Assembly: GCA_001724245.1 (NCBI GenBank)
Contig: MEDX01000010.1
Span: 1 to 64,000, forward strand
Length of the DNA: 64,000 nt
From: Fonticula-like sp. SCN 57-25
Taxonomy: Eukaryota
Direction: 5' to 3'
The notes beneath the pieces were generated by a model. It worked only from the letters and a program-made list of their open reading frames with translations. It was not told where the DNA came from and did not search any database. Positions 1 through 64,000 of this stretch are shown here, piece after piece (position 1 is the first letter of the stretch; every line of letters starts with the position of its first letter). The position numbers and the translations under genes were made by a program.

Positions 1-225
1 GATGCACACAGTAATCATCATGATAAACAACATGGTACAGTATGGATACCATCAATGGCAGTCATCATCAACAACAGTCAACGCATGAATAACACTCATC
101 ATACAAGCAGCACCATACCCTCTTAACACATGCGCAGAGTAACATATCCTCATGAAAACATATCAAACAGCATAACAAACAACATATCAAACCATAACGT
201 ATTTCCCTTCTTTTCCAATGCACAC

Positions 226-1875
226 CTGCGACTGCTCCGCCACCGACATTCTCTCCGTCGCCGCCGCCGTCGCCGCCGCCTCGGCCGCATCCCGCATGTC
301 GCGCAGCTGCTCCAGCGCCTGCAGACGCGCCTCGGTGAGACCGCCGGGCAACATCGCGTCAAACTCGTCGGGGTTGAGCATGTCAACGTCCTCCATGTGC
401 TGAAGCAGAGCAGAGATCGCCGTCGCTTCAAAGGAGTCATTGACGGGAGCAGTTGTAGTAGTACTAGTTGTAGTAGTAGTTGTAGATGTGGGATTAGTGG
501 CAGTGGCGGAGGGAAGTGATGAGCCGCCACGTGGACCTGGGGTGGTGTCAGTATCGGGGCAGCAAGGGGTAGGAAACGGTTAAAATGGATAGGAAAAGCA
601 AAAAAGGCGGGAAAAGAAGGGAAAAAAGAAGACAAACGATACGAAAGAAAACAGAAATCAAAACATAATAAAAACACCTAAAGAACGCACCAAACATGAC
701 GTATTCGAATGAGACGATGTTGAGGACGCGCTCGATAAACACCTCGTCGTCCAATAACAATGCTAAGCGACACAGTCAGCAAAATAACGTCCGCGTGGAC
801 AAGTATGTACCGTGGTTATAGTCGACCGCGCGCGTCTCTGGGCGCCAGAGTGGCCGCTCGGCGTCCTTTGCCCACTCGAACGCTATTGGCTCGCTTAGTA
901 ATTTTTACCCAATCAGAGCGTGCGCACATATGCCGCGGGTGCCCTTGTCGTACACGCAGCTCACCAGGATGCAGACAAACCACTGGAAAGAGTTTTCCTT
1001 GAGGCGGCGCACCATGCCGGGCAAATTAGCTGGAATCAGTCATAAAATCAGACAAATCAGAGCATGAAGAGGATGCGCCGTACGGATCTTGCGCAGGTCA
1101 AAGTGCGACTCCATCGAGCCGAGGACATCTTCCAGGAAAAAGGCCGACGTTTCAACTACTTCCCATTCGAAAAAGGAAAAGAGCGCAACTACGAAATCAT
1201 CGTCTGCGCAGAGGATTGTATGCACATTGGCCGCCTGGCGGGCATCGGGATCAGCAAACACGGCAGGAGAAGCAAGGATAACAAAAGAGCCACAAGCAGC
1301 AAAAGCACACCAATAGCAAAGTAAAGCAATATGACTGTCATTGGCCACGGTCACAACCGTCATGGCCAGCTAAAACTACACTGCACGATGCGGCGTACGT
1401 GATGGTGTAGATCTCGCAAGACGGTCAGCGCCCGCTCCAGCATTGTAACCTCACCTGAAATCGCCTTTGCGCGCCCTCTCTTGGCATAGCGCACCAACAG
1501 CCTGGCCGTGATCGTTGCGAGCCCGGCGTCGACCAGCATCCACATGGTGTCCGGCTCCATGGTCATCGCCAGCATGTCGTACATGGTGTACAGTTTCGGG
1601 GCGAGCGTTGACAAATCCCGATCAAAGTCAAGCCCTATACGAACAAAAGCAAGGGTATCAACCACGTCTTGTATAGAGTGCGTCATCTTCTTGTAGCGAG
1701 TCGGCAGCGGGTCCTTGACTCCCGCGATGCCCTGCTCGCGACGCGCCAGCCGCGCTGTCACCGAGCATGGCGCGGGGCGGCAGGAGGTAGGGGGATCGTC
1801 AAACAAATTTACAGGCGGGAGATCGTCTGTCGGGATGCGCGTGGGGTAGCCAAACAACTGACGCAGCCGATTCAT
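226..1875 (-). CDS. TRPC4AP: TRPC4AP/TRUSS-like protein, 5' part (multi-exon; continues off the left edge through an intron at 1-225)
   Basis: Manual splicing across GT-AG introns gives ...FFLEDVLGSMESHFDLRKIPNLPGMVRRLKENSFQWFVCILVSCVYDK...AVDYNHALLLDDEVFIERVLNIV. This follows the TRPC4AP pattern as I recall it (LIEDILG...IRLDEVPNL...FCRILAV...EINQAALL..PGFVERL). A Thr-rich exon lies at about 450-520. Confidence 0.7.
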
Positions 1876-2263
1876 GGCTGCCTCTGCTGCTGCGACCGGA
1901 TCGCCGCCGACCGGCCGACGACGGTGACAAGGATTGCGGCCACGTGGATATCAATCTCGATTCAAGTAAGGTGCAAAACAATCTTTGAGTGACTGTCTTG
2001 TGACATGTGATAGGCCTCTGCAGTGCTCATATTTATGGCTATGCAGCCCACACGTACGCTCCAATCTTTAAGCGTGTATTTCACATGATATTTGATGGTC
2101 CATAATTATGGACAATTAATAGTCAACGTCGTCTGTTCCATATCAGTGGCAATCCAACTATATTGGTTTGAAAACAAAAACTATCAAGCACACATACTAA
2201 ATAAGCGATATGCGCTACTAAACACAAACAACGAGAGCCTATCTGTTTCACGCTCGATCGCGC

Positions 2264-5115
2264 CTACAGCGGCACATTCTTGAGGTAGTTGATAAACATC
2301 AACATGCGGCCGTCCACATTATCGGACGACATGAGCGTGTCGGACCACTACCAAACAAACATGTCAGAAAAGATAAAAATCAGTGGCAATGTACGTACGC
2401 TCGACCACATGTCGGGGTCAAAGACGCCGCTGTGCGGGATGCAGAAGGACCCGATATTGTCCGAAGCCGGCGGCGAGTCCTTGTAAATGCCGCCGAACAC
2501 CGAGTGCGCAAAGGAAGTGACAGTGGTCCAGAAGGAAGTCGGGCCGCTGCAGCGCTGATCATAGTCAGAGCTGCGCTGGTCAAACGGAACATTGTAGCAG
2601 ACGTTGGACTTGTCAATGTTGTCGGTCGAAAAGTAATAGTCGAACCAGTCGTCGGCTAAAGATCGATCGTAAGCATTCGTGCTAAAAACAGTGGAAAACA
2701 GTGGAAAATAGGTGCAAAACAGTGGATAGACAGCATAAAACAATGGAAAATGGTCACAAAAGTCGCAAGAAGGCGTACCGGCCATGTTGGTAAGAAGGTG
2801 CTCGTCCAGGAGGGCAATGACGTTGTTGCACGACATGCGACCATACTTCGTCGTGGGGCAATCCAGATTCTATACAGCCATCAAATGAGCATTTAAAACC
2901 AATGCAAATGCCAGAATAACGCACCGTCGAGCACGGCTTGAACCCGCCAAAGAACGATGTGCAGTCCGCGCCGAGGCAGTCGACCGTACCAATCGGAAGT
3001 GACGACGTGCTGTTCTCGCAGGCAACGCAGCCACCGCGCGCCTCAATTGTAAGACGGATGCGCAGGTCCATCTGCATCACACTGTCAAGGCCTGTTTATC
3101 GGTCAGTACAGTTAATAAAAACAGTCGTGAACGTACCCGTCCAGTCAACCGCGATGATGCCATTGTCAAGGTACTGGTAAAACGAAAACGAGTCGGGCAA
3201 GTTCTTCAGGCAAAATAAACAGTCAGCAATCACAATATTACGATGCGCTCGTTGATGTATGACGTACCATGACAGTATCCTTGATATAACGGTACAGGAT
3301 GTAGCGGTAGTCTGCATAGTCGGGGAAGGTCGCATACGCATACTCAAACAACGAGTACGCGTCAAATTGAAGACTATAATTTTACATGAGTGGTGAATGC
3401 GATATTAAGAAAGAGCGGCGTACAGGTGAAGCAGCGGCGAAATGACGCCAAAGCGCGCGCGGAACGCCTCCAAAAGAAGCTCAGGGCTCGTCTCGCATTT
3501 CTGCAAAAATCGGTCAGCCAACTGCATGTACAAAAACAGTCAAATGTACCGTTGCACGGAAGAGAAGGTCTTCTATAAACTCGATGAACGGTACTGCAGC
3601 TTCGATGCCGATGTACTGCTGCAGGCCAAACAAGTTGATCATGAGGCGGCCGTCAACGTCCAGCTCGGCCAGACGAGTAGCAGGTGGCACGGCGCGCTGC
3701 TCCGGCGGCTGAGCCAGGCGTGCCCTGATGTCCTCGCCGCTGTCGAGGATGCCGTCCCACGATAACAGCGCCGTCTGGTTCAGCGTGTACCGGCGCGGGG
3801 TATACGACCCGTACTCTGGGTAGTCCGCGGGCTGCCAGCACTGAAGAGTACCGCTATAGTTGCGCGACACCTGCCAGTGCGAGCCAGTGAACTCTTCCAG
3901 ATACCCATTGCCTGCATAGGGGCATTTATCAGAACGATGGGTTACACGAGCAGACGTCGGACGCACCGACGTTGGCAAGCTCCTCGAGGCCGCAAATCTG
4001 AAGGATGTCCTGGTTGAAGGGGCTTTCAAAGAGGTTCTTGTTGACATACGTCATCAAGGCGGAGAAGAGGTCGTTGGCCGGCGTGCGGGGAGAGGAGGCC
4101 CCGCTCTCCTGGTAGCAGCCCGGCGCGACTGTCTGGTAGTAGTCGAAAATGTCATACGACTGTTATACATGCGTGAAAGATGCACAAAAAATAAGCCTTC
4201 AAAAGAACTTGCAAATACCATTTCGTACGCGGAGCGCGTCAAAGACGTCCGAAGGAAAGTCGGGGTTGGACGTGTTCAAGTAGTCGGAACACGTCATACC
4301 CGATGCGCAGTACGAATTCTTGCAGAACGAAGCAAGGTCGCGACAGCCCGGCCCGTCGCAGTCAAGGCTGAAAGCGGGCTTCCAGGGCAGCTCGACATCT
4401 TCGCAGCGGCGGATCGAGACACGCAGATCAAGGTGGAGGTCTTGAAGCGGCATCGTCATGAGGCACGTCCCGTCCTCCAGCCACGACTGCAGCGTGCAGG
4501 TCGCTGTGTATCAACAGCACGCGTTAATAAAAGGGTGATGCAGAGCCAAACGCGACGCACAAGGAAAGTTGGCGCTGAAGATGTCGAGCATGTAAAAGTC
4601 GCGAGGAAATGAACGCGTCTGGCAATTGTTGGAGCTCGGGCGGCGGGGGTTGGCATCAAGCAAGTTGAGCAAAGCGGTGAACGGGTCTGCGCTCAGCATG
4701 ATCTCTAAACAGACAATTGGTAAGGAAGTGGTTACGAGGGCAGGTTTCTGCGCACGTTCGTCGTCAACGCTACCGCACTCGCACTCGACGCGCTCGCGAA
4801 GCATCTCTGGTGCACGGTGAGATTAGCAGAATCCATAACCATACGAAGGGCGCATACCGACAAGGGTCTCCAAAGCTCTATCCGCAACGGTCGCACCGGA
4901 CGTGCTCACGCGAATCATGGGGTCATTCGGCTAATGGAGGGTGCACATTGAAAACACGGGGGACGGGGTGAGCAAGCACTCAGCAAGATCATAACGATGC
5001 GCACAAAAATGACAAAGTCACCATTGCACTGGTGGGAAATGAACGTGGTCCAACCGTCCCACGCGTGCGCGCTGGCCAGAAGGAGCGCAAGCAGCGCAAC
5101 AGTCTGAAGCCGCAT
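2264..5115 (-). CDS. Secreted cysteine-rich protein of unknown family, tandem copy A (intact, many short introns)
   Basis: ATG at 5115 gives the signal peptide MRLQTVALLALLLASAHA. All exons could be joined in frame with GT-AG introns down to ...NYLKNVPL-TAG at 2264. The exons are paralogous to 5491-8289. Confidence 0.85.
2684..2762. repeat. Degenerate ~10-nt tandem repeat (AAAACAGTGG-like) inside an intron of copy A
   Basis: aaaacagtgg aaaacagtgg aaaataggtg caaaacagtgg atagacagc ataaaacaatgg aaaatggtc. It lengthens this intron relative to the equivalent intron of copy B. Confidence 0.6.
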
Positions 5116-5490
5116 CGTCTTCCGAGGCTCGCGGGGGCAGGCAAAGTTTGCAGTGTGCCAACATGAATCAAAAATTACCTCTTTTGGATGAGCGCGCCAT
5201 ATATGGACAATGACCGATTGATAAGGGAGTTTTTCAGATCGATAGCAATCAGTCGGTTTGCGGTTGTGCAAAGTGTCTATGTGGAATACACAAGGGCAAC
5301 ACCGGCCACAAATTATCGCAAACGGCTCTTAAAAAATAATGCTTCCACCTGCCTTCTTTTCGGTCGCATGTGTATCCGAATCTTTGCAATTCCAACTGAT
5401 ATTGGTTGAGCGCACGCACTCATGCTAGATAATTATCCAATAAGCGCCATTAAACCCATACATCAATTGGCTATCAGCGCTCGCTCGAGC

Positions 5491-8289
5491 CTACAGCGGC
5501 ACATTCTTGAGGTAGTTGATTTTCACCAACATGCGGCCGTCCACATAGTCGGACGACGCGAGCGTGCTAGACCACTACCAGACGCACACAAACATGTCAG
5601 TAACGATAAATAATTATCAGTGGCAATGTGCGTACGCTCGACCACATTTGGGAGTCAAAGATGGCATCGTGCGGGATGCAGAATGACCCGACATTGTTGG
5701 CGGCCGGCGGGGAGTCCTTGTAAATGCCGCCGAGCACCTTGTGCGCAAAGGAAGTGACAGTGTTCCAGAACGAAGTCGGGCCGCTGCAGCGCTGGTCGTA
5801 GTCCGAACTGCGCTGATCAAATGGAACATTGTAGCAGATATTGGTCTTGTCGATGTTGTCGGTCGAAAAGTAATAGTCGAACCAGTCATCGGCTGAGCAT
5901 ATGAGCAAAAACGTGTTAGGTAAATGTTGCAAAACAGTGTCAAAAAAGGTATAAAAAGACATACCGCGCATATCGGTCAGAAGGAACTCGTCCAAGAGGT
6001 CAAAGACGTTGTTGCACGACATCCGCCCGTACTTTGTCGTGGGGCACTCCGAGTCCTTTGTGATCAATGAATGAGTATTGAACGGCACGTGCATGTTATG
6101 GAAACGCGCTGCGCACCGACGAGCACGGCTTGAACCCGCCAAAGAACGACGTGCAGTCCGCGCCGAGACAGTCCACCTTCATAATCGGGAGTGATGACGT
6201 GCTGTTCTCGCAGGCAACGCAGCCGCCGCGCGCCTCAAACATGAGGCGAAGGCGCAGGTCCATTTGCATCACGCTGTCAAGGCCTGAAGAGCACAATAAA
6301 CGCGTCAGCACAGTGAAATATATATGCTTTACTCACCCGTCCAATCGACCGCAATGACGCCGTTTTCGAGGTACTGGAAAAAGGAGAACGAGTCGGGGAA
6401 GTTCTAAAGGCCATATAAACCGTTAGCAATCATTGTGTAGCGCTTTTGCTACGCACCATCACCATGTCCTTGACATATCGGTAGAAGAGGGTGCGGTAAT
6501 CCTCGTAGTAGGGGAAAGTTGCATACGCGTAATCCACGAGCGAGTACGCGTCAAACTGGAGACTGCAGGTGTACTACTATTAGTGTTTTGATCAATGTGA
6601 TAAGAGAGCGTGCAGCGCACAGGTGCAACAGCGGCGAAATGACGCCAAAACGGGCGCGGAACGCCTCCAAAAGAAGAGGAGGGCTTGTCTCGCATTTCTA
6701 TGCATTGCAAACGGTTAGCGGCATGCAAACAACATAATAAGGAAAACTATTCGTACCGTTGCGCGGAAAAGGACGTCCTCGACAAACTCAATGAACGGCA
6801 CAGCTGCCTCGATACCGATGTACTGCTGGAAACCAAACACGTTGATCATGAGGCGGCCGTCAACGTCCAGCTCAACCAGGCGCGTCGCCGGCGGCACCGC
6901 GCGCTGTTCGGGGGGCTGCGACAGACGCTTCCTAATGTCCTCGCCGCTGTCAAGGATGCCGTCCCACGAGCGCAGCGCCGTCTGGTTCAGCGTGTACCGG
7001 CGCGGCGTGTACGACCCGTACTCGGGGTAGTCCGCGGGCTGCCAGCACTGGAGCGTACCGCTGTAGTTGCGCGACACCTGCCAGTGCGAGCCAGTAAATT
7101 CTTCCAGGAACCCATTGCCTGCATAGGGGGAGCGGTAAGGGACGTAGATCAATGACAAAAGCAACGTACCGACGTTGGAGAGCTCCTTGAGGCCGCACAT
7201 TTGCATAATGTCCTGGTTGTTGGGGTTCTCAAACAGGTTGTTGTTGATGTATGTCATCAGGGCAGAGAAAAGGTCGTTAGCCGGCGTGCGCGGGGAATAG
7301 GCCCCGCTCTCCTGATAGCAGCCCGGCGCCACTGTCTGGTAGTAGTCGAAAATGGAATAGTACTACCATTTTTGCACAAAAGATAAGCATTCAAAGTGAT
7401 TAAAATGGAATTGCGCACACGAAGCGTGTCAAACACGTCTGTGGGAAAGTCGGGGTTGGACGTGTTGTAGTAGTCGGTGCACGACATGCCCGACTCGCAG
7501 TGCGTATGCTTGCAGAACGAAGCAAGGTCGCGGCAGCCGGGCCCGTCGCAGTCAAGGCTGAAAGCGGGAATGTGCGGCGTCTTCCAGGGCAGCTCGACAT
7601 CTTCGCAGCGGCGGATCGTAAAGCGGCATCGTCATGAGGCACGTTCCGTCCTCCAGCCACGACTGCAGCGTGCACGTCGCTGTGTATTCAACAGCACGCG
7701 TTAACAACAGGGTGATACAAAGCCAAACGCGACGCACAAGGAAAGTTAGCGCTCAGGATGTCGAGCATGTAAAAGTCGCGGGGGAAGGAACGCTTCTGGC
7801 AGCTGTTGGAGCTCGGGCGGCGGGGGTTTGCATCGATCAAGTTGAGCATGGCGGTGAACGGGTCCGCACTCAGCATGATCTCTAGCATGATAAGAGTTGT
7901 AAGGGCTTGGTTAAGATGGAAAGCACGATTATTGCGTACGCTCTTCGTCAATGCTACCACACTCGCACTCGACGCGCTCGCGAAGCATCTCTGGGGCACG
8001 GTGAAAATTCGATAACCATACGAACGGTGCATACCAACGAGGGTCTCCAAAGCCCTATCCACAACGGTCGCGCCGGACGTGCTCACGCGAATCATGGGGT
8101 CATTCGGCTAATGGAGGGTGCACATTGAAAGCACGGGGTGAGCAAACACTTACACTTTAGACCAAGCGCGATGCGCACAAAAATGACAAAGTCGCCGTTG
8201 CACTGGTGGGAAATGAACGTGGTCCAACCGTCCCACGCATGCGCGCTGGCCAGAAGGACCGCGAGCAGCGCCGCAGTCTGAAGCCGCAT
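5491..8289 (-). pseudogene. Tandem copy B of the secreted Cys-rich gene, frameshifted
   Basis: Same exon/intron layout as copy A. At 7619-7620, 2 nt (ta) replace the 28 nt present in copy A (agacacgcagatcaaggtggaggtcttg). A nearby +12 nt indel does not restore the frame, and a premature TGA follows at 7552-7554. Downstream exons remain open. Confidence 0.7.
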
Positions 8290-8761
8290 CGTCTTCCGAG
8301 CCTTGCAGGAGCAGGGGGGGAGACTGGGGAGAGGCAGACAGGCAGACTTTGCAACAGGAAAGTGAGGCAACGTGGTGCAAACTTGCCAACTAAACGACGG
8401 GATTTCCTTTTTTGGAAGATGTTCAGAAACTATCCCAAATATGGGCAATCTCTAATCGAAAAGGGAATTTTGCATTTTCTGATAGGGCACAGAGGAAGAA
8501 AAGGTAAAGACGTTAGGGTCGGTGCACAAAGAGTGCGTGACGCCTCGAATCAAGACAAAAAAAAAAGCCATTCAGAGCAAAATGGGTACAAAAGGCAAAC
8601 GAACAAGGCGCGGAAAGAGAAGCCCGACGAACGGGACAGCGAGTCGCTATTAACACTCCAAAGATACTATTCAGTAAATCCAATATCGCCTCGCCGATTC
8701 TGCTTCTCCTACACGCCCACTGCTCCCGAGGGAGCATCCCTGGAGGCCCAAATCAGCGCTT

Positions 8762-9860
<1,099 letters not shown>

Positions 9861-10069
9861 TCTACCAAAAAACAAGCGCAGGTCAGCCTCTTATGTACGC
9901 GACGCGAAGCGGCAACTTTGCTAACCGCGATGACGCACTCTGCGACTCGAATAGTCCACAGTCAGGGCACCGACAGCAAACACTTGAGCAGAGAAAGGAT
10001 TGTTCAGATGAACGGTTTGGTCGGGCTGAAACCGACAAGGTGACGAATCTGTCCACGTGGTCGTGAACG

Positions 10070-10948
10070 ATGGCGGACGATGCGGCCAAGGCGGCGGCGG
10101 CGGCTGCCAAAGCAGCGTCGCAGCTCGAAAAGGAGGCGGCGGCAGCCGAAGCACGTCGCACCTACACCCCGCTTGTTTTGAAGGAGGCGTATTTTCTTGA
10201 TCAGGACAATGTTACAGAGTTTGATTCCGACGTATCCCGGACGGATCGCGTGTCGTTTGGCGACCTCAAGGCGCGCGTGGACTATGCGTTCCTTGTGAAC
10301 GATCACGCGCGCGTCATCTCTCTCGTTGATTCGTGGGTTGCCTCCTCGCGTCCCTCTGGTGCGACGCTCCGCGACATGTCCGAGGCCGCGTGCCGCTCCT
10401 CCTTCAAGCTCGGCCGCCACGCCGACGCCCTGCGGTACCTCGATCTCGGTGGTGCACGCCTATCGACGCACCCCTCGCAGCTGCTGCGCGTGCGTATCCT
10501 CCGCGCGCTCGGCCGTCACCTTGACGCGTTCGATGCGCTGCGCGGCTTTTTGGAAGGCGAGCCGCTGCACGTGGTCGGGTGGACGATGATGGGCGACCTG
10601 ATCCACGAGGAAGCGCCCCACGTGGGGGCGCTGGCGTCGTTCTGCTGGTCGTCGGCGGTGGTGTACGCGCTGTACCAGAAGCGCGACCTTGACGCTACGG
10701 CTATGGGGCGGCGCAGGAGCGAACGCGACGAGGCGGTGCTCGAGCGGCGGCTGGCGGCGCTGCCCGAGGAAGGCCGGCGGCTGACGACGGGCGAGCAGGT
10801 GCGCGCGTACGCGGCAGAGGTGGCCGACGCGGGCGAGTGGCGGGCGGCGCTTGCTTGGTTTGCGACGCTGAACGTCATGTCGGCGGAGGAAATGGCGGCC
10901 ATGAGGGCCAAGGAGGCCAAGGAGATCATGTTCAAGGCGGAGAACTGA
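10070..10948 (+). CDS. TPR-like helical protein, possibly C8orf76-like
   Basis: Single 292-aa ORF with coding-type codon bias. TPR-like motifs LGRHADAL and LGRHLDAFDAL...P...GW. RDMSEAACRSSFKLGRH resembles the C8orf76 pattern (from memory). Confidence 0.65.
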   Translation: MADDAAKAAAAAAKAASQLEKEAAAAEARRTYTPLVLKEAYFLDQDNVTEFDSDVSRTDRVSFGDLKARVDYAFLVNDHARVISLVDSWVASSRPSGATLRDMSEAACRSSFKLGRHADALRYLDLGGARLSTHPSQLLRVRILRALGRHLDAFDALRGFLEGEPLHVVGWTMMGDLIHEEAPHVGALASFCWSSAVVYALYQKRDLDATAMGRRRSERDEAVLERRLAALPEEGRRLTTGEQVRAYAAEVADAGEWRAALAWFATLNVMSAEEMAAMRAKEAKEIMFKAEN

Positions 10949-11161
10949 GGCGAATTTCAGGAAGACCGAGACGCATAGACGGTTTTCGTGTACCAACAAG
11001 TATTGCTAGCAAATTGTATTATATGTGTGAATAGATTATGCTGAACCGAGGAATGAAAGGCAATGATGCAGAAACTGATAATCTTGCCCCATTATAGCTT
11101 TACCCACAATGTCTCCCCCCGTGCACAGCCGCGAAATAAGCACAAATAACAATTATTTTAT

Positions 11162-12487
11162 TTAAACAGACGAACTGAGCGCGACGCGGTACTTTTCGAG
11201 CGTGTCCTCAAACAGACCCTGGAGCTTTTCATAGTACTCTTCCGCGCTCTGCTTCTTGACGACATCGAGCTCGTCCTCGTTCTCTTTGAGGAGACGCTGC
11301 TTGACAGCGAGCCTGTACTCGCGCACGCGCGCCTTATCGCCCGCCGAGATACCCTTGAGCGCCGCAATCTCGCCGACGCGCACCGCCTGCCGCTTGCTCA
11401 GCTTGAGCTCGCGGCAGACGCGCTCGACCGCCTCCTTGGGCGACTTTGCCACCGCGGCCGACAGAGACGCGTTCGACGCCAGCGCGCGGTAGTCGCACGC
11501 GTCGCGCAGCGCCTGGAAGACGTCCGCGGGGTCCTCGACGGTCACGTCAATGACGTCGGGCCGCGACCGAAGCAGCGACATTATCGAATCGTAAAACTTG
11601 GCTGCGAGAATGGGTCAGAAAAGCGCAGGAAACCAGCAAGAAAACGCACCGCCAAGCCGCTGGCGCTGATACGGCGGGAAAATAATAAACTGACTATGGG
11701 AAAGGTAAGCCACATGGTTGGGGAAAAGGGCGCGTACGAGATGCGGAAGCGGATCTTGTCGGGGTGGTGGTAGAACGCGTACGTCGTGCAGTAGCCGACG
11801 GTCGCGAGCGACTTTTCGCCGTTGGAGACCGTCCGGCGCACCCTTTTCGCCGCTGTTAGCGCATATTATTTATAAAAATGCAACGAAAAGACGCACAAAT
11901 AGAAAATTTCCCAGCGCGGGTCGACGTCGAGGAGCCGCGCGCCGTCAATGTAGAAAACCGAGAGGACCTGAGCGCGGTCGTGGAAGGGGCGCGCATCGGC
12001 CAGTGCGGCCTCGCCCTCAACCTTGTACACAAGGTATGTCTCGCCGCTCTCGCCTGACGGAGCCGCAAACTCGCCGACCTGCTCGCCCGGCGGCGTCCAG
12101 GATTCGGCGTCGCTGTCGACGGCGCGCAGGTACGAGTCGAGATCGCGCGTAGCGACGCCCTCGGGGTACCACTCCTTGAGCTTGCCAACAACGTCCGTCG
12201 CCGTCGAGTGCTGCTTCGAGTCGCTCTCAAACATGATAAAGGGGCGGAGCGAGCCGGCCGCAAAGAACAGATCAACGCGCGGGTTCACATGCCCGCGGAT
12301 CGTCTCCTCGGGCTCATCGTCAAACACCTGATGCAGATACTCGGCGGGATACGTCGGCGATCGCTCCCAATCGGTACCCTTTGACACTGGAAGCAGTACG
12401 TCAGAACCGCCACGTATGCACAAAGTAAGACGCACGAAAGCGCAGCTGCACAGCCTCGCCCGCAGGCACCTCAACAGGCCCGCCCAT
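11162..12487 (-). CDS. HAT1: Histone acetyltransferase type B catalytic subunit
   Basis: YLHQVF..EETIRG, FYIDGA, VGYCTTY, RFRISQFIIFPPYQRQRLG (GNAT motif A) and DVTVEDP...FQALRD. Spliced start MGGPVEVPAGEAVQLRF. Confidence 0.93.
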
Positions 12488-12720
12488 GATCGACCTGCAC
12501 ACACGAATGAAAAGCGCGCCAAATCAAACTGGCCAATCAGAAGCGAGGATCCTTGGCAGTGCGCGCCAAATCGAACAGATTTGAGCGTGAAATGACGAGA
12601 ATTATAATGGCACGATATGGCTACTGTATGCATGTTGTAAAGACGAGTGCATTCATAAAATGATAGTGTTACATGATAGGAAAACATGACATATTTCTAG
12701 TGCTTCTCCAATGCGACTGA

Positions 12721-15022
12721 TCAGAAGCGCAGCCGCGCAATGTCGGCCGGCTGGAACTGGACGTGGAGCTGCAGGAACTGCTTGACCTCTGCGACGGTAA
12801 GCCGCCACGCGCCGCCGCCGCCGCTGCCGTTCACCGCGTGCGTCCCGTAAAACTCGTTCACTTCGCTGAGCGAGTCCAGGCTGAGCAGCGCACAGATCTG
12901 GAGCACGCGGGCGAGGCGGTCGCGCGCGCCGTACTGCGCAAAGTGGCCGACGAGCTGCCGCAGGCTACGGTCGAGAAGAAGCGAGCCCATCTGTTTGGCG
13001 GAAAGTGAGCAAAAAAAGTATGTGGCCAATGAACGCGTACGTGGTTGAAGCGGAGCTTGAGGATGGCGCGCTCGAGCTCCTTGGCAACGTAGTTGAGCGC
13101 AAGCCCGACCATGCGCGCATAATTTCCTTCTGTCAATCCATCCTAATTTCATTGGATTAGTTACCAAAATGTATGCGTTTGGCGTCCTGGCCTCATACCT
13201 GGAACTGACGCGCGGCCTTTGAATAGTCTGTGATAAACTTTGCGGCGAATGATTCGCGTGCGGCCGCCTCGTCGTACTCGTCGTCCGTGATGAGGAACTT
13301 TGCCTCCTTGAGCGACTCCTGGAGCGCCGCGCGGACGTCCGGCATAAACGCGTGCGCAAAGAGGTACTGGACTCCGTCGGCGAGCAGCTGCAGGACCGGC
13401 TCGGCGGCGTCCGAAAAGACGGCCAGGACCGACTCGATCTTTTGCCGCGCAACGCTGTCCTCGTCCATGGTTTCCACCACATGGCCCATGAGTTCGCTTT
13501 TGAGCTTTCCAACATACTCTGCGGCAACGTCGGCGTTGTTGAGGGTAATCATATTCCTGGCGCGGACCTCCTTGGTGTCCTCAAGCGCGTAGAGGGTGCT
13601 AAGCGCGCCGCGCAGCGCGCCGACAAAGTCGTCCTCGAACACGCGCGCGCTCACGTTGACCATGGCGCACAGCCCGTCGACGTCGGTGGTCGCCATGGCG
13701 CGCATCATGCACTTTTTGAAAATGTAAAAGGCGTCGTCGACGGCAGAGCTGGTGCGCGAGTCGGCGTCGCGCTCGTCGATCTGGAGCGCCTTTTCGACGC
13801 TGCGCCGCATAAAGAGCTCCTCGAGCGCAAGGTACTTTACGACGAGGTCCTGCAGCCGCTTGGCAAGCGGTGTCTCATTAGCCCAGCCAGCGGCGCCGAG
13901 CCGCATGGCACTGTGCTGGCGCGTGCCGGCGGCCACTTCGCGCTGCGCCGCCTTGTCCACGGCGATCTGGTCGAGCTGCTGCTGCATGCGGCCAGAAATA
14001 AAGTTGAGGAAAAGATGCGACCGCGCAATGATCTCGGCCAGGGAAACGAGAACAAGATCGAGCTCCTTCATGTCGGCGGGCGTCGGCGCGCGGCTGCTCA
14101 GCAGGCGGTCAACGCCAACGCGGTCCACAAAGGCGGTCGCCGTCCGGTCCATCTGCTTGTCCACGGTGCGCTGAAGGCGCTCAAGCAGCGTCAGCATGTG
14201 GCCGGGCGAGTAGTGCGTCTCAACAAGCGGCTCCTCCTCATCAATCACGTTTGCAACCTGCTCGTACAGCCGCGTCATAAACTCGGCGTACTGGGAGCCG
14301 CCGTTGGCCGTCCGCAGCTCGCCAAAGGACGCCTCAGCGCCTTGCTCCACGCGCGCGCCGAGGTAGTCCGCGTAGCGAAGCAGGCCCTCGGGCGCCATCC
14401 GCAAGAGCGGGAAGAGCTTGAAAAAGCGCACGACGCGATCCCCGTCGCCCTTGGAGGCCGCCTTTTGAAACTCGTCCACCAAGATCGTCCGTAGCTCCGT
14501 CTCAGCCTGCGTCATCACGTCCTCGCCCGCGGCGCCCGTCACGGGGCTCGCAAGCGCCATCCGCGCAAGCTTTGGGTCAAAGCTGCGGTAGCGGTGAATG
14601 TACACCGCCGCCGTCTCGTAGTTACCCGCCGAGATGGCGGGAAGCACGCCGGCAGCGCACGACTTTAGCTCGAGCACGTTCTCCACCTCGCCGATCGCAT
14701 CCTGCACGCGCGACTGCTCAACGTCCAATTGGCGCACCTTGGCGCTCACCGCCTCCGCCAGCTTGCTCGTCCCGACCACGGTCGACCGCAGCCGAGCGAC
14801 ATCGCCCAGGAGCAGCGCGAGGCGCGGCCGCAGGGCATCGAGCGTCTCGAGCTGAAGCTGCACGCCGTGGCGGCCGTGCAGATCCGAGTTAAGGTCGCGG
14901 TCAATCTCAATCTCGGCCTCCTCCACCTGTGCAAGCAGGCGCTGCACCTGCCCGAGGTCGGTGAGGCGGCGAAGATCGTCCACCGACAGCGCGTCCAGCC
15001 CTGACGCTGCCGCCGCCGCCAT
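12721..15022 (-). CDS. COG4: Conserved oligomeric Golgi complex subunit 4
   Basis: LAEAVSAKVRQLDVEQSRV, YETAAVYIHRY, RFFKLFPLL, TSSAVDDAFYIFKK, and C-terminal GSLLLDRSLR and WRLTVAEVKQFL. Two 3' introns. Confidence 0.93.
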
Positions 15023-15274
15023 CTCAGAAGGATGTACACCCTGGTTTGTGTCACCGGTTGCCACTAAGAGTCTACCCGTATCTAGGTAGGTTGTTTTCGT
15101 CCCCCCGCTGTCATTTTGGGGTTTTGTGAGCTGACAGGCGTGGCGACCAATCACCTCGTGACGTCGGGCAGCAGGTGCGTGGCGCCATCCCGAGGGCAGT
15201 GTTGTTGCGACCCCCCCCCTTCTTTTCATACCCCTTGTCGACCGGAGGCGAGCGAGCCGACCAGCCTAGCGACC

Positions 15275-17433
15275 ATGACGGCGTCCGATGCAGCCCTGCT
15301 GGACAACCGCGTCATGTGGACGCCGCCGGCGAACCACGTGTCCCGCATGGACGAGTTCCGCGAGCGCGTCAATGCCAGTCACGGTTTGGCGATCGGTGCG
15401 CGATCTTGGGGCAATGCCGCCGCGCTGCAGCGATCTAACCCTCCTGCGGTCTAGCCAACTATGACGAGCTGTACGCGTGGTCGGTCGAGCACATTGGCGA
15501 CTTTTGGGCGGACGTCTGGCACTTCACTGACATGATCTCGTCGACGGGCTACAGCGCCGTGGTTGACGAAACGGCCAAGCCGGCCGATCTGCCAAAGTGG
15601 TTCGCCGGCGCGCGCCTTAACTACGCCGAGAACATGCTCTGGCGCGACGACGACGGCGTGGCGATCTACGCGACCGGTACGCCGCGCCTCCCTGCGCTGC
15701 TGTGCTCACGTGGCCATTGATGTTTGCAGACGAGAGCGGCGTTGTGACGCGCGTGACTTTTGCCGATCTGCGCGAGCGCGTCCGCCGGTGCGCGGCCGCA
15801 CTTCGCCGCGCCGGTATCCGCGTGGGCGACCGCGTTGTCGGTTACATTGCCAACTGCGCCGAGGCCGTTGTTGCAATGCTCGCCGCCACAAGCATTGGCG
15901 CGATTTGGTCGTCGACGTCACCCGACTTTGGCGTCAAGGGCGTCCTTGAGCGCTTCACGCAGATCGAGCCGCGCATCATCTTTTCTGTGAACGCCGTTCT
16001 GTACAATGGCAAGGTGTTTGACCACCTTGAGAAGCTGCGCGAGGTCGTCAGCGGCCTGTCGACCGTTGAGCGCGTTGTCGTCGTGCCGGTCGTTCCGTCG
16101 CACACGATGGACCTCTCGAGCATCCCGAACGGCATGTCGATGTCTGACTTTGAGCTGTCGGGCCGCTGCTCGGACGGCGGCTACCCGCCGCTCGAGTTTG
16201 AGCAGCTTCCGTTTGACCACCCCGGCTTTATCCTGTTCTCGTCGGGCACGACGGGCCACCCCAAGTGCATTGTGCACGCTGCTGCGGGCCCGCTGCTGCA
16301 GCACAAGAAGGAGCACATTATCCACGGCGACATGCGGCGGGACGATATTTTGTTCCAGTACACAACGGCCGGCTGGATGATGTGGAACTGGCTCGTGTCG
16401 GCGCTGTCAGTCGGCGCGAGCATTGTCCTCTACGACGGCTCGCCGCTGCGCCCGACGCCCGCGCACCTCTTCAAGCTCATTGACGAGCTCGGTATTACGA
16501 TGTACGGCACGAGCGCAAAGTTCCTTGCCTCGCTTGAGGAGCTCGGCTTCCACCCGAACGAGCACGCGTCGCTGGCGTCGCTCAAGGTGATTTACTCGAC
16601 CGGCTCGCCGCTCAAGCCCGAGTCGTACGACTATGTCTACACGCACATCAAGAGCAACGTGTGCCTTGCGAGCATCACTGGCGGCACCGACATTGTGAGT
16701 CTCTTTGCCGGCGGCAACACGACGCTGCCCGTCTACCGTGGCGAGGTGCAGTGCCGCAACCTTGGCATGAAGGTCGAGTGCTTTAGCGACGACGGCCTGC
16801 CGCTGATGGGCCAGCGCGGCGACCTTGTCTGCACGCGGCCCTTCCCGTGCCAGCCCGTCTTTTTCTGGAACGACCCCGACGGCAGCAAGTACACCAAGGC
16901 GTACTTTGCCGCCTTCCCGGGCGTCTGGTACCACGGCGACTTTCTCGTCATCAACCCGGTCACCGGCGGCGTCGTCATGCTCGGCAGGAGCGACGGCACG
17001 CTTAACCCGGGCGGTGTCCGCATCGGGTCGGCCGAGCTCTACAACCTCGTCGAGGCGTACGAGGAGGTCGCCGACTGCCTCGTCGTCGGGCAGCCGTGGC
17101 ACGACGACGAGCGCGTCGTCATGTTCCTCAAGATGGCCGGCGACAAGACCGTCTCGCGGGAACTCGTCGCGAGGCTAAAGGACCATATCAGGAAAGAGCT
17201 CTCGCCGAGGCACGTCCCGTCGTTCATCCTCCCAATCTCGGACATTCCCGTACGAACTTTTCAAGATATGTTTTGCCCTGCTAACTGTGGTATGGACACA
17301 GTACACAATCAATGGGAAAAAGGTCGAGGTGGCCGTCAAGCGCATTCTCGGCGGGGAGACGATCGTCCCGAGCGGCGCCATCGCCAACCCAGAGGCCCTC
17401 AGGCTGTACGAGAACATTCCCGAGCTGCAGTAG
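15275..17433 (+). CDS. AACS: Acetoacetyl-CoA synthetase
   Basis: [66 protein letters not shown], and [11 protein letters not shown] after splicing. Three introns. Confidence 0.96.
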
Positions 17434-17813
17434 GGCGCGCGGGCTAGATTATTAGAGCAGGTGATGGAGGACATTCAGGCGTATTCGTGTAACGTTCGAG
17501 TCGGGATTGATTAATTAAGTCGACAGAGACACTTTTTATTTTCGCTTTCAAGAGTTTTGTTGTGACGTTTGTTTTGATGTTGCATTGTCGCAATAACATA
17601 GATTTACGTGATTGAGGAGACAATGGTAGGCAATGGGTCGTACAGATAATAACTGTATTCTCGAAAGTAGTCTGCCGAGGCTGACCATCCATACAAAGCA
17701 TATATAAACTCGCGCCTGCCAGCCAAATCCCAGCTCGGCAGCAGCGGAAAAGTACACGATATCATACACATAAAGCGCCTCTCGTCACGCGCGCTGTACA
17801 CCACCTCTTTGCT

Positions 17814-19214
17814 CTACTTTTGCGCCGCTCCCTTCCCGCCGGCCGCCGGGGTGACCCATACGAGCTCCCCCCTGAGATACGTCGCCTTGACCTGCAGGTC
17901 GTCGTCGAGCAGCACAAAGTCGGCGTCGGCGCCCTCGTTGAGCGTCCCCTTCTTGTCTGCGATGCCGAGCGCGCGCGCCGGGTGGAGCGTGCACGCGTTG
18001 AGCGCCGCGGCGGTGGACCCGACGGCGTCGCGGTAGTTTCGCACGCAGACGTCCATTGGCGCGACGTTGCCGGCGAGGATGTTTGCGCCGTTGAGCAGCA
18101 CGCGGTCGTCCAGGACGCGCACGACGGCGTCGCCAAGCTGGTGCGTGCCGGGTTCGAGGCCCATCGCGGCGGTGGCACCGGTGACCAGGACGGCGCCGCC
18201 GGGGTGCGCACTGTGCGCCATCTTGAGCATCGTCGGGTGGACGTGGAGGTTGTCGGCCACGACGGTGTAATATGGGCGCGTGCACGAGGAGGCGCCGCTG
18301 CCGAGGAGGCCGGCCGTGCCGGGGTCCTGGACGGGGCGCTGCACAGAGCGTGAGACAAGGAAAAAGGGACCAAAAGGAAAAGCAAAATGGATAAAGAACA
18401 TCACAGACTCATCAAAGAAAACACAAACATTTAAATGCCATTAACGTACGCGTGCGAGCGAGTCAAAAATGTTTGTGACGAGCGAGACGCCCTGCGCGAC
18501 GGCGCGCTCCGCCTCCGCGACTGACGCGTCCGAGTGACCCGCGGCAACAATGACATTCCTCGCGCGGAGCTCTGGAATGATCCCCATCGCGCCGCTCACC
18601 TCTGGCGCCAGTGTCACCACACGCACATCCTCGAGCGATCCCTAAATAGCCGTCAGCCATTGAATGCGAGTAGCCACTGTACGTACGCCGTAGACGTCGT
18701 AGAGGCTCACAAGCCCCTTTTCGAGTGATGTGACGGGCGCCTTTTCCGGGAAGCCGTTGGTGACGCTGACAAATGGCCCGTCGAGGTGGACGCCAAGGAG
18801 CTCCGCGGCCTGGGGCGAACCGGGCGACTTGCGTGCGGCGCTGAACACCGGCAGCAGGCGACGGTACGCAGCGGGCGACGTCGAACGGATAGTCGCGACG
18901 TACGCCGTCACGCCGTGCGCGAGCAGATCGAGCGACAGGAACGGGAGGATCGCAGAGACGCTCTCGGGCGTCGACGAAAAGTCAACCCCGAACGAGCCCC
19001 CGACATCGAGATCGATGAAGCCGGGCGCGACGATCAGGCCGTCGCAGTTGATCTTGACGTCGGCGCTGCGGCGGTGCGCGTAAAAGTGCTTCTGCGCGTC
19101 AATGAAGCGGCCGTCCTGGATCCACAGATCCTGCTTGGCAAGTGCGTCTTCCCGAAGCACGCGGCAGTTGGTCAGCTGAATGATGCGGCCGCCAGAGAAG
19201 GGCGGCGGTGCCAT
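17814..19214 (-). CDS. N-acetylglucosamine-6-phosphate deacetylase (NagA/AMDHD2) homolog, predicted catalytically inactive
   Basis: Fold motifs APGFID, HGVT, LGVHLDGPF, VTLAPE, GHS, ILAG, TLHPA, KKGTL..GADADFV are present, with two GT-AG introns. Several active-site residues are substituted (see findings). Confidence 0.9.
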
Positions 19215-19627
19215 GTGCGTGGGGGGAAGCGCACGGGGGGATACAGAGCGGTTCAGCGGGGTATAGAGTGGGAGCTGAGTGGGGAAAGAGAGATGCGTCG
19301 GGGCCGACCGCGTGGACGCCATGCGCGCCACCTTGCGCGGATGGGAAGCGGAATCGTCCTCACCGCCGATTAGTAAAAGCTGAGCTGTTGTCGCGTCGAT
19401 CCCGGGAGCGTGGCTACGAAGCACCGGTGGAGGCGCACCGGCGGGCCGCGTGCGCGCGGCGGCGGTGGCGGCAAGTTATCCAGCCTCGCGGATTTCGCCT
19501 CGCGTCTTGTGCAACAACGCGCTTTGCCGCGACACGCGCACCAATCAAGTATGCGTATTTTCGAAACGGACCAATCATGTATTAGAGTCCAGATCCTGTC
19601 AACTCCGCTTCCGAAGCTCACCACGTC

Positions 19628-20494
19628 ATGGCCGAGCCGACGGAGGGCATGGACTTTCCCGAGGAGCTGGCGGGGTGCACCCTGCTGGGATCCTTCGGGA
19701 TACTGCTCCAGATGGGCCTGGGGCTCATTGCGCTTTCGACGCTGCTGTGTACGTGAAAGGGTGGCTGCCATTTTTTCCGCGAAAGCTCATGTTTATTCTA
19801 GTGAAGCGGCATCGCGAGCGGCCGCGGCGACCGCTCCGAGTGTGGCTCTATGACGCCTCCAAGCAGGCAATCGCCCAGGCGGTCATTCATTTTTTGAGCA
19901 TATTGCTTGCGATGGGGCTGGGCGTGCGCGAGCGCCACGGCGTCCAGGACATGTGCGTGTGGTACTTTTTAAACATCATGCTCGACACGACCATTGGCGT
20001 ACTGCTCCTCGCCGGCTTCCACGCCATCGTGCGCGCCATCGCGAAACGCAAGCAGATCAAGTCGCTGGAAAGCGGCAATTATGGCAAGCCCCCGCGGCTC
20101 TCCATCTGGGCGATCCAGCTTGTCGTGTTCATCTTTAATATCGCGTTGGTAAAGGTGCGTCAGGGCCGTTTTCTTTTGCAAAGCTGCATCCTAACGCGCC
20201 GTGCAGCTCACAATTGGGTTAATTCTGTGGCTTTTCCCGAAAATCGGCCTTTGGACGTCGGACCTCTTTGAGCCGCTCAAGGGCCACCCCAACGTTGAGC
20301 TGACTATCGTAATGGTCGTTGTGCCCTTTGTCATGAACGTCTTTCAGTTCTGGGCCATCGACGCCGTCATCAAGGACCCGAACGCCGACGGCGATGGGTA
20401 CCGCAGCCGCAGGCACGGTTACTACGATGACCCGGAGGACGGCGACGTGTTTATGCTGTCGGAGAATGCGTACGGCATCGATGCCGAGCTTTAA
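19628..20494 (+). CDS. STIMATE/TMEM110 (YPL162C-like) membrane protein
   Basis: CTLLGSFGILLQ...KRHRERPRRPLRVWLYDASKQ, CVWYFLNIMLDTTIG, SGNYGKPP and NVFQFWAIDAVIK. Two introns. Confidence 0.9.
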
Positions 20495-20659
20495 CTGTCG
20501 CATCGATCCGCTGTTGGTTTGCCCTGCTTTTCGCTTATATTGTTGAGTTGTAATTCAAATTTCTGCACAAATATGGACCCTTAATAGATGTATAAAACCA
20601 TGTGCGAAATGAACGTGTAAACACCCTCTATTAATCTAAACTGAGAGATATTGGCGCGA

Positions 20660-21518
20660 TTACAGCTTGCCGGCAGCCGCCACCTGCTCCTTCCAGTAGA
20701 TCTCCCACATGTGGTCAAAGATGATGGTGTAGCCGGTGGGGAGAGCGTGAATGCAGTCGCGCATGAGACTAGGGTGGGGGTTAGCGGTGCGATGCCATGA
20801 AAAATGCGCGTACTCGGCGGGGGAGAAGTAGTCAACGTTCGGGTACGGGCCGGGGATCACGTCGGGCTGGGACGCCTGCATCGTGCCGAGCATGTTCAGG
20901 GCAACGTGCGACTCGGGGTAGTACTCATGGACACCCTATAAATGGAATGGTACACTTTGTTTAGCGACGATATCAACGCGCACGCGGGGAACGCACCTCG
21001 ACGTAGTCGTACTGGAGGCGGAACATTTCGTTGTTGAAGCACGCGGTGGTGTTGCACCACGGGATGAGCACCTTGCCGGCCGTCCTGCAGCCCACGGACA
21101 TTTCAAAGTTGACGATGTCGTAGCCGAACTGGACGATCTGGATCGTGGGATCGTACTCGACGAGGCGGTCGACAAAGATGCGCGTGTTGTTGATGGCGTC
21201 CTCCAAAATAGTCTCGATGGGGCGGCCAAGGGCAAGCTCGAAAATGGCGTCGTTGCCGCCAATGGAAAGCCAGACCCACTTGCAGTCGGGGTTCTCCTTC
21301 ACCATGTCGACGAGCGAGTCGGGATCGCGAGCCCAGAAGCGAGCAGTGGTGCCGCCGATGGCGCCGTTGTAAACGTCAATGTCGACACCGCGCTTGGTAA
21401 ACATCTCCTGGAGCTGGGTGCCAGCAAGGGCTCCCCACGAGTCGCCAAACACGACAACCTCGGCGGCGAGCGCCGCGGACGCCAGCAGGACCACAAGAAC
21501 CACGCTCCTCTTGAACAT
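20660..21518 (-). CDS. Secreted SGNH/GDSL hydrolase
   Basis: Signal peptide, block I FGDSW, block II AIGG, block III SIGGND and block V DCIH. One intron. Confidence 0.88.
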
Positions 21519-21800
21519 TGTCGCGGGTGGGCAATGGTGGAGCACGAAACAAAAAACATCCGTCGGATCGCCACGTGGCCTCGATCGCGGTGGGTCTCGA
21601 GGTCACGCAGGGCTATACATGCCTACGGCCATAATGGTGGCCATAATGAAGCATTAAAGGCTGTATTCAAGGCTACATTAATCAAGGCTACATTGATGTG
21701 ATGCGATACATGGTATGTCGGAATTAAGACACAAGAAGACNAAGACGATGATGACCAAAGGGGCTAAATAAATGTCAAAGTTGGTGTGCTAAAGAGGCGT

Positions 21801-23129
21801 CTAGAGCTTGGGCTTGACCGCCTGGAACACACGCTCCGTCTGGCCCTTGACCGCGCGCACCGTCGTGCGCTGCACCTCCCATTGGGGCTCGGGCAGATCC
21901 CTGTTGGGCAGCAGCTCGCGCGTGAGCACGTAGACCCCTGCATGAATATGGTTAGAAACGCATGTGAAATGCCGACTGCGCACTGTTGTGGCCGGTCGAG
22001 TCGAGCCAGTTCTTGTGGCCAGGGTCAACGCTGCTGACCACGTACTCAAAGGTGCCGTCCCGGCGGCAGGCCGTGTTGGTGAACTTGAGGAAGGTGGTCG
22101 AGCGGACGTAGTCGAGCGACTCGAGCCAGCGGTTGTACACGCAGATGCCAAAGTAGCGGCACTTTGGCATTTTTCTGCCACAAAAAGGTCAGCAAAGGAA
22201 AGTAATACGCAACGGAACGCACCCGCGGATGACAATGGCCGGCGCGTCGAGCGGGTCCGAGCTCTGCTCGTTGACGAGGTCGTCAAAGTACGCGACCATG
22301 TAGCGGTTGTCGAGCGTCGGGAAGAGCTGCGTGCCGTCGCCGCACATAAAGGTGCCGTTCGCCATCTGGCTAAAGGCCTCGTGCGCCTTGATCGTGTTGC
22401 TGATCGTAGAGTCCATGTACGCGCGCGCGAGCTCGGTGCCGCGGCCCAAAAAGTTTTCGCCGAACGTGGTCACAAGAACATCTCCGGCATCGAGCAGGCG
22501 CTCGATGTAGATCTTGATGGGCGCCTCGCGGGTGCGGTCCGAAAAGTACTGGCGGCAAATGATGCTCGTCTCGTCGCCGTGGCCGCGAAGGATCGTCTTC
22601 TGGCGGAGCGCCGGCGGCAGCGTCGAGATATCCTCGGCCGTGACAATCAGCTCAAACTCGCCGCGGCGGTTGCGCGGAATGTTCTCGTCAGAGAGATTGT
22701 GACCGGGAAGGCCCTGCGAGCGGTACAGCTGGATGCCCATGTACAGCGTCTTCCTCGGGATCACGCCCCAGATACGGTAGCGGCGGCCGCTCTGCGTACA
22801 CGTCAGCTACTCAGTTAAAGCGGCATGCCCCATACCTTGAGCAGGAGGTTGGAGCGGAGGTAGTCCGTGTCGGGCGAGTCGAAAAACACCTTGCGGTTGT
22901 ACGCCACTGTGTTGCGAAAGTGGGGCTGATCAGGGTTCCAGTTCTCAATGTAATTCTCGGCGGCGGACGCCAGGATACGGAGGAGGAAGCGGCGGCCTTC
23001 GGCACGATCGAGAGAGTCCTTAACTTCATCAAGGATCTTCATCCAATGCTGGAGTGTGTGCGAGATCACCTGAATGTTCCTGCCATCCGGGGCCTTGGGT
23101 TCCGCGGCCAGCTTGACAACGGTCGTCAT
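21801..23129 (-). CDS. DUF1214-like protein of bacterial type, with three introns and C-terminal PKL
   Basis: DRAEGRRFLLR, DSPDTDY, YRIWG, GEFELIV, RQYFSD, WLESLDY and DGTFEYVVSSVDPGHKNWLDSTGH match the actinobacterial/proteobacterial DUF1214-containing family pattern. The spliced end is ...QAVKPKL*. Confidence 0.8.
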
Positions 23130-23603
23130 GGTGGCAGAGGGATCGAAGTGGGGGTGTTGCTAGGATGACGAGTTCGTCTGATTTTGATGCTGTTTTGATT
23201 TTGTGGGACAATTTCCAAACCAACCCCTGACCGACCAAAACCGACCGAGACCGACCGAGACCGACTGTTTGTTTTGAGTTGTCGACGGTCCTTGGGCATC
23301 ATCGACACCAGTGCATCCTAGCGCAGGAGTACCACTGGGGCCGACGTAGTCTAGGAGCCATCGTTCGCTGCCAGGCCTACCATCACACGCATCTGTCTTG
23401 GGTACGCTGGCGGGCGGATGCGCTTGGGTGTGGGGCGCGAATGGATGGTCCGATGGTGGATGGAATGTTGGATGGCTGGGTGTCCGATTTGACCGTTGGG
23501 CGGAGGCATTTGATTAGGTCAACTGACGCTTTGCTCGCTTTTTCTTGTTGTGCCGTGTGCGCTTGCAGCTTGGTATTCTGCTCAAGTATAGTACGCGGTT
23601 AAA

Positions 23604-25530
23604 ATGGCCATTCGTCCGGATGACGCGCTTTACCCGATCGCTGTGCTCGTTGACGAGCTCAAGCATGAGGAGGTCGCCCTCCGCCTTAACGCGATCCACC
23701 GCTTGACGACGATCGCGCTGGCGCTCGGCCCTGAGCGTACTCGCCAGGAGCTCGTTCCCTTCCTCACAGACGGTATGCGGCTGGCCGCACCGCAGAGCCG
23801 CGCTTACATATTTGTCTAGAATCCACCGATGACGAGGACGAGGTGCTGCATGCCCTCGCCGAGGAGCTCGGCAAGTTTGCCGAGTTCATTGGCGGCCCTG
23901 CGCACATCCCCGTTCTCCTCCCTGCTCTCCAGAGCCTCGCCTCGCAGGAGGAGACCGTTGTCCGCGACAAGGCCGTCGAGTCGCTCTGCCTCCTTTGCGC
24001 GCTCATGCGCGATGAGCAGGTGACGCAGCACTTTGTGCCTCTCATTGAGAAGCTTGCCACTGCACAGTTCTTCACCTCGCGCACGTCGTCGACTGGCCTC
24101 TTTGCCGTCGCGTACCCGCGCGTCAACGCTGCCGTGCAGGAGAAGCTCCGCACCCTCTATGGCGCCCTCTGCAAGGACGACACGCCCATGACTCGCCGCG
24201 CCGCCGCGACGCACCTTGCCGCGCTCGTCAAGGTCCTTAGCAAGGAGCATGTGCTCAAGGAGGCCACCCAGATGTTCTCTGTGCTTGCGTCGGACGACCA
24301 CGACTCTGTGCGCGTGCTGGCTGTGCCGGCCGGTGTTGCCATTGGCGCCCTCTCGACCGAGGCCGAGAACGCCCAGAGCCTGATGCCCACGCTCAAGCAG
24401 GTCATCTCGGACAAGTCGTGGCGCGTGCGCTACATGGTTGCCGACAACTTTGTCGACCTTGCCACCGCGCTCGGCCCGCAGCTCACCAAGGAGGAGCTCG
24501 TGCCCGCCTTCATTGGCCTTTTGCGCGACAACGAGGCCGAGGTGCGTACCGCCGCCGCCGCCAAGGTGCCCGGTTTCTGCAAGCAGATCCCTGAGGACCT
24601 CACGATCCGCCTCGTGCTCCCCTGCGTCCGCGAGCTCGTAACGGACGCGTCGCAGCACGTGCGCGCCTCGCTCGCGCAGCAGATCAGCGGGCTTGCGCCG
24701 ATCCTCGGCAAGGCCGTCACCACCGAGAGCCTGCTGCCGCTTTTCCTCCAGCTTTTGAAGGATGAGTTCTCCGAGGTCCGCCTCAATATTATCTCCAGGC
24801 TCGACTTGGTAAATGAGGTCATTGGCATCGACCTGCTCTCGCAGTCGCTCCTCCCGGCGATCGTCGAGCTCGCCGAGGACAAGCAGTGGCGTGTGCGCCT
24901 CGCCATCATCGAGTACATTCCGCTGCTCTCCCGCCAGCTCGGCGTCGAGTTCTTTGACGACAAGCTCAGCAACCTCTGCCTCTCGTGGCTCGGCGACTGC
25001 GTCTTCTCCATCCGCGAGGCCGCCACCACCAACCTCCGCAAGCTCACCGACGTCTTTGGCGTCGCCTGGGCGCAGGCCACGATTCTCCCCAAGGTCCTCT
25101 CGCTATGCACACACCCCAATTACCTCTACCGCATGACGACGCTTTACGCTATCAATGTACGCTGCCCTTGCGTTTGGGCTGCAAACTGGACGGTTAACTG
25201 ACCCTTTTTGCGATAGATCTTGGCGGATGCTGTTGGGACGCAAACCATCATTGACTCGATGCTCCCGGTTGTCGTGTCGCTGTCGTCGGACCCGACGCCC
25301 AACATCCGTTTCAATGTCGCCAAGACGCTCGAGCGCATCATCCCGCTCGTCAGCGCGACCAACCCGGCGGTCGTGAGCGGCGAGATCAAGACCACGCTCG
25401 ACAAGCTTGTCAAGGACGGCGATATGGATGTGCAGTTCTTTGCCAAGCAAGCATTGGCGAGTACGAACATTGCTTTTTCTTCGCTGGCGTGCTTAACTAA
25501 CCACCGCGCGCTGCAGCTATTGCCGCTTAA
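23604..25530 (+). CDS. PPP2R1A: Protein phosphatase 2A scaffold subunit A (HEAT repeats)
   Basis: [42 protein letters not shown] and PNIRFNVAK. Three coding introns. A probable 5' UTR intron lies at 23402-23591. Confidence 0.97.
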
Positions 25531-25818
25531 GCAGACTAGTGGCGACGACGGAAATTAATCGTTGGGTTTTCGTCTGGCTCTGTCTGGTTGTACATATTTA
25601 TTACTTTCATTGCAACTATGCGCATTTTCTACCTTTCTTGAAAATGAGAAATATACTATTCTAGTTTACATGGACCTAATATGCGGAGATGCAGAGACGC
25701 AAATAACGGGTTAACAGAGTATAGTTACGGGTCAATCAATGTATGATTCATTAAATGGCATGATAGATACAGTGACTCATAATAAATATGTACACGCGCC
25801 TCTTAATTGGCCAATGCG

Positions 25819-27090
25819 CTACTTTTCGGCCGCTCCCATATTGTAGTACGCCCAGATCGCCCCGAGTGCCGCCGCGCACGCGCCGCCGACCCACCCCGCC
25901 GCCCCGCACGACCGCCACCGCGCGCCCTTTTCCTCGCCCTGCTTCACCTGCGCCCCCCCTGTGGGCTTTTCCGCCTCCGCCGGCGACGCAAACAAGTTTT
26001 TGTACGCAGCGCGCTCCTTTTCGTTGTGGCTGCGGAGCGCGGCCCGCGCCTCGTCGAGCAGCTGCCGTACGATGGGGTTGCCCGGCTCGAGCCGCGTGGC
26101 CGTCTCGGCGTAGCGAATCGCCTCCTCGTGGTTGTTCATGCGCAGGTGGATCTGCGCCGTGCGGAAGAGCGCCTTGATGTTGTTGCCGTCGATCTCGAGC
26201 GCGCGCGTCGCATAGTCCAGCGCAACGTCGTCCATGCCACCGCTCTTGCGATACGTCGTCGCGAGGTTGAGCAGCAGTGTGCACTTGAGCGCGAGAAGCT
26301 CAGCGTCAAGGGCGTCGTGCTCCTTCGGAAGGTAGTTTAACGCGCGCTTGTACCTGAATGCCGGGGATCAGCACACATGCAAGGCAAACACAAAAGTACG
26401 CACGAATTGGCAGCGGCATCAAAGTTGTCGATGGAGAACCAAAACTTGCCGCGCTCATTCTTGGCCGACAGCTGCTGCATGCGCTCCGCCAGCGTCATTT
26501 CGCTGATGAGCTTGGTGTCCTCGATCCCGACGAGCTCGATCTCAAACTCGACATTGGCGTTGGGCGGGTAAAGCGGCGGCCACCCGAGGCTACCGTACGC
26601 GAACCGCGAGTCCGACTTTACAATAGCCTTTTCGCCAAGCTCCATAAGAGAGACGGCAAGGTCAAACGCTGAGCAGAGAGCAGAGGTGAGAACAGTGGAA
26701 TTCAAAGGGACGAAGGGCGGCATGCAGCGTACCGGTGACGGCATCGCCATCGCCGAGGACGAATGTGTACGGGCCCTCGTCGGCGCCCCGTGTGCTGCCG
26801 GCGTACGTGCGCGGCTCCATGACCCACGCGTCGTAGTGTACGCTGACAGACTGCCCGTTGACCGGCCGCGCGCCCGCCTCGCCCGGCCGCAGCACCTTTT
26901 TAAGCAGCGACTGGTTACCGAGGATGTCTAGCCACTCGGCATGCTCGCGCTCCTCCTTGGCGAGCTCGGCCAGCGGCCCATGCTCAAGTATGCTTACGTC
27001 TGGCGAGTGCTCGGGGTCCTCAACGTGCACGACGCTGTCCGCCTCCTTTACAGCGGCCTCCACTGCCAGCGCCGCATCGCGATCCGCCAT
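25819..27090 (-). CDS. FKBP8/FKBP38-like FKBP + TPR protein with C-terminal membrane anchor
   Basis: EWLDILGNQSLLKKVL, FVLGDGD, RFAYGSLG..P..PPNA, TPR NNIKALFR and hydrophobic tail WVGGACAAALGAIWAYY. Two introns. Confidence 0.88.
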
Positions 27091-27116
27091 CTCGGCTGCA
27101 CACCAAAACAAGAATC

Positions 27117-27126
27117 GTGACGTCAC
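27117..27126. promoter_or_regulatory. GTGACGTCAC (CRE-like) palindrome in the 70-nt gap between divergent start codons
   Basis: Perfect 10-bp palindrome between the FKBP8-like ATG (27090, minus) and the CDK11-like ATG (27161, plus). Confidence 0.45.
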
Positions 27127-27160
27127 TACTAGCGGTTTGCACACCATTTTGCGCGGGCAA

Positions 27161-28766
27161 ATGTCGGACGGCGGTGGCGGCGCCAAAAAGTCGCGCTGGC
27201 AGGACGACAGCGACGACGAGAGCGACGATGTGCGGCGGGTGCGTGCCTTCATTCCTTTTTTCTTTTGTTTCATCCTCAACTGTGCATTGAACTTGATCGG
27301 TCCAGGCGGCGCTGCAGAAGAGGCTGAAGCGCGTCAAGGAAGCCGATCCCGCTGAAGCGCGGGCGTCCCCCACGCCACCGCCGCGGGAGGCGAGCCCGGC
27401 GCCGCAGCAGCCGCAGCAGGCGCAGCAGGCGCCGCTCGCAGGCGGGGTGAGCCCGGCGCACGTCGGATCGCCGCGGGTGGACAGCCCGGCGGCGTCGGCC
27501 GACCCGGCCATGCAGGGCGCACCACCAGAGCCCATCATGGCGCTGCCCCGGGCGAGGCCCGTCCTCGCGCCGTGCCGCAACGTGAACGTGTACGAAAAGC
27601 TGAACCGCATCGATGAAGGCACGTATGGTGTTGTTTACCGCGCGCGCGAACGTGAGACGGGGCGCGCCGTGGCGCTCAAGCGGCTAAAGATCGAGAATGA
27701 AAAGGAGGGGTTCCCGATCACGTCGCTGCGCGAGATCAATACGCTCCTGGCGTGCAGGCACCCTCATATTGTAGAGATTATTGAAATTGTTGTGGGCGAC
27801 GAGCTGGACCAGTTTTACATGGTGATGGAGTTTCTCGAGAACGACGCGAGAGCGCTCCTGGAGGATATGAAGCGCGGCTTTTCCCCTTCCGAAGTCAAGA
27901 CGCTCATGCACCAGCTGGTATGTCTTTCTTTTGTATTTTGTCATTTTTTGACACATTTTCTCCTATTTTACCTTTAGCTGAGCGCGATGGCGCACATGCA
28001 CGACAACTGGATGATCCACCGCGATCTCAAGCCGTCCAACCTTTTGATGAGCAACCAAGGCGAGCTCAAAGTGGCCGACTTTGGCCTCGCTCGTTTCTTT
28101 GGCGACCCGCAGGACCGCATGACGCCCAACGTCGTGACGCAGTTTTACCGTGCTCCCGAAGTCCTGTTGGGCTCGCGCGAATACACTACCGCCGTCGACA
28201 TGTGGTCCGTCGGGTGCATCTTTGCAGAGCTGATGACGCGCGACATTCTCTTTCAGGGCCGCAGCGAGCTTGACCAGGTACTCATTTGACCATTTCAGAT
28301 TTTCAGTGTTTTTTGTGCTCAAAACTGACCCTCTTTCGTTTAGCTCGCGGTGATCTTCAAGATGCTCGGCCGCCCTTCGCCCGACGTGTGGCCCGGTTTT
28401 GACGACTTGCCGTACGCGAAGCGCGTCAACTTTGACGCGCAGCCGTACAATTTCCTTCCGGCGTTCTTCCGGGACAAGCACCGCGCGACGAACAATGCGA
28501 TTGACCTTCTCAATGGGATGCTGCGGCTGGACCCCGCGCGGCGGCTCACGGCCGAACAGGCGCTTCGGCACCCCTACTTTTCCGAGCCGCCGGCGCCCAA
28601 GCACCCGTCAATGTTCCCGTCGTTCCCGTCAAAGGGCGAGGGGCAGCGCAGGGAGAGGACACCGCCGGCGCAGCGTGGGCGTGGGGGAAAGCAGGTCATG
28701 GACGAGGACGAGATGCAGCACTTGATGGAGAGGAACGCGGCGGCGCAGTTTCAGCTCAAATTTTAA
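27161..28766 (+). CDS. CDK11: CDK11 (PITSLRE) family cyclin-dependent kinase
   Basis: [50 protein letters not shown] and C-terminal MFPSFPSK. Three introns. Confidence 0.93.
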
Positions 28767-29031
28767 TCGTTTTTGTTTTTGCATCGAGAGGCGAATGTAT
28801 TTTATTGTGGATAAGTTTATGAGGGCACTATGGAATAGGTGCAAATTTGGCTATTTGTCTATCACAAGCATCAGTTGATTCCTCACGCACAGCATTTTTC
28901 CTTCACTGGTTGGTAGAGTGGACAAACGAGGCAAACCACTAAAAAAATATTTCGTCACCGACAATGTATATTACAAGCACGTTCTACAATGCAAATAGAG
29001 TACAAATGAAACACAACCGACCCCTGTCGCC

Positions 29032-29917
29032 TCACGCGTCGGCCTCAAAGAGCGACTTCAGTACGGCGTCGATAGTTCCCGGCCGAGCCGACCTGTCGTC
29101 GACCTTTGCCTGCGCCCTGAGCCTCTTTAGCGGCGCCGCCTTGCGCGCAACCTTCTCCTTGACCTCCTTTGCGAGCGTCTGCATGCGCGCGTACTCGCCT
29201 GCAAAGGCGGTGCCCGGCACGTTGCGGGCCGCGGCGAGCGCGTCGGGCTTGACGGCCGAGAGGAGCGCCGCTGCTTCGTCGAGACGGTCGAGCTTGGCCT
29301 GCAGCGACTGAATGCCCGTCGCAAGCATAAAGGCCTGGCCGCGCAGTTCGGCGTAGCGCTGGCGCGCGGCGGGTTCGGCGTGCTGCTCGATCGGCCACTC
29401 TTCGGGGAAGGCGTCGGCGAGGCTAAAAGTGCGTTAGAAAGAAGGATATTGAGAGAGAGCACCCCATGACACATTCACAAATGCTCAAAAAAGTATGGTT
29501 CAAATGCGTACGAGGAAGGGTCGACGGAAAGACTGTGGACATCGATTGGCACATCGGGGCGCGCGCTCTGCTCGTCCGCCGTCTGCAGCGAAAGGAGAAA
29601 GTCGCGCTGCAGCTGCTGCGTAAACACCAGCTGCAAATAGGCGCGGCGCTCTGAATTGACTAGAAACATGCCTCGTCAGACGATGCCACATTCTCAATAT
29701 AATATACGTACAGCGCTGCACGGCGCCCATCATGGACGCCACCGAGATCTCGTCCACCGGCTCCTTTGGTAATGTAATGTCAAAGTCGGCAGAAATCACA
29801 GCAATTTGCTCAGCAAGAAACTGCCGCCTCGCCTCCACAAGCGCCTTTCCCTCGGAAATCTACCGTGCGTCAGCACTTCCAGGTTCAACGCGACGCCAAG
29901 CGCACCTCGTCCGCCAT
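29032..29917 (-). CDS. Probable kinetochore subunit Fta4/Nkp1-like protein
   Basis: Four exons splice in frame to MADEISEGKALVEARRQFLAEQIAVIS...AVQRFNSERRAYLQLVFTQQ...LADAFPEEWP...QRYAELR...EYARMQTLAKEV. The motif order resembles fungal Fta4. The gene model is well supported; the family call is less certain. Confidence 0.6.
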
Positions 29918-30026
29918 GGCCGTTCAAATTGCGCGGCTAACGGCGCGCTTTGACAGGTCGATGCAAACTGGAACTGAATTGCAGTCATCACGTGACTTGG
30001 TCTCGTGTGGCCAGGTGCGGCGCGCC

Positions 30027-31592
30027 ATGTGGAAGCCGACATACGCGCAGACGTGCAGCGCCATCTACTTTGGGTGCTATGCGCTCGTCGGTGCTGCGCT
30101 CTCCTCGCTCGGTCCCGCGCTGATCAACCTTGCCGATCAGACGGGAACCGACATTGGCGGCGTATCGTGCGTGTTTTATCTCGTGTCACGTTCGCTGACA
30201 TATCCACCTTGGTCCCTGCAGGTTTATCTTCCCCGTGCGGTCGCTCGCGTACCTTATTGGCTCTGCTATTGGCGGCCCTCTCTTTGACCGCCTCCCCGGC
30301 CACTATCTGTTCTCCTTTGCCATGTCGCTGGCGTGCATTGGCACAACGCTGCTGCCCTTTTGCAAGACGGTCGTTCTGCTCGCCCTGACCGCGTCTGTCC
30401 AGGGCCTGTCGATCGGCTTCCTCGACACGGGCTCGAACGTGCTGCTTGTTTGGGTTCACGGCGACGAAAAGGTCGCGCCGTACCTCCAGTTCATCCATTT
30501 TGCATTTGGCGTCGGCGCCTTTATCGCGCCGCTGCTCGTCGAGCTGAGCGTGAACGCAATCGCCGCACCTTCGCTCGCGTTCTGGATCATCGGCGCGCTC
30601 TTTGCGCCCATCGCCGCTGTGCTGCTCTTTGTAAAGTCGCCGCGGCAGGACTCTGCTGTCAAGGCGGACGGCGAACAGGCGGCGCCGCCGCCGGCGCGGT
30701 CTGGCGGCCTCGGCCGGTATGAAATGGCGCTCGTCGTGATCGCCGCCTGCATCATGTTCGTCTATGTCGGCACCGAGATCGGCGAGGGCAGCTACATTTT
30801 TACGTACTCTGTGCTGTACGCGGGCTTCACCGAGGCGCAGGGGCACTACCTCACGTCGGCCTTTTGGGGCAGCCTGGCGGTACGACCTTTTATGATGATG
30901 GCGCTGCATATCTAACACGTGCGCAGCTCGGCCGCCTCATTGCCGTGCCAGTGTCAATCTACGTCAAGCCAGCGCGCATTCTCCTGTTCAACTTTACCGG
31001 CTCGCTCGTGAGCGTCTTTCTCATCGCCGTCTTCCCCGCGTCGCACGGCATCGTACGTTCCCGCGCTTTTTCCTTTGGCCACTTTTCTGACAAACCCGCC
31101 GCGCAGCTGTGGGCGTGTACCGTGACGTACGGCCTGTGCATGTCGTGCATCTTCCCTTCGGTCCTCAACATGCTCCAGGGCGACGTCCCGCTCACGGGCA
31201 AGCTCACGTCGGCGCTCGTCATCTCCGGCGCGCTCGGCGAGATGGTCGTCCCGCTCGTGCTCGCGTTTGTCTTTGAGCAGGACCCGTCGACATTTGTGTT
31301 TTTGATATACATCTTGGTCATGGGCGCCGCCGTGTCGCTCGTGCTCATGGCCGTCTTTATGTTTGTGTCGAGGAGGAGGAGGCTGACCAAGGCGTACAGC
31401 TCGCTCGAGGAGGACGGGCAGCTGCAGGTGGACAGCGAGGAAGATGAAATTGGGATGGACGACGACGGCAACAACTTTAAGATGGCGCAGCTGACGGCGC
31501 CGGGAAGCTCGGCGCACCTGCTCGGCGACGAGCCAATCGAGCTCGACGAGTTCCATACGGCGGACGACGACGACGACGTGCAGCTCTTGTAA
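30027..31592 (+). CDS. MFSD4-like major facilitator superfamily transporter
   Basis: SSLGPALINL, GFLDTGSN, HFAFGVGAFIAP, YVGTE, AFWG....GRLIA and MSCIFP. Acidic tail ending DDDDDVQLL. Three introns. Confidence 0.9.
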
Positions 31593-31846
31593 AGCTTTTG
31601 TCTATGGATTCGGTATGCCAGATTCGCCATACCTATCATGTATGCCGAGTAGCAGGTGTCCTTTGAGGATGCGATGCCCTTTTTAGTATTTTTTCTGTAA
31701 ATGATTTTGTGGTCTTTTGATTTTGGTCTGAATGTATATAGCCGCGAAGTTTTTATACATAAAAAGAGTAACTATGGCGACGCTATCCGAAAACTAAAAA
31801 TTTCCCAAAACAATATAAGACAAATAACAACAGCAAACTAGAGTGT

Positions 31847-33713
31847 TTACTGCGACAGCGCCTTGATGCGCAGCTCGTAATCTAAACAGCCGATTAGTAT
31901 CAATGAAAATGTCCACAATTTCGCCTTTGCGCACCTTGCTCCAGGGCGAGGTAAGCCTGCTTCTCCGACTGGCCAATAATTTGGAGCATCTCAACCTCGG
32001 CCTTGAGCGACTCAATTTCCTGCTTGGCCTCCTTGATCATCTGGGCGGCAGACTCCTCGGCGCGGATGCGGCGAGTGTGCTCGGCGGTGCACTGCTGCGA
32101 GTACATAAGGTTCTCCTCCTTGAGCGTGGCGACCTTCTCCTCCAGCGCGGCAATCTGCGCCGTCTTTTCGGCGATTTCAAACTGCAGGGCGGCAAAGTCA
32201 ACCTCGATGGCCTCGCTGAGCGCGCGCTCAATCGAGGCGCGCTTCGTCGACTCGATGGCCAGCTTCTCCTCGGCAGCCTGGTGCGACTGCTTCGTGGACG
32301 CCATCGACTGCTCGAGCTGCGACGTCTGGCGCGCCATGCGCAGCGTGTCCGCCTGGTACAGCTCGACGCTGTCCGTCGCCTTGTTCAGGGCGAGCGTGCG
32401 CTCCTTGAGCGTCATGTCGGCGCGGAGCTGCGCGTCCAGGAGCGTGGCGCACTGCTCGGCCACCTTGCCCTTGAGCACGTCAACAGTCGCGTCAGAGGTC
32501 TGCAGCTGCTCAAACATCTGGCGAAGGCTCGACGCCATCGCAGCGCATTCGTCGGACGAGACCTTGGCGCTCTGCAGGGCAAAGTCGCATTCCTTGTTGG
32601 CAATCGTGCTGCGCTCCTTTTCGGCCGCAAGATTCGCCTCAAGCTGCGCAATCTAAGACAAAAGATGGTCAATAACCCATCAAAACAAGAAAAAAAAATT
32701 GCATACCTGAGCGTTGAGCGCCTCCTCGTTGGCCTTGGCCTCGGCCTTGGCCGCCAAAAGAGCCTCCTCAAGCTTGCTGCGGTCGTTCCTCTCCTGAGCC
32801 GCCGCCTGCGAGCTGCAGCGACAATGTAAGCGTTGAGTACACTTCACTTAATTTCGTACCTGACAGAGTGCTCGCGCGACTTGGCCTCGAGCTTCTTGGA
32901 CTGGTCCAAGAGGGCCTTCTTTGTCTCGGCCATGTCGTGATTGGCAACCGACGACTGCGACTCGTGCTGGGCGGCCGACTGGATGCGCTCGGCGATGAGC
33001 TTGTTGGTCTTTGAGATCTGCTCGTCGAGCTGGCGGCGGACGGACGCCTCCATGCGGCGCGACGACTCGAGGAGGACCTCGGTCTTCCTGAGCTCAGTCG
33101 CAAGGCGCTTGGACTCGAGCTGCTCCTTCTTGAGGTCAGCCTCGGTCGCGTGCAAAAGCTGGTTCGCCTTCTGGTTGTCAAGCTCGGCCTTTTGGCGCGT
33201 GGCCGTCTCCTTGGCAACGCGCTTGTCGGCGTCAGAAACAGCGCGGTTAGCGCTGGCAAGCTGCACGGTGAGTGCGGCAATTTCCTCCTTCGCGGCAGAA
33301 AGCTCCTTGGAGACAAAGGGGGCAGCGACAGACTTGGCGGCGGGGGCGGCGGCCTCAGCGGGCTTGGCGGCCGGCTTGGCGGCGGACAGCTGCGCAGCGG
33401 CGGCAGCCCTCGAGGCAGTCGTCATAGAGGACATTGTGCGCAGAGAGCCATGCGTGTGGAAGGTGCGCAGGCTCTGGGTGCGGACCGGGCTGCCCGGCTT
33501 GTTGTCATCGACATCGCCGATGATGGAGCGGGAGCGGGTGGGCACCGAGCGCTTCACCGGCGAGGCCGCCTTGCTGGAGGAAGCAGCGGGCTTCTCCGCC
33601 ACCTCGACAACAGCATTCTCTTCAGCGATGGCCTGGGGGGCCGCCTCGGGCGACGTGGCAAGCTGCTGATCCTTCTTGAGCGGCGAGGCCGAGCCGCTCA
33701 GGATGCTCTTCAT
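31847..33713 (-). CDS. Long coiled-coil protein with S/P-rich N-terminus, function unknown
   Basis: Exons with strong coding bias and heptad-like E/K/A/L content, joined by three GT-AG introns and ending DYELRIKALSQ*. Confidence 0.8.
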
Positions 33714-34017
33714 GTTCTCTGACCGCGCGTTCGTCCTCTCTGTACGAACATTAGATCTTACAAAGCGCTTTTGGATAAACGTACGGTTCACGGCAGTGCT
33801 GCTCTGCAGCACCTTTGGCTGGGTCGCCGACATCTCCCTCTTACTCTTTCGAACGGTCAGTCGTCGAGCAGGGGAATGGAGTTTCACAATTTTTGTTTCG
33901 AATCGAGTAACGTCTCGATCGCGATTGGATTTTGCACGATCGCGATTTACCCGAGCTGCCTATTCGCCTCGTGGTCCGCAAAGCCGCAACCCACGGCACA
34001 TCACCTTTCTCGCCAGG

Positions 34018-37000
34018 ATGAAGCGAGCGGCGCGACCGTCCGGCAAGCCGGAGAAGAGCGCTCGTCCTGCTCACCGCGAAAAGAAGCCGTCTACCGAGGT
34101 GGTGGAAGAAAAGCCTGTGCTGAAGCGCAAGGTTGAGGAGGAGGATTTCCCGCGCGGTGGCGACATTGGCCTGACGCCTTTGGAGTACCGCGAGGTTGTC
34201 CGCCAGGCCCAGGAGGACCTTCTCAAGGATGATGTACGAGTGCTTTTGTGCATAATTTACCCATCTTTCTGACGTTTGCGCGTAGACTACGTTGATTGGC
34301 GACGACACGGAGGCGCAGGAGGCTGCTGCCGCCGCCAAGCCCGCGGCCACCGAGAAGCGCAAGAGCAAGAAGCAAAAGGTGGTTGCCACCAAGGAGCCGC
34401 GCGAGGAGAAGGCGCTCACCGCCACCGTTCTCAAGTTCAAGGGCCTTCACGTCGGCCTCACGCTCCTTGGCGCCGTCAAGGAAGTTCGCGAGCTTGATCT
34501 TGCCATCTCGCTTCCCCATGGTCTTACCGGCCACTGCTCCATCACTGAAATTTCGCCCGAGTTTTCTGCGTTTATTGAGGCTGCCGCCGAAGATGACTCG
34601 GCTGCCGAGGACGCCGACAGCGACGACGAGGCTGCCGCGCGTGGGTCTGATGTGCCCGCTCTCGATGCGCACTTTACCGTCGGCCAGCTTGTAAAGTGCG
34701 TCATCATCGGCCTTGACCGCTCGCCCTCGGGGCACAAGCGCGTCGAGGTGAGCCTGATGCCGTCCAAGGTGAACGGCGGCATTGAGGCTTCCGATCTCGC
34801 CGTTGGCACTGTGCTGCCCGCCAGCGTGCAGAGCATTGAGGACCACGGCTACGTGCTCGGTCTCGGCATCGGCGAAGCCAAGGCGTTCCTGCGCACCAAG
34901 GACGCCAACACGCATGCGCCGGGAATCGGCGTTGGATCGCTCGTCAACTGCGCGATCACAAAGGTGGACCCTGCTCACCGCGTTTTCCACGTTTCGGCTG
35001 ACCCGACCGTTGCTCTCCACGCCGCCGTGCGTCTTTTGCTTCGTTTTGCCGTTTTTTTGCTGACCGAATGTTTCATAGACGCCGTCCGCTGCTGTTACTC
35101 ATATTCGCGACATTCGCCCGGGCCAGCTTATGAACGCCCGTGTCCGTCAGCTGCTCACCAACGGCCTCGAGGTCGAGTTCCTCGAGAACTTCCGCGGCAC
35201 GATCGACATGCACCACATTGGCTCCGACATTGGCAAGGCCGAGTCTGACCTCGGCTCGCTCTTCAAGGTCAACCAAAAGGTCCGCGCGAGGGTCCTGTTT
35301 GTGGACCACATGAACCGCCGCGTCGGTCTGTCCCTCGCGCCCCACATGGTCGGATGGACTGCCCCCGCTTTTTCGATCGACGACGTACGCATTTTTTGGT
35401 GTGAATTCTTTGTTGACCCTTTTTATTCTTTAGGAGACGGTTGAGATTGGCCATATTTTCGAGGAGGCCACGATTGTGCGCGTCGTCCAGGGCCTGTCGC
35501 TGACCCTCGAGGCGCCCGGATCCTCCGCGCCCCTCTTCTGCCACGTACGCCGCCGTAGCTCTACCCTTGCCCGCCACTCACTCTTGCTCGCAGATCTCCC
35601 AGGTGTCAGACGCGACGACCGAAAAGTTTGATAAGGAACACCGCATTGGAAGGTGCGTGCAATGCTATTGATAACCGTTTAAGCTGACACTTTTTGCAGC
35701 ACGCATCGCTGCCGTGTCATTGCGCTCGACTACGCCGACGGCCTCGTGCGCGTGTCCATGCAGGAGAGCGTGCTCAAGCGCCCGTTCATCACCTACGCCG
35801 ACGTGCGCGCCGGCCAAGCTGTTCAGGTACGCCGAGTTGGCATGTTTTGTTATAATTTTCGTGCCGCAGTGATGCTTTTGATTAGTCTTTCTGAACCAAA
35901 TCTGAAGACACATTTATTCAATCCTGAGCTTTTTGTCTGTTTTTTGTTGTGTCTACTATCTCGCATATCTTCTCTTTACTAACGATTGGCCTCGTTAGGT
36001 GCGACGTGTTTCATTTTTCCCCTCCTTTGTTCCGCAATGATGGTTTGATTAGTCTTTCCGAACACCCTTGAAGACGCATTATTTCTTTGCTGAGCTTTTC
36101 TTTTAAACATTCTCGCTTTGGTTTCCCGTTTTGCCTTTAATCCTCACGCATCTTTGTAGGGCGAGGTTATCTCTGCTGGCTCCTTTGGTGTCTCTGTTCA
36201 GCTTGCCGAGGGTATCCGTGGCTTCTGCCCGCTGAACCAGGCTGCTGACGTCAAGCTGTCTCACCCCGAGAAGCGCTTCAAGGTCGGCTCGACCTTCAAG
36301 TTCCTTGTGCTGTCTGTTGACGCCAAGGCGAAGCGCATCACGCTGACGCACCGCAAGTCCCTCCTCGACTCGACGCACCCGCGCATCACCGAGTACACTG
36401 AGGCGACCCCCGGCATGCTCTCGAGCGGCGTCATCACGAACGTTGGCTCCTTTGGCGTTGTCGTGCGCTTCTTCAACAACGTGCACGGCCTCGTACCCGT
36501 CAAGGAGCTCGGCCCGATCGACGTTGCGGACCCGACCAAGCTTTTCCACATTGACCACCCGGTCGTCTGCCGCGTCATTTCGTCGGACCCCGAGACGCGC
36601 AAGATGCGCCTCAGCTTCCGCTTGTCGCTCATCTCGAGGCGGCCTGATGAGGAGGGCAAGGCCGCGCCGGCCGCCAAGCCGGCGTCGCGCAAGGCGGGCG
36701 AGTCGCCCGTGGCGTACACGCCCGAGGACATTTTCGCGGGCAAGGTCGTTGAGGGCACGATCAGCCAGCTGTTTGCGACGCACATGATTGTCGCGCTGCC
36801 CGGCAACATCAAGGGCTACATGCACGCCAGCGAGATCCACGACCGCCTCGAGGACGGCGCCGTCAGCCCGCTGCCCGGCGCGTTCAAGCCCGGCCAGCAG
36901 ATCAGGGCCAAGGTCATTGGCGTCGGCTACGACAAGGACGACGCCAAGTTCCTCGCCATCACTCACCGCCACTCGCGCCGCGGCGTCGTCGCGATCCTGT

Positions 37001-39390
37001 CGGTGCGCCCGTCCGAGCTCGCCGTGCCCGAGGGCACCGCCGGCCACGCGCCCGTGTCGGTCGAGACCGCCGCTCAGGGCGACAATGTCGTCGGCATTGT
37101 CCTCAAGGTGTCGGGCCAGCACCTGCTCGCGTCGCTCGGCCACGACTGCGTTGCGCGCATCCCCGTGCTCAACCTGTCGAGCGACCCGTCCAAGCTCGAG
37201 AGCGTCGCCGAGTCGTTCCCGTCGGGCCGCGTCATGAAGTGCGTCGTGACGCGCAAGGACATTGAGCGCTACTTTTTGACGGCGTACCCGCTGAGCAACC
37301 CGTCGTGCGTGAGCGCGCTCACCAAGACGCAGGAGGCGGTCGCCGGCGAGGACGAGGACGACGACTCCAACCTCGAGGGTAGCATCGTCGTCGGCCGCGT
37401 CGAGACCATCAACGACTTGTACATTACGGTGACGATTGCGCGCGGTCTCGTCGGCCGCGCCGCCATCGCCGAGATCTCTGACCCGCTCGTCGAGTCGCCG
37501 ACGAGCACCGTGCGCGTCGGCCAGTATGTCCGCTGCAAGGTCGTCAGGCACGTCCCGGTCAAGAACATTATCGACGTGTCGCTGCGCCCGTCGGTGATCG
37601 ACTCGCTCGCCAGCGCCGAGGGCGCCATCAAGACCAAGGGCTCGACGCACGCCGCGCACCCCGTGTCGTTTGCCAGCATCACCGAGGGCCAGATCGTCGG
37701 CGGCTACGTAAAGTCGGTCGGCGACAGCGGCTGCTTTGTGCAGCTCGCGCACGACGTTGTCGCCCGCGTCAAGATTGCCGAGCTCTCTGACCTGTTCATC
37801 AAGGACTTTGCCGCCGTCTTTACGCCCGGCAAGCTCGTCAAGGGCGTTGTTCTTTCGGTGTCGCCCAAGACGCGCCAGATTGAAATGTCGCTCAAGGCGA
37901 GCCGCTGGAACCCGGCCGACAAGCCGCTCACGTGGGACGACCTGCACGTCGGCCTCAAGCTGAACGGCACTGTCCGCCGCGTCGAGGCCTTTGGCGTCTT
38001 CCTCAACATTGCCAACAGCCGCCTCTCGGGCCTCTGCCACAAGTCCGAGGTATCGGACGACCCCTCCGACGCCGCCGACCTCGCGTCGCGCTACAACGTC
38101 AACGACAAGGTCCGCTTTGTCGTGCTCGCCGTCGACGCCGAGAAGAAGCGCATGTCGCTCGGCATGAAGGCGTCCTACTTTGACGACGAGGACGAGGACC
38201 TCGGCGAGGACGCTGTCGGTAGAAGCGACGACGAAGATGACGAGGAGGAGGAGGAGGAAGACGAGGAGGAGGAAGAGGACGCAATGGATGTTGACAATGA
38301 GGACGACGACGACGAGATGGATGTTGACGAGCCCGCGACTGCGACCCGCAAGCGCGCGTCGGCCGCCCTCAATGTCGACGCTGCTTTTGACTGGTCTGGC
38401 GGCGCGGCTGCCGGCGGCGACGACAGCGACGCTGCGATGAGCGAGAGCGACGGCGACGACGATGATGAGGATGACGGCAAGGACGCCACCGAGGCTCGCC
38501 GCAGCAAGCGCGCCAAGCGCCGCGAAAAGGCCGAGAATGAGGCGAATGTGGCGATGCAGGAGCGTCTTTTGGCGGACAAGTCGTCTGCGCCCCGCTCTGC
38601 GGACGACTATGACCGCCTGCTGCTCTCTTCGCCCGACTCTTCGTTCCTGTGGATCAAGTACATGGCGTTCCAGCTGAGCATGGCGCAGATCGACAAGGCG
38701 CGTGAGGTCGCCGAGCGCGCCCTCAAGACCATCTCGTTCCGCGAGGAGCAGGAGAAGCTCAACGTGTGGGTTGCGCTGCTCAACCTCGAGAACGCGTTCG
38801 GCACCGAAGCCACGCTCGACAAGGTGTTCCAGCGCGCGCTCCAGTACAACGACCAGAAGAAGGTCTACGTGCACCTCACCGCCATCTACGAGCGCACCAA
38901 CAAGGACGAGGCCGCCGAGGAGCTCTACAAGGTCATGACGAAAAAGTTCAAGGAGAGCAGCAAGGTGTGGGTCGCGTACGGCCTGCAGCAGCTCAGGCTA
39001 CACGGCGCCGACGCGTGCCGCAAGGTGCTCCAGCGCAGCCTCCAGTCGCTCCCCAAGCGGAAACATGTCAAGGTGATTTGCAAGTTTGCGCAGATGGAGT
39101 TCAAGCACGGCGAGCCTGAGCGCGGCCGCACCATCTTTGAGGGCATCCTTGCCAACTACCCGAAGCGGACGGACCTGTGGTCGGTGTACATCGACATGGA
39201 GGTCCGCACCGGCCAGCCCGACGTCATCCGCCGCCTGTTCAACCGCGCGCTCGCCGCCAAGTGGTCGTCCAAGAAGATGAAGTTCTTCTTCAAAAAGTAC
39301 CTCGATTATGAGAAGAAGTTTGGCACCGAGGAGACGGTCGACGCCGTCAAGCAAAAGGCGCGCGAGTATGTCGAGTCGCTCGACGCCTAG
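34018..39390 (+). CDS. RRP5: rRNA biogenesis protein RRP5 (S1 repeats + HAT/TPR tail)
   Basis: N-terminal DFPRGG..LTPLEY, multiple S1 repeats, PDSSFLWIKYMAF, REEQEKLNVWVALLNLEN and YPKRTDLWSVYIDME. Confidence 0.97.
35865..35931 (+). ncRNA. Intronic box C/D snoRNA, copy 1
   Basis: C box GTGATGC (35869-35875), guide TTTGATTAGTCTTT, D' CTGA (35891-35894), C'-like TGAAGA (35903-35908) and D CTGA (35924-35927). The guide is antisense to the conserved LSU rRNA segment AAAGACUAAUCGAA. Confidence 0.8.
35977..36004 (+). other. Internal branch point with juxtaposed 3' and 5' splice sites (zero-length exon / recursive splice site)
   Basis: TACTAAC at 35977-35983, TTAG ending 35998, and GTGCGA starting 35999, which matches the GTRCG donor consensus of this window. 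Confidence 0.7.
36033..36097 (+). ncRNA. Intronic box C/D snoRNA, copy 2
   Basis: C box ATGATGG (36037-36043), the same guide TTTGATTAGTCTTT, D' CCGA (36058-36061), C'-like TGAAGA (36069-36074) and D CTGA (36090-36093). Boxes and guide are conserved against copy 1 while the spacers diverge. Confidence 0.8.
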
Positions 39391-39720
39391 CAAGCTTTTT
39401 GTCTGTAGATGGCGCGCCCGTGTTGTAGTCTGTGTACAGAACGCATAATGTGTTTTCTTTTTCCTCAATGGATTCTCAAACGTATAATTTTCTTTTGTCC
39501 TCAATGGAGTCTCAAACTGTTATTGATATACTGCAAAACCCGTTTCCGGGAATCAACCTACATTTGGTATATAATGGCACCTGGCGCTGCGCCCGCCTGG
39601 CAATAAGGGCTGGCAGTGCGACAAGGCGGCACGCGAAATGTCTATCGATGTGGAGGTAAAACTGCGTCAAAAAGCAAACAACAAAACACTGGTGTAACGG
39701 GTGTCTAGAAGGAAAACCGG

Positions 39721-41086
39721 TCAAACAAACGACTGGCCTGACCGCGCGTTCACCAGCGGGCGGCTTCCAGGGATGACATTCATTGTATTCGAGCGCATAA
39801 ACGGCGACGCGTCTGCAGCCTGCGACACCTTTGTTACCACTGGAAAGCATGACAAATTGGTGCGTACGGTTGCAGCGGGCACGTGGACAGGCCGCGCGCG
39901 GAGGTCGCGCAGCGTGGCGGCCAGCTTTTCGGGGTCGGACCGCTTGACGTGGTCAAGAAGGTCCGCGAGGTGCTTGCGGTAGTGCTCGGCGGCCTTGCTC
40001 GTGTACTTTTCGCGAATGTGCGCGGGGTTGAAGGCAGTGGGGTTGATCTTTTGCTCAAGAAAAAACTGGCGAGCACTGATTGAAAAAATAAAAAGAGTCG
40101 TTGTGTTAGCAAATATACATGATCGATCCCTGTCGTACCGCTTGTTTCCTCCGAGCTGCATGAGCATCATGTTGTCCGGCTTCCACTTGTCGAGGCCGAC
40201 CGACTGCACAAAGGTGAGGTGCACGCCGAGGGAGCGGTGTGTCCCCGAGCACTGGATGCAGATAAACACGCCGTACGTGACGGACGCCCAGTTGGGATCG
40301 GCCGCGCCGCAGTCAAAGCACGCCTACAGCACGTTAGAAAAGATTCAGGGGAAAAAGATGGATCCGCACGAGGTTCTCGCGCTCGAGTGCAATAATGTTG
40401 TTGAGCAGCGCCGTCTGCTGTGGGACAGGCAGAAGCGCAATGGCCGCGAGCGACTGTGGGTAGTCCACCGCGTGCGCTTGGTGCATGGTTGGCGAAACCG
40501 CGGACATGGGCATGGACGAGAGGGAGGCCGTCGACGGCGACGGGCTCAGCCGCGGCGTGGCAGACGGCGACGTCGACGGGACGACGTCTTTGGGGAGCGA
40601 CAGCGTGAGCGCCCCGGCGCCCGCCGCGCGCTCGCGGTCCTTCTTGGTGATAAAGTGCTTCATGATCGGGTTGCCCGAGCGGGCGGCCACGCGCGCAGCG
40701 GCGGCGGCGGCCTTCTCAGCCTGGGCGGCCGCGGCCGCCTGGAGCGAATGCGACGCCGCGGGGCCAGCAATGAACTCTTCGCCAGCGGAGACGATCAGCT
40801 TGCCCTCGGGCACCATCGCGAGGAACAACATGTTGTCAAAGACAATGCCGTCCATCGTGTACAACCGCACGGCCTCCTCATCAAAGGGGGGATGCGTGAA
40901 CGCGGCCACAAAGCAGTTGTCAATGAGGTCGGGGAGCTTCCAGTCGCCAAAAACGGTCACCGCGCGGGGGGGCGCGCCCTGATCGTCATTGCGGTACACC
41001 TTTATGGTGATCCCGGATGGTCTCGGCGGCATCGCCTCGCCTCGCGTGCCTGCACGGGTGGCCGAGGAAACGTCCCCTTGAAACAT
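39721..41086 (-). CDS. ArfGAP-domain protein with N-terminal KHA/doublecortin-like (ubiquitin-fold) domain
   Basis: [38 protein letters not shown] has the zinc finger and Arg finger. The N-terminus reads ITIKVYRN...RLYTMDG...LIVSAGEEF. The start is 41086 or 41032. Confidence 0.85.
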
Positions 41087-41555
41087 CGAGGGCTGCAAAC
41101 TGGACCGCGGTTTGCGTGGATGCAAACTGGGTCAGTTTGCAGGATCAGATAAAAACATTCCGGTTGTTCCCATTGGAAGATCAAGGTCCTTCAGATCAAT
41201 TTCAGCCAATCAAGATCGCAAATTGACAAACATTGGACGGGACGCTTCAAAAAGTCGACACCAAAGCAGCAGTGAGGCGGCCTACGGCGACCGACGGCAA
41301 CTTTGGGTACTTGAAACAGCACTCGTTCGGCTGCTGCTCCGTGAGCCAAGTCATATAAGGAGGCTCTACATCGCTCTTTCCTAATAGAGTTGTTTGGGAG
41401 TCGCGCTTTCTGTTCAACGAGTTGCGTCGATTCCTTAACCGGCCTCGATCACTCCTCTTTGAAATCACGCGTGGCAGCGGATTTGCCCCTTGCATCTGCA
41501 GGAATTTGCCGGTGAACCCCTTTTGCTACTGTGTAGCTTAAAAGTCGTGCTTACC

Positions 41556-44441
41556 ATGGAAACGGCCGGTATCGTCGCGGACGCAGAGGAGCGGCAGCGC
41601 CGTCAGGCAGAGGAAGACGCCCGCCTGCAAGCGGAGCTCGAAGAGCGTCGCGCAGAACGAGCTGCCAGGCGCGCTCAACGTGCTGCAGCGGCTGCTGGTG
41701 CGCACCTGCCCGCCATGTGTTGCCTATACTCACGCATGACTTAGAAGCGGAATCGCAAAAGTCGAGCCCAGCCATGCCGCCCACCACCACTGCCGCATCT
41801 GGCGAGTCTGAGGTGAGGCGCAAGAGCAAGGAAGTGAGCGCTGCATCTGGCGAATCGGAGGTAAGGCGGAAGAGCAAGGATGAGAGCGAGCCCAAGAAGC
41901 GCATTCCCAAGTCGACGTCGGGCGACTTGTCCGACATTAGCGGCGAAGTAAAGGCGGAGAAGCCGCGCCACCGCAAGTCGCACGACAAGTCGGCGGAGGA
42001 GGGCGGCCCCGCATTGGACGCCGAGGCCGCCGCTGAAGCGGCGCTGGCCAAGGCGGAGCGCAAGAAGAAGCGCGCCGAGGCGCGGGAACGGGACGGCCTG
42101 CTGGCAGCGTCGTCCGACAAGCCCCAGTCTAGCAGCGATAAGGTTGACCAGGCGGCGGCATCGCTGTCGTCGGTCAGTCTCAACGACAGCGCCCCCGCTG
42201 CGGAGCCATCAAGCAAGAAGGCCGAGCTGTTTGCCGCCGTCGGCGAGCTCGACGCGCGCATCTCGACCGCGCTCAAGGAGGAGCCCAAGCGTGCGGCTCT
42301 TCCCGCTACCAAGGACATTGTCCCGCCCAAGGCCGAGGTTAAGGTCGAGGTTACCAAGGTTGAGGTGGCCAAGGCACCCGAGCCTGTTGCAGAGCCTGCC
42401 AAGCCCGTCGAGGAGCCGGTAAAGGAGACGCCTCGGCGTACCAGCCGTGTAGAGGAGGCCAAGACAGATACAAAGGCCGTACAAGAGACAAAGACAGAGA
42501 CAAAGCCGGTCGAACCGGTGCAAGAGACAAAGCCGGCCGAAGCTGCAGTTGAAGCTGCGCCCGCTGCTGCCGAAGCCATGTCGCAGGACGACCTTCTCCG
42601 CCTCGAGATTGAGCGCGAGCGCGAGGAACGCCGTCGTGAGCGCGAGCGCCGCCGCTCGGGGGCGTCGGGATCGACGACTTCCACCCCCGAGCCCAACAGT
42701 TTTATCGGGTTTTCCAACGCGCAGCGCCGCACGTCGTCCCCCGCGGCCGCCCCCAGCCGCTCGTTCGCCTCGCCCGCTGCCGTTTCTCTTGCGCCGACGT
42801 CGGCCGCAAAGTCCGTTTCGGCGCCCGAGCCGACCCTGACGACTGCGGCCAAGTCTGCGTACGAGTCGCGCCTGTCGTCGTCGCCTGCACCCGAGAGGCG
42901 CGCATCTTCTGCTGAGACTCGCGCGTCTTCATCACCTGCACCTGAGAGGCGTGTATCTGCTGCCGAGTCGCGTGTGACTTCATCGCCTGAGCCAGAGAGG
43001 CGCGCATCTGCTGCTGAATCGCGCGTGACATCATCTCCTGCTCCGGAGAGGCGCGTTTCTGCTGCCGCTGCCGCCGAGCCGGTTGTGACGCCAGCACCTG
43101 CGCCCGTTGAGCCGGTGGTGACGCCAGCACCTGCATCTGCCGAGCCCGTCGTGGCGCCATCGCCGGCGCCTGTGGCCGCGTCTTCCGAGCCCGCGCCGAC
43201 GACGCCCCTCACGCTGGGCAAGGCCTCGCCGCGCCTTGGCTCGATGTCTGCTGCCATGAAGCGCAGCATCCCGCGCCTCGATGTGTCGCCGCTGTCGTCT
43301 GGCGGCTCTGCCGAGGAGCCCTCGACACCGACGACTCCCGGCAGCGAGGAGCGCCGCCGCCACCGCCGCACGCGCTCGACCGCCGCTGCGGACCTTCCTC
43401 AGATCGCGCGCAGTCCGTCGATCGGTAATGCCAAGGACAGCTGCTTCCAGTGCCGCAAGCGCGTGTACCCGACGGAGCGACTTGAGGTCGAGGGCACGCT
43501 GTTCCACAAGCTCGGCTGCTTCAAGTGCCACAAGTGCGGCAGCACGCTCCGCGCGGGCCAGTACGGTATCCACTCGGGCACGTTCTACTGCCTCTTGCAT
43601 CACCGCGCCGCACTCCGCGCCGATCGCGCCAACGACGAACAGCAGACCGCGGGCCTCGAGAGCGGCAGTGGCAGGGCGGCGAGCCCGACGCGCTCGCTGC
43701 GCTCTGACGTGACGGGCACTTCGACGCCACCCGCGCAGCGCCGCCGCGAGTCTGCCCTGGAGGAGACCGAGAGCCGGCCGCGGTCGTCGAGCGCGCTGTA
43801 CGGCGGCTCTTCGCGCGTGTCCGAGACGCCTTCGCCGCCGTCAAAGCTGGCCGCCGAGCCGTCGAACCCTCGCCTGGCGTCGGTCGTGTCGCAGTCGATG
43901 CTGCGGTCGCGGACGCCCGAGCCGAGCCGCTCGGTACACTCACCGCTGCCGTTTGGCGGGTCGCGGTCAAAGACGCCCGAGCCCAAGTCGACGCCCGCCA
44001 TCCGCTTCACGAGCGTCGCCGTGACCGTCAGCACAAAGCTGAGCGGCAAGCAGGCGCTGCTCGAGTGGGCAAAGCGCTGCGGCGAGGGGTACCCCAACGT
44101 CGAGGTGACCAATTTCAACGTGTCGTTCCGCGATGGACTTGCGTTCTGCGCAATCATCCACCGCTACAGGCCCAATATGCTCGACTTTAAGGCGCTCTCA
44201 CCTACCAACCGCCACGAGAACCTGCGTCTCGCCTTTGCCGCCGCGGACCAGCTCGTACGCGATGAACTTCCTATTCTTAATATTTACTAACTGTGCAATG
44301 CTATAGGGAATTACGCAACTGCTTGATGTTGAGGACGTGGCCGATTTTGAAAAGCCCGACGACTTTGCCATCATGACGTACCTGTCGGAGAAATACCACT
44401 TTTTTAAGAATGATATTATGGGGAGCGGCTACCGCTCTTGA
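41556..44441 (+). CDS. Cytoskeletal protein: low-complexity region, LIM domain and C-terminal MICAL/smoothelin-type CH domain
   Basis: LIM CFQCRKRVYPTE...FHKLGCFKCHKC...YCLLH. CH ALLEWAK...VTNFNVSFRDGLAFCAIIHRYRP...LLDVEDV...PDDFAIMTYL. Two introns. Confidence 0.9.
42863..43066 (+). repeat. Coding tandem repeat, 4 x 51 nt (17 aa, ESRVTSSPAPERRASAA consensus)
   Basis: Units start at 42863, 42914, 42965 and 43016. Confidence 0.9.
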
Positions 44442-44686
44442 TATACAAGTGCGGACATATTGCAACGCGTGTCATTTCCAATACTTTTGTAGTTGTTTTT
44501 GCACCAACACCATCAATGCCATCAGAATGCAATCAGAATACAATATATTATCATATCTTTCTCGGGCAACACCAAAGAGTAGCACAATAGATGATATTTG
44601 CGTATGATTATCAACCTCTGATTCTGAATTCACTTTACGCTCCTCCTTTGCCATTAAAAAAGCCAAACTAGTATTGTACAAATGCA

Positions 44687-46999
44687 TTACACCTCGTAGA
44701 GCAGCCGCTCCTTGAGCAGTCTAATGCTCGCAATCGCCCACTCTTCCCTCGTGATCCAAAAGTCGCGCGTGTTCTCGAGCCGCGCCGCGACGCATCCGCC
44801 CTTCCACGTCACAACGCGCCCGTCCAGCTCGCGTGGGTTGCTCACCACCTGCACATCCGTATTCGGCCACGCGCGCCTCAAACTACAAACACAATGAAAC
44901 GTGTCAGCCACTCGAACATAAAAAAACTTCTTTGATTTGCGCACCAGTCGGCGAGGATGGGGACGAGGTGAGGGACAAGTGAGCCGCCGCCGACGAGCAG
45001 CACATTGCCAAGCAGCTTCTTGCGCTTCTCCTCAGAGTCAAGCTTTTCAATGCTCTGCTGCACAGCAGCATCAACTCCACGCCATGCGTACATTTGCGCG
45101 TCCGCCGCCTCGCCTGCCGCCGCAGCAGCAGCAGCAGCAGCGGTATTGGTGGCGGGGGAAGAATTGGCGGCCGGCGGCGCGGGCGTCGCCGTAGGCGTCG
45201 GCACCGGCGTGCTCGCACTCGACGCCGTCGGCGTATTTCCTGTATTAGCCGCTCCTGTCGCTGCCACGGCGGTCGGGGCCGCAGTGGCGGTGGCCGCGGC
45301 CGCGGCGGCGTCCATCGGGTCGGCCGTCACGGAAGGCGACGCGGACGTCGGCGCGCTGTAATGGCGGGGAAAAAGTGTCAGCGCACTCTCTTTAATCCAC
45401 GTGGACGTACTCTGTGTCCTGGCGGAGCTTGAAGACGATGGCGGGGACGGGCTTGCCGTCGTCGGTCTTGGGTTCGTCAGAGTCGGCAAAGACGTCCTCG
45501 GGGTCGGGCAGCGCACGGCGCGTCGGGAGGACGGCGGGGCGGTACATGTGGTTGTTAAAGACGCTCTGAGGGGAATGGTTAGAATGGGATGGGAAAGAAC
45601 AAAAGAAAAAGGTAAACAGCAAACGCACGTGGGCGGCAACAAAGAATTCGTCGTTCACTTTAAAGTCGACGCGCATCGCGCGGTCACCGTGGCTGCGCAG
45701 AATCCACTGGAACTGCTGCCCCGTCGTCGCCTCGGCCTGCACATCATTTAGCAACTTCATCAATACAATACAATATAATTTTATAAATAACAATTTACGT
45801 ACGAGCAAGCTGACGTGCGCCTCCTTGAGCTCGTTCAGCGACGCAATCTGGTGAGCCAATGCGAGCCCGCAGTCGCGCATCGGGAAAGCCTCCTGCCGCA
45901 TAAGGAGCGCGTGCAGGACCCTTGTCATGTCGTCCCCTCCATAGTTCATCCTGACGCGCGTCGTCCGCTGCAGCCACCCGTCGTCGACGCACGAGACGGT
46001 GGTCGTCTGCGCGCCGAGGTCGACGACGCACGCCGCGCTGAGCGTCGCGCCAAAGGCGGCGCAGACGGCCTCCTGGTGCGAGAGTACAGCCTTGACGCCC
46101 ATGCCGCGCAGCGCAACGTTGTGCAGGTCCTTGAGCAGCGCCGTGTCGGCCACGTCGGGCACGACGAGGAAGACCGAGTACTCACCGAGCGAGGCCGCGG
46201 GGATCTTGAGGTGCGTCTCAATGGCGGTGGTCCAGATGGCGGAAAGGTCCGCCTCGAGCTCCATCTTGGACGCGTACGACGCCGTGTCGGGGAAGCCGTG
46301 CTTGAAGGGGTAGCGAATGGCGTACGGCTCGCGCGGGTCGATGCGGAGCGCCTCGTGGCCAATGTAAAAGGGGCGGTCGGGGTCCTCGGTCCACGTCACG
46401 TCAGAGACGCTCGCGCTGTCGGGGAGGAGCTTGGGGACCGACGCGCTGTTAAAGGTGTCCGCCTGGGACTGGACGCGGCGGCGCGCCTGCTTCTGGCGGT
46501 CGCGCATGCCTTCCTCGTAATCAGTCATCTGCTGCTCCATCTCGGCGAGATTCGCAGGCGAATTCTCGATCGACACATTCAGATGAGCGGGATGGTCGCC
46601 GGAGGGAAGCGACACGCGACGCGCGATGCAGTGCGGCACTGTCACGGGGTACGCGTCAGAGGCGCGGCCAATGCGCAGGAAGCGCGAGCCGGGGTGAATC
46701 ACAATCACATTGGAGCCGCGCGCATCGGCGTTCGGCGCATTCTTGCCGGTCGATGTGTCGATGAGGGCGACGGAAGGGCCCTTCATGTACTTTGACGTCG
46801 CGTTCCTGATCGCGCCCATCAGCGGCATAATGTAGACAGACATGCTCGGCCTGGCGCGCTTGTCGTCCGCCGTTGCCGCCTGCGCGGGCTCCGACGGCGT
46901 GGAGACCACCTTTTTGCTCACGACCGGCGCGGGGGAACTGTTCTCAATGGCATCGCCGTCATCCACGTCGAGCGTCGAGGCGTCGCGCTTCTTGCCCAT
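44687..46999 (-). CDS. ARP8: Actin-related protein 8 (INO80 complex)
   Basis: VIVIHPGSRFLRIGRASDAYPVTVPHCIARR, HQEAVCAAFGA, CVVDLGAQTT, YGGDDMT and TWKGG. Confidence 0.93.
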
Positions 47000-47293
47000 G
47001 GTATGCTGGCGTGGCTAGCGTGCGTCTCGCGGCCAAGCAGTGGGGACCGTTTAACTACAGGATCCGGCACTGTTCCGGCGGGCAGAGCAGAGGCGCGCGA
47101 CTGGAGGCACGATTTCTGATATGCGCAGTCAGCAAAGTGGCCTCGGATAAGCAGCGGATAAGACTGGGATAAGAGAGATCGAAAATACATGTCGTTCAAT
47201 GCAAGTTCCTTCAAAGAGTGTGTACTGTGAATCAAGTAATGCTATTTGAATCATATAACTGTGAGTTTTCTGTACAACGAATAATAATGGTAC

Positions 47294-49869
47294 TCAAGGC
47301 TTGAGGATGTCGAGCATGCTGTGCACCTCTGCGACCGAGTCTAGGTAGTAGTGCGCCTTGGTCTGCTTCTTGCCCACCGTGACGGTGTAGCTGTACGGGA
47401 TGTGACCCACAAGCGAAAACACAGGCTCGTCGGTCTTTCCGTCGCCAACGCACAGCAAAAAGTCGACCTGCGGGCCCTCAATGCCGCTCTCGTCGTCCCA
47501 CTCGGCGCCATTGATATCTGCAGAACAGTACATTGTGAGCAAGAAAAGCACAAAGATATATATGTTTTGTGCGTACCGAGAAGAATGGCGCGCGCGACGG
47601 TCGACTTTTCCACTGACGCCGGACGGACCTCGAGCGTCTTTGAGCCGAGCACGATAGAGACCGCCATGTGGCTCAGGATCTTGTCGAGGTTCACCTGGAG
47701 CTCGGCCGCCTGCCAGCTGCCAAATTCGGGGTCGGCGTTGCGGTAGTGCCACGTCAGGTTAATGTCCTTTTCCTCAATAAACGACCCGGGCGTGCGCTCA
47801 GTGTAGTGCTGGAAGAGTGGCCGAATCGTGTCGCGCCACGACATGTCAATGTCGTCCACCATGCGGATCCAGCCATTCTCAACCGAGTGCTACAAGAGTC
47901 GACGTGAGCACAAAAAGGGAAGAAAACAGGCCCAATGCGGCGTACAGGACTGATGGCGTTGGCGCGCGGCGGCGGCGTAAAGTTGGGCGGGTGGCGGTAA
48001 AAGCAGCCGTGCTCTGCGCTGAGACCGACTCCCGCGTCCTACAAGGTAAATAGAGGTCAGCAGCTGCACAGCCAAACATAAGGAAATCGTACCCCAAACC
48101 ACTTTTCTAGGTTGGCGCGGTCGCGTCCCGAGATAATGTAGACGAGCGTGTTTGGCAGCGCCGCGAGCGCGCGGAGGCTTGCGAGCACGCCCGGCGACGG
48201 CTGCGCAAACTCGGGCAGCTTATGCGTGCGGGTGAGCGTGCCGTCATAGTCGAGCACGATGACGCGCTTCTTGGTCGACTTTTGGAACGACTGGACGACG
48301 TCCTGGATGGCGAGCTTTGGCAGCACATTCCTTGCCTCGTTTTCCTCGCTGACGCGGAGCAGCTCGCGCACAAACGACGTCCCCCAGAACGACGCCGTGT
48401 GCTTGTTGATGTAGCGGTAGAGCTTTTCGTGGTTGCTCTGCCGCTCGCTCGGCGGCAACGTGAGCGCGTGGTAGATTGTGTCCGCGAGCTCCTCCGTGTT
48501 CCACGGGTTGACGATGAGCGCGCCGCTGAGCGACTGCGCCGCGCCGGCAAACTCGGAGAGGATGAGCACGCCGTGCTTCTCCTGCTGGCAGGCGATGAAC
48601 TCGTACGACACGAGGTTCATGCCGTCGCGCGTGGACGTTACGAGCGCAACGTCGGCGGCGCAGTAGAGCGCGCACAGCTCCTGAAAGTTGACCGACTGGT
48701 TCAAAAAGTGGATCGGCATCGAGTCGGCCGAGCCAAAGATGCCGTTGATGCGGCCGACGAGCTCGTTCAGGTTGGCGCGCAAGTTCTGGTACTCTTCGAC
48801 GTCGGTGCGCGAGGGGACCGCCACCTGGATGAGCACGACCTTTTCCTTGAACTGCGGGTACTTTGTGAGGAAGAGCTCGAGGGCGTACAGCTTTTGCGGC
48901 ACGCCCTTGATGTAGTCCAGGCGGTCCACGCCGAGCAGGATGAACTTGCCGCGGTGCTTGTTGTGCAGCTCCTCAATGCGCGCGATGACCGACGGCTCCG
49001 CCAGCCCCTCGCAGAACTTTTCGGGCTCGATGCCGATGGGGAACGTGCCGACCTGCACAAAGCGACCCTCGAATTCGACGCCGTTGGGCATCGTCGAGAG
49101 GCCCAGGATGCGCGTACAGGACGACAAAAAGTGGCGCGCATAGTCGTACGTGTGGAAGCCAATGAGGTCGCTCTGCAGCAGCCCGCTGAGCACCTGCTTG
49201 CGCACCGGCAGGATGCGGTAGATCTCGGACGACGGGAACGGCGTGTGCAGGAAAAAGCCAATCTTCATCGGCGTGTTGATCCCGACGGCCACGCGCAGCA
49301 TCTCGGGCATGAGCATAAGGTGGTAGTCATGGATCCACACAATGTCGCCCGCGCGCACAAGCGTCGCGACGGCGTCGGCGAACGCCTGGTTCGCGCACTG
49401 GTACGCGATCCAGTCACGCTCCTGAAAGTTAATTTCGCCGGGGAGGTAGTGGAAGAGCGGCCACAGGATGCTGTTGCTGAATCCGTTGTAGTGCAGGTCG
49501 GCAATCTCGTCCTTGAGAAAGACGGGAAGGCAAGAGTGCTCAGAGAGAAGCTTGTCGCGCACGTACGCCTGCTCGGCCTCGGGGACCTCAAGGCCCGGCC
49601 AGCCGATCCACGTAAACCGGAGATCCTTCTTGAGGCCGTTCAGCGCAGAGACGAGGCCGCCAGAGCTCATCTTGAACGTCCACTCGTCGCCGGTCCTGCA
49701 AAAGAGCGGCGCGCACGGTGAGCGACCGCGCCAGTTAATCTGAGGGAGGCGAGCGAGCGTACTTGTTGACCGTCACCGGTAGGCGGTTGGACACGACGAG
49801 CATGTGCGTCTTGGTGCCGCCCTCCATGGTAGGTGCTTGGCTAAGTAGCGGGTTCTTTAGCAACGGCAT
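47294..49869 (-). CDS. Fused trehalose-6-phosphate synthase/phosphatase
   Basis: VVSNRLP, SSGGLVSAL, WIHDYHL, GVDRLDYIKG and DGMNLVSYE (GT20). DYDGTL, ISGR, AEHG and GDGKTDE (HAD phosphatase). The start is 49869 or 49827. Confidence 0.95.
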
Positions 49870-50296
49870 GGGTGGTCGCAGGCAAAGAGCAGTCGGTTGG
49901 CCACACAAAATGCAAACAAATGGTGGGAAGGGGGCGGGAAATGGAGGGAATGGACCACAAAGGGCGGCAAAACCTCATAAGGAGGGCAATATGACTATGC
50001 GTACCTCATATCACTCATGCTATAAACGATGACGAAGGCCCTTCGTTCGCACTATTTTCGCCGAAACACGAGTCACAATGACTTCACCCGCGTTTCGAAT
50101 TCGCGTCCGCTGTCCTGTTGGCTATGCGTCACAACGCGAATGAAGCTTCTCGACTCCTAACTCACAGGCATGTAGCACGCCTGCCGTGATCTACATGCAT
50201 GTGACATTCATGTGCTGACAACATTGCTGCAGCATTGTAGGAAGCGCAGTTCAAACTTGCCGCGACTTCTGTAGAAAAGGCAGTCGGCATCCAAAC

Positions 50297-51638
50297 ATGG
50301 CGACGGTGCACAGGCGGGCTTGGACGCCGGCGGTGATCCTGCTGGCGGCCTTGGCCGGTCTCTGCGCGGCTCAGACGCCGCTGACGCCCGGTGCTGCGCC
50401 GGTCACACAAACGCTCGCGCTCGCGACCGATACGGCCGATTTTTCTGCTGCGATGGGCACTGGTAGCAAGGTGCGCGCTCCCTTAGAACAGGGCCGACCA
50501 TTCCCGATGCTGATCGCGTGCCTTTTGTTACCCGATAGGCGGTTGTTGTTCTAGAGTCATGCACGGACGGCGCCGTCTTCACGGTGAGCGGCGGCGCGAG
50601 CCTCGCCGAAGCGACCGCCGGCGTGTCGGCGTGGGTTGTGTCTTCCAACTCTTCCGGGTACGCTCGCTTCGAGATCGACTCGTCGCTGCCTGCCACTCTT
50701 TACCTCCACGTGTCCACGGACACGGCCAACTCTGAGTTTTCCGTTGCCGTCGGCGTTGATGGCCCGGCGAGCATTGACATTGGCTCGAGCGTGCTGTGGC
50801 AGGGCGCTGCCTCGACATCGGCATCGGCGTCTGTGCGCACCGATGCGGCCGTGCAGTCCGCGTCCATGTTCCTTCTTCCAAATGTGACTTTGACCACCGG
50901 CACGTGGTCAAAGTGCGTGCTCGAGCAGACGTACACTGCGGTGGCGGCGACGATCGCGCTTACCTCCAACACGACGGAGGGCCTGACGTACACCGTCTCT
51001 TACAATTCTCTCGCCCTCGAAACGACCTACACGATCGTCATTGTGCTCACGGGCGTCGACGGCCAAGAGATCGTCATCCCCCCCTTTGAAGTGATCACGC
51101 TGCCCTGTACGCACTTCCTGTTTGCTTCCGTGATCGCTGACCTGGATTGTCTTAAATAGATGACGGATGCGCGTTCGTGTCCGATATGCCGTTTTGCGAG
51201 AATTTGCGCGGCGCCATGTACGTCGGCACGAGCACCGCTCTCGACATTGATGCGGACGCGGAAAGCTCGTTCAACAACTTTACACGGGCGCTCAGCGAGT
51301 ACAACTGCGACATCATGTACTCGCCCGTCCGCAACTGCTTCGACTGCCTCGCGGGGTACCAGGAGTGGGTCTGCCAGATCAAGTTCCAGGAGTGTTCCAG
51401 CAAGGTTGTTGACCCCGAGGCCCCGGCGCCGTTCAACTCCATCATCAGGCCGTGCGTGGACGTGTGCTGGAACACCCGCCAGAGCTGCCCGACCTTCCTC
51501 GGGTTCGAGTGCCCCATCCCGAATACGCCCGCGTTGCTCGAGACATACGGAGCGTGCAGCGCCGCCACGCGTACGGTGAGCGTGTCTATTGGCGTGCTCG
51601 CCATCGGCGCTGCGTTGCTCTCGGCACTGTTCGCTTGA
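50297..51638 (+). CDS. Mid1/NALF(FAM155)-like secreted cysteine-rich channel accessory protein
   Basis: Signal peptide. C-terminal YNCDIMYSPVRNCFDCLAGYQEWVCQIKFQEC...IRPCVDVCWNTRQSCPTFLGFECP has the Mid1/FAM155 Cys spacing. Hydrophobic C-terminal tail. Two introns. Confidence 0.85.
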
Positions 51639-51861
51639 CGAAGTCAAGATGTTGGTGACCGAGATCGTTGACGACGATGACGATGATGAAGATATTACCT
51701 TGCCGTTGCATCTCTGTTTTTCTTTCTTTTTTTTTCTATCGTTGGTAGTGCTTTTCTATGTACTCGCTGCGCACTGCTTTGTATCATATTGTAATTTTGC
51801 ATAAACTGAGAGAATACTTTTACTTCACTTGCTCTGATTCTGCTTTGGCCACGTGGTCGAG

Positions 51862-52705
51862 ATGGCGACCTGGGCGGTGGATGCTCTGCATGTGCGCCTG
51901 CTGGTCGTCGGCGAGCCGCACATGCGCACAGACAATGTCGACAGGCTAGCAGACATGCTGACGGAAGATATTGAGGAGCGGCAAATTGACGCCGTCATCG
52001 TGAGCGGCTCGATCGCGAATGAGGGCGGCGAGTTTGGTGCCGATCAGACGACGCTCATAGACGCCTTTGAGGGCATTGGCCCGCTCGTGATCTACCACCA
52101 GCGTACGCTTCTCTCTTCTTTTCCATCTGTGGTGAACATCAAACTTATGATGTGTGTTAGTTGGCGCCAAGCCTGTTCCACTTTCGCTGAACAGCGTCAA
52201 TGTTGACTCCAATCCTGTGACCATCTCTTCGCGCCTGGCCGTCCTGCATGACGACGCCATGATCCTTCACAATGCGCGCGACGGGCCAATGCTGCGCGAC
52301 GTGCGTCCGCCCAGTACGCCAATTGTGCTTGATCAGTCGCGGCGGCTTTGGACTGCGCCTCCAATGCCGCCGCCGCCGTCGACCGCTGGCGGCGCAGACG
52401 CCGGCATCCCATGGCCGACATCGCGGTGCCTCAGCCATCTGCTGTACATTGTTGGAGGGGACGAGTGGGGCATGGCAGAGCACGATGGCGACCTTCTCGT
52501 CGCGCCCGGTAGCTTTGACAAAGGGCGGTACGTGCTCGTGGACGTGTGCCGTCAGACGACGATGTCGCCGTGGGTACTGTCGCGCGTCCTGCTCGACTCG
52601 ATAGATGAGGCGAGGGCGCGGTGGTGGGACAAGCAGGGCGACATTGCCGCACGGCCACTGCCGGGCGACAGCGCGCTTTTTCCGTGGGACCATTCCGCTG
52701 CATAG
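51862..52705 (+). CDS. Degenerate calcineurin-like metallophosphoesterase-fold protein
   Basis: RLLVVGEPH (motif I), IDAVIVSGSI (motif II) and C-terminal LLVAPGSFDKGRYVLVDV. One intron at about 52103-52160. Confidence 0.6.
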
Positions 52706-52886
52706 AGCGGGAAAAGGCGCGCAATACGGCGCCTGGTCGGCATCATTGTATCACCTTCATTTTGTATATATAGAAGCATGTTCTTAATCACTTTTACGTT
52801 TTTCATCACAAAGGGAACAACAAAGGCCCATTTCTCAGTTCCATTCCGGTATTATTTCACATTAGATTGACATTGATACAAAAATT

Positions 52887-54955
52887 TTACAGTCGGCCGC
52901 TCAGGTCGAGTGTTTCGAGGTAGTCGAGCGCGGTCTCTAGGGTGGCAAAGGAGTACCCCTCGGCGCCCATCGTGGCCGACTCGTTCATAAACTCGCGCAC
53001 GAACGCGCTCTGCGAGCGAATGTACGCGGGGCACGCCTTGATGAGCACGTACGCCATGATCGGCAGCAGATCGTCGCATCCACTGAGGCAAGGTGAGACA
53101 AGGAAAGCAAAGGTGCGTGTCGTACACTGCCATGGCGTCGGTGCTAGTGTCCATTCCGCGCAGCGCCCAAAATTCATTGACGCAGTCAACGATTTCCTGT
53201 GCCACTTGCGCTATTTTCATATATATAAGCACTTGGAACGTGACAAATTGATAGAAAGCAGTGAACATGTCACAAAAAATCGTCCATACCTATCCTCGCC
53301 GCCTTTTCACTTGGCTTTACGTCGTCCGTGATTCTCGCCAATGTATCGATCGCCTTTTGGTACGGCCTCGGCGTGTCCTCTGGCTCAAACTCCTCCTCCT
53401 CCTGCGGCATCAAACAAAACTTTGTCCGAATGCCGAGGTCAACTGGCGTCGCCTCTGCGTACGCCAACGCCGCCGCCGCGAGCGCCGCGTCCGACTGCGC
53501 GTGCCGCACGCGATAGTACGCGAGCAACGCGCCGTGCGCCTCGCCAAACACGGCGTCCTCGACCATTGCAATCGAGCGGGCATTGAGCGCCTCGTTTCGC
53601 TCAATGTCGGGGAAGCGCTTAGTCAGCATGCCATGAACACGCACTGCACACGTAATCGATTTGGAGTCAGCATGGCAAACAGCAACAAAAAGGCCAATAA
53701 AAAGGGCGCACGGGCAATGCTGTGGACGCGCGCCTCGGCCATTGACACGGTCGCGTCGATCTCCTCGAGGGGATGGCCGCAAAGCGAGTCTGCCCCGGAC
53801 TCGGGAAAAGAGTCGGCAAAGGCGCGCAGCGAGTCGGCAAGAAAGGCGCCGATGGGGTGCGACGCGGAGCGGAGGAGGCTAGTGGCGAGGCGGAAGAAGC
53901 CGTCAAAGTCCTGCGGGCGGGTCTTGGCGAGCTTGGTGAGCTCGGTCTCGGCGTCCTGAAGGGCGGCATCGGCCTGCTGCTGGTGCATACTGGATAGATA
54001 TTAGACAAAAGGGTGCGGGAGTCAAGAGTCAAATGTGCCATAAAAGTGTCAAATGTCATAAAAGAGTCATAAAAATGCAATGAAAGAGTCTTAAACGCAC
54101 GCTTCAACTTGGAGAAGATGCGCCTTGCGCTGCTCCATTTGGGCGATGATGCTCTGTTGCTTCTCCTTTGCCAGCTGCATGTTTTCAGTCAGTGTCCGCA
54201 TCAGCGTCGTTTGCTGCACCACGCTCAGTTAGCAGGCACCAAAAAAAAGACTCGGCGCACCATGCTCGACCGCGCAGCGCCGGTCAGGTTGGCCATGCGC
54301 GCCTGGTATGCGCGCAGGATCTCCTTGTTGCGCTTCTGCGCCTGTCGGACCGGCTCGTAGGCAAGGTCAATCTCGGACAGCGAGCCGCTCGCGGACTGCA
54401 CGCTGGGGGTGGGCGACGCGGCCGTCGGCGTCCGCGCGAAGCCATTGTCCGTTGACGACCGCGAAATGAGGCTCGCGGGAGACGTGGCGAGCGGCAGCGG
54501 CGAAGAGGCGGTTCGATGCTCGGCCGCCGATCCGGACATCGAATGGTGATCGCCAGACGACATGACGCTCGAGCGAGACAGCGACAAGGAAGAAGTCGAG
54601 GAAGAAAGAGACTCGAGCTTTGGTGCAGGACCCGATGACTGCGCAGTGGATGACGGCGCGGTGGGCGCGGTCGATGCCGAGGCCGACGCCAGCGCAGCCT
54701 CGGCGCGATCAATGCAATTGCGCATCATCTTGAATAGGCGCGCGGCGTGCGGCACCGACAACGTGCCTTCCTCGTGCGACACCTGCTTGCTCTCCCCCAG
54801 CTTTTGTACGATCGCGCTCACTGCTTCAAGGTACTTTGAATAGGCGGGCTGCAAGGGGTTAGCAATGACGACAGTAGCAGATGCGCGCATACTATGGTGT
54901 GGCCGTCGCTGTCCAGCGAGAGGGCCTCATCAAGCACCTGCTTGATGGTTCCCAT
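52887..54955 (-). CDS. VPS9D1-like Rab GEF (MIT-like N-terminus + VPS9 domain)
   Basis: PYQKAIDTL, PSEK, GCDDLLPIMAYVLIKA and GAEGYSFATLETAL. N-terminal ALSLDSDG...AYSKYL...CIDRA. Multiple introns; the start is uncertain. Confidence 0.88.
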
Positions 54956-55058
54956 GGCGCCGGCCGTGCTTCCACGTCGCGTCAACCTCAAACACAAACA
55001 CGGTTGAAACAAAGACGTGTCTCGATTGGGAAATCACCGGCAACTTTTCCCGCCAAAA

Positions 55059-55314
55059 ATGGACCACGACGGCGCGGATGCCGCTGGAAAGGCAGGAGAA
55101 AAGGCGACGGCGGGGGCACCCGAGGCCGACGTCAAGGAGTGGAGCACGTTGAGCGGAGACGCAATTAGAGGTAAACAATTATTTAACGACAAGTCAACGA
55201 ATACGACTTTTGTTTCGGCAGATGACGGCTCCGTACGCACCCACGATGCCGTGCATCCCTCGGCTTACCATTGCCGATTAGGTCGTTGTTATTTTCGGCG
55301 GTGAGAAACAGTGA
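55059..55314 (+). CDS. Candidate spliced microprotein (about 51 aa)
   Basis: Exons 55059-55170, 55222-55232 and 55282-55314 are joined by GT-AG introns of typical length and give MDHDGADAAGKAGEKATAGAPEADVKEWSTLSGDAIRDDGSVVVIFGGEKQ*. Confidence 0.45.
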
Positions 55315-55469
55315 CGTGTTCTCTACGCATTATGTGACTATGCTGTGTATTATTTGTATATACTCTTTGGCGGCGTGCGATCTCTTTCGACTGGGCGATC
55401 CTCTTTCATTTGTAAAACGAAAAATGGCGATGTACATTACTTAAATAAACCCATAACAAAAGCAATATT

Positions 55470-56442
55470 TTATAGCTGAGCGCACGAGTGAATGGGCTCT
55501 GATGGCGACATATCAAAGGGCAGAAGGACGGATATGCTCGGAGTGACTGTCGTGACGCAGTGCCACCAGAACGGCGGCGTATAAATGAGGTCTCCTCCGG
55601 TGACTGCCGTCTCATAGCGCGTCGCCTCCGCCACGCGCGGGTGCTTTCTCCTCTCCTCTTCGTCCCCCGCCAGCCACCGATCGAGCTGCACCTTGCTGCT
55701 CAGCGGGTTCGGGTCCACGCTCGATGCCGGGTACAGCGACCGAAAGTCATCCGGCTCAAAGTAGCTCCACTGCTTCTCCCCAGTCACCTGGACGAGGAAG
55801 CCGTGGCAGAGGTCAAAGTGCAGCGGCGTAATGTTGCCCGACGACGACATCCAGACACCGCAGTTGGCCAGCTTGAACCCGCTCTCGACGCCGGTAAGAT
55901 CGTGCGGCAGATCCATGTCGGCGAGGAACTCGGGCAGCAGGGGGAGGCGGCAGTAGATCCGCCGCGAGGCCTGCTCGGGCGTCGGACGGAAAATGTGGTC
56001 AATTACGTCGCGGTAAAACATTTCTTCAGTGTCGCAGAGCGCGAGTTTGAAAAAGTGGCAGTTGTCCTTGGCGACGAGCACGGTCACGCGGTGATCCGCA
56101 GGCAAAAGGCCGCCGAGGTAGTCGAGATCGAGCCACTTTTGCCAACAACGTCAACAAAAACAAAATGAAATAATTAAAACGCACTTTTTGCATGGCAGGC
56201 CATGAGCGAGCAAGCTCCGTGAGCTTCACCGGACGGCGATGGCGGAAGCGCGTGTTGAAATCGTCGCTTGACACGGTCGCCTGCTCGAGCACCTTTGACG
56301 CAGCGTTGGCATCAACAGACGCTGGGAGAATCCCTAAACAACAAATAAGATGAATACAAATGCGGCACAGCTCACGCGTACCCCCATCCGTGTCGCCCCC
56401 GCTGCCCAGCCCAAGCAGGTCCTCCAGATCGCTCTCGCCCAT
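55470..56442 (-). CDS. JmjC-only (cupin_8) 2-oxoglutarate/Fe(II) hydroxylase
   Basis: RPVKL...SWPAMQKW, VWMSS...TPLHFD (HxD), QVTGEK and GDLIYTPPFWWHCV. Two introns. Confidence 0.9.
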
Positions 56443-56820
56443 GGTGGTCCGAAAGCGCGGGAAAATCACGTGAACTGACGTCATCATCAGCTTTGTCGAT
56501 TTTACGGCGTCGGTTTTTTCGCTTTCTATGTGTCCTTTTCGGCAATTCTCTATCAATAATATACATACTCGATGCCCTTTCGGCAATTCTTTGTCGACAA
56601 CATATATTCAAACACACTCGCTCAGTCGCCGGAATCACATGGCGCACACATGCACTACCTACACGGTTGCCTATCAAGCACTGATCTGCCGGGCGTGTCA
56701 CCGACGACCGCCGCGACAGCGAGACACCAAAAACGAGACATTTGTTTAAAAAAAGGGTGAGAAAATCACAAGACACTACTTGACAAAAATGGGTATGGAT
56801 GGGATACTGCACAATGCAAA

Positions 56821-57876
56821 CTACTGCTGGACATGCGGGATAGCGAGCATGCTAATTGCGGCCGCGGCCGCGCTTGCCGTCGCGTCGGCGTTTGCCTTGA
56901 TTTGCGCGTACGAGTCTTGCGCGGCGGTCTGCGAGGACGCCTGCATGGACGACGACAAGGGCCCCTGCTCCTGGCGCGCCTTGAGGTAGGCGACCATCTC
57001 GAGCTCGTTCCTCGTCTTGTCGCCCTCGGCGAGCTCCTCGAACGGCCGCCGCTGCTCGGCCGTCATGTCGTTCCAGCGCTTGCCCACAAGCCGCCCAATG
57101 TCACCAAAATTGGTGCCCGGGTTCGCCTGCACGATAAGCGGGCGCACCGACGTCATGAAAAAGGCGTAGGACGAGCGGGCCTTCTTGGGCGCCTTTGGGT
57201 CCTTCTTCCGGCGGCTGCCGCGGCCGTTCTCACGGGGGCGCTCATAGTACGCCATTTCCATCTGGTAGCGGTCCTTGTCGGCATTCGCGCGCGCAATGTA
57301 GAGCTGAGGGCAACAGGAAGAGAGAGTCAGCATAAGGAGGATCAGCATCACGGGGCGCACCTGGCGCGTCTCGTCGGGCAGCGAGGCCCACAGGCGGCCC
57401 ACCTGGCGGCCAATGTCGCCAAAGCTGAGGTGTGAATTCGATGCCGCCACGCGGTCGCGCACGTCCTTCATGAAGAAAAGGTACGGCGTCACGGGCTTCT
57501 TTGGCCGCATCGGATCCTATCGCCCCCGCAATCAGCACAGGGAAAGCGCTGCAAGAAGTAAAAGTACCTTGAACTTGCGCGCGCCGCGGCGCCGCTTGTT
57601 GGACGAATAGTCGTCTTCGTCGTCCCTCTCGTCCTCCGAGTCGCTCGACAATTTCCCCTCGGCATGGTGGTGGTGCTTGTCCATGTCGGGGTTCATGATG
57701 CCTCCCTGCCGCATGCCGTCGAGCATGCCGTCGTCGGCCATCTCATTAATCCCGCGCTTGCGTGGCGGCGACAACATGCCCGCCGTTGTCGCTGTTGCCG
57801 CCGCCGCCACTGCGGCCGCTGCATTCACTATAATATTCGCCGCTGATGCTAGCGGCCCTGTCGGCCGAGCCTGCAT
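56821..57876 (-). CDS. Protein with two HMG boxes
   Basis: KDPMRPKKPVTPYLFF...FGDIGRQVGRLW and KDPKAPKKARSSYAFF...VGKRW. The start is uncertain because an acceptor-like AG precedes the ATG. Confidence 0.9.
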
Positions 57877-58348
57877 CCTGTCAACAACCAACCCGTCGTT
57901 GGGAGAGGAAAAGCGCGGGCAATGGCAGGGTCGGTTTCGCGTCCGTCACGTCCGTCTGCGTCCGTCTGCTAATCTCATTGTGACAGGGCTGTAGGAAACT
58001 TGTGGCCAATCGCGTGCGTCCATAACTTGACCTTTCCGCTTTTTTTCCTCCTCGTGATAGGGAAACTACTTTTGGTGGCGGCCTTAGGAAAGGTGCGTGG
58101 CGGCTGGCTCCGAGGGAGTGGGAAAGGGAAAGGGCTCTGAGCGGCGTCCGTGTGCGCCGCGCGCTCTCCTATTTGCTGCAAATATTTAGCAGCGTTATCC
58201 TTTATTTCCTGTGGCTTGCCCATTATTTTCTTTCACCCTTTGCCGTTTGAGCATTGGATTCTGTTGTTGGACGGACGGTGGCCGTCCTGTTCCTCCCCAT
58301 CGGGATCGCTCGTTATCTGCGTTACTGACCTGCCCCGCTGTGTAGACC

Positions 58349-59550
58349 ATGTTTAACAGGTTGCTTGGGTCGTACCGCACTGCGAGCGCGACGGCTACGG
58401 CGGCTGCCGCTGGCGGCGTCCTTTTCCACGTTGCCTTCAACAGCACGTCGTACTCGGACGATGCGCTCCACACGGCGCAGTACCCGTGGTCGCACCGTGG
58501 TCCTCTTTCGACCTATGACCACGCCAGGTGCGTCCCTTTGTCTCTATTCACTTTGCGCGGTGTTTAATATGCGATCCCGCCTTTTTCAGTCTGCGCCGCG
58601 GTTTCGAGGTGTACAAGCAGGTCTGCGGCGCTTGCCACGGTATCAGCCGCATCGCCTACCGCAACCTCATCGGCGTCACGCACACGCTTGAGGAGGCCAA
58701 GGCTCTCGCAGAGGAGGTCGAGTACGAGGACGGCCCGGATGAGAACGGCGATATGTTCAAGCGCCCCGGAAAGGTGCGCATCATGCTTCAAATAACGATG
58801 TCTTTTTTGAGTGGAGTAAACCGCCTTTTGTGCATATGTGTTGTGAATTGTGGCCTTTTGGCGCATTTGCTTTAATGGCGTGACATGATTTGCGTCGGCA
58901 TTCCCATTGCCATGTGCTTACAAATACGCCATGTACTTGTTTTACTTGCGTATATTTTGGCACCTTTTCGGTCTGTTTCATGCTTGTTTTGTATCATTTT
59001 GGTCTCTTTTTCCTTGTCCTCTTGTCAACCAGTCTCTCTTTGCCTTCTCTTCCCACTTTGCCGCCCTCTGCTGACTCATGTCGATCAGCTTTCCGACTAC
59101 ATGCAGGAGCCCTACCCGAATGAGAATGCCGCTCGTGCCGCCAACAATGGCGCGTACCCCCCGGACCTCAGCCTGATCACCAAGGCTCGCCACGGCGGCG
59201 AGGACTATGTCTTTGCGCTGCTCACTGGCTACTGCGAGCCCCCGGCCGGCATTGAGATCCGCGAGGGCCTGCACTACAACCCGTACTTTGCCGGCGGCGC
59301 CATCGGCATGGCCAAGCAGCTCTTTGACGGCATGGTCGACTATGAGGACGGCACGCCCAATAACGCGTCGCAGCTCGCCAAGGACGTCTCGACCTTCCTC
59401 GCGTGGGTCGCCGAGCCCGAGATGGAGGACCGCAAGCTCATGGGCCTCCGCACCCTCCTCATCCTCGGCTCGCTCCTCCCCGTCGCCTGGTACTACAAGC
59501 GCTTCAAGTGGGCCACGCTCAAGTCCCGCAAGATCGTGTACAAGCCGTGA
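58349..59550 (+). CDS. CYC1: Mitochondrial cytochrome c1
   Basis: [21 protein letters not shown] (CXXCH), [24 protein letters not shown] and C-terminal TM followed by KSRKIVYKP. Two introns. Confidence 0.98.
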
Positions 59551-59871
59551 ACGATGACCGCTTGGGACTCGTAGTATACACAAACTCATATTTGAATTGT
59601 CAAAATCTTGGAAATACTATTAATTTACATCACTTTACTGTGTGCAGAAAGAGAATGGCGCATTTTGCCATTGACACTTTTGTGCTTATTTACCTTGAAA
59701 TTGTCACATTCAGTCATGATTTGCTTCATCGAAAAATGCATTTTGTAAGAGATTGCGAGTACAACAGAGAAAACCAAAGCAAAAAACAAGCGAATATAAA
59801 ATTAATCACACTTCGTGCAAGCAACAGCATCTTTTGCTGCCAATCATATATGAATCGACATTTAAACCGCC

Positions 59872-62800
59872 CTAAACGGGGTCCATTGAGAGCGCCTGCG
59901 CCAGCTTCTCGAGCTCGGCCAGCAAATTCTTGTTGCTCTCGAGCGAGTCCCTCTGGAACACCCCCGTGACCAGATCCCCCTCCTGCCCGTCCTTGCCCAC
60001 GGCCTTTTCCGACCTCAAAAAGATGGTGACGTCAGCAGTAAACAGCGGGAAGACGGGCGACCCGCAGGCCACGAGGTACCCGGCCGTCCGCGCGAGCGAC
60101 TTTACGAGCACCGCCGTGTCGGCCGCCGCCATCCGCGGGTGCGCCTGAAGGTACTTGTTGAACAGAGCCCACACGGCGTTCCACGTGGCCGTCTCAACTT
60201 GTGGCCCAACCGTCGCACTGGAATGCACAGTCAGTAAATGCCTTTTTTCATCCCTTTTTTGGCAATAAAAAGAGGCGTACCGAGCGGTGCGGTTGGCGGC
60301 AAAGGAGACGGCGCACATGCAAAAGAGCATGCGCTCGATGTCGCGGACGCTGAGGAGCGTCGGCGCGGCAAAAGCGGCGGGCGGGGCGACGCTCGCGACC
60401 ATGGAGGCGAAGACGGTGCTGCGCTCGCTGACGACCATGTGGTCCTCAGAGTGGGTCGGGCGGAGGCAGATGCCGAGCCAGACCCACATCATGAGGCGGA
60501 TGCTCGCGGCGGGGTTCTGGCCCTTCTGTGAAAGGAAAGAAATGTGTCAGTAAACACGTAAAAAGAAGGCCGGAAAGAGACAGGTGAAGTGCATAAAATG
60601 AAAATATACAAACACAGAAAGATAGAAAACAACAGCATGAACACACAAAAAGTATATACACACAAAACAACATACACTACAATATACACCACACGATACA
60701 CAATATCGCACCTCGTCGTAGCGGAACACCTTGGCACGCTCAAAGACGACCTTGTCCGTGCACCACATCTCGCCGAGCAGCGACCCCAACGTGCGCCCCA
60801 GTCTGTAAAACGCCGGGTCCGCACTCGCCTTGAAGAGCGTCGCAAAGTGCGCGGTAAACTCGATAATGTCCTCCATGAGCTTTGTTGACGCGCGCCTGCA
60901 AAAGAGATGCTCCCTAAAGAGCAGCTGCTTGGCGAGCAAGTTTGCATCGAGCGCCGGCAGCTCCTGCACCTCTTGAAAGTCGAGCAGGTCGATCTGCAGC
61001 ACCTGCACGACAGCGCAGATTGCCTGCGGCGAGAGCGCGTACTTGCTTCCCTTTGCGGCCGCCTTGAGCACCGACGCGACGGCCTGCTGGAGCGACCCGC
61101 AGAACGGGTTTGGCTTGTACTGCGAGCGGTCGGCGACGATGTCGTCAATGCCGCTGAGCGACGCCTTGCTGCCGCCGAGCGACGTCTTGCTGCCGCTGGC
61201 GCCCTCGCCGAGCGGCACGATGGGGCTGCTCGCCGACGGCGCCATGCGCGCCGCGTTCTCGTCGCGGACGTGCGACGCGTGCGCGAGCATAACGTCGGCG
61301 AGCGACTCGACTGACATGAGGCCCTGGCGGCACGCAAACTGGATGAGCCCCGCGGCGGCCTGCATGAGCGGCTTGTGCGCCGACGTGGCCGTCTCGGCGC
61401 CCAGCGTGCGGTGGCTCAAGGTGGCCGCCATCTGCAACTGCGCGAGCTGCGCGAGGCGGTGGCGGCGCTCGACGACCGCGCAAATGTGCAGCATGACAGA
61501 GACGTCGGGCGCGCCGCCGTCGGGCTTGCTGAAGCGCATCTTGTACATGTTGACAAACTGCGCCGCGTGCTGCGCCGTGCTGTCGGCCTCGGCGAGCTCG
61601 TACTCGGGCGACTGCTTGCGGCGCGGCGGCTCCTCCTCAAGGAAGCGAAGCATGTTGGTCGCGAGGGCAAGCCACTGCGAGTACTCGGAGTTGACAACGC
61701 CGCCGCGGCTGATCGTGCCCGAAGCCTTGAGGCCGCTCCGCACCCAGCCCTTGTTCGAGCTCGACAGCGCAATCTGTGCATTGCCGAAAACGTCGCGCAC
61801 AATGTGCTCGGAAAGGCGGCGCATCTGGCCCTCGTGCTGGTGCGCGTGGTCGGCGGACTCGTCCAGCGTAAGGACGCGGCGCAGAATAAAGGCAAGGTCG
61901 TAGGAGATGGTCGCGCGCGGGGCCTTGGAGATGAGGCGCGTGTTCTCGGTCGACTTTGACGCGAGCTGGTCGTCGCTCGCGCTCGGAGAGGTGGCCGCAT
62001 CGCCGTCGTCGAGCGACATGGGCGGCGGCGGAACGTACGACGGCGGGCGCGTGCTCAGGCGGTACACGTAGTAGTGGTCGGGAATGCCCTGCTCCTCCTT
62101 GAAGGCGTGCACAAAGAGGCACGGGACGTGGCCAAACTTGAAGAAGGCGTTGCGGAAGAACTCGACAGCTGCAGCACAACGTCAGTGGCCAGTCAAAATG
62201 GTATGTATGGCGGGCGCCATGTGCGTACCGCGCGTGCAGAGCGTGTTCTTGCGCTTGACGTTGAGCGGCGTGATCAGCTGGCCAAACACGCCGAGCTGGA
62301 CCTTGAGCAGCGACAGCGCAATCGGGGGGAGCTCAAGGATGGAGGTGAACACGGCGATAATCGTCTATAAAAGCACGCAAAATTAGCATAATTAGATATC
62401 GCAAAAGAGCTCGCGGCAGCACGTACGAGCTTGTTGTCCTCGCTGCACTCTGCATTCGTGGCGAAAAAGTTGAGCAGCTCGCGCGCGCACGTCTTCAAAA
62501 GCGAGCGCGTCGTCTCTGCCCTGTCTCTCTTGTCGCTGCTGCGCCTGTCGAGCAGGGCGGCAAACTCGGGCTCGTACTTGTAGAGCAGGATCAGCAGCGC
62601 GTTTAGGGCGCTGCGCAGCTCGGCGTGCGTCATGCAAGCAAGGTTGCTGCGGTTGAAAATGGAGAGGATATTGTCCGCAAAGCAGTTGAACGGCGACTCT
62701 GGCTCGCCCGCCAGCTGCCTGCCGCCAGACTCGCGCGCGACAACGATGGAGCCGGCGTCCAGGATGTCGGCGAGGCCCTGCAAAAAGGCGACAAGCATCT

Positions 62801-64000
62801 GACGCTGCGGCGGCTCCAACGACGAAATGTCGAGGGGCTCGACGGCGCCGTACCACTGACGCTCGTCACCCGCGTCGCCCTGCACATCGCTCTTAAAGTC
62901 AATGTTATGCCTACAGACGGGTCAGTTTCAGAGCGAAAGGAAACAAAAAAAGGGTGCGTACAGATTGTATCCGACGATGGTCGAGACAAAGCGCTTGAGG
63001 TAGCGCATGTGCGAGACAGAAATCTGAATTCCGCTGGCGAGCATGTTGACCATGATGTTCCAGTACATTACCGACGTGCTGACGACCTTGTCGACCGTCT
63101 CTGCGCTGCCGACGACGCGGCCCGGGTTGAGCGCGACCTCGCTGAGCTTGTACGCGGGCGCCTGGCTGCCGCCTGCGGGCGCCTCGCGCCACGGCTGCAC
63201 GAAGCGGAACAGCAGCGACGACCAGTCAAAGAGCATCGCGCGCGGGTAATGCAGCAGGAGGCGCTCGAGCGTCTGCAGCGCGAGCAGCGAGTCGTCGTGG
63301 CGCGCGTTCATGTCGAGCCAGTCGACGACGCACGCCGTGACGCGCGCAAACTGGACGCCCGTCATGCTGACAATAATCGTGTGCGCCTCGTTGCGCACAA
63401 TCGGCTCAGAGTCGTGCAGCGCCTCGAAAATGTACTGCACAAGTGGGCCGAGGTAGCGCAGCGGCGTCGCCTTGCGAGGCTGCTTGCCGTCGCTGCGCGC
63501 GCTCTGCGGCGTGCCGGGGGCATCCTGCGGCTGCTGCTCCTCGAAATTGCTGGACGCCATAAAGTGGTTGTACTGGACAGTGTCGCTCAGGCTGCTAAAG
63601 ATGGCGAGGATGCGGCGCAGGCTGTCGAATCGCGTCTTCCAGGCCGGCGCATGCGTCTCTTTTTGCACGTACGCGAAAAAGTGCGTCGGGGAAAAGAGGA
63701 CGAGCAGCAAAAGGAGCTGCGCGGCGACCTCCTGGAGCGGCGACGGAACGCCAAGGAAAGTCGACCACAAGCTACCCATTTGTTAGCAGTCAAAAACATA
63801 AAGAAAAAAATGCCATACTATGGGATCAAATAAGACTGCAGCGCCTCGATCGTGTGGTCGCGCTTATTCACGGCAAACGAGCACAGGATGGTGTAGAGCG
63901 TGCGCAGCGCCAGCGTCTGCACCTCGGCGTCGCCCACGTTGAGCTGCACGAGCAGGAGCTTGGTGATGGTCGACGACTCGTCCACGTCGAGCGTCGGGCG
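59872..64000 (-). CDS. UNC79-like large HEAT/ARM protein, 3' part (begins beyond the right edge)
   Basis: LWSTF...LQEVAAQLLL...WKTRFDSLRRI...LHDSEPIVRNEAHTII...FDWSSLLFRF parallels the UNC79 segment as I recall it (W..VKS..LSSLAVPLLL...DWKMRFEAVEKV...VEDVNPAVA...LSWEFFVNRF). Multi-exon. Confidence 0.7.

Follow-up and report, generated by a model that had tools for sequence, protein, structure and literature searches.

Results

The host gene and its long intron

Among the short introns of this stretch of DNA, one intron of RRP5, a gene for ribosome assembly, stands out by its length of 333 nt and by the two box C/D snoRNA-like units that it contains. The locus raises the question of how this sequence is removed from the pre-mRNA, in one piece or as two adjoining introns, and what the mode of removal means for the two units. 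Positions given below are those of the window, that is, the whole stretch of 64 kb that was analysed.

The host gene was identified as RRP5 by matches named rrp5, with E-values down to 6.6e-210, and by its domain make-up, with S1 (PF00575) and HAT-type Pfam families in the matches and multiple S1 repeats followed by C-terminal HAT/TPR repeats. Its exons map from 33928 to 39390. The two exons that flank the long intron are the following.

35700 to 35826, plus strand: RRP5 exon, ending in GCTGTTCAG with the codon CAG (Q); the next intron is in phase 0
36160 to 39390, plus strand: last, large RRP5 exon, starting with GGC GAG GTT (GEV), 1076 codons plus stop, with S1 repeats and the C-terminal HAT region

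The first-pass annotation had joined these exons to read AVQ-GEVISAG. We found that this joint is right, as the exon-joined translation aligns across it with 7 of 7 RRP5 homologues tested and shows no gap at the joint. The stretch that RRP5 must lose is 35827-36159, and all positions that had been assigned to the signals of this intron were correct on re-reading of the sequence. A typical intron length of about 50 nt had been given for this DNA, which agrees with our reference set: the 62 introns predicted heuristically in the 64-kb window have a median length of 55 nt, and the longest measures 115 nt.

Two complete intron units without an exon between them

As read from the sequence, the 333 nt contain the following splice signals.

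35827 to 35998, plus strand: half 1, 172 nt long, a complete intron unit with a GC content of 0.38
35827 to 35832, plus strand: outer donor GTACGC, with the pentamer GTACG that is found most often at donors (25 of the 62 predicted introns)
35977 to 35983, plus strand: internal branch site TACTAAC, branch A at 35982, 55 nt downstream of box D and 16 nt upstream of the acceptor
35996 to 35998, plus strand: internal acceptor TAG (TTAG ending at 35998), which abuts the internal donor and leaves a zero-length exon
35999 to 36159, plus strand: half 2, 161 nt long, a complete intron unit with a GC content of 0.42
35999 to 36004, plus strand: internal donor GTGCGA, with the pentamer GTGCG that ranks second among donors (16 of the 62 predicted introns)
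36143 to 36147, plus strand: outer branch site CTCAC, branch A at 36146, 53 nt downstream of box D and 13 nt upstream of the acceptor
36157 to 36159, plus strand: outer acceptor TAG

The intron had been proposed to divide into two complete introns of 172 and 161 nt, and the signals bear this out: TACTAAC is followed by TTAG and then, without a spacer, by GTGCGA. At 35995-36004 a YAG thus runs directly into a consensus donor (TTAG/GTGCGA, the slash marking the border). The branch-to-acceptor distances of 16 and 13 nt lie around the local median of 14 nt for the predicted introns, whose strong branch motifs are most often CTAAC and CTGAC. When the intron interior was simulated 30000 times with a first-order Markov model, the composite motif CTRAY-N(5-25)-YAG/GTRCG arose in 4 cases. 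On the two strands of the 64-kb window there are only two copies, the RRP5 site and one at 10781, the latter in GC-rich, coding-like DNA.

The box C/D snoRNA-like units

Each half contains one box C/D-like unit at a similar offset, as had been claimed, with box C starting 42 nt (unit 1) and 38 nt (unit 2) after the respective donor.

35864 to 35932, plus strand, ends approximate: box C/D snoRNA-like unit 1, SNORD36-like with 22 bits (E 0.39), below the gathering score
35869 to 35894, plus strand, unit 1: box C GTGATGC (35869-35875), D' guide (35876-35890), D' box CTGA (35891-35894)
35903 to 35927, plus strand, unit 1: C' box TGAAGA (35903-35908), D guide (35909-35923), box D CTGA (35924-35927)
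36032 to 36098, plus strand, ends approximate: box C/D snoRNA-like unit 2, SNORD36-like with 17.5 bits (E 4.1), below the gathering score
36037 to 36061, plus strand, unit 2: box C ATGATGG (36037-36043), D' guide as compared (36043-36057, overlapping the end of box C by one base), degenerate D' box CCGA (36058-36061)
36069 to 36093, plus strand, unit 2: C' box TGAAGA (36069-36074), D guide (36075-36089), box D CTGA (36090-36093)

The span from box C to box D is 59 nt in unit 1 and 57 nt in unit 2. Both units have internal D' and C' boxes, with D' reading CTGA in one and CCGA in the other and C' reading TGAAGA twice. The last base of box C is off consensus in both, being C or G and not A. Only short pairings are available for the terminal stems; the fold of unit 1 is no better than those of shuffles (z = +0.57), and that of unit 2 has a z of -1.8, with 12 of 200 shuffles folding equally well. 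Besides one long intergenic candidate, the two units are the only AT-rich, snoRNA-sized pairs of box C and box D in the window.

Neither unit reaches the gathering score of any Rfam family; the best match is SNORD36, for which this score is 30. There was no Rfam match at gathering level in the whole 64-kb window and none in an E-value search over 30000-42000, and the Rfam search found no rDNA in the window. Rfam gave no support either for a box C/D-like candidate found at 11063-11178. The D' guide of 14-15 nt is presumably complementary to a conserved segment of large-subunit rRNA; a full-text literature search with a 12-nt guide string returned nothing relevant.

From the end of box D to the branch A of its own half there are 55 nt in unit 1 and 53 nt in unit 2. 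An optimum of about 50 nt has been described in vertebrates for splicing-dependent assembly of box C/D snoRNPs (PMC8162545). The spacing in both halves is close to this optimum, a rule established in vertebrates. If the 333 nt were removed in one step, the branch used would be 219 nt away from snoRNA 1.

Paralogy of the halves

The two halves resemble each other unevenly. Their snoRNA cores are identical at 54 of 69 columns, a score reached by none of 1000 shuffles. Homology was also found at both ends: the 5' flanks without GTRCG share 18 of 32 positions (87 of 2000 shuffles reach the score), and the last 25 nt, including branch site and acceptor, share 17 of 28 (26 of 2000 shuffles). These two tests, with p of about 0.04 and 0.013, concern short, T-rich sequence. 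The middle of the 3' flank shows no homology between the halves, with 1962 of 2000 shuffles reaching the score. The 3'-flank spacer has lost its homology and the ends are conserved; therefore, the internal signals stayed intact while the adjoining spacer was randomised.

Within the snoRNA cores, differences between the copies avoid the functional elements: of the 46 columns that make up boxes, D' guide and stems, 4 differ, compared with 11 of the 23 columns of loop and D guide (Fisher p = 4e-4). By this pattern both snoRNA copies look constrained. The D' guide is common to both units (14 of 15 positions identical), and the D guides have diverged, matching at 9 of 15. The earlier suggestion that the arrangement doubles the snoRNA dose is thus sustained for the D' guides and not for the D guides. 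The halves are paralogues, consistent with tandem duplication of the whole intron, and the idea that such a duplication took place is in agreement with the matching cores, donor-side flanks and branch/acceptor ends.

A search for relatives in metagenomes, by a D' guide present twice at a spacing of 140-170 nt, found three loci, all of them chance matches, which were ruled out as a coding-like repeat, a minisatellite and a terminator-like hairpin. The nearest protein matches, 72-74% identical in the case of the trehalose-phosphate synthase, were on short contigs. A scan of genome contigs with box C plus guide gave eight bacterial loci, none with snoRNA architecture.

Discussion

A probable intron duplication with removal in two steps

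We consider it probable that a snoRNA-bearing intron was precisely duplicated in tandem and that the copies are removed as two abutting introns, with one lariat per snoRNA. A phase-0 intron of RRP5 that carried a snoRNA would have been duplicated exactly. Slippage or unequal exchange between the intron borders may have copied precisely one intron because the same AGG triplet spans both borders. The outcome would be two full introns that abut at TTAG/GTGCGA, with one short box C/D paralogue in each. The pre-mRNA would then lose both units as separate introns, most likely half 1 first and half 2 second. Removal of half 1 would join CAG to GTGCGA and thereby rebuild a donor, and the reverse order, with half 2 first, would lead to an identical mRNA. 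In either order the two snoRNAs would leave in separate lariats, where exonucleases could shorten each of them from both ends, and both snoRNAs would be expected to mature and to function.

Given the median intron length of 55 nt, the proximal perfect branch site and its YAG should be used. If the internal acceptor is used in the essential gene RRP5, the internal donor must work as well, because a retained half 2 would place a stop 13 codons past the joint in the mRNA.

The 333 nt might instead be removed in one step, with the donor at 35827, branch A36146 and the acceptor at 36159. The internal signals would then be unused leftovers of the duplication, and either an endonuclease would part the snoRNAs afterwards or only one of them would mature. 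We regard this as unlikely, even though several observations speak for it. The context of the internal acceptor is weak: scored with crude splice-site matrices, which were trained on the 62 heuristic introns and cover intronic positions only, its 12-nt context falls at the 2nd percentile, compared with the 71st for the outer acceptor. The internal donor lies at the 29th percentile of the intronic matrix and the outer donor at the 85th; with a matrix that included exon positions, the internal donor came out at the 6th. Moreover, the internal branch site and acceptor could be hidden by the following structure.

35979 to 35998, plus strand: 7-bp hairpin CTAACGA/TCGTTAG with a 6-nt loop, in which the internal branch site and the internal acceptor pair with each other

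Multi-snoRNA introns that are processed independently of splicing exist in plants, which also counts for removal in one step. In S. pombe, RNase III has been described to act in the maturation of co-hosted snoRNA pairs (PMC12508059). However, the RRP5 hairpin is short for an RNase III substrate and is not significant when compared with shuffles (z = -1.2; 25 of 200 shuffles fold equally well); folding of the whole intron is no better than that of shuffles either (z = +0.12). One-step removal would further require that a perfect TACTAAC near the outer donor is skipped, in DNA where introns are about 55 nt long, and it would leave snoRNA 1 at the large distance from its branch given above. Finally, although the spacer in the 3' flank was randomised, the internal signals have stayed complete and adjoin without a gap.

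We think it quite improbable that both pathways operate side by side, with the hairpin or the speed of transcription setting the shares of one-step and two-step removal and thereby tuning snoRNA 1 relative to the RRP5 mRNA. The hairpin pairs precisely the internal branch site with the internal acceptor, and alternative splicing orders have been documented in Candida snoRNA clusters (PMC5033589), but the hairpin is no better than those of shuffled sequences.

The least probable reading, that one or both units are decaying copies or look-alikes in a long intron without RNA cargo that matters, could draw on the sub-gathering SNORD36 scores, the CCGA in place of D' in unit 2, the off-consensus end of box C and the very short terminal stems, but it leaves unexplained why the copy differences avoid the boxes and the D' guide, why this guide was kept while its flanks were randomised, and why AT-rich, snoRNA-sized box C-box D pairs are otherwise so scarce in the window.

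If the duplication and two-step removal are confirmed, the pattern of one snoRNA per intron without an intervening exon would extend beyond non-coding hosts in Ascomycota to an essential coding gene of an early-diverging fungus, with both steps exact, and the locus would be a clear example of an intron that multiplied in place by tandem duplication. If, in addition, the copies are kept because of their snoRNA cargo, the locus would amount to a natural experiment in which such cargo can preserve duplicated splice sites, and would reveal a route for the multiplication of introns in place. The 333-nt stretch of RRP5 offers a compact natural substrate for studies of recursive splicing and of splicing-coupled snoRNP assembly.

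Relation to known systems

The arrangement had initially been put forward as one with no known description from small-intron genomes. This part of the first-pass annotation has to be withdrawn, as adjoining snoRNA introns without an exon and their stepwise or recursive splicing are already in print for fungi (PMC3596301; PMC5033589; bioRxiv 10.1101/226894). Exonless juxtaposed snoRNA introns are known from Candida, Debaryomyces, Yarrowia, Pezizomycotina and S. pombe, and the hosts described in these reports are all non-coding. Stepwise splicing of side-by-side fungal snoRNA introns, from 5' to 3', was reported by Luo et al. (2013, PMC3596301), and Donovan et al. (2016, PMC5033589) described, for the Candida clade and D. 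hansenii, splicing over a zero-sized exon. Juxtaposed snoRNA introns were also the subject of Mitrovich et al. (2010), as cited in PMC5033589 and PMC3596301.

The likeness of these 'complex introns' (intron-intron-intron) to the RRP5 case is close. At least two short introns adjoin without an exon and hold one box C/D snoRNA each, an anatomy that in RRP5 is read from sequence. Removal is stepwise or recursive, with an own intron for each snoRNA, as we predict for RRP5. In contrast, the hosts described so far are non-coding polycistronic snoRNA transcripts, in which the arrangement has been attributed to the loss of small internal exons, whereas the host here is coding sequence. The units lie within the ORF of a protein-coding gene and their removal must therefore be base-exact, and their paralogy points to duplication of an intron rather than to loss of an exon. 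The known juxtaposed snoRNA introns belong to Ascomycota, the RRP5 case to an early-diverging fungus.

A further parallel is found in S. pombe, where spliceosome profiling detected a zero-length exon in a 336-nt intron of SPNCRNA.445 (snoRNA61) (bioRxiv 10.1101/226894). As in RRP5, a 3' splice site adjoins a 5' splice site in a snoRNA-associated intron of about 330 nt in a short-intron fungus, and the internal site is reported there to be conserved among Schizosaccharomyces species. Unlike RRP5, the host is non-coding and a single snoRNA is named in the report. The S. pombe site was demonstrated by 5'-P and 3'-OH reads and RT-PCR, whereas the RRP5 site is predicted.

The recursive splice sites (ratchet points) of Drosophila and vertebrates share with RRP5 the motif YAG/GTRNG and a first step that rebuilds the 5' splice site next to the upstream exon (reviewed in PMC5126111). 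However, they subdivide introns of tens of kilobases that carry no RNA cargo, while the RRP5 pieces are shorter than 200 nt. In RRP5, the reason for the subdivision is likely the need for one snoRNA per lariat. The stwintrons (spliceosomal twin introns) of filamentous fungi are likewise complex intervening sequences that are removed by two consecutive U2-type reactions (PMC8469720). A stwintron has its inner intron inserted into a splice signal of the outer intron, whereas in RRP5 no signal is interrupted, the units abut and either could go first.

Our literature search, at the level of titles, abstracts and selected passages, found no paper on abutting snoRNA introns inside coding sequence; the supplements of PMC3596301 and 10.1101/226894 may list cases with coding hosts. 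We put forward tentatively that RRP5 may hold the first zero-length exon in the ORF of a protein-coding fungal gene, that it could have arisen by a base-exact duplication between the border AGG triplets and been kept because exonucleolytic release tolerates one snoRNA per lariat, and that the branch/acceptor hairpin may set the order of the steps. The principle of adjoining snoRNA introns has been in print since 2010-2018, and RRP5 opens no new category. The novelty of this case lies in its protein-coding host, in its probable origin by duplication of an intron and in the early-diverging lineage.

Results

Host gene and reading frame

The host is an RRP5/PDCD11 homologue on the + strand, from about 33928 to 39390. 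Searches with its 1076-codon last exon retrieve entries annotated as rRNA biogenesis protein rrp5 (E as low as 6.6e-210), and the upstream exons were placed by tblastn with five homologues. All RRP5 introns lie within the 5′ third, and the 3.2 kb last exon is intron-free. The first-pass annotation had divided the sequence between two of the exons into two abutting introns, here called half 1 and half 2.

35700-35826, +, RRP5 exon 1; 3′ end reads GCTGTTCAG
35827-35998, +, half 1 (172 nt)
35864-35932, +, unit 1, box C/D snoRNA-like, in half 1: GTGATGC, 15-nt guide, CTGA, 8-nt loop, TGAAGA, 15-nt guide, CTGA
35977-35983, +, internal branch site TACTAAC
ending 35998, +, internal acceptor TTAG
from 35999, +, internal donor GTGCGA
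35999-36159, +, half 2 (161 nt)
36032-36098, +, unit 2, in half 2: layout as unit 1, with box C ATGATGG and D′ CCGA
36143-36147, +, outer branch site CTCAC, from the sequence
ending 36159, +, outer acceptor TAG, from the sequence
from 36160, +, RRP5 exon 2, the last exon; 5′ start reads GGCGAGGTT

When the two exons were joined by coordinates and translated, the product read ...ADVRAGQAVQ, followed directly by GEVISAGSFGVSVQ..., a normal S1 domain start. This product aligned over the joint, gap-free at that point, in 7/7 homologues tested; therefore all 333 nt (35827-36159) must be removed, as had been claimed from the reading frame. Partial removal is not tolerated: a retained half 2 leads to a stop 13 codons past the joint, and a retained half 1, or both halves, to a stop after 51 codons, the TAA within TACTAAC.

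The end of exon 1 carries CAAGCTG (35815-35821), complementary to CAGCTTG (36199-36205) 40 nt into exon 2, and CTGTTCAG is directly repeated at 35819-35826 and 36194-36201. The complementarity and the repeat may draw the intron ends together, or may be due to chance.

Splice signals and local intron grammar

The internal branch site, acceptor and donor were all found where the first-pass annotation had placed them. Heuristic prediction gave 62 candidate introns in the window; the criteria were an open frame to either side, a GC drop and the signals GTNNGN, YTNAY and YAG. Their median length of 55 nt (quartiles 47-67 nt, maximum 115 nt) agrees with the earlier estimate of about 50 nt for most introns. 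The donor was GTACG in 25/62 and GTGCG in 16/62, CTGAC and CTAAC were the commonest strong branch motifs, and the median distance from branch A to intron end was 14 nt. Both halves match this grammar. Of 30000 intron interiors simulated with a first-order Markov model, 4 contained the composite CTRAY-N(5-25)-YAG|GTRCG; the window itself has only two copies, the other one (10781) in GC-rich coding-like DNA. YAGGTRCG alone occurs 13 times in the window, against 6.9 expected.

In a crude matrix built from the heuristically predicted introns, the internal acceptor, scored over 12 nt of context, ranks at the 2nd percentile (outer acceptor, 71st) and the internal donor at the 29th (outer donor, 85th), or at the 6th in an alternative matrix that included exon positions. 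These weak scores count against two-step removal, as does a 7-bp perfect inverted repeat (CTAACGA/TCGTTAG, 35979-35998, loop of 6 nt) through which internal branch site and internal acceptor can pair. This hairpin does not stand out from shuffles (z = -1.2; 25/200 fold as well). UCGCAU upstream can pair with the internal donor GUGCGA, again not significantly against shuffles (z = -1.2). The placement of both candidate pairings on splice signals is striking.

The snoRNA-like units

Half 1 and half 2 each carry a single short box C/D-like unit in sense orientation, as the first-pass annotation had it. Neither unit matched an Rfam family at gathering level; the sub-threshold hits were both to SNORD36 (gathering score 30), 22 bits with E 0.39 for unit 1 and 17.5 bits with E 4.1 for unit 2. 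The units share a D′ guide, whose putative target is a conserved segment of the large-subunit rRNA. They differ in 4/46 columns of the boxes, D′ guide and terminal pairings, and in 11/23 of the loop and D guide, an uneven spread (Fisher p = 4e-4). This is the pattern expected of two constrained snoRNAs with one common target. Because the D guides match at only 9/15 positions, it also means that the duplication went beyond a doubled snoRNA dose, the effect proposed earlier.

The end of box D lies 55 nt (unit 1) and 53 nt (unit 2) upstream of its own branch A. According to a review, box C/D snoRNP assembly that depends on splicing works best in vertebrates at a distance of about 50 nt, likewise upstream of the branch point (PMC8162545).

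A 116-nt stretch at 11063-11178 (+), AT-rich and intergenic between convergent genes, opens with GCAATGATGC and closes with CTGAGC, end motifs that both RRP5 snoRNAs share. Possibly this is an independently encoded box C/D snoRNA; Rfam gave no support for it.

Paralogy of the two halves

Table. Half 1 compared with half 2, by region
snoRNA region: identity 54/69; shuffles reaching score 0/1000
5′ flank without GTRCG donor: identity 18/32; 87/2000
3′ flank, middle: no detectable homology; 1962/2000
final 25 nt, including branch site and acceptor: identity 17/28; 26/2000

The halves are paralogues, conserved in patches, which is consistent with the earlier suggestion that an intron was tandemly duplicated. 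Homology at the donor-side flank, the snoRNA and the branch/acceptor end indicates that the copied unit spanned donor to acceptor. Since the duplication, the spacer has been randomised, with the splice signals of both copies and the box D-branch A spacing kept. The kept signals include the internal ones, which are superfluous if the 333 nt are a single intron. AGG straddles each of three junctions: exon 1 with the intron, the two halves with each other, and the intron with exon 2. Slippage, or unequal exchange, between the first and the last of these triplets presumably gave rise to an exact intron duplication.

Other features of the window

13196-15265, -, COG4 (Pfam)
23735-25198, +, PP2A A-subunit-like HEAT protein (Pfam)
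41537-44287, +, LIM plus CH domain protein (Pfam)
48060-49772, -, trehalose-6-phosphate synthase/phosphatase (Pfam)

Two stretches, 2250-5140 and 5480-8315, form a tandem duplication (about 3.2 kb) with 14 collinear repeat blocks of 76-94% identity, spaced 3174-3237 nt apart. Matching predicted introns in both copies are present, and the arrangement points to two adjacent paralogous intron-containing genes. The window contains one N, at 21741.

Discussion

Judged from sequence, the 333 nt are probably removed in two steps. Half 1 is expected to go first, because introns of this genome are about 55 nt long and the outer donor is met by a perfect branch site and a YAG within 172 nt. Its removal would join CAG to GTGCGA and so rebuild a donor, from which half 2 would be removed next; the opposite order would give an identical mRNA. 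Each snoRNA would lie in its own lariat and, once debranched, could be trimmed from both ends. We infer both the order of the steps and this lariat release. Two collection scans for relatives, of metagenome and genome contigs, gave chance matches only.

Overall, the anatomy is confirmed and its first interpretation partly supported. The first-pass annotation knew of no such arrangement in a tiny-intron genome, but it is already in print for fungi. For fungal snoRNA introns that adjoin with no exon between, Luo et al. (PMC3596301) reported ESTs and RT-PCR consistent with 5′-to-3′ stepwise splicing; Donovan et al. (PMC5033589) described splicing over a zero-size exon in the Candida clade and D. 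hansenii; and spliceosome profiling showed that S. pombe SPNCRNA.445 has an intron of 336 nt with a zero-length exon, conserved across Schizosaccharomyces species (10.1101/226894). These hosts are all non-coding, whereas the host here is coding sequence; in the titles, abstracts and passages searched, we found no case of abutting snoRNA introns in a coding host. The origin also differs, being apparently intron duplication here and exon loss in the known fungal systems. The lineage is another: the trehalose-phosphate synthase of the window is nearest to early-diverging fungi (68% identity to Quaeritorhiza, 66-67% to Mortierellomycetes and chytrids, 72-74% to other contigs). Coding host, probable intron-duplication origin and lineage are thus what is new here in comparison with the known fungal cases.
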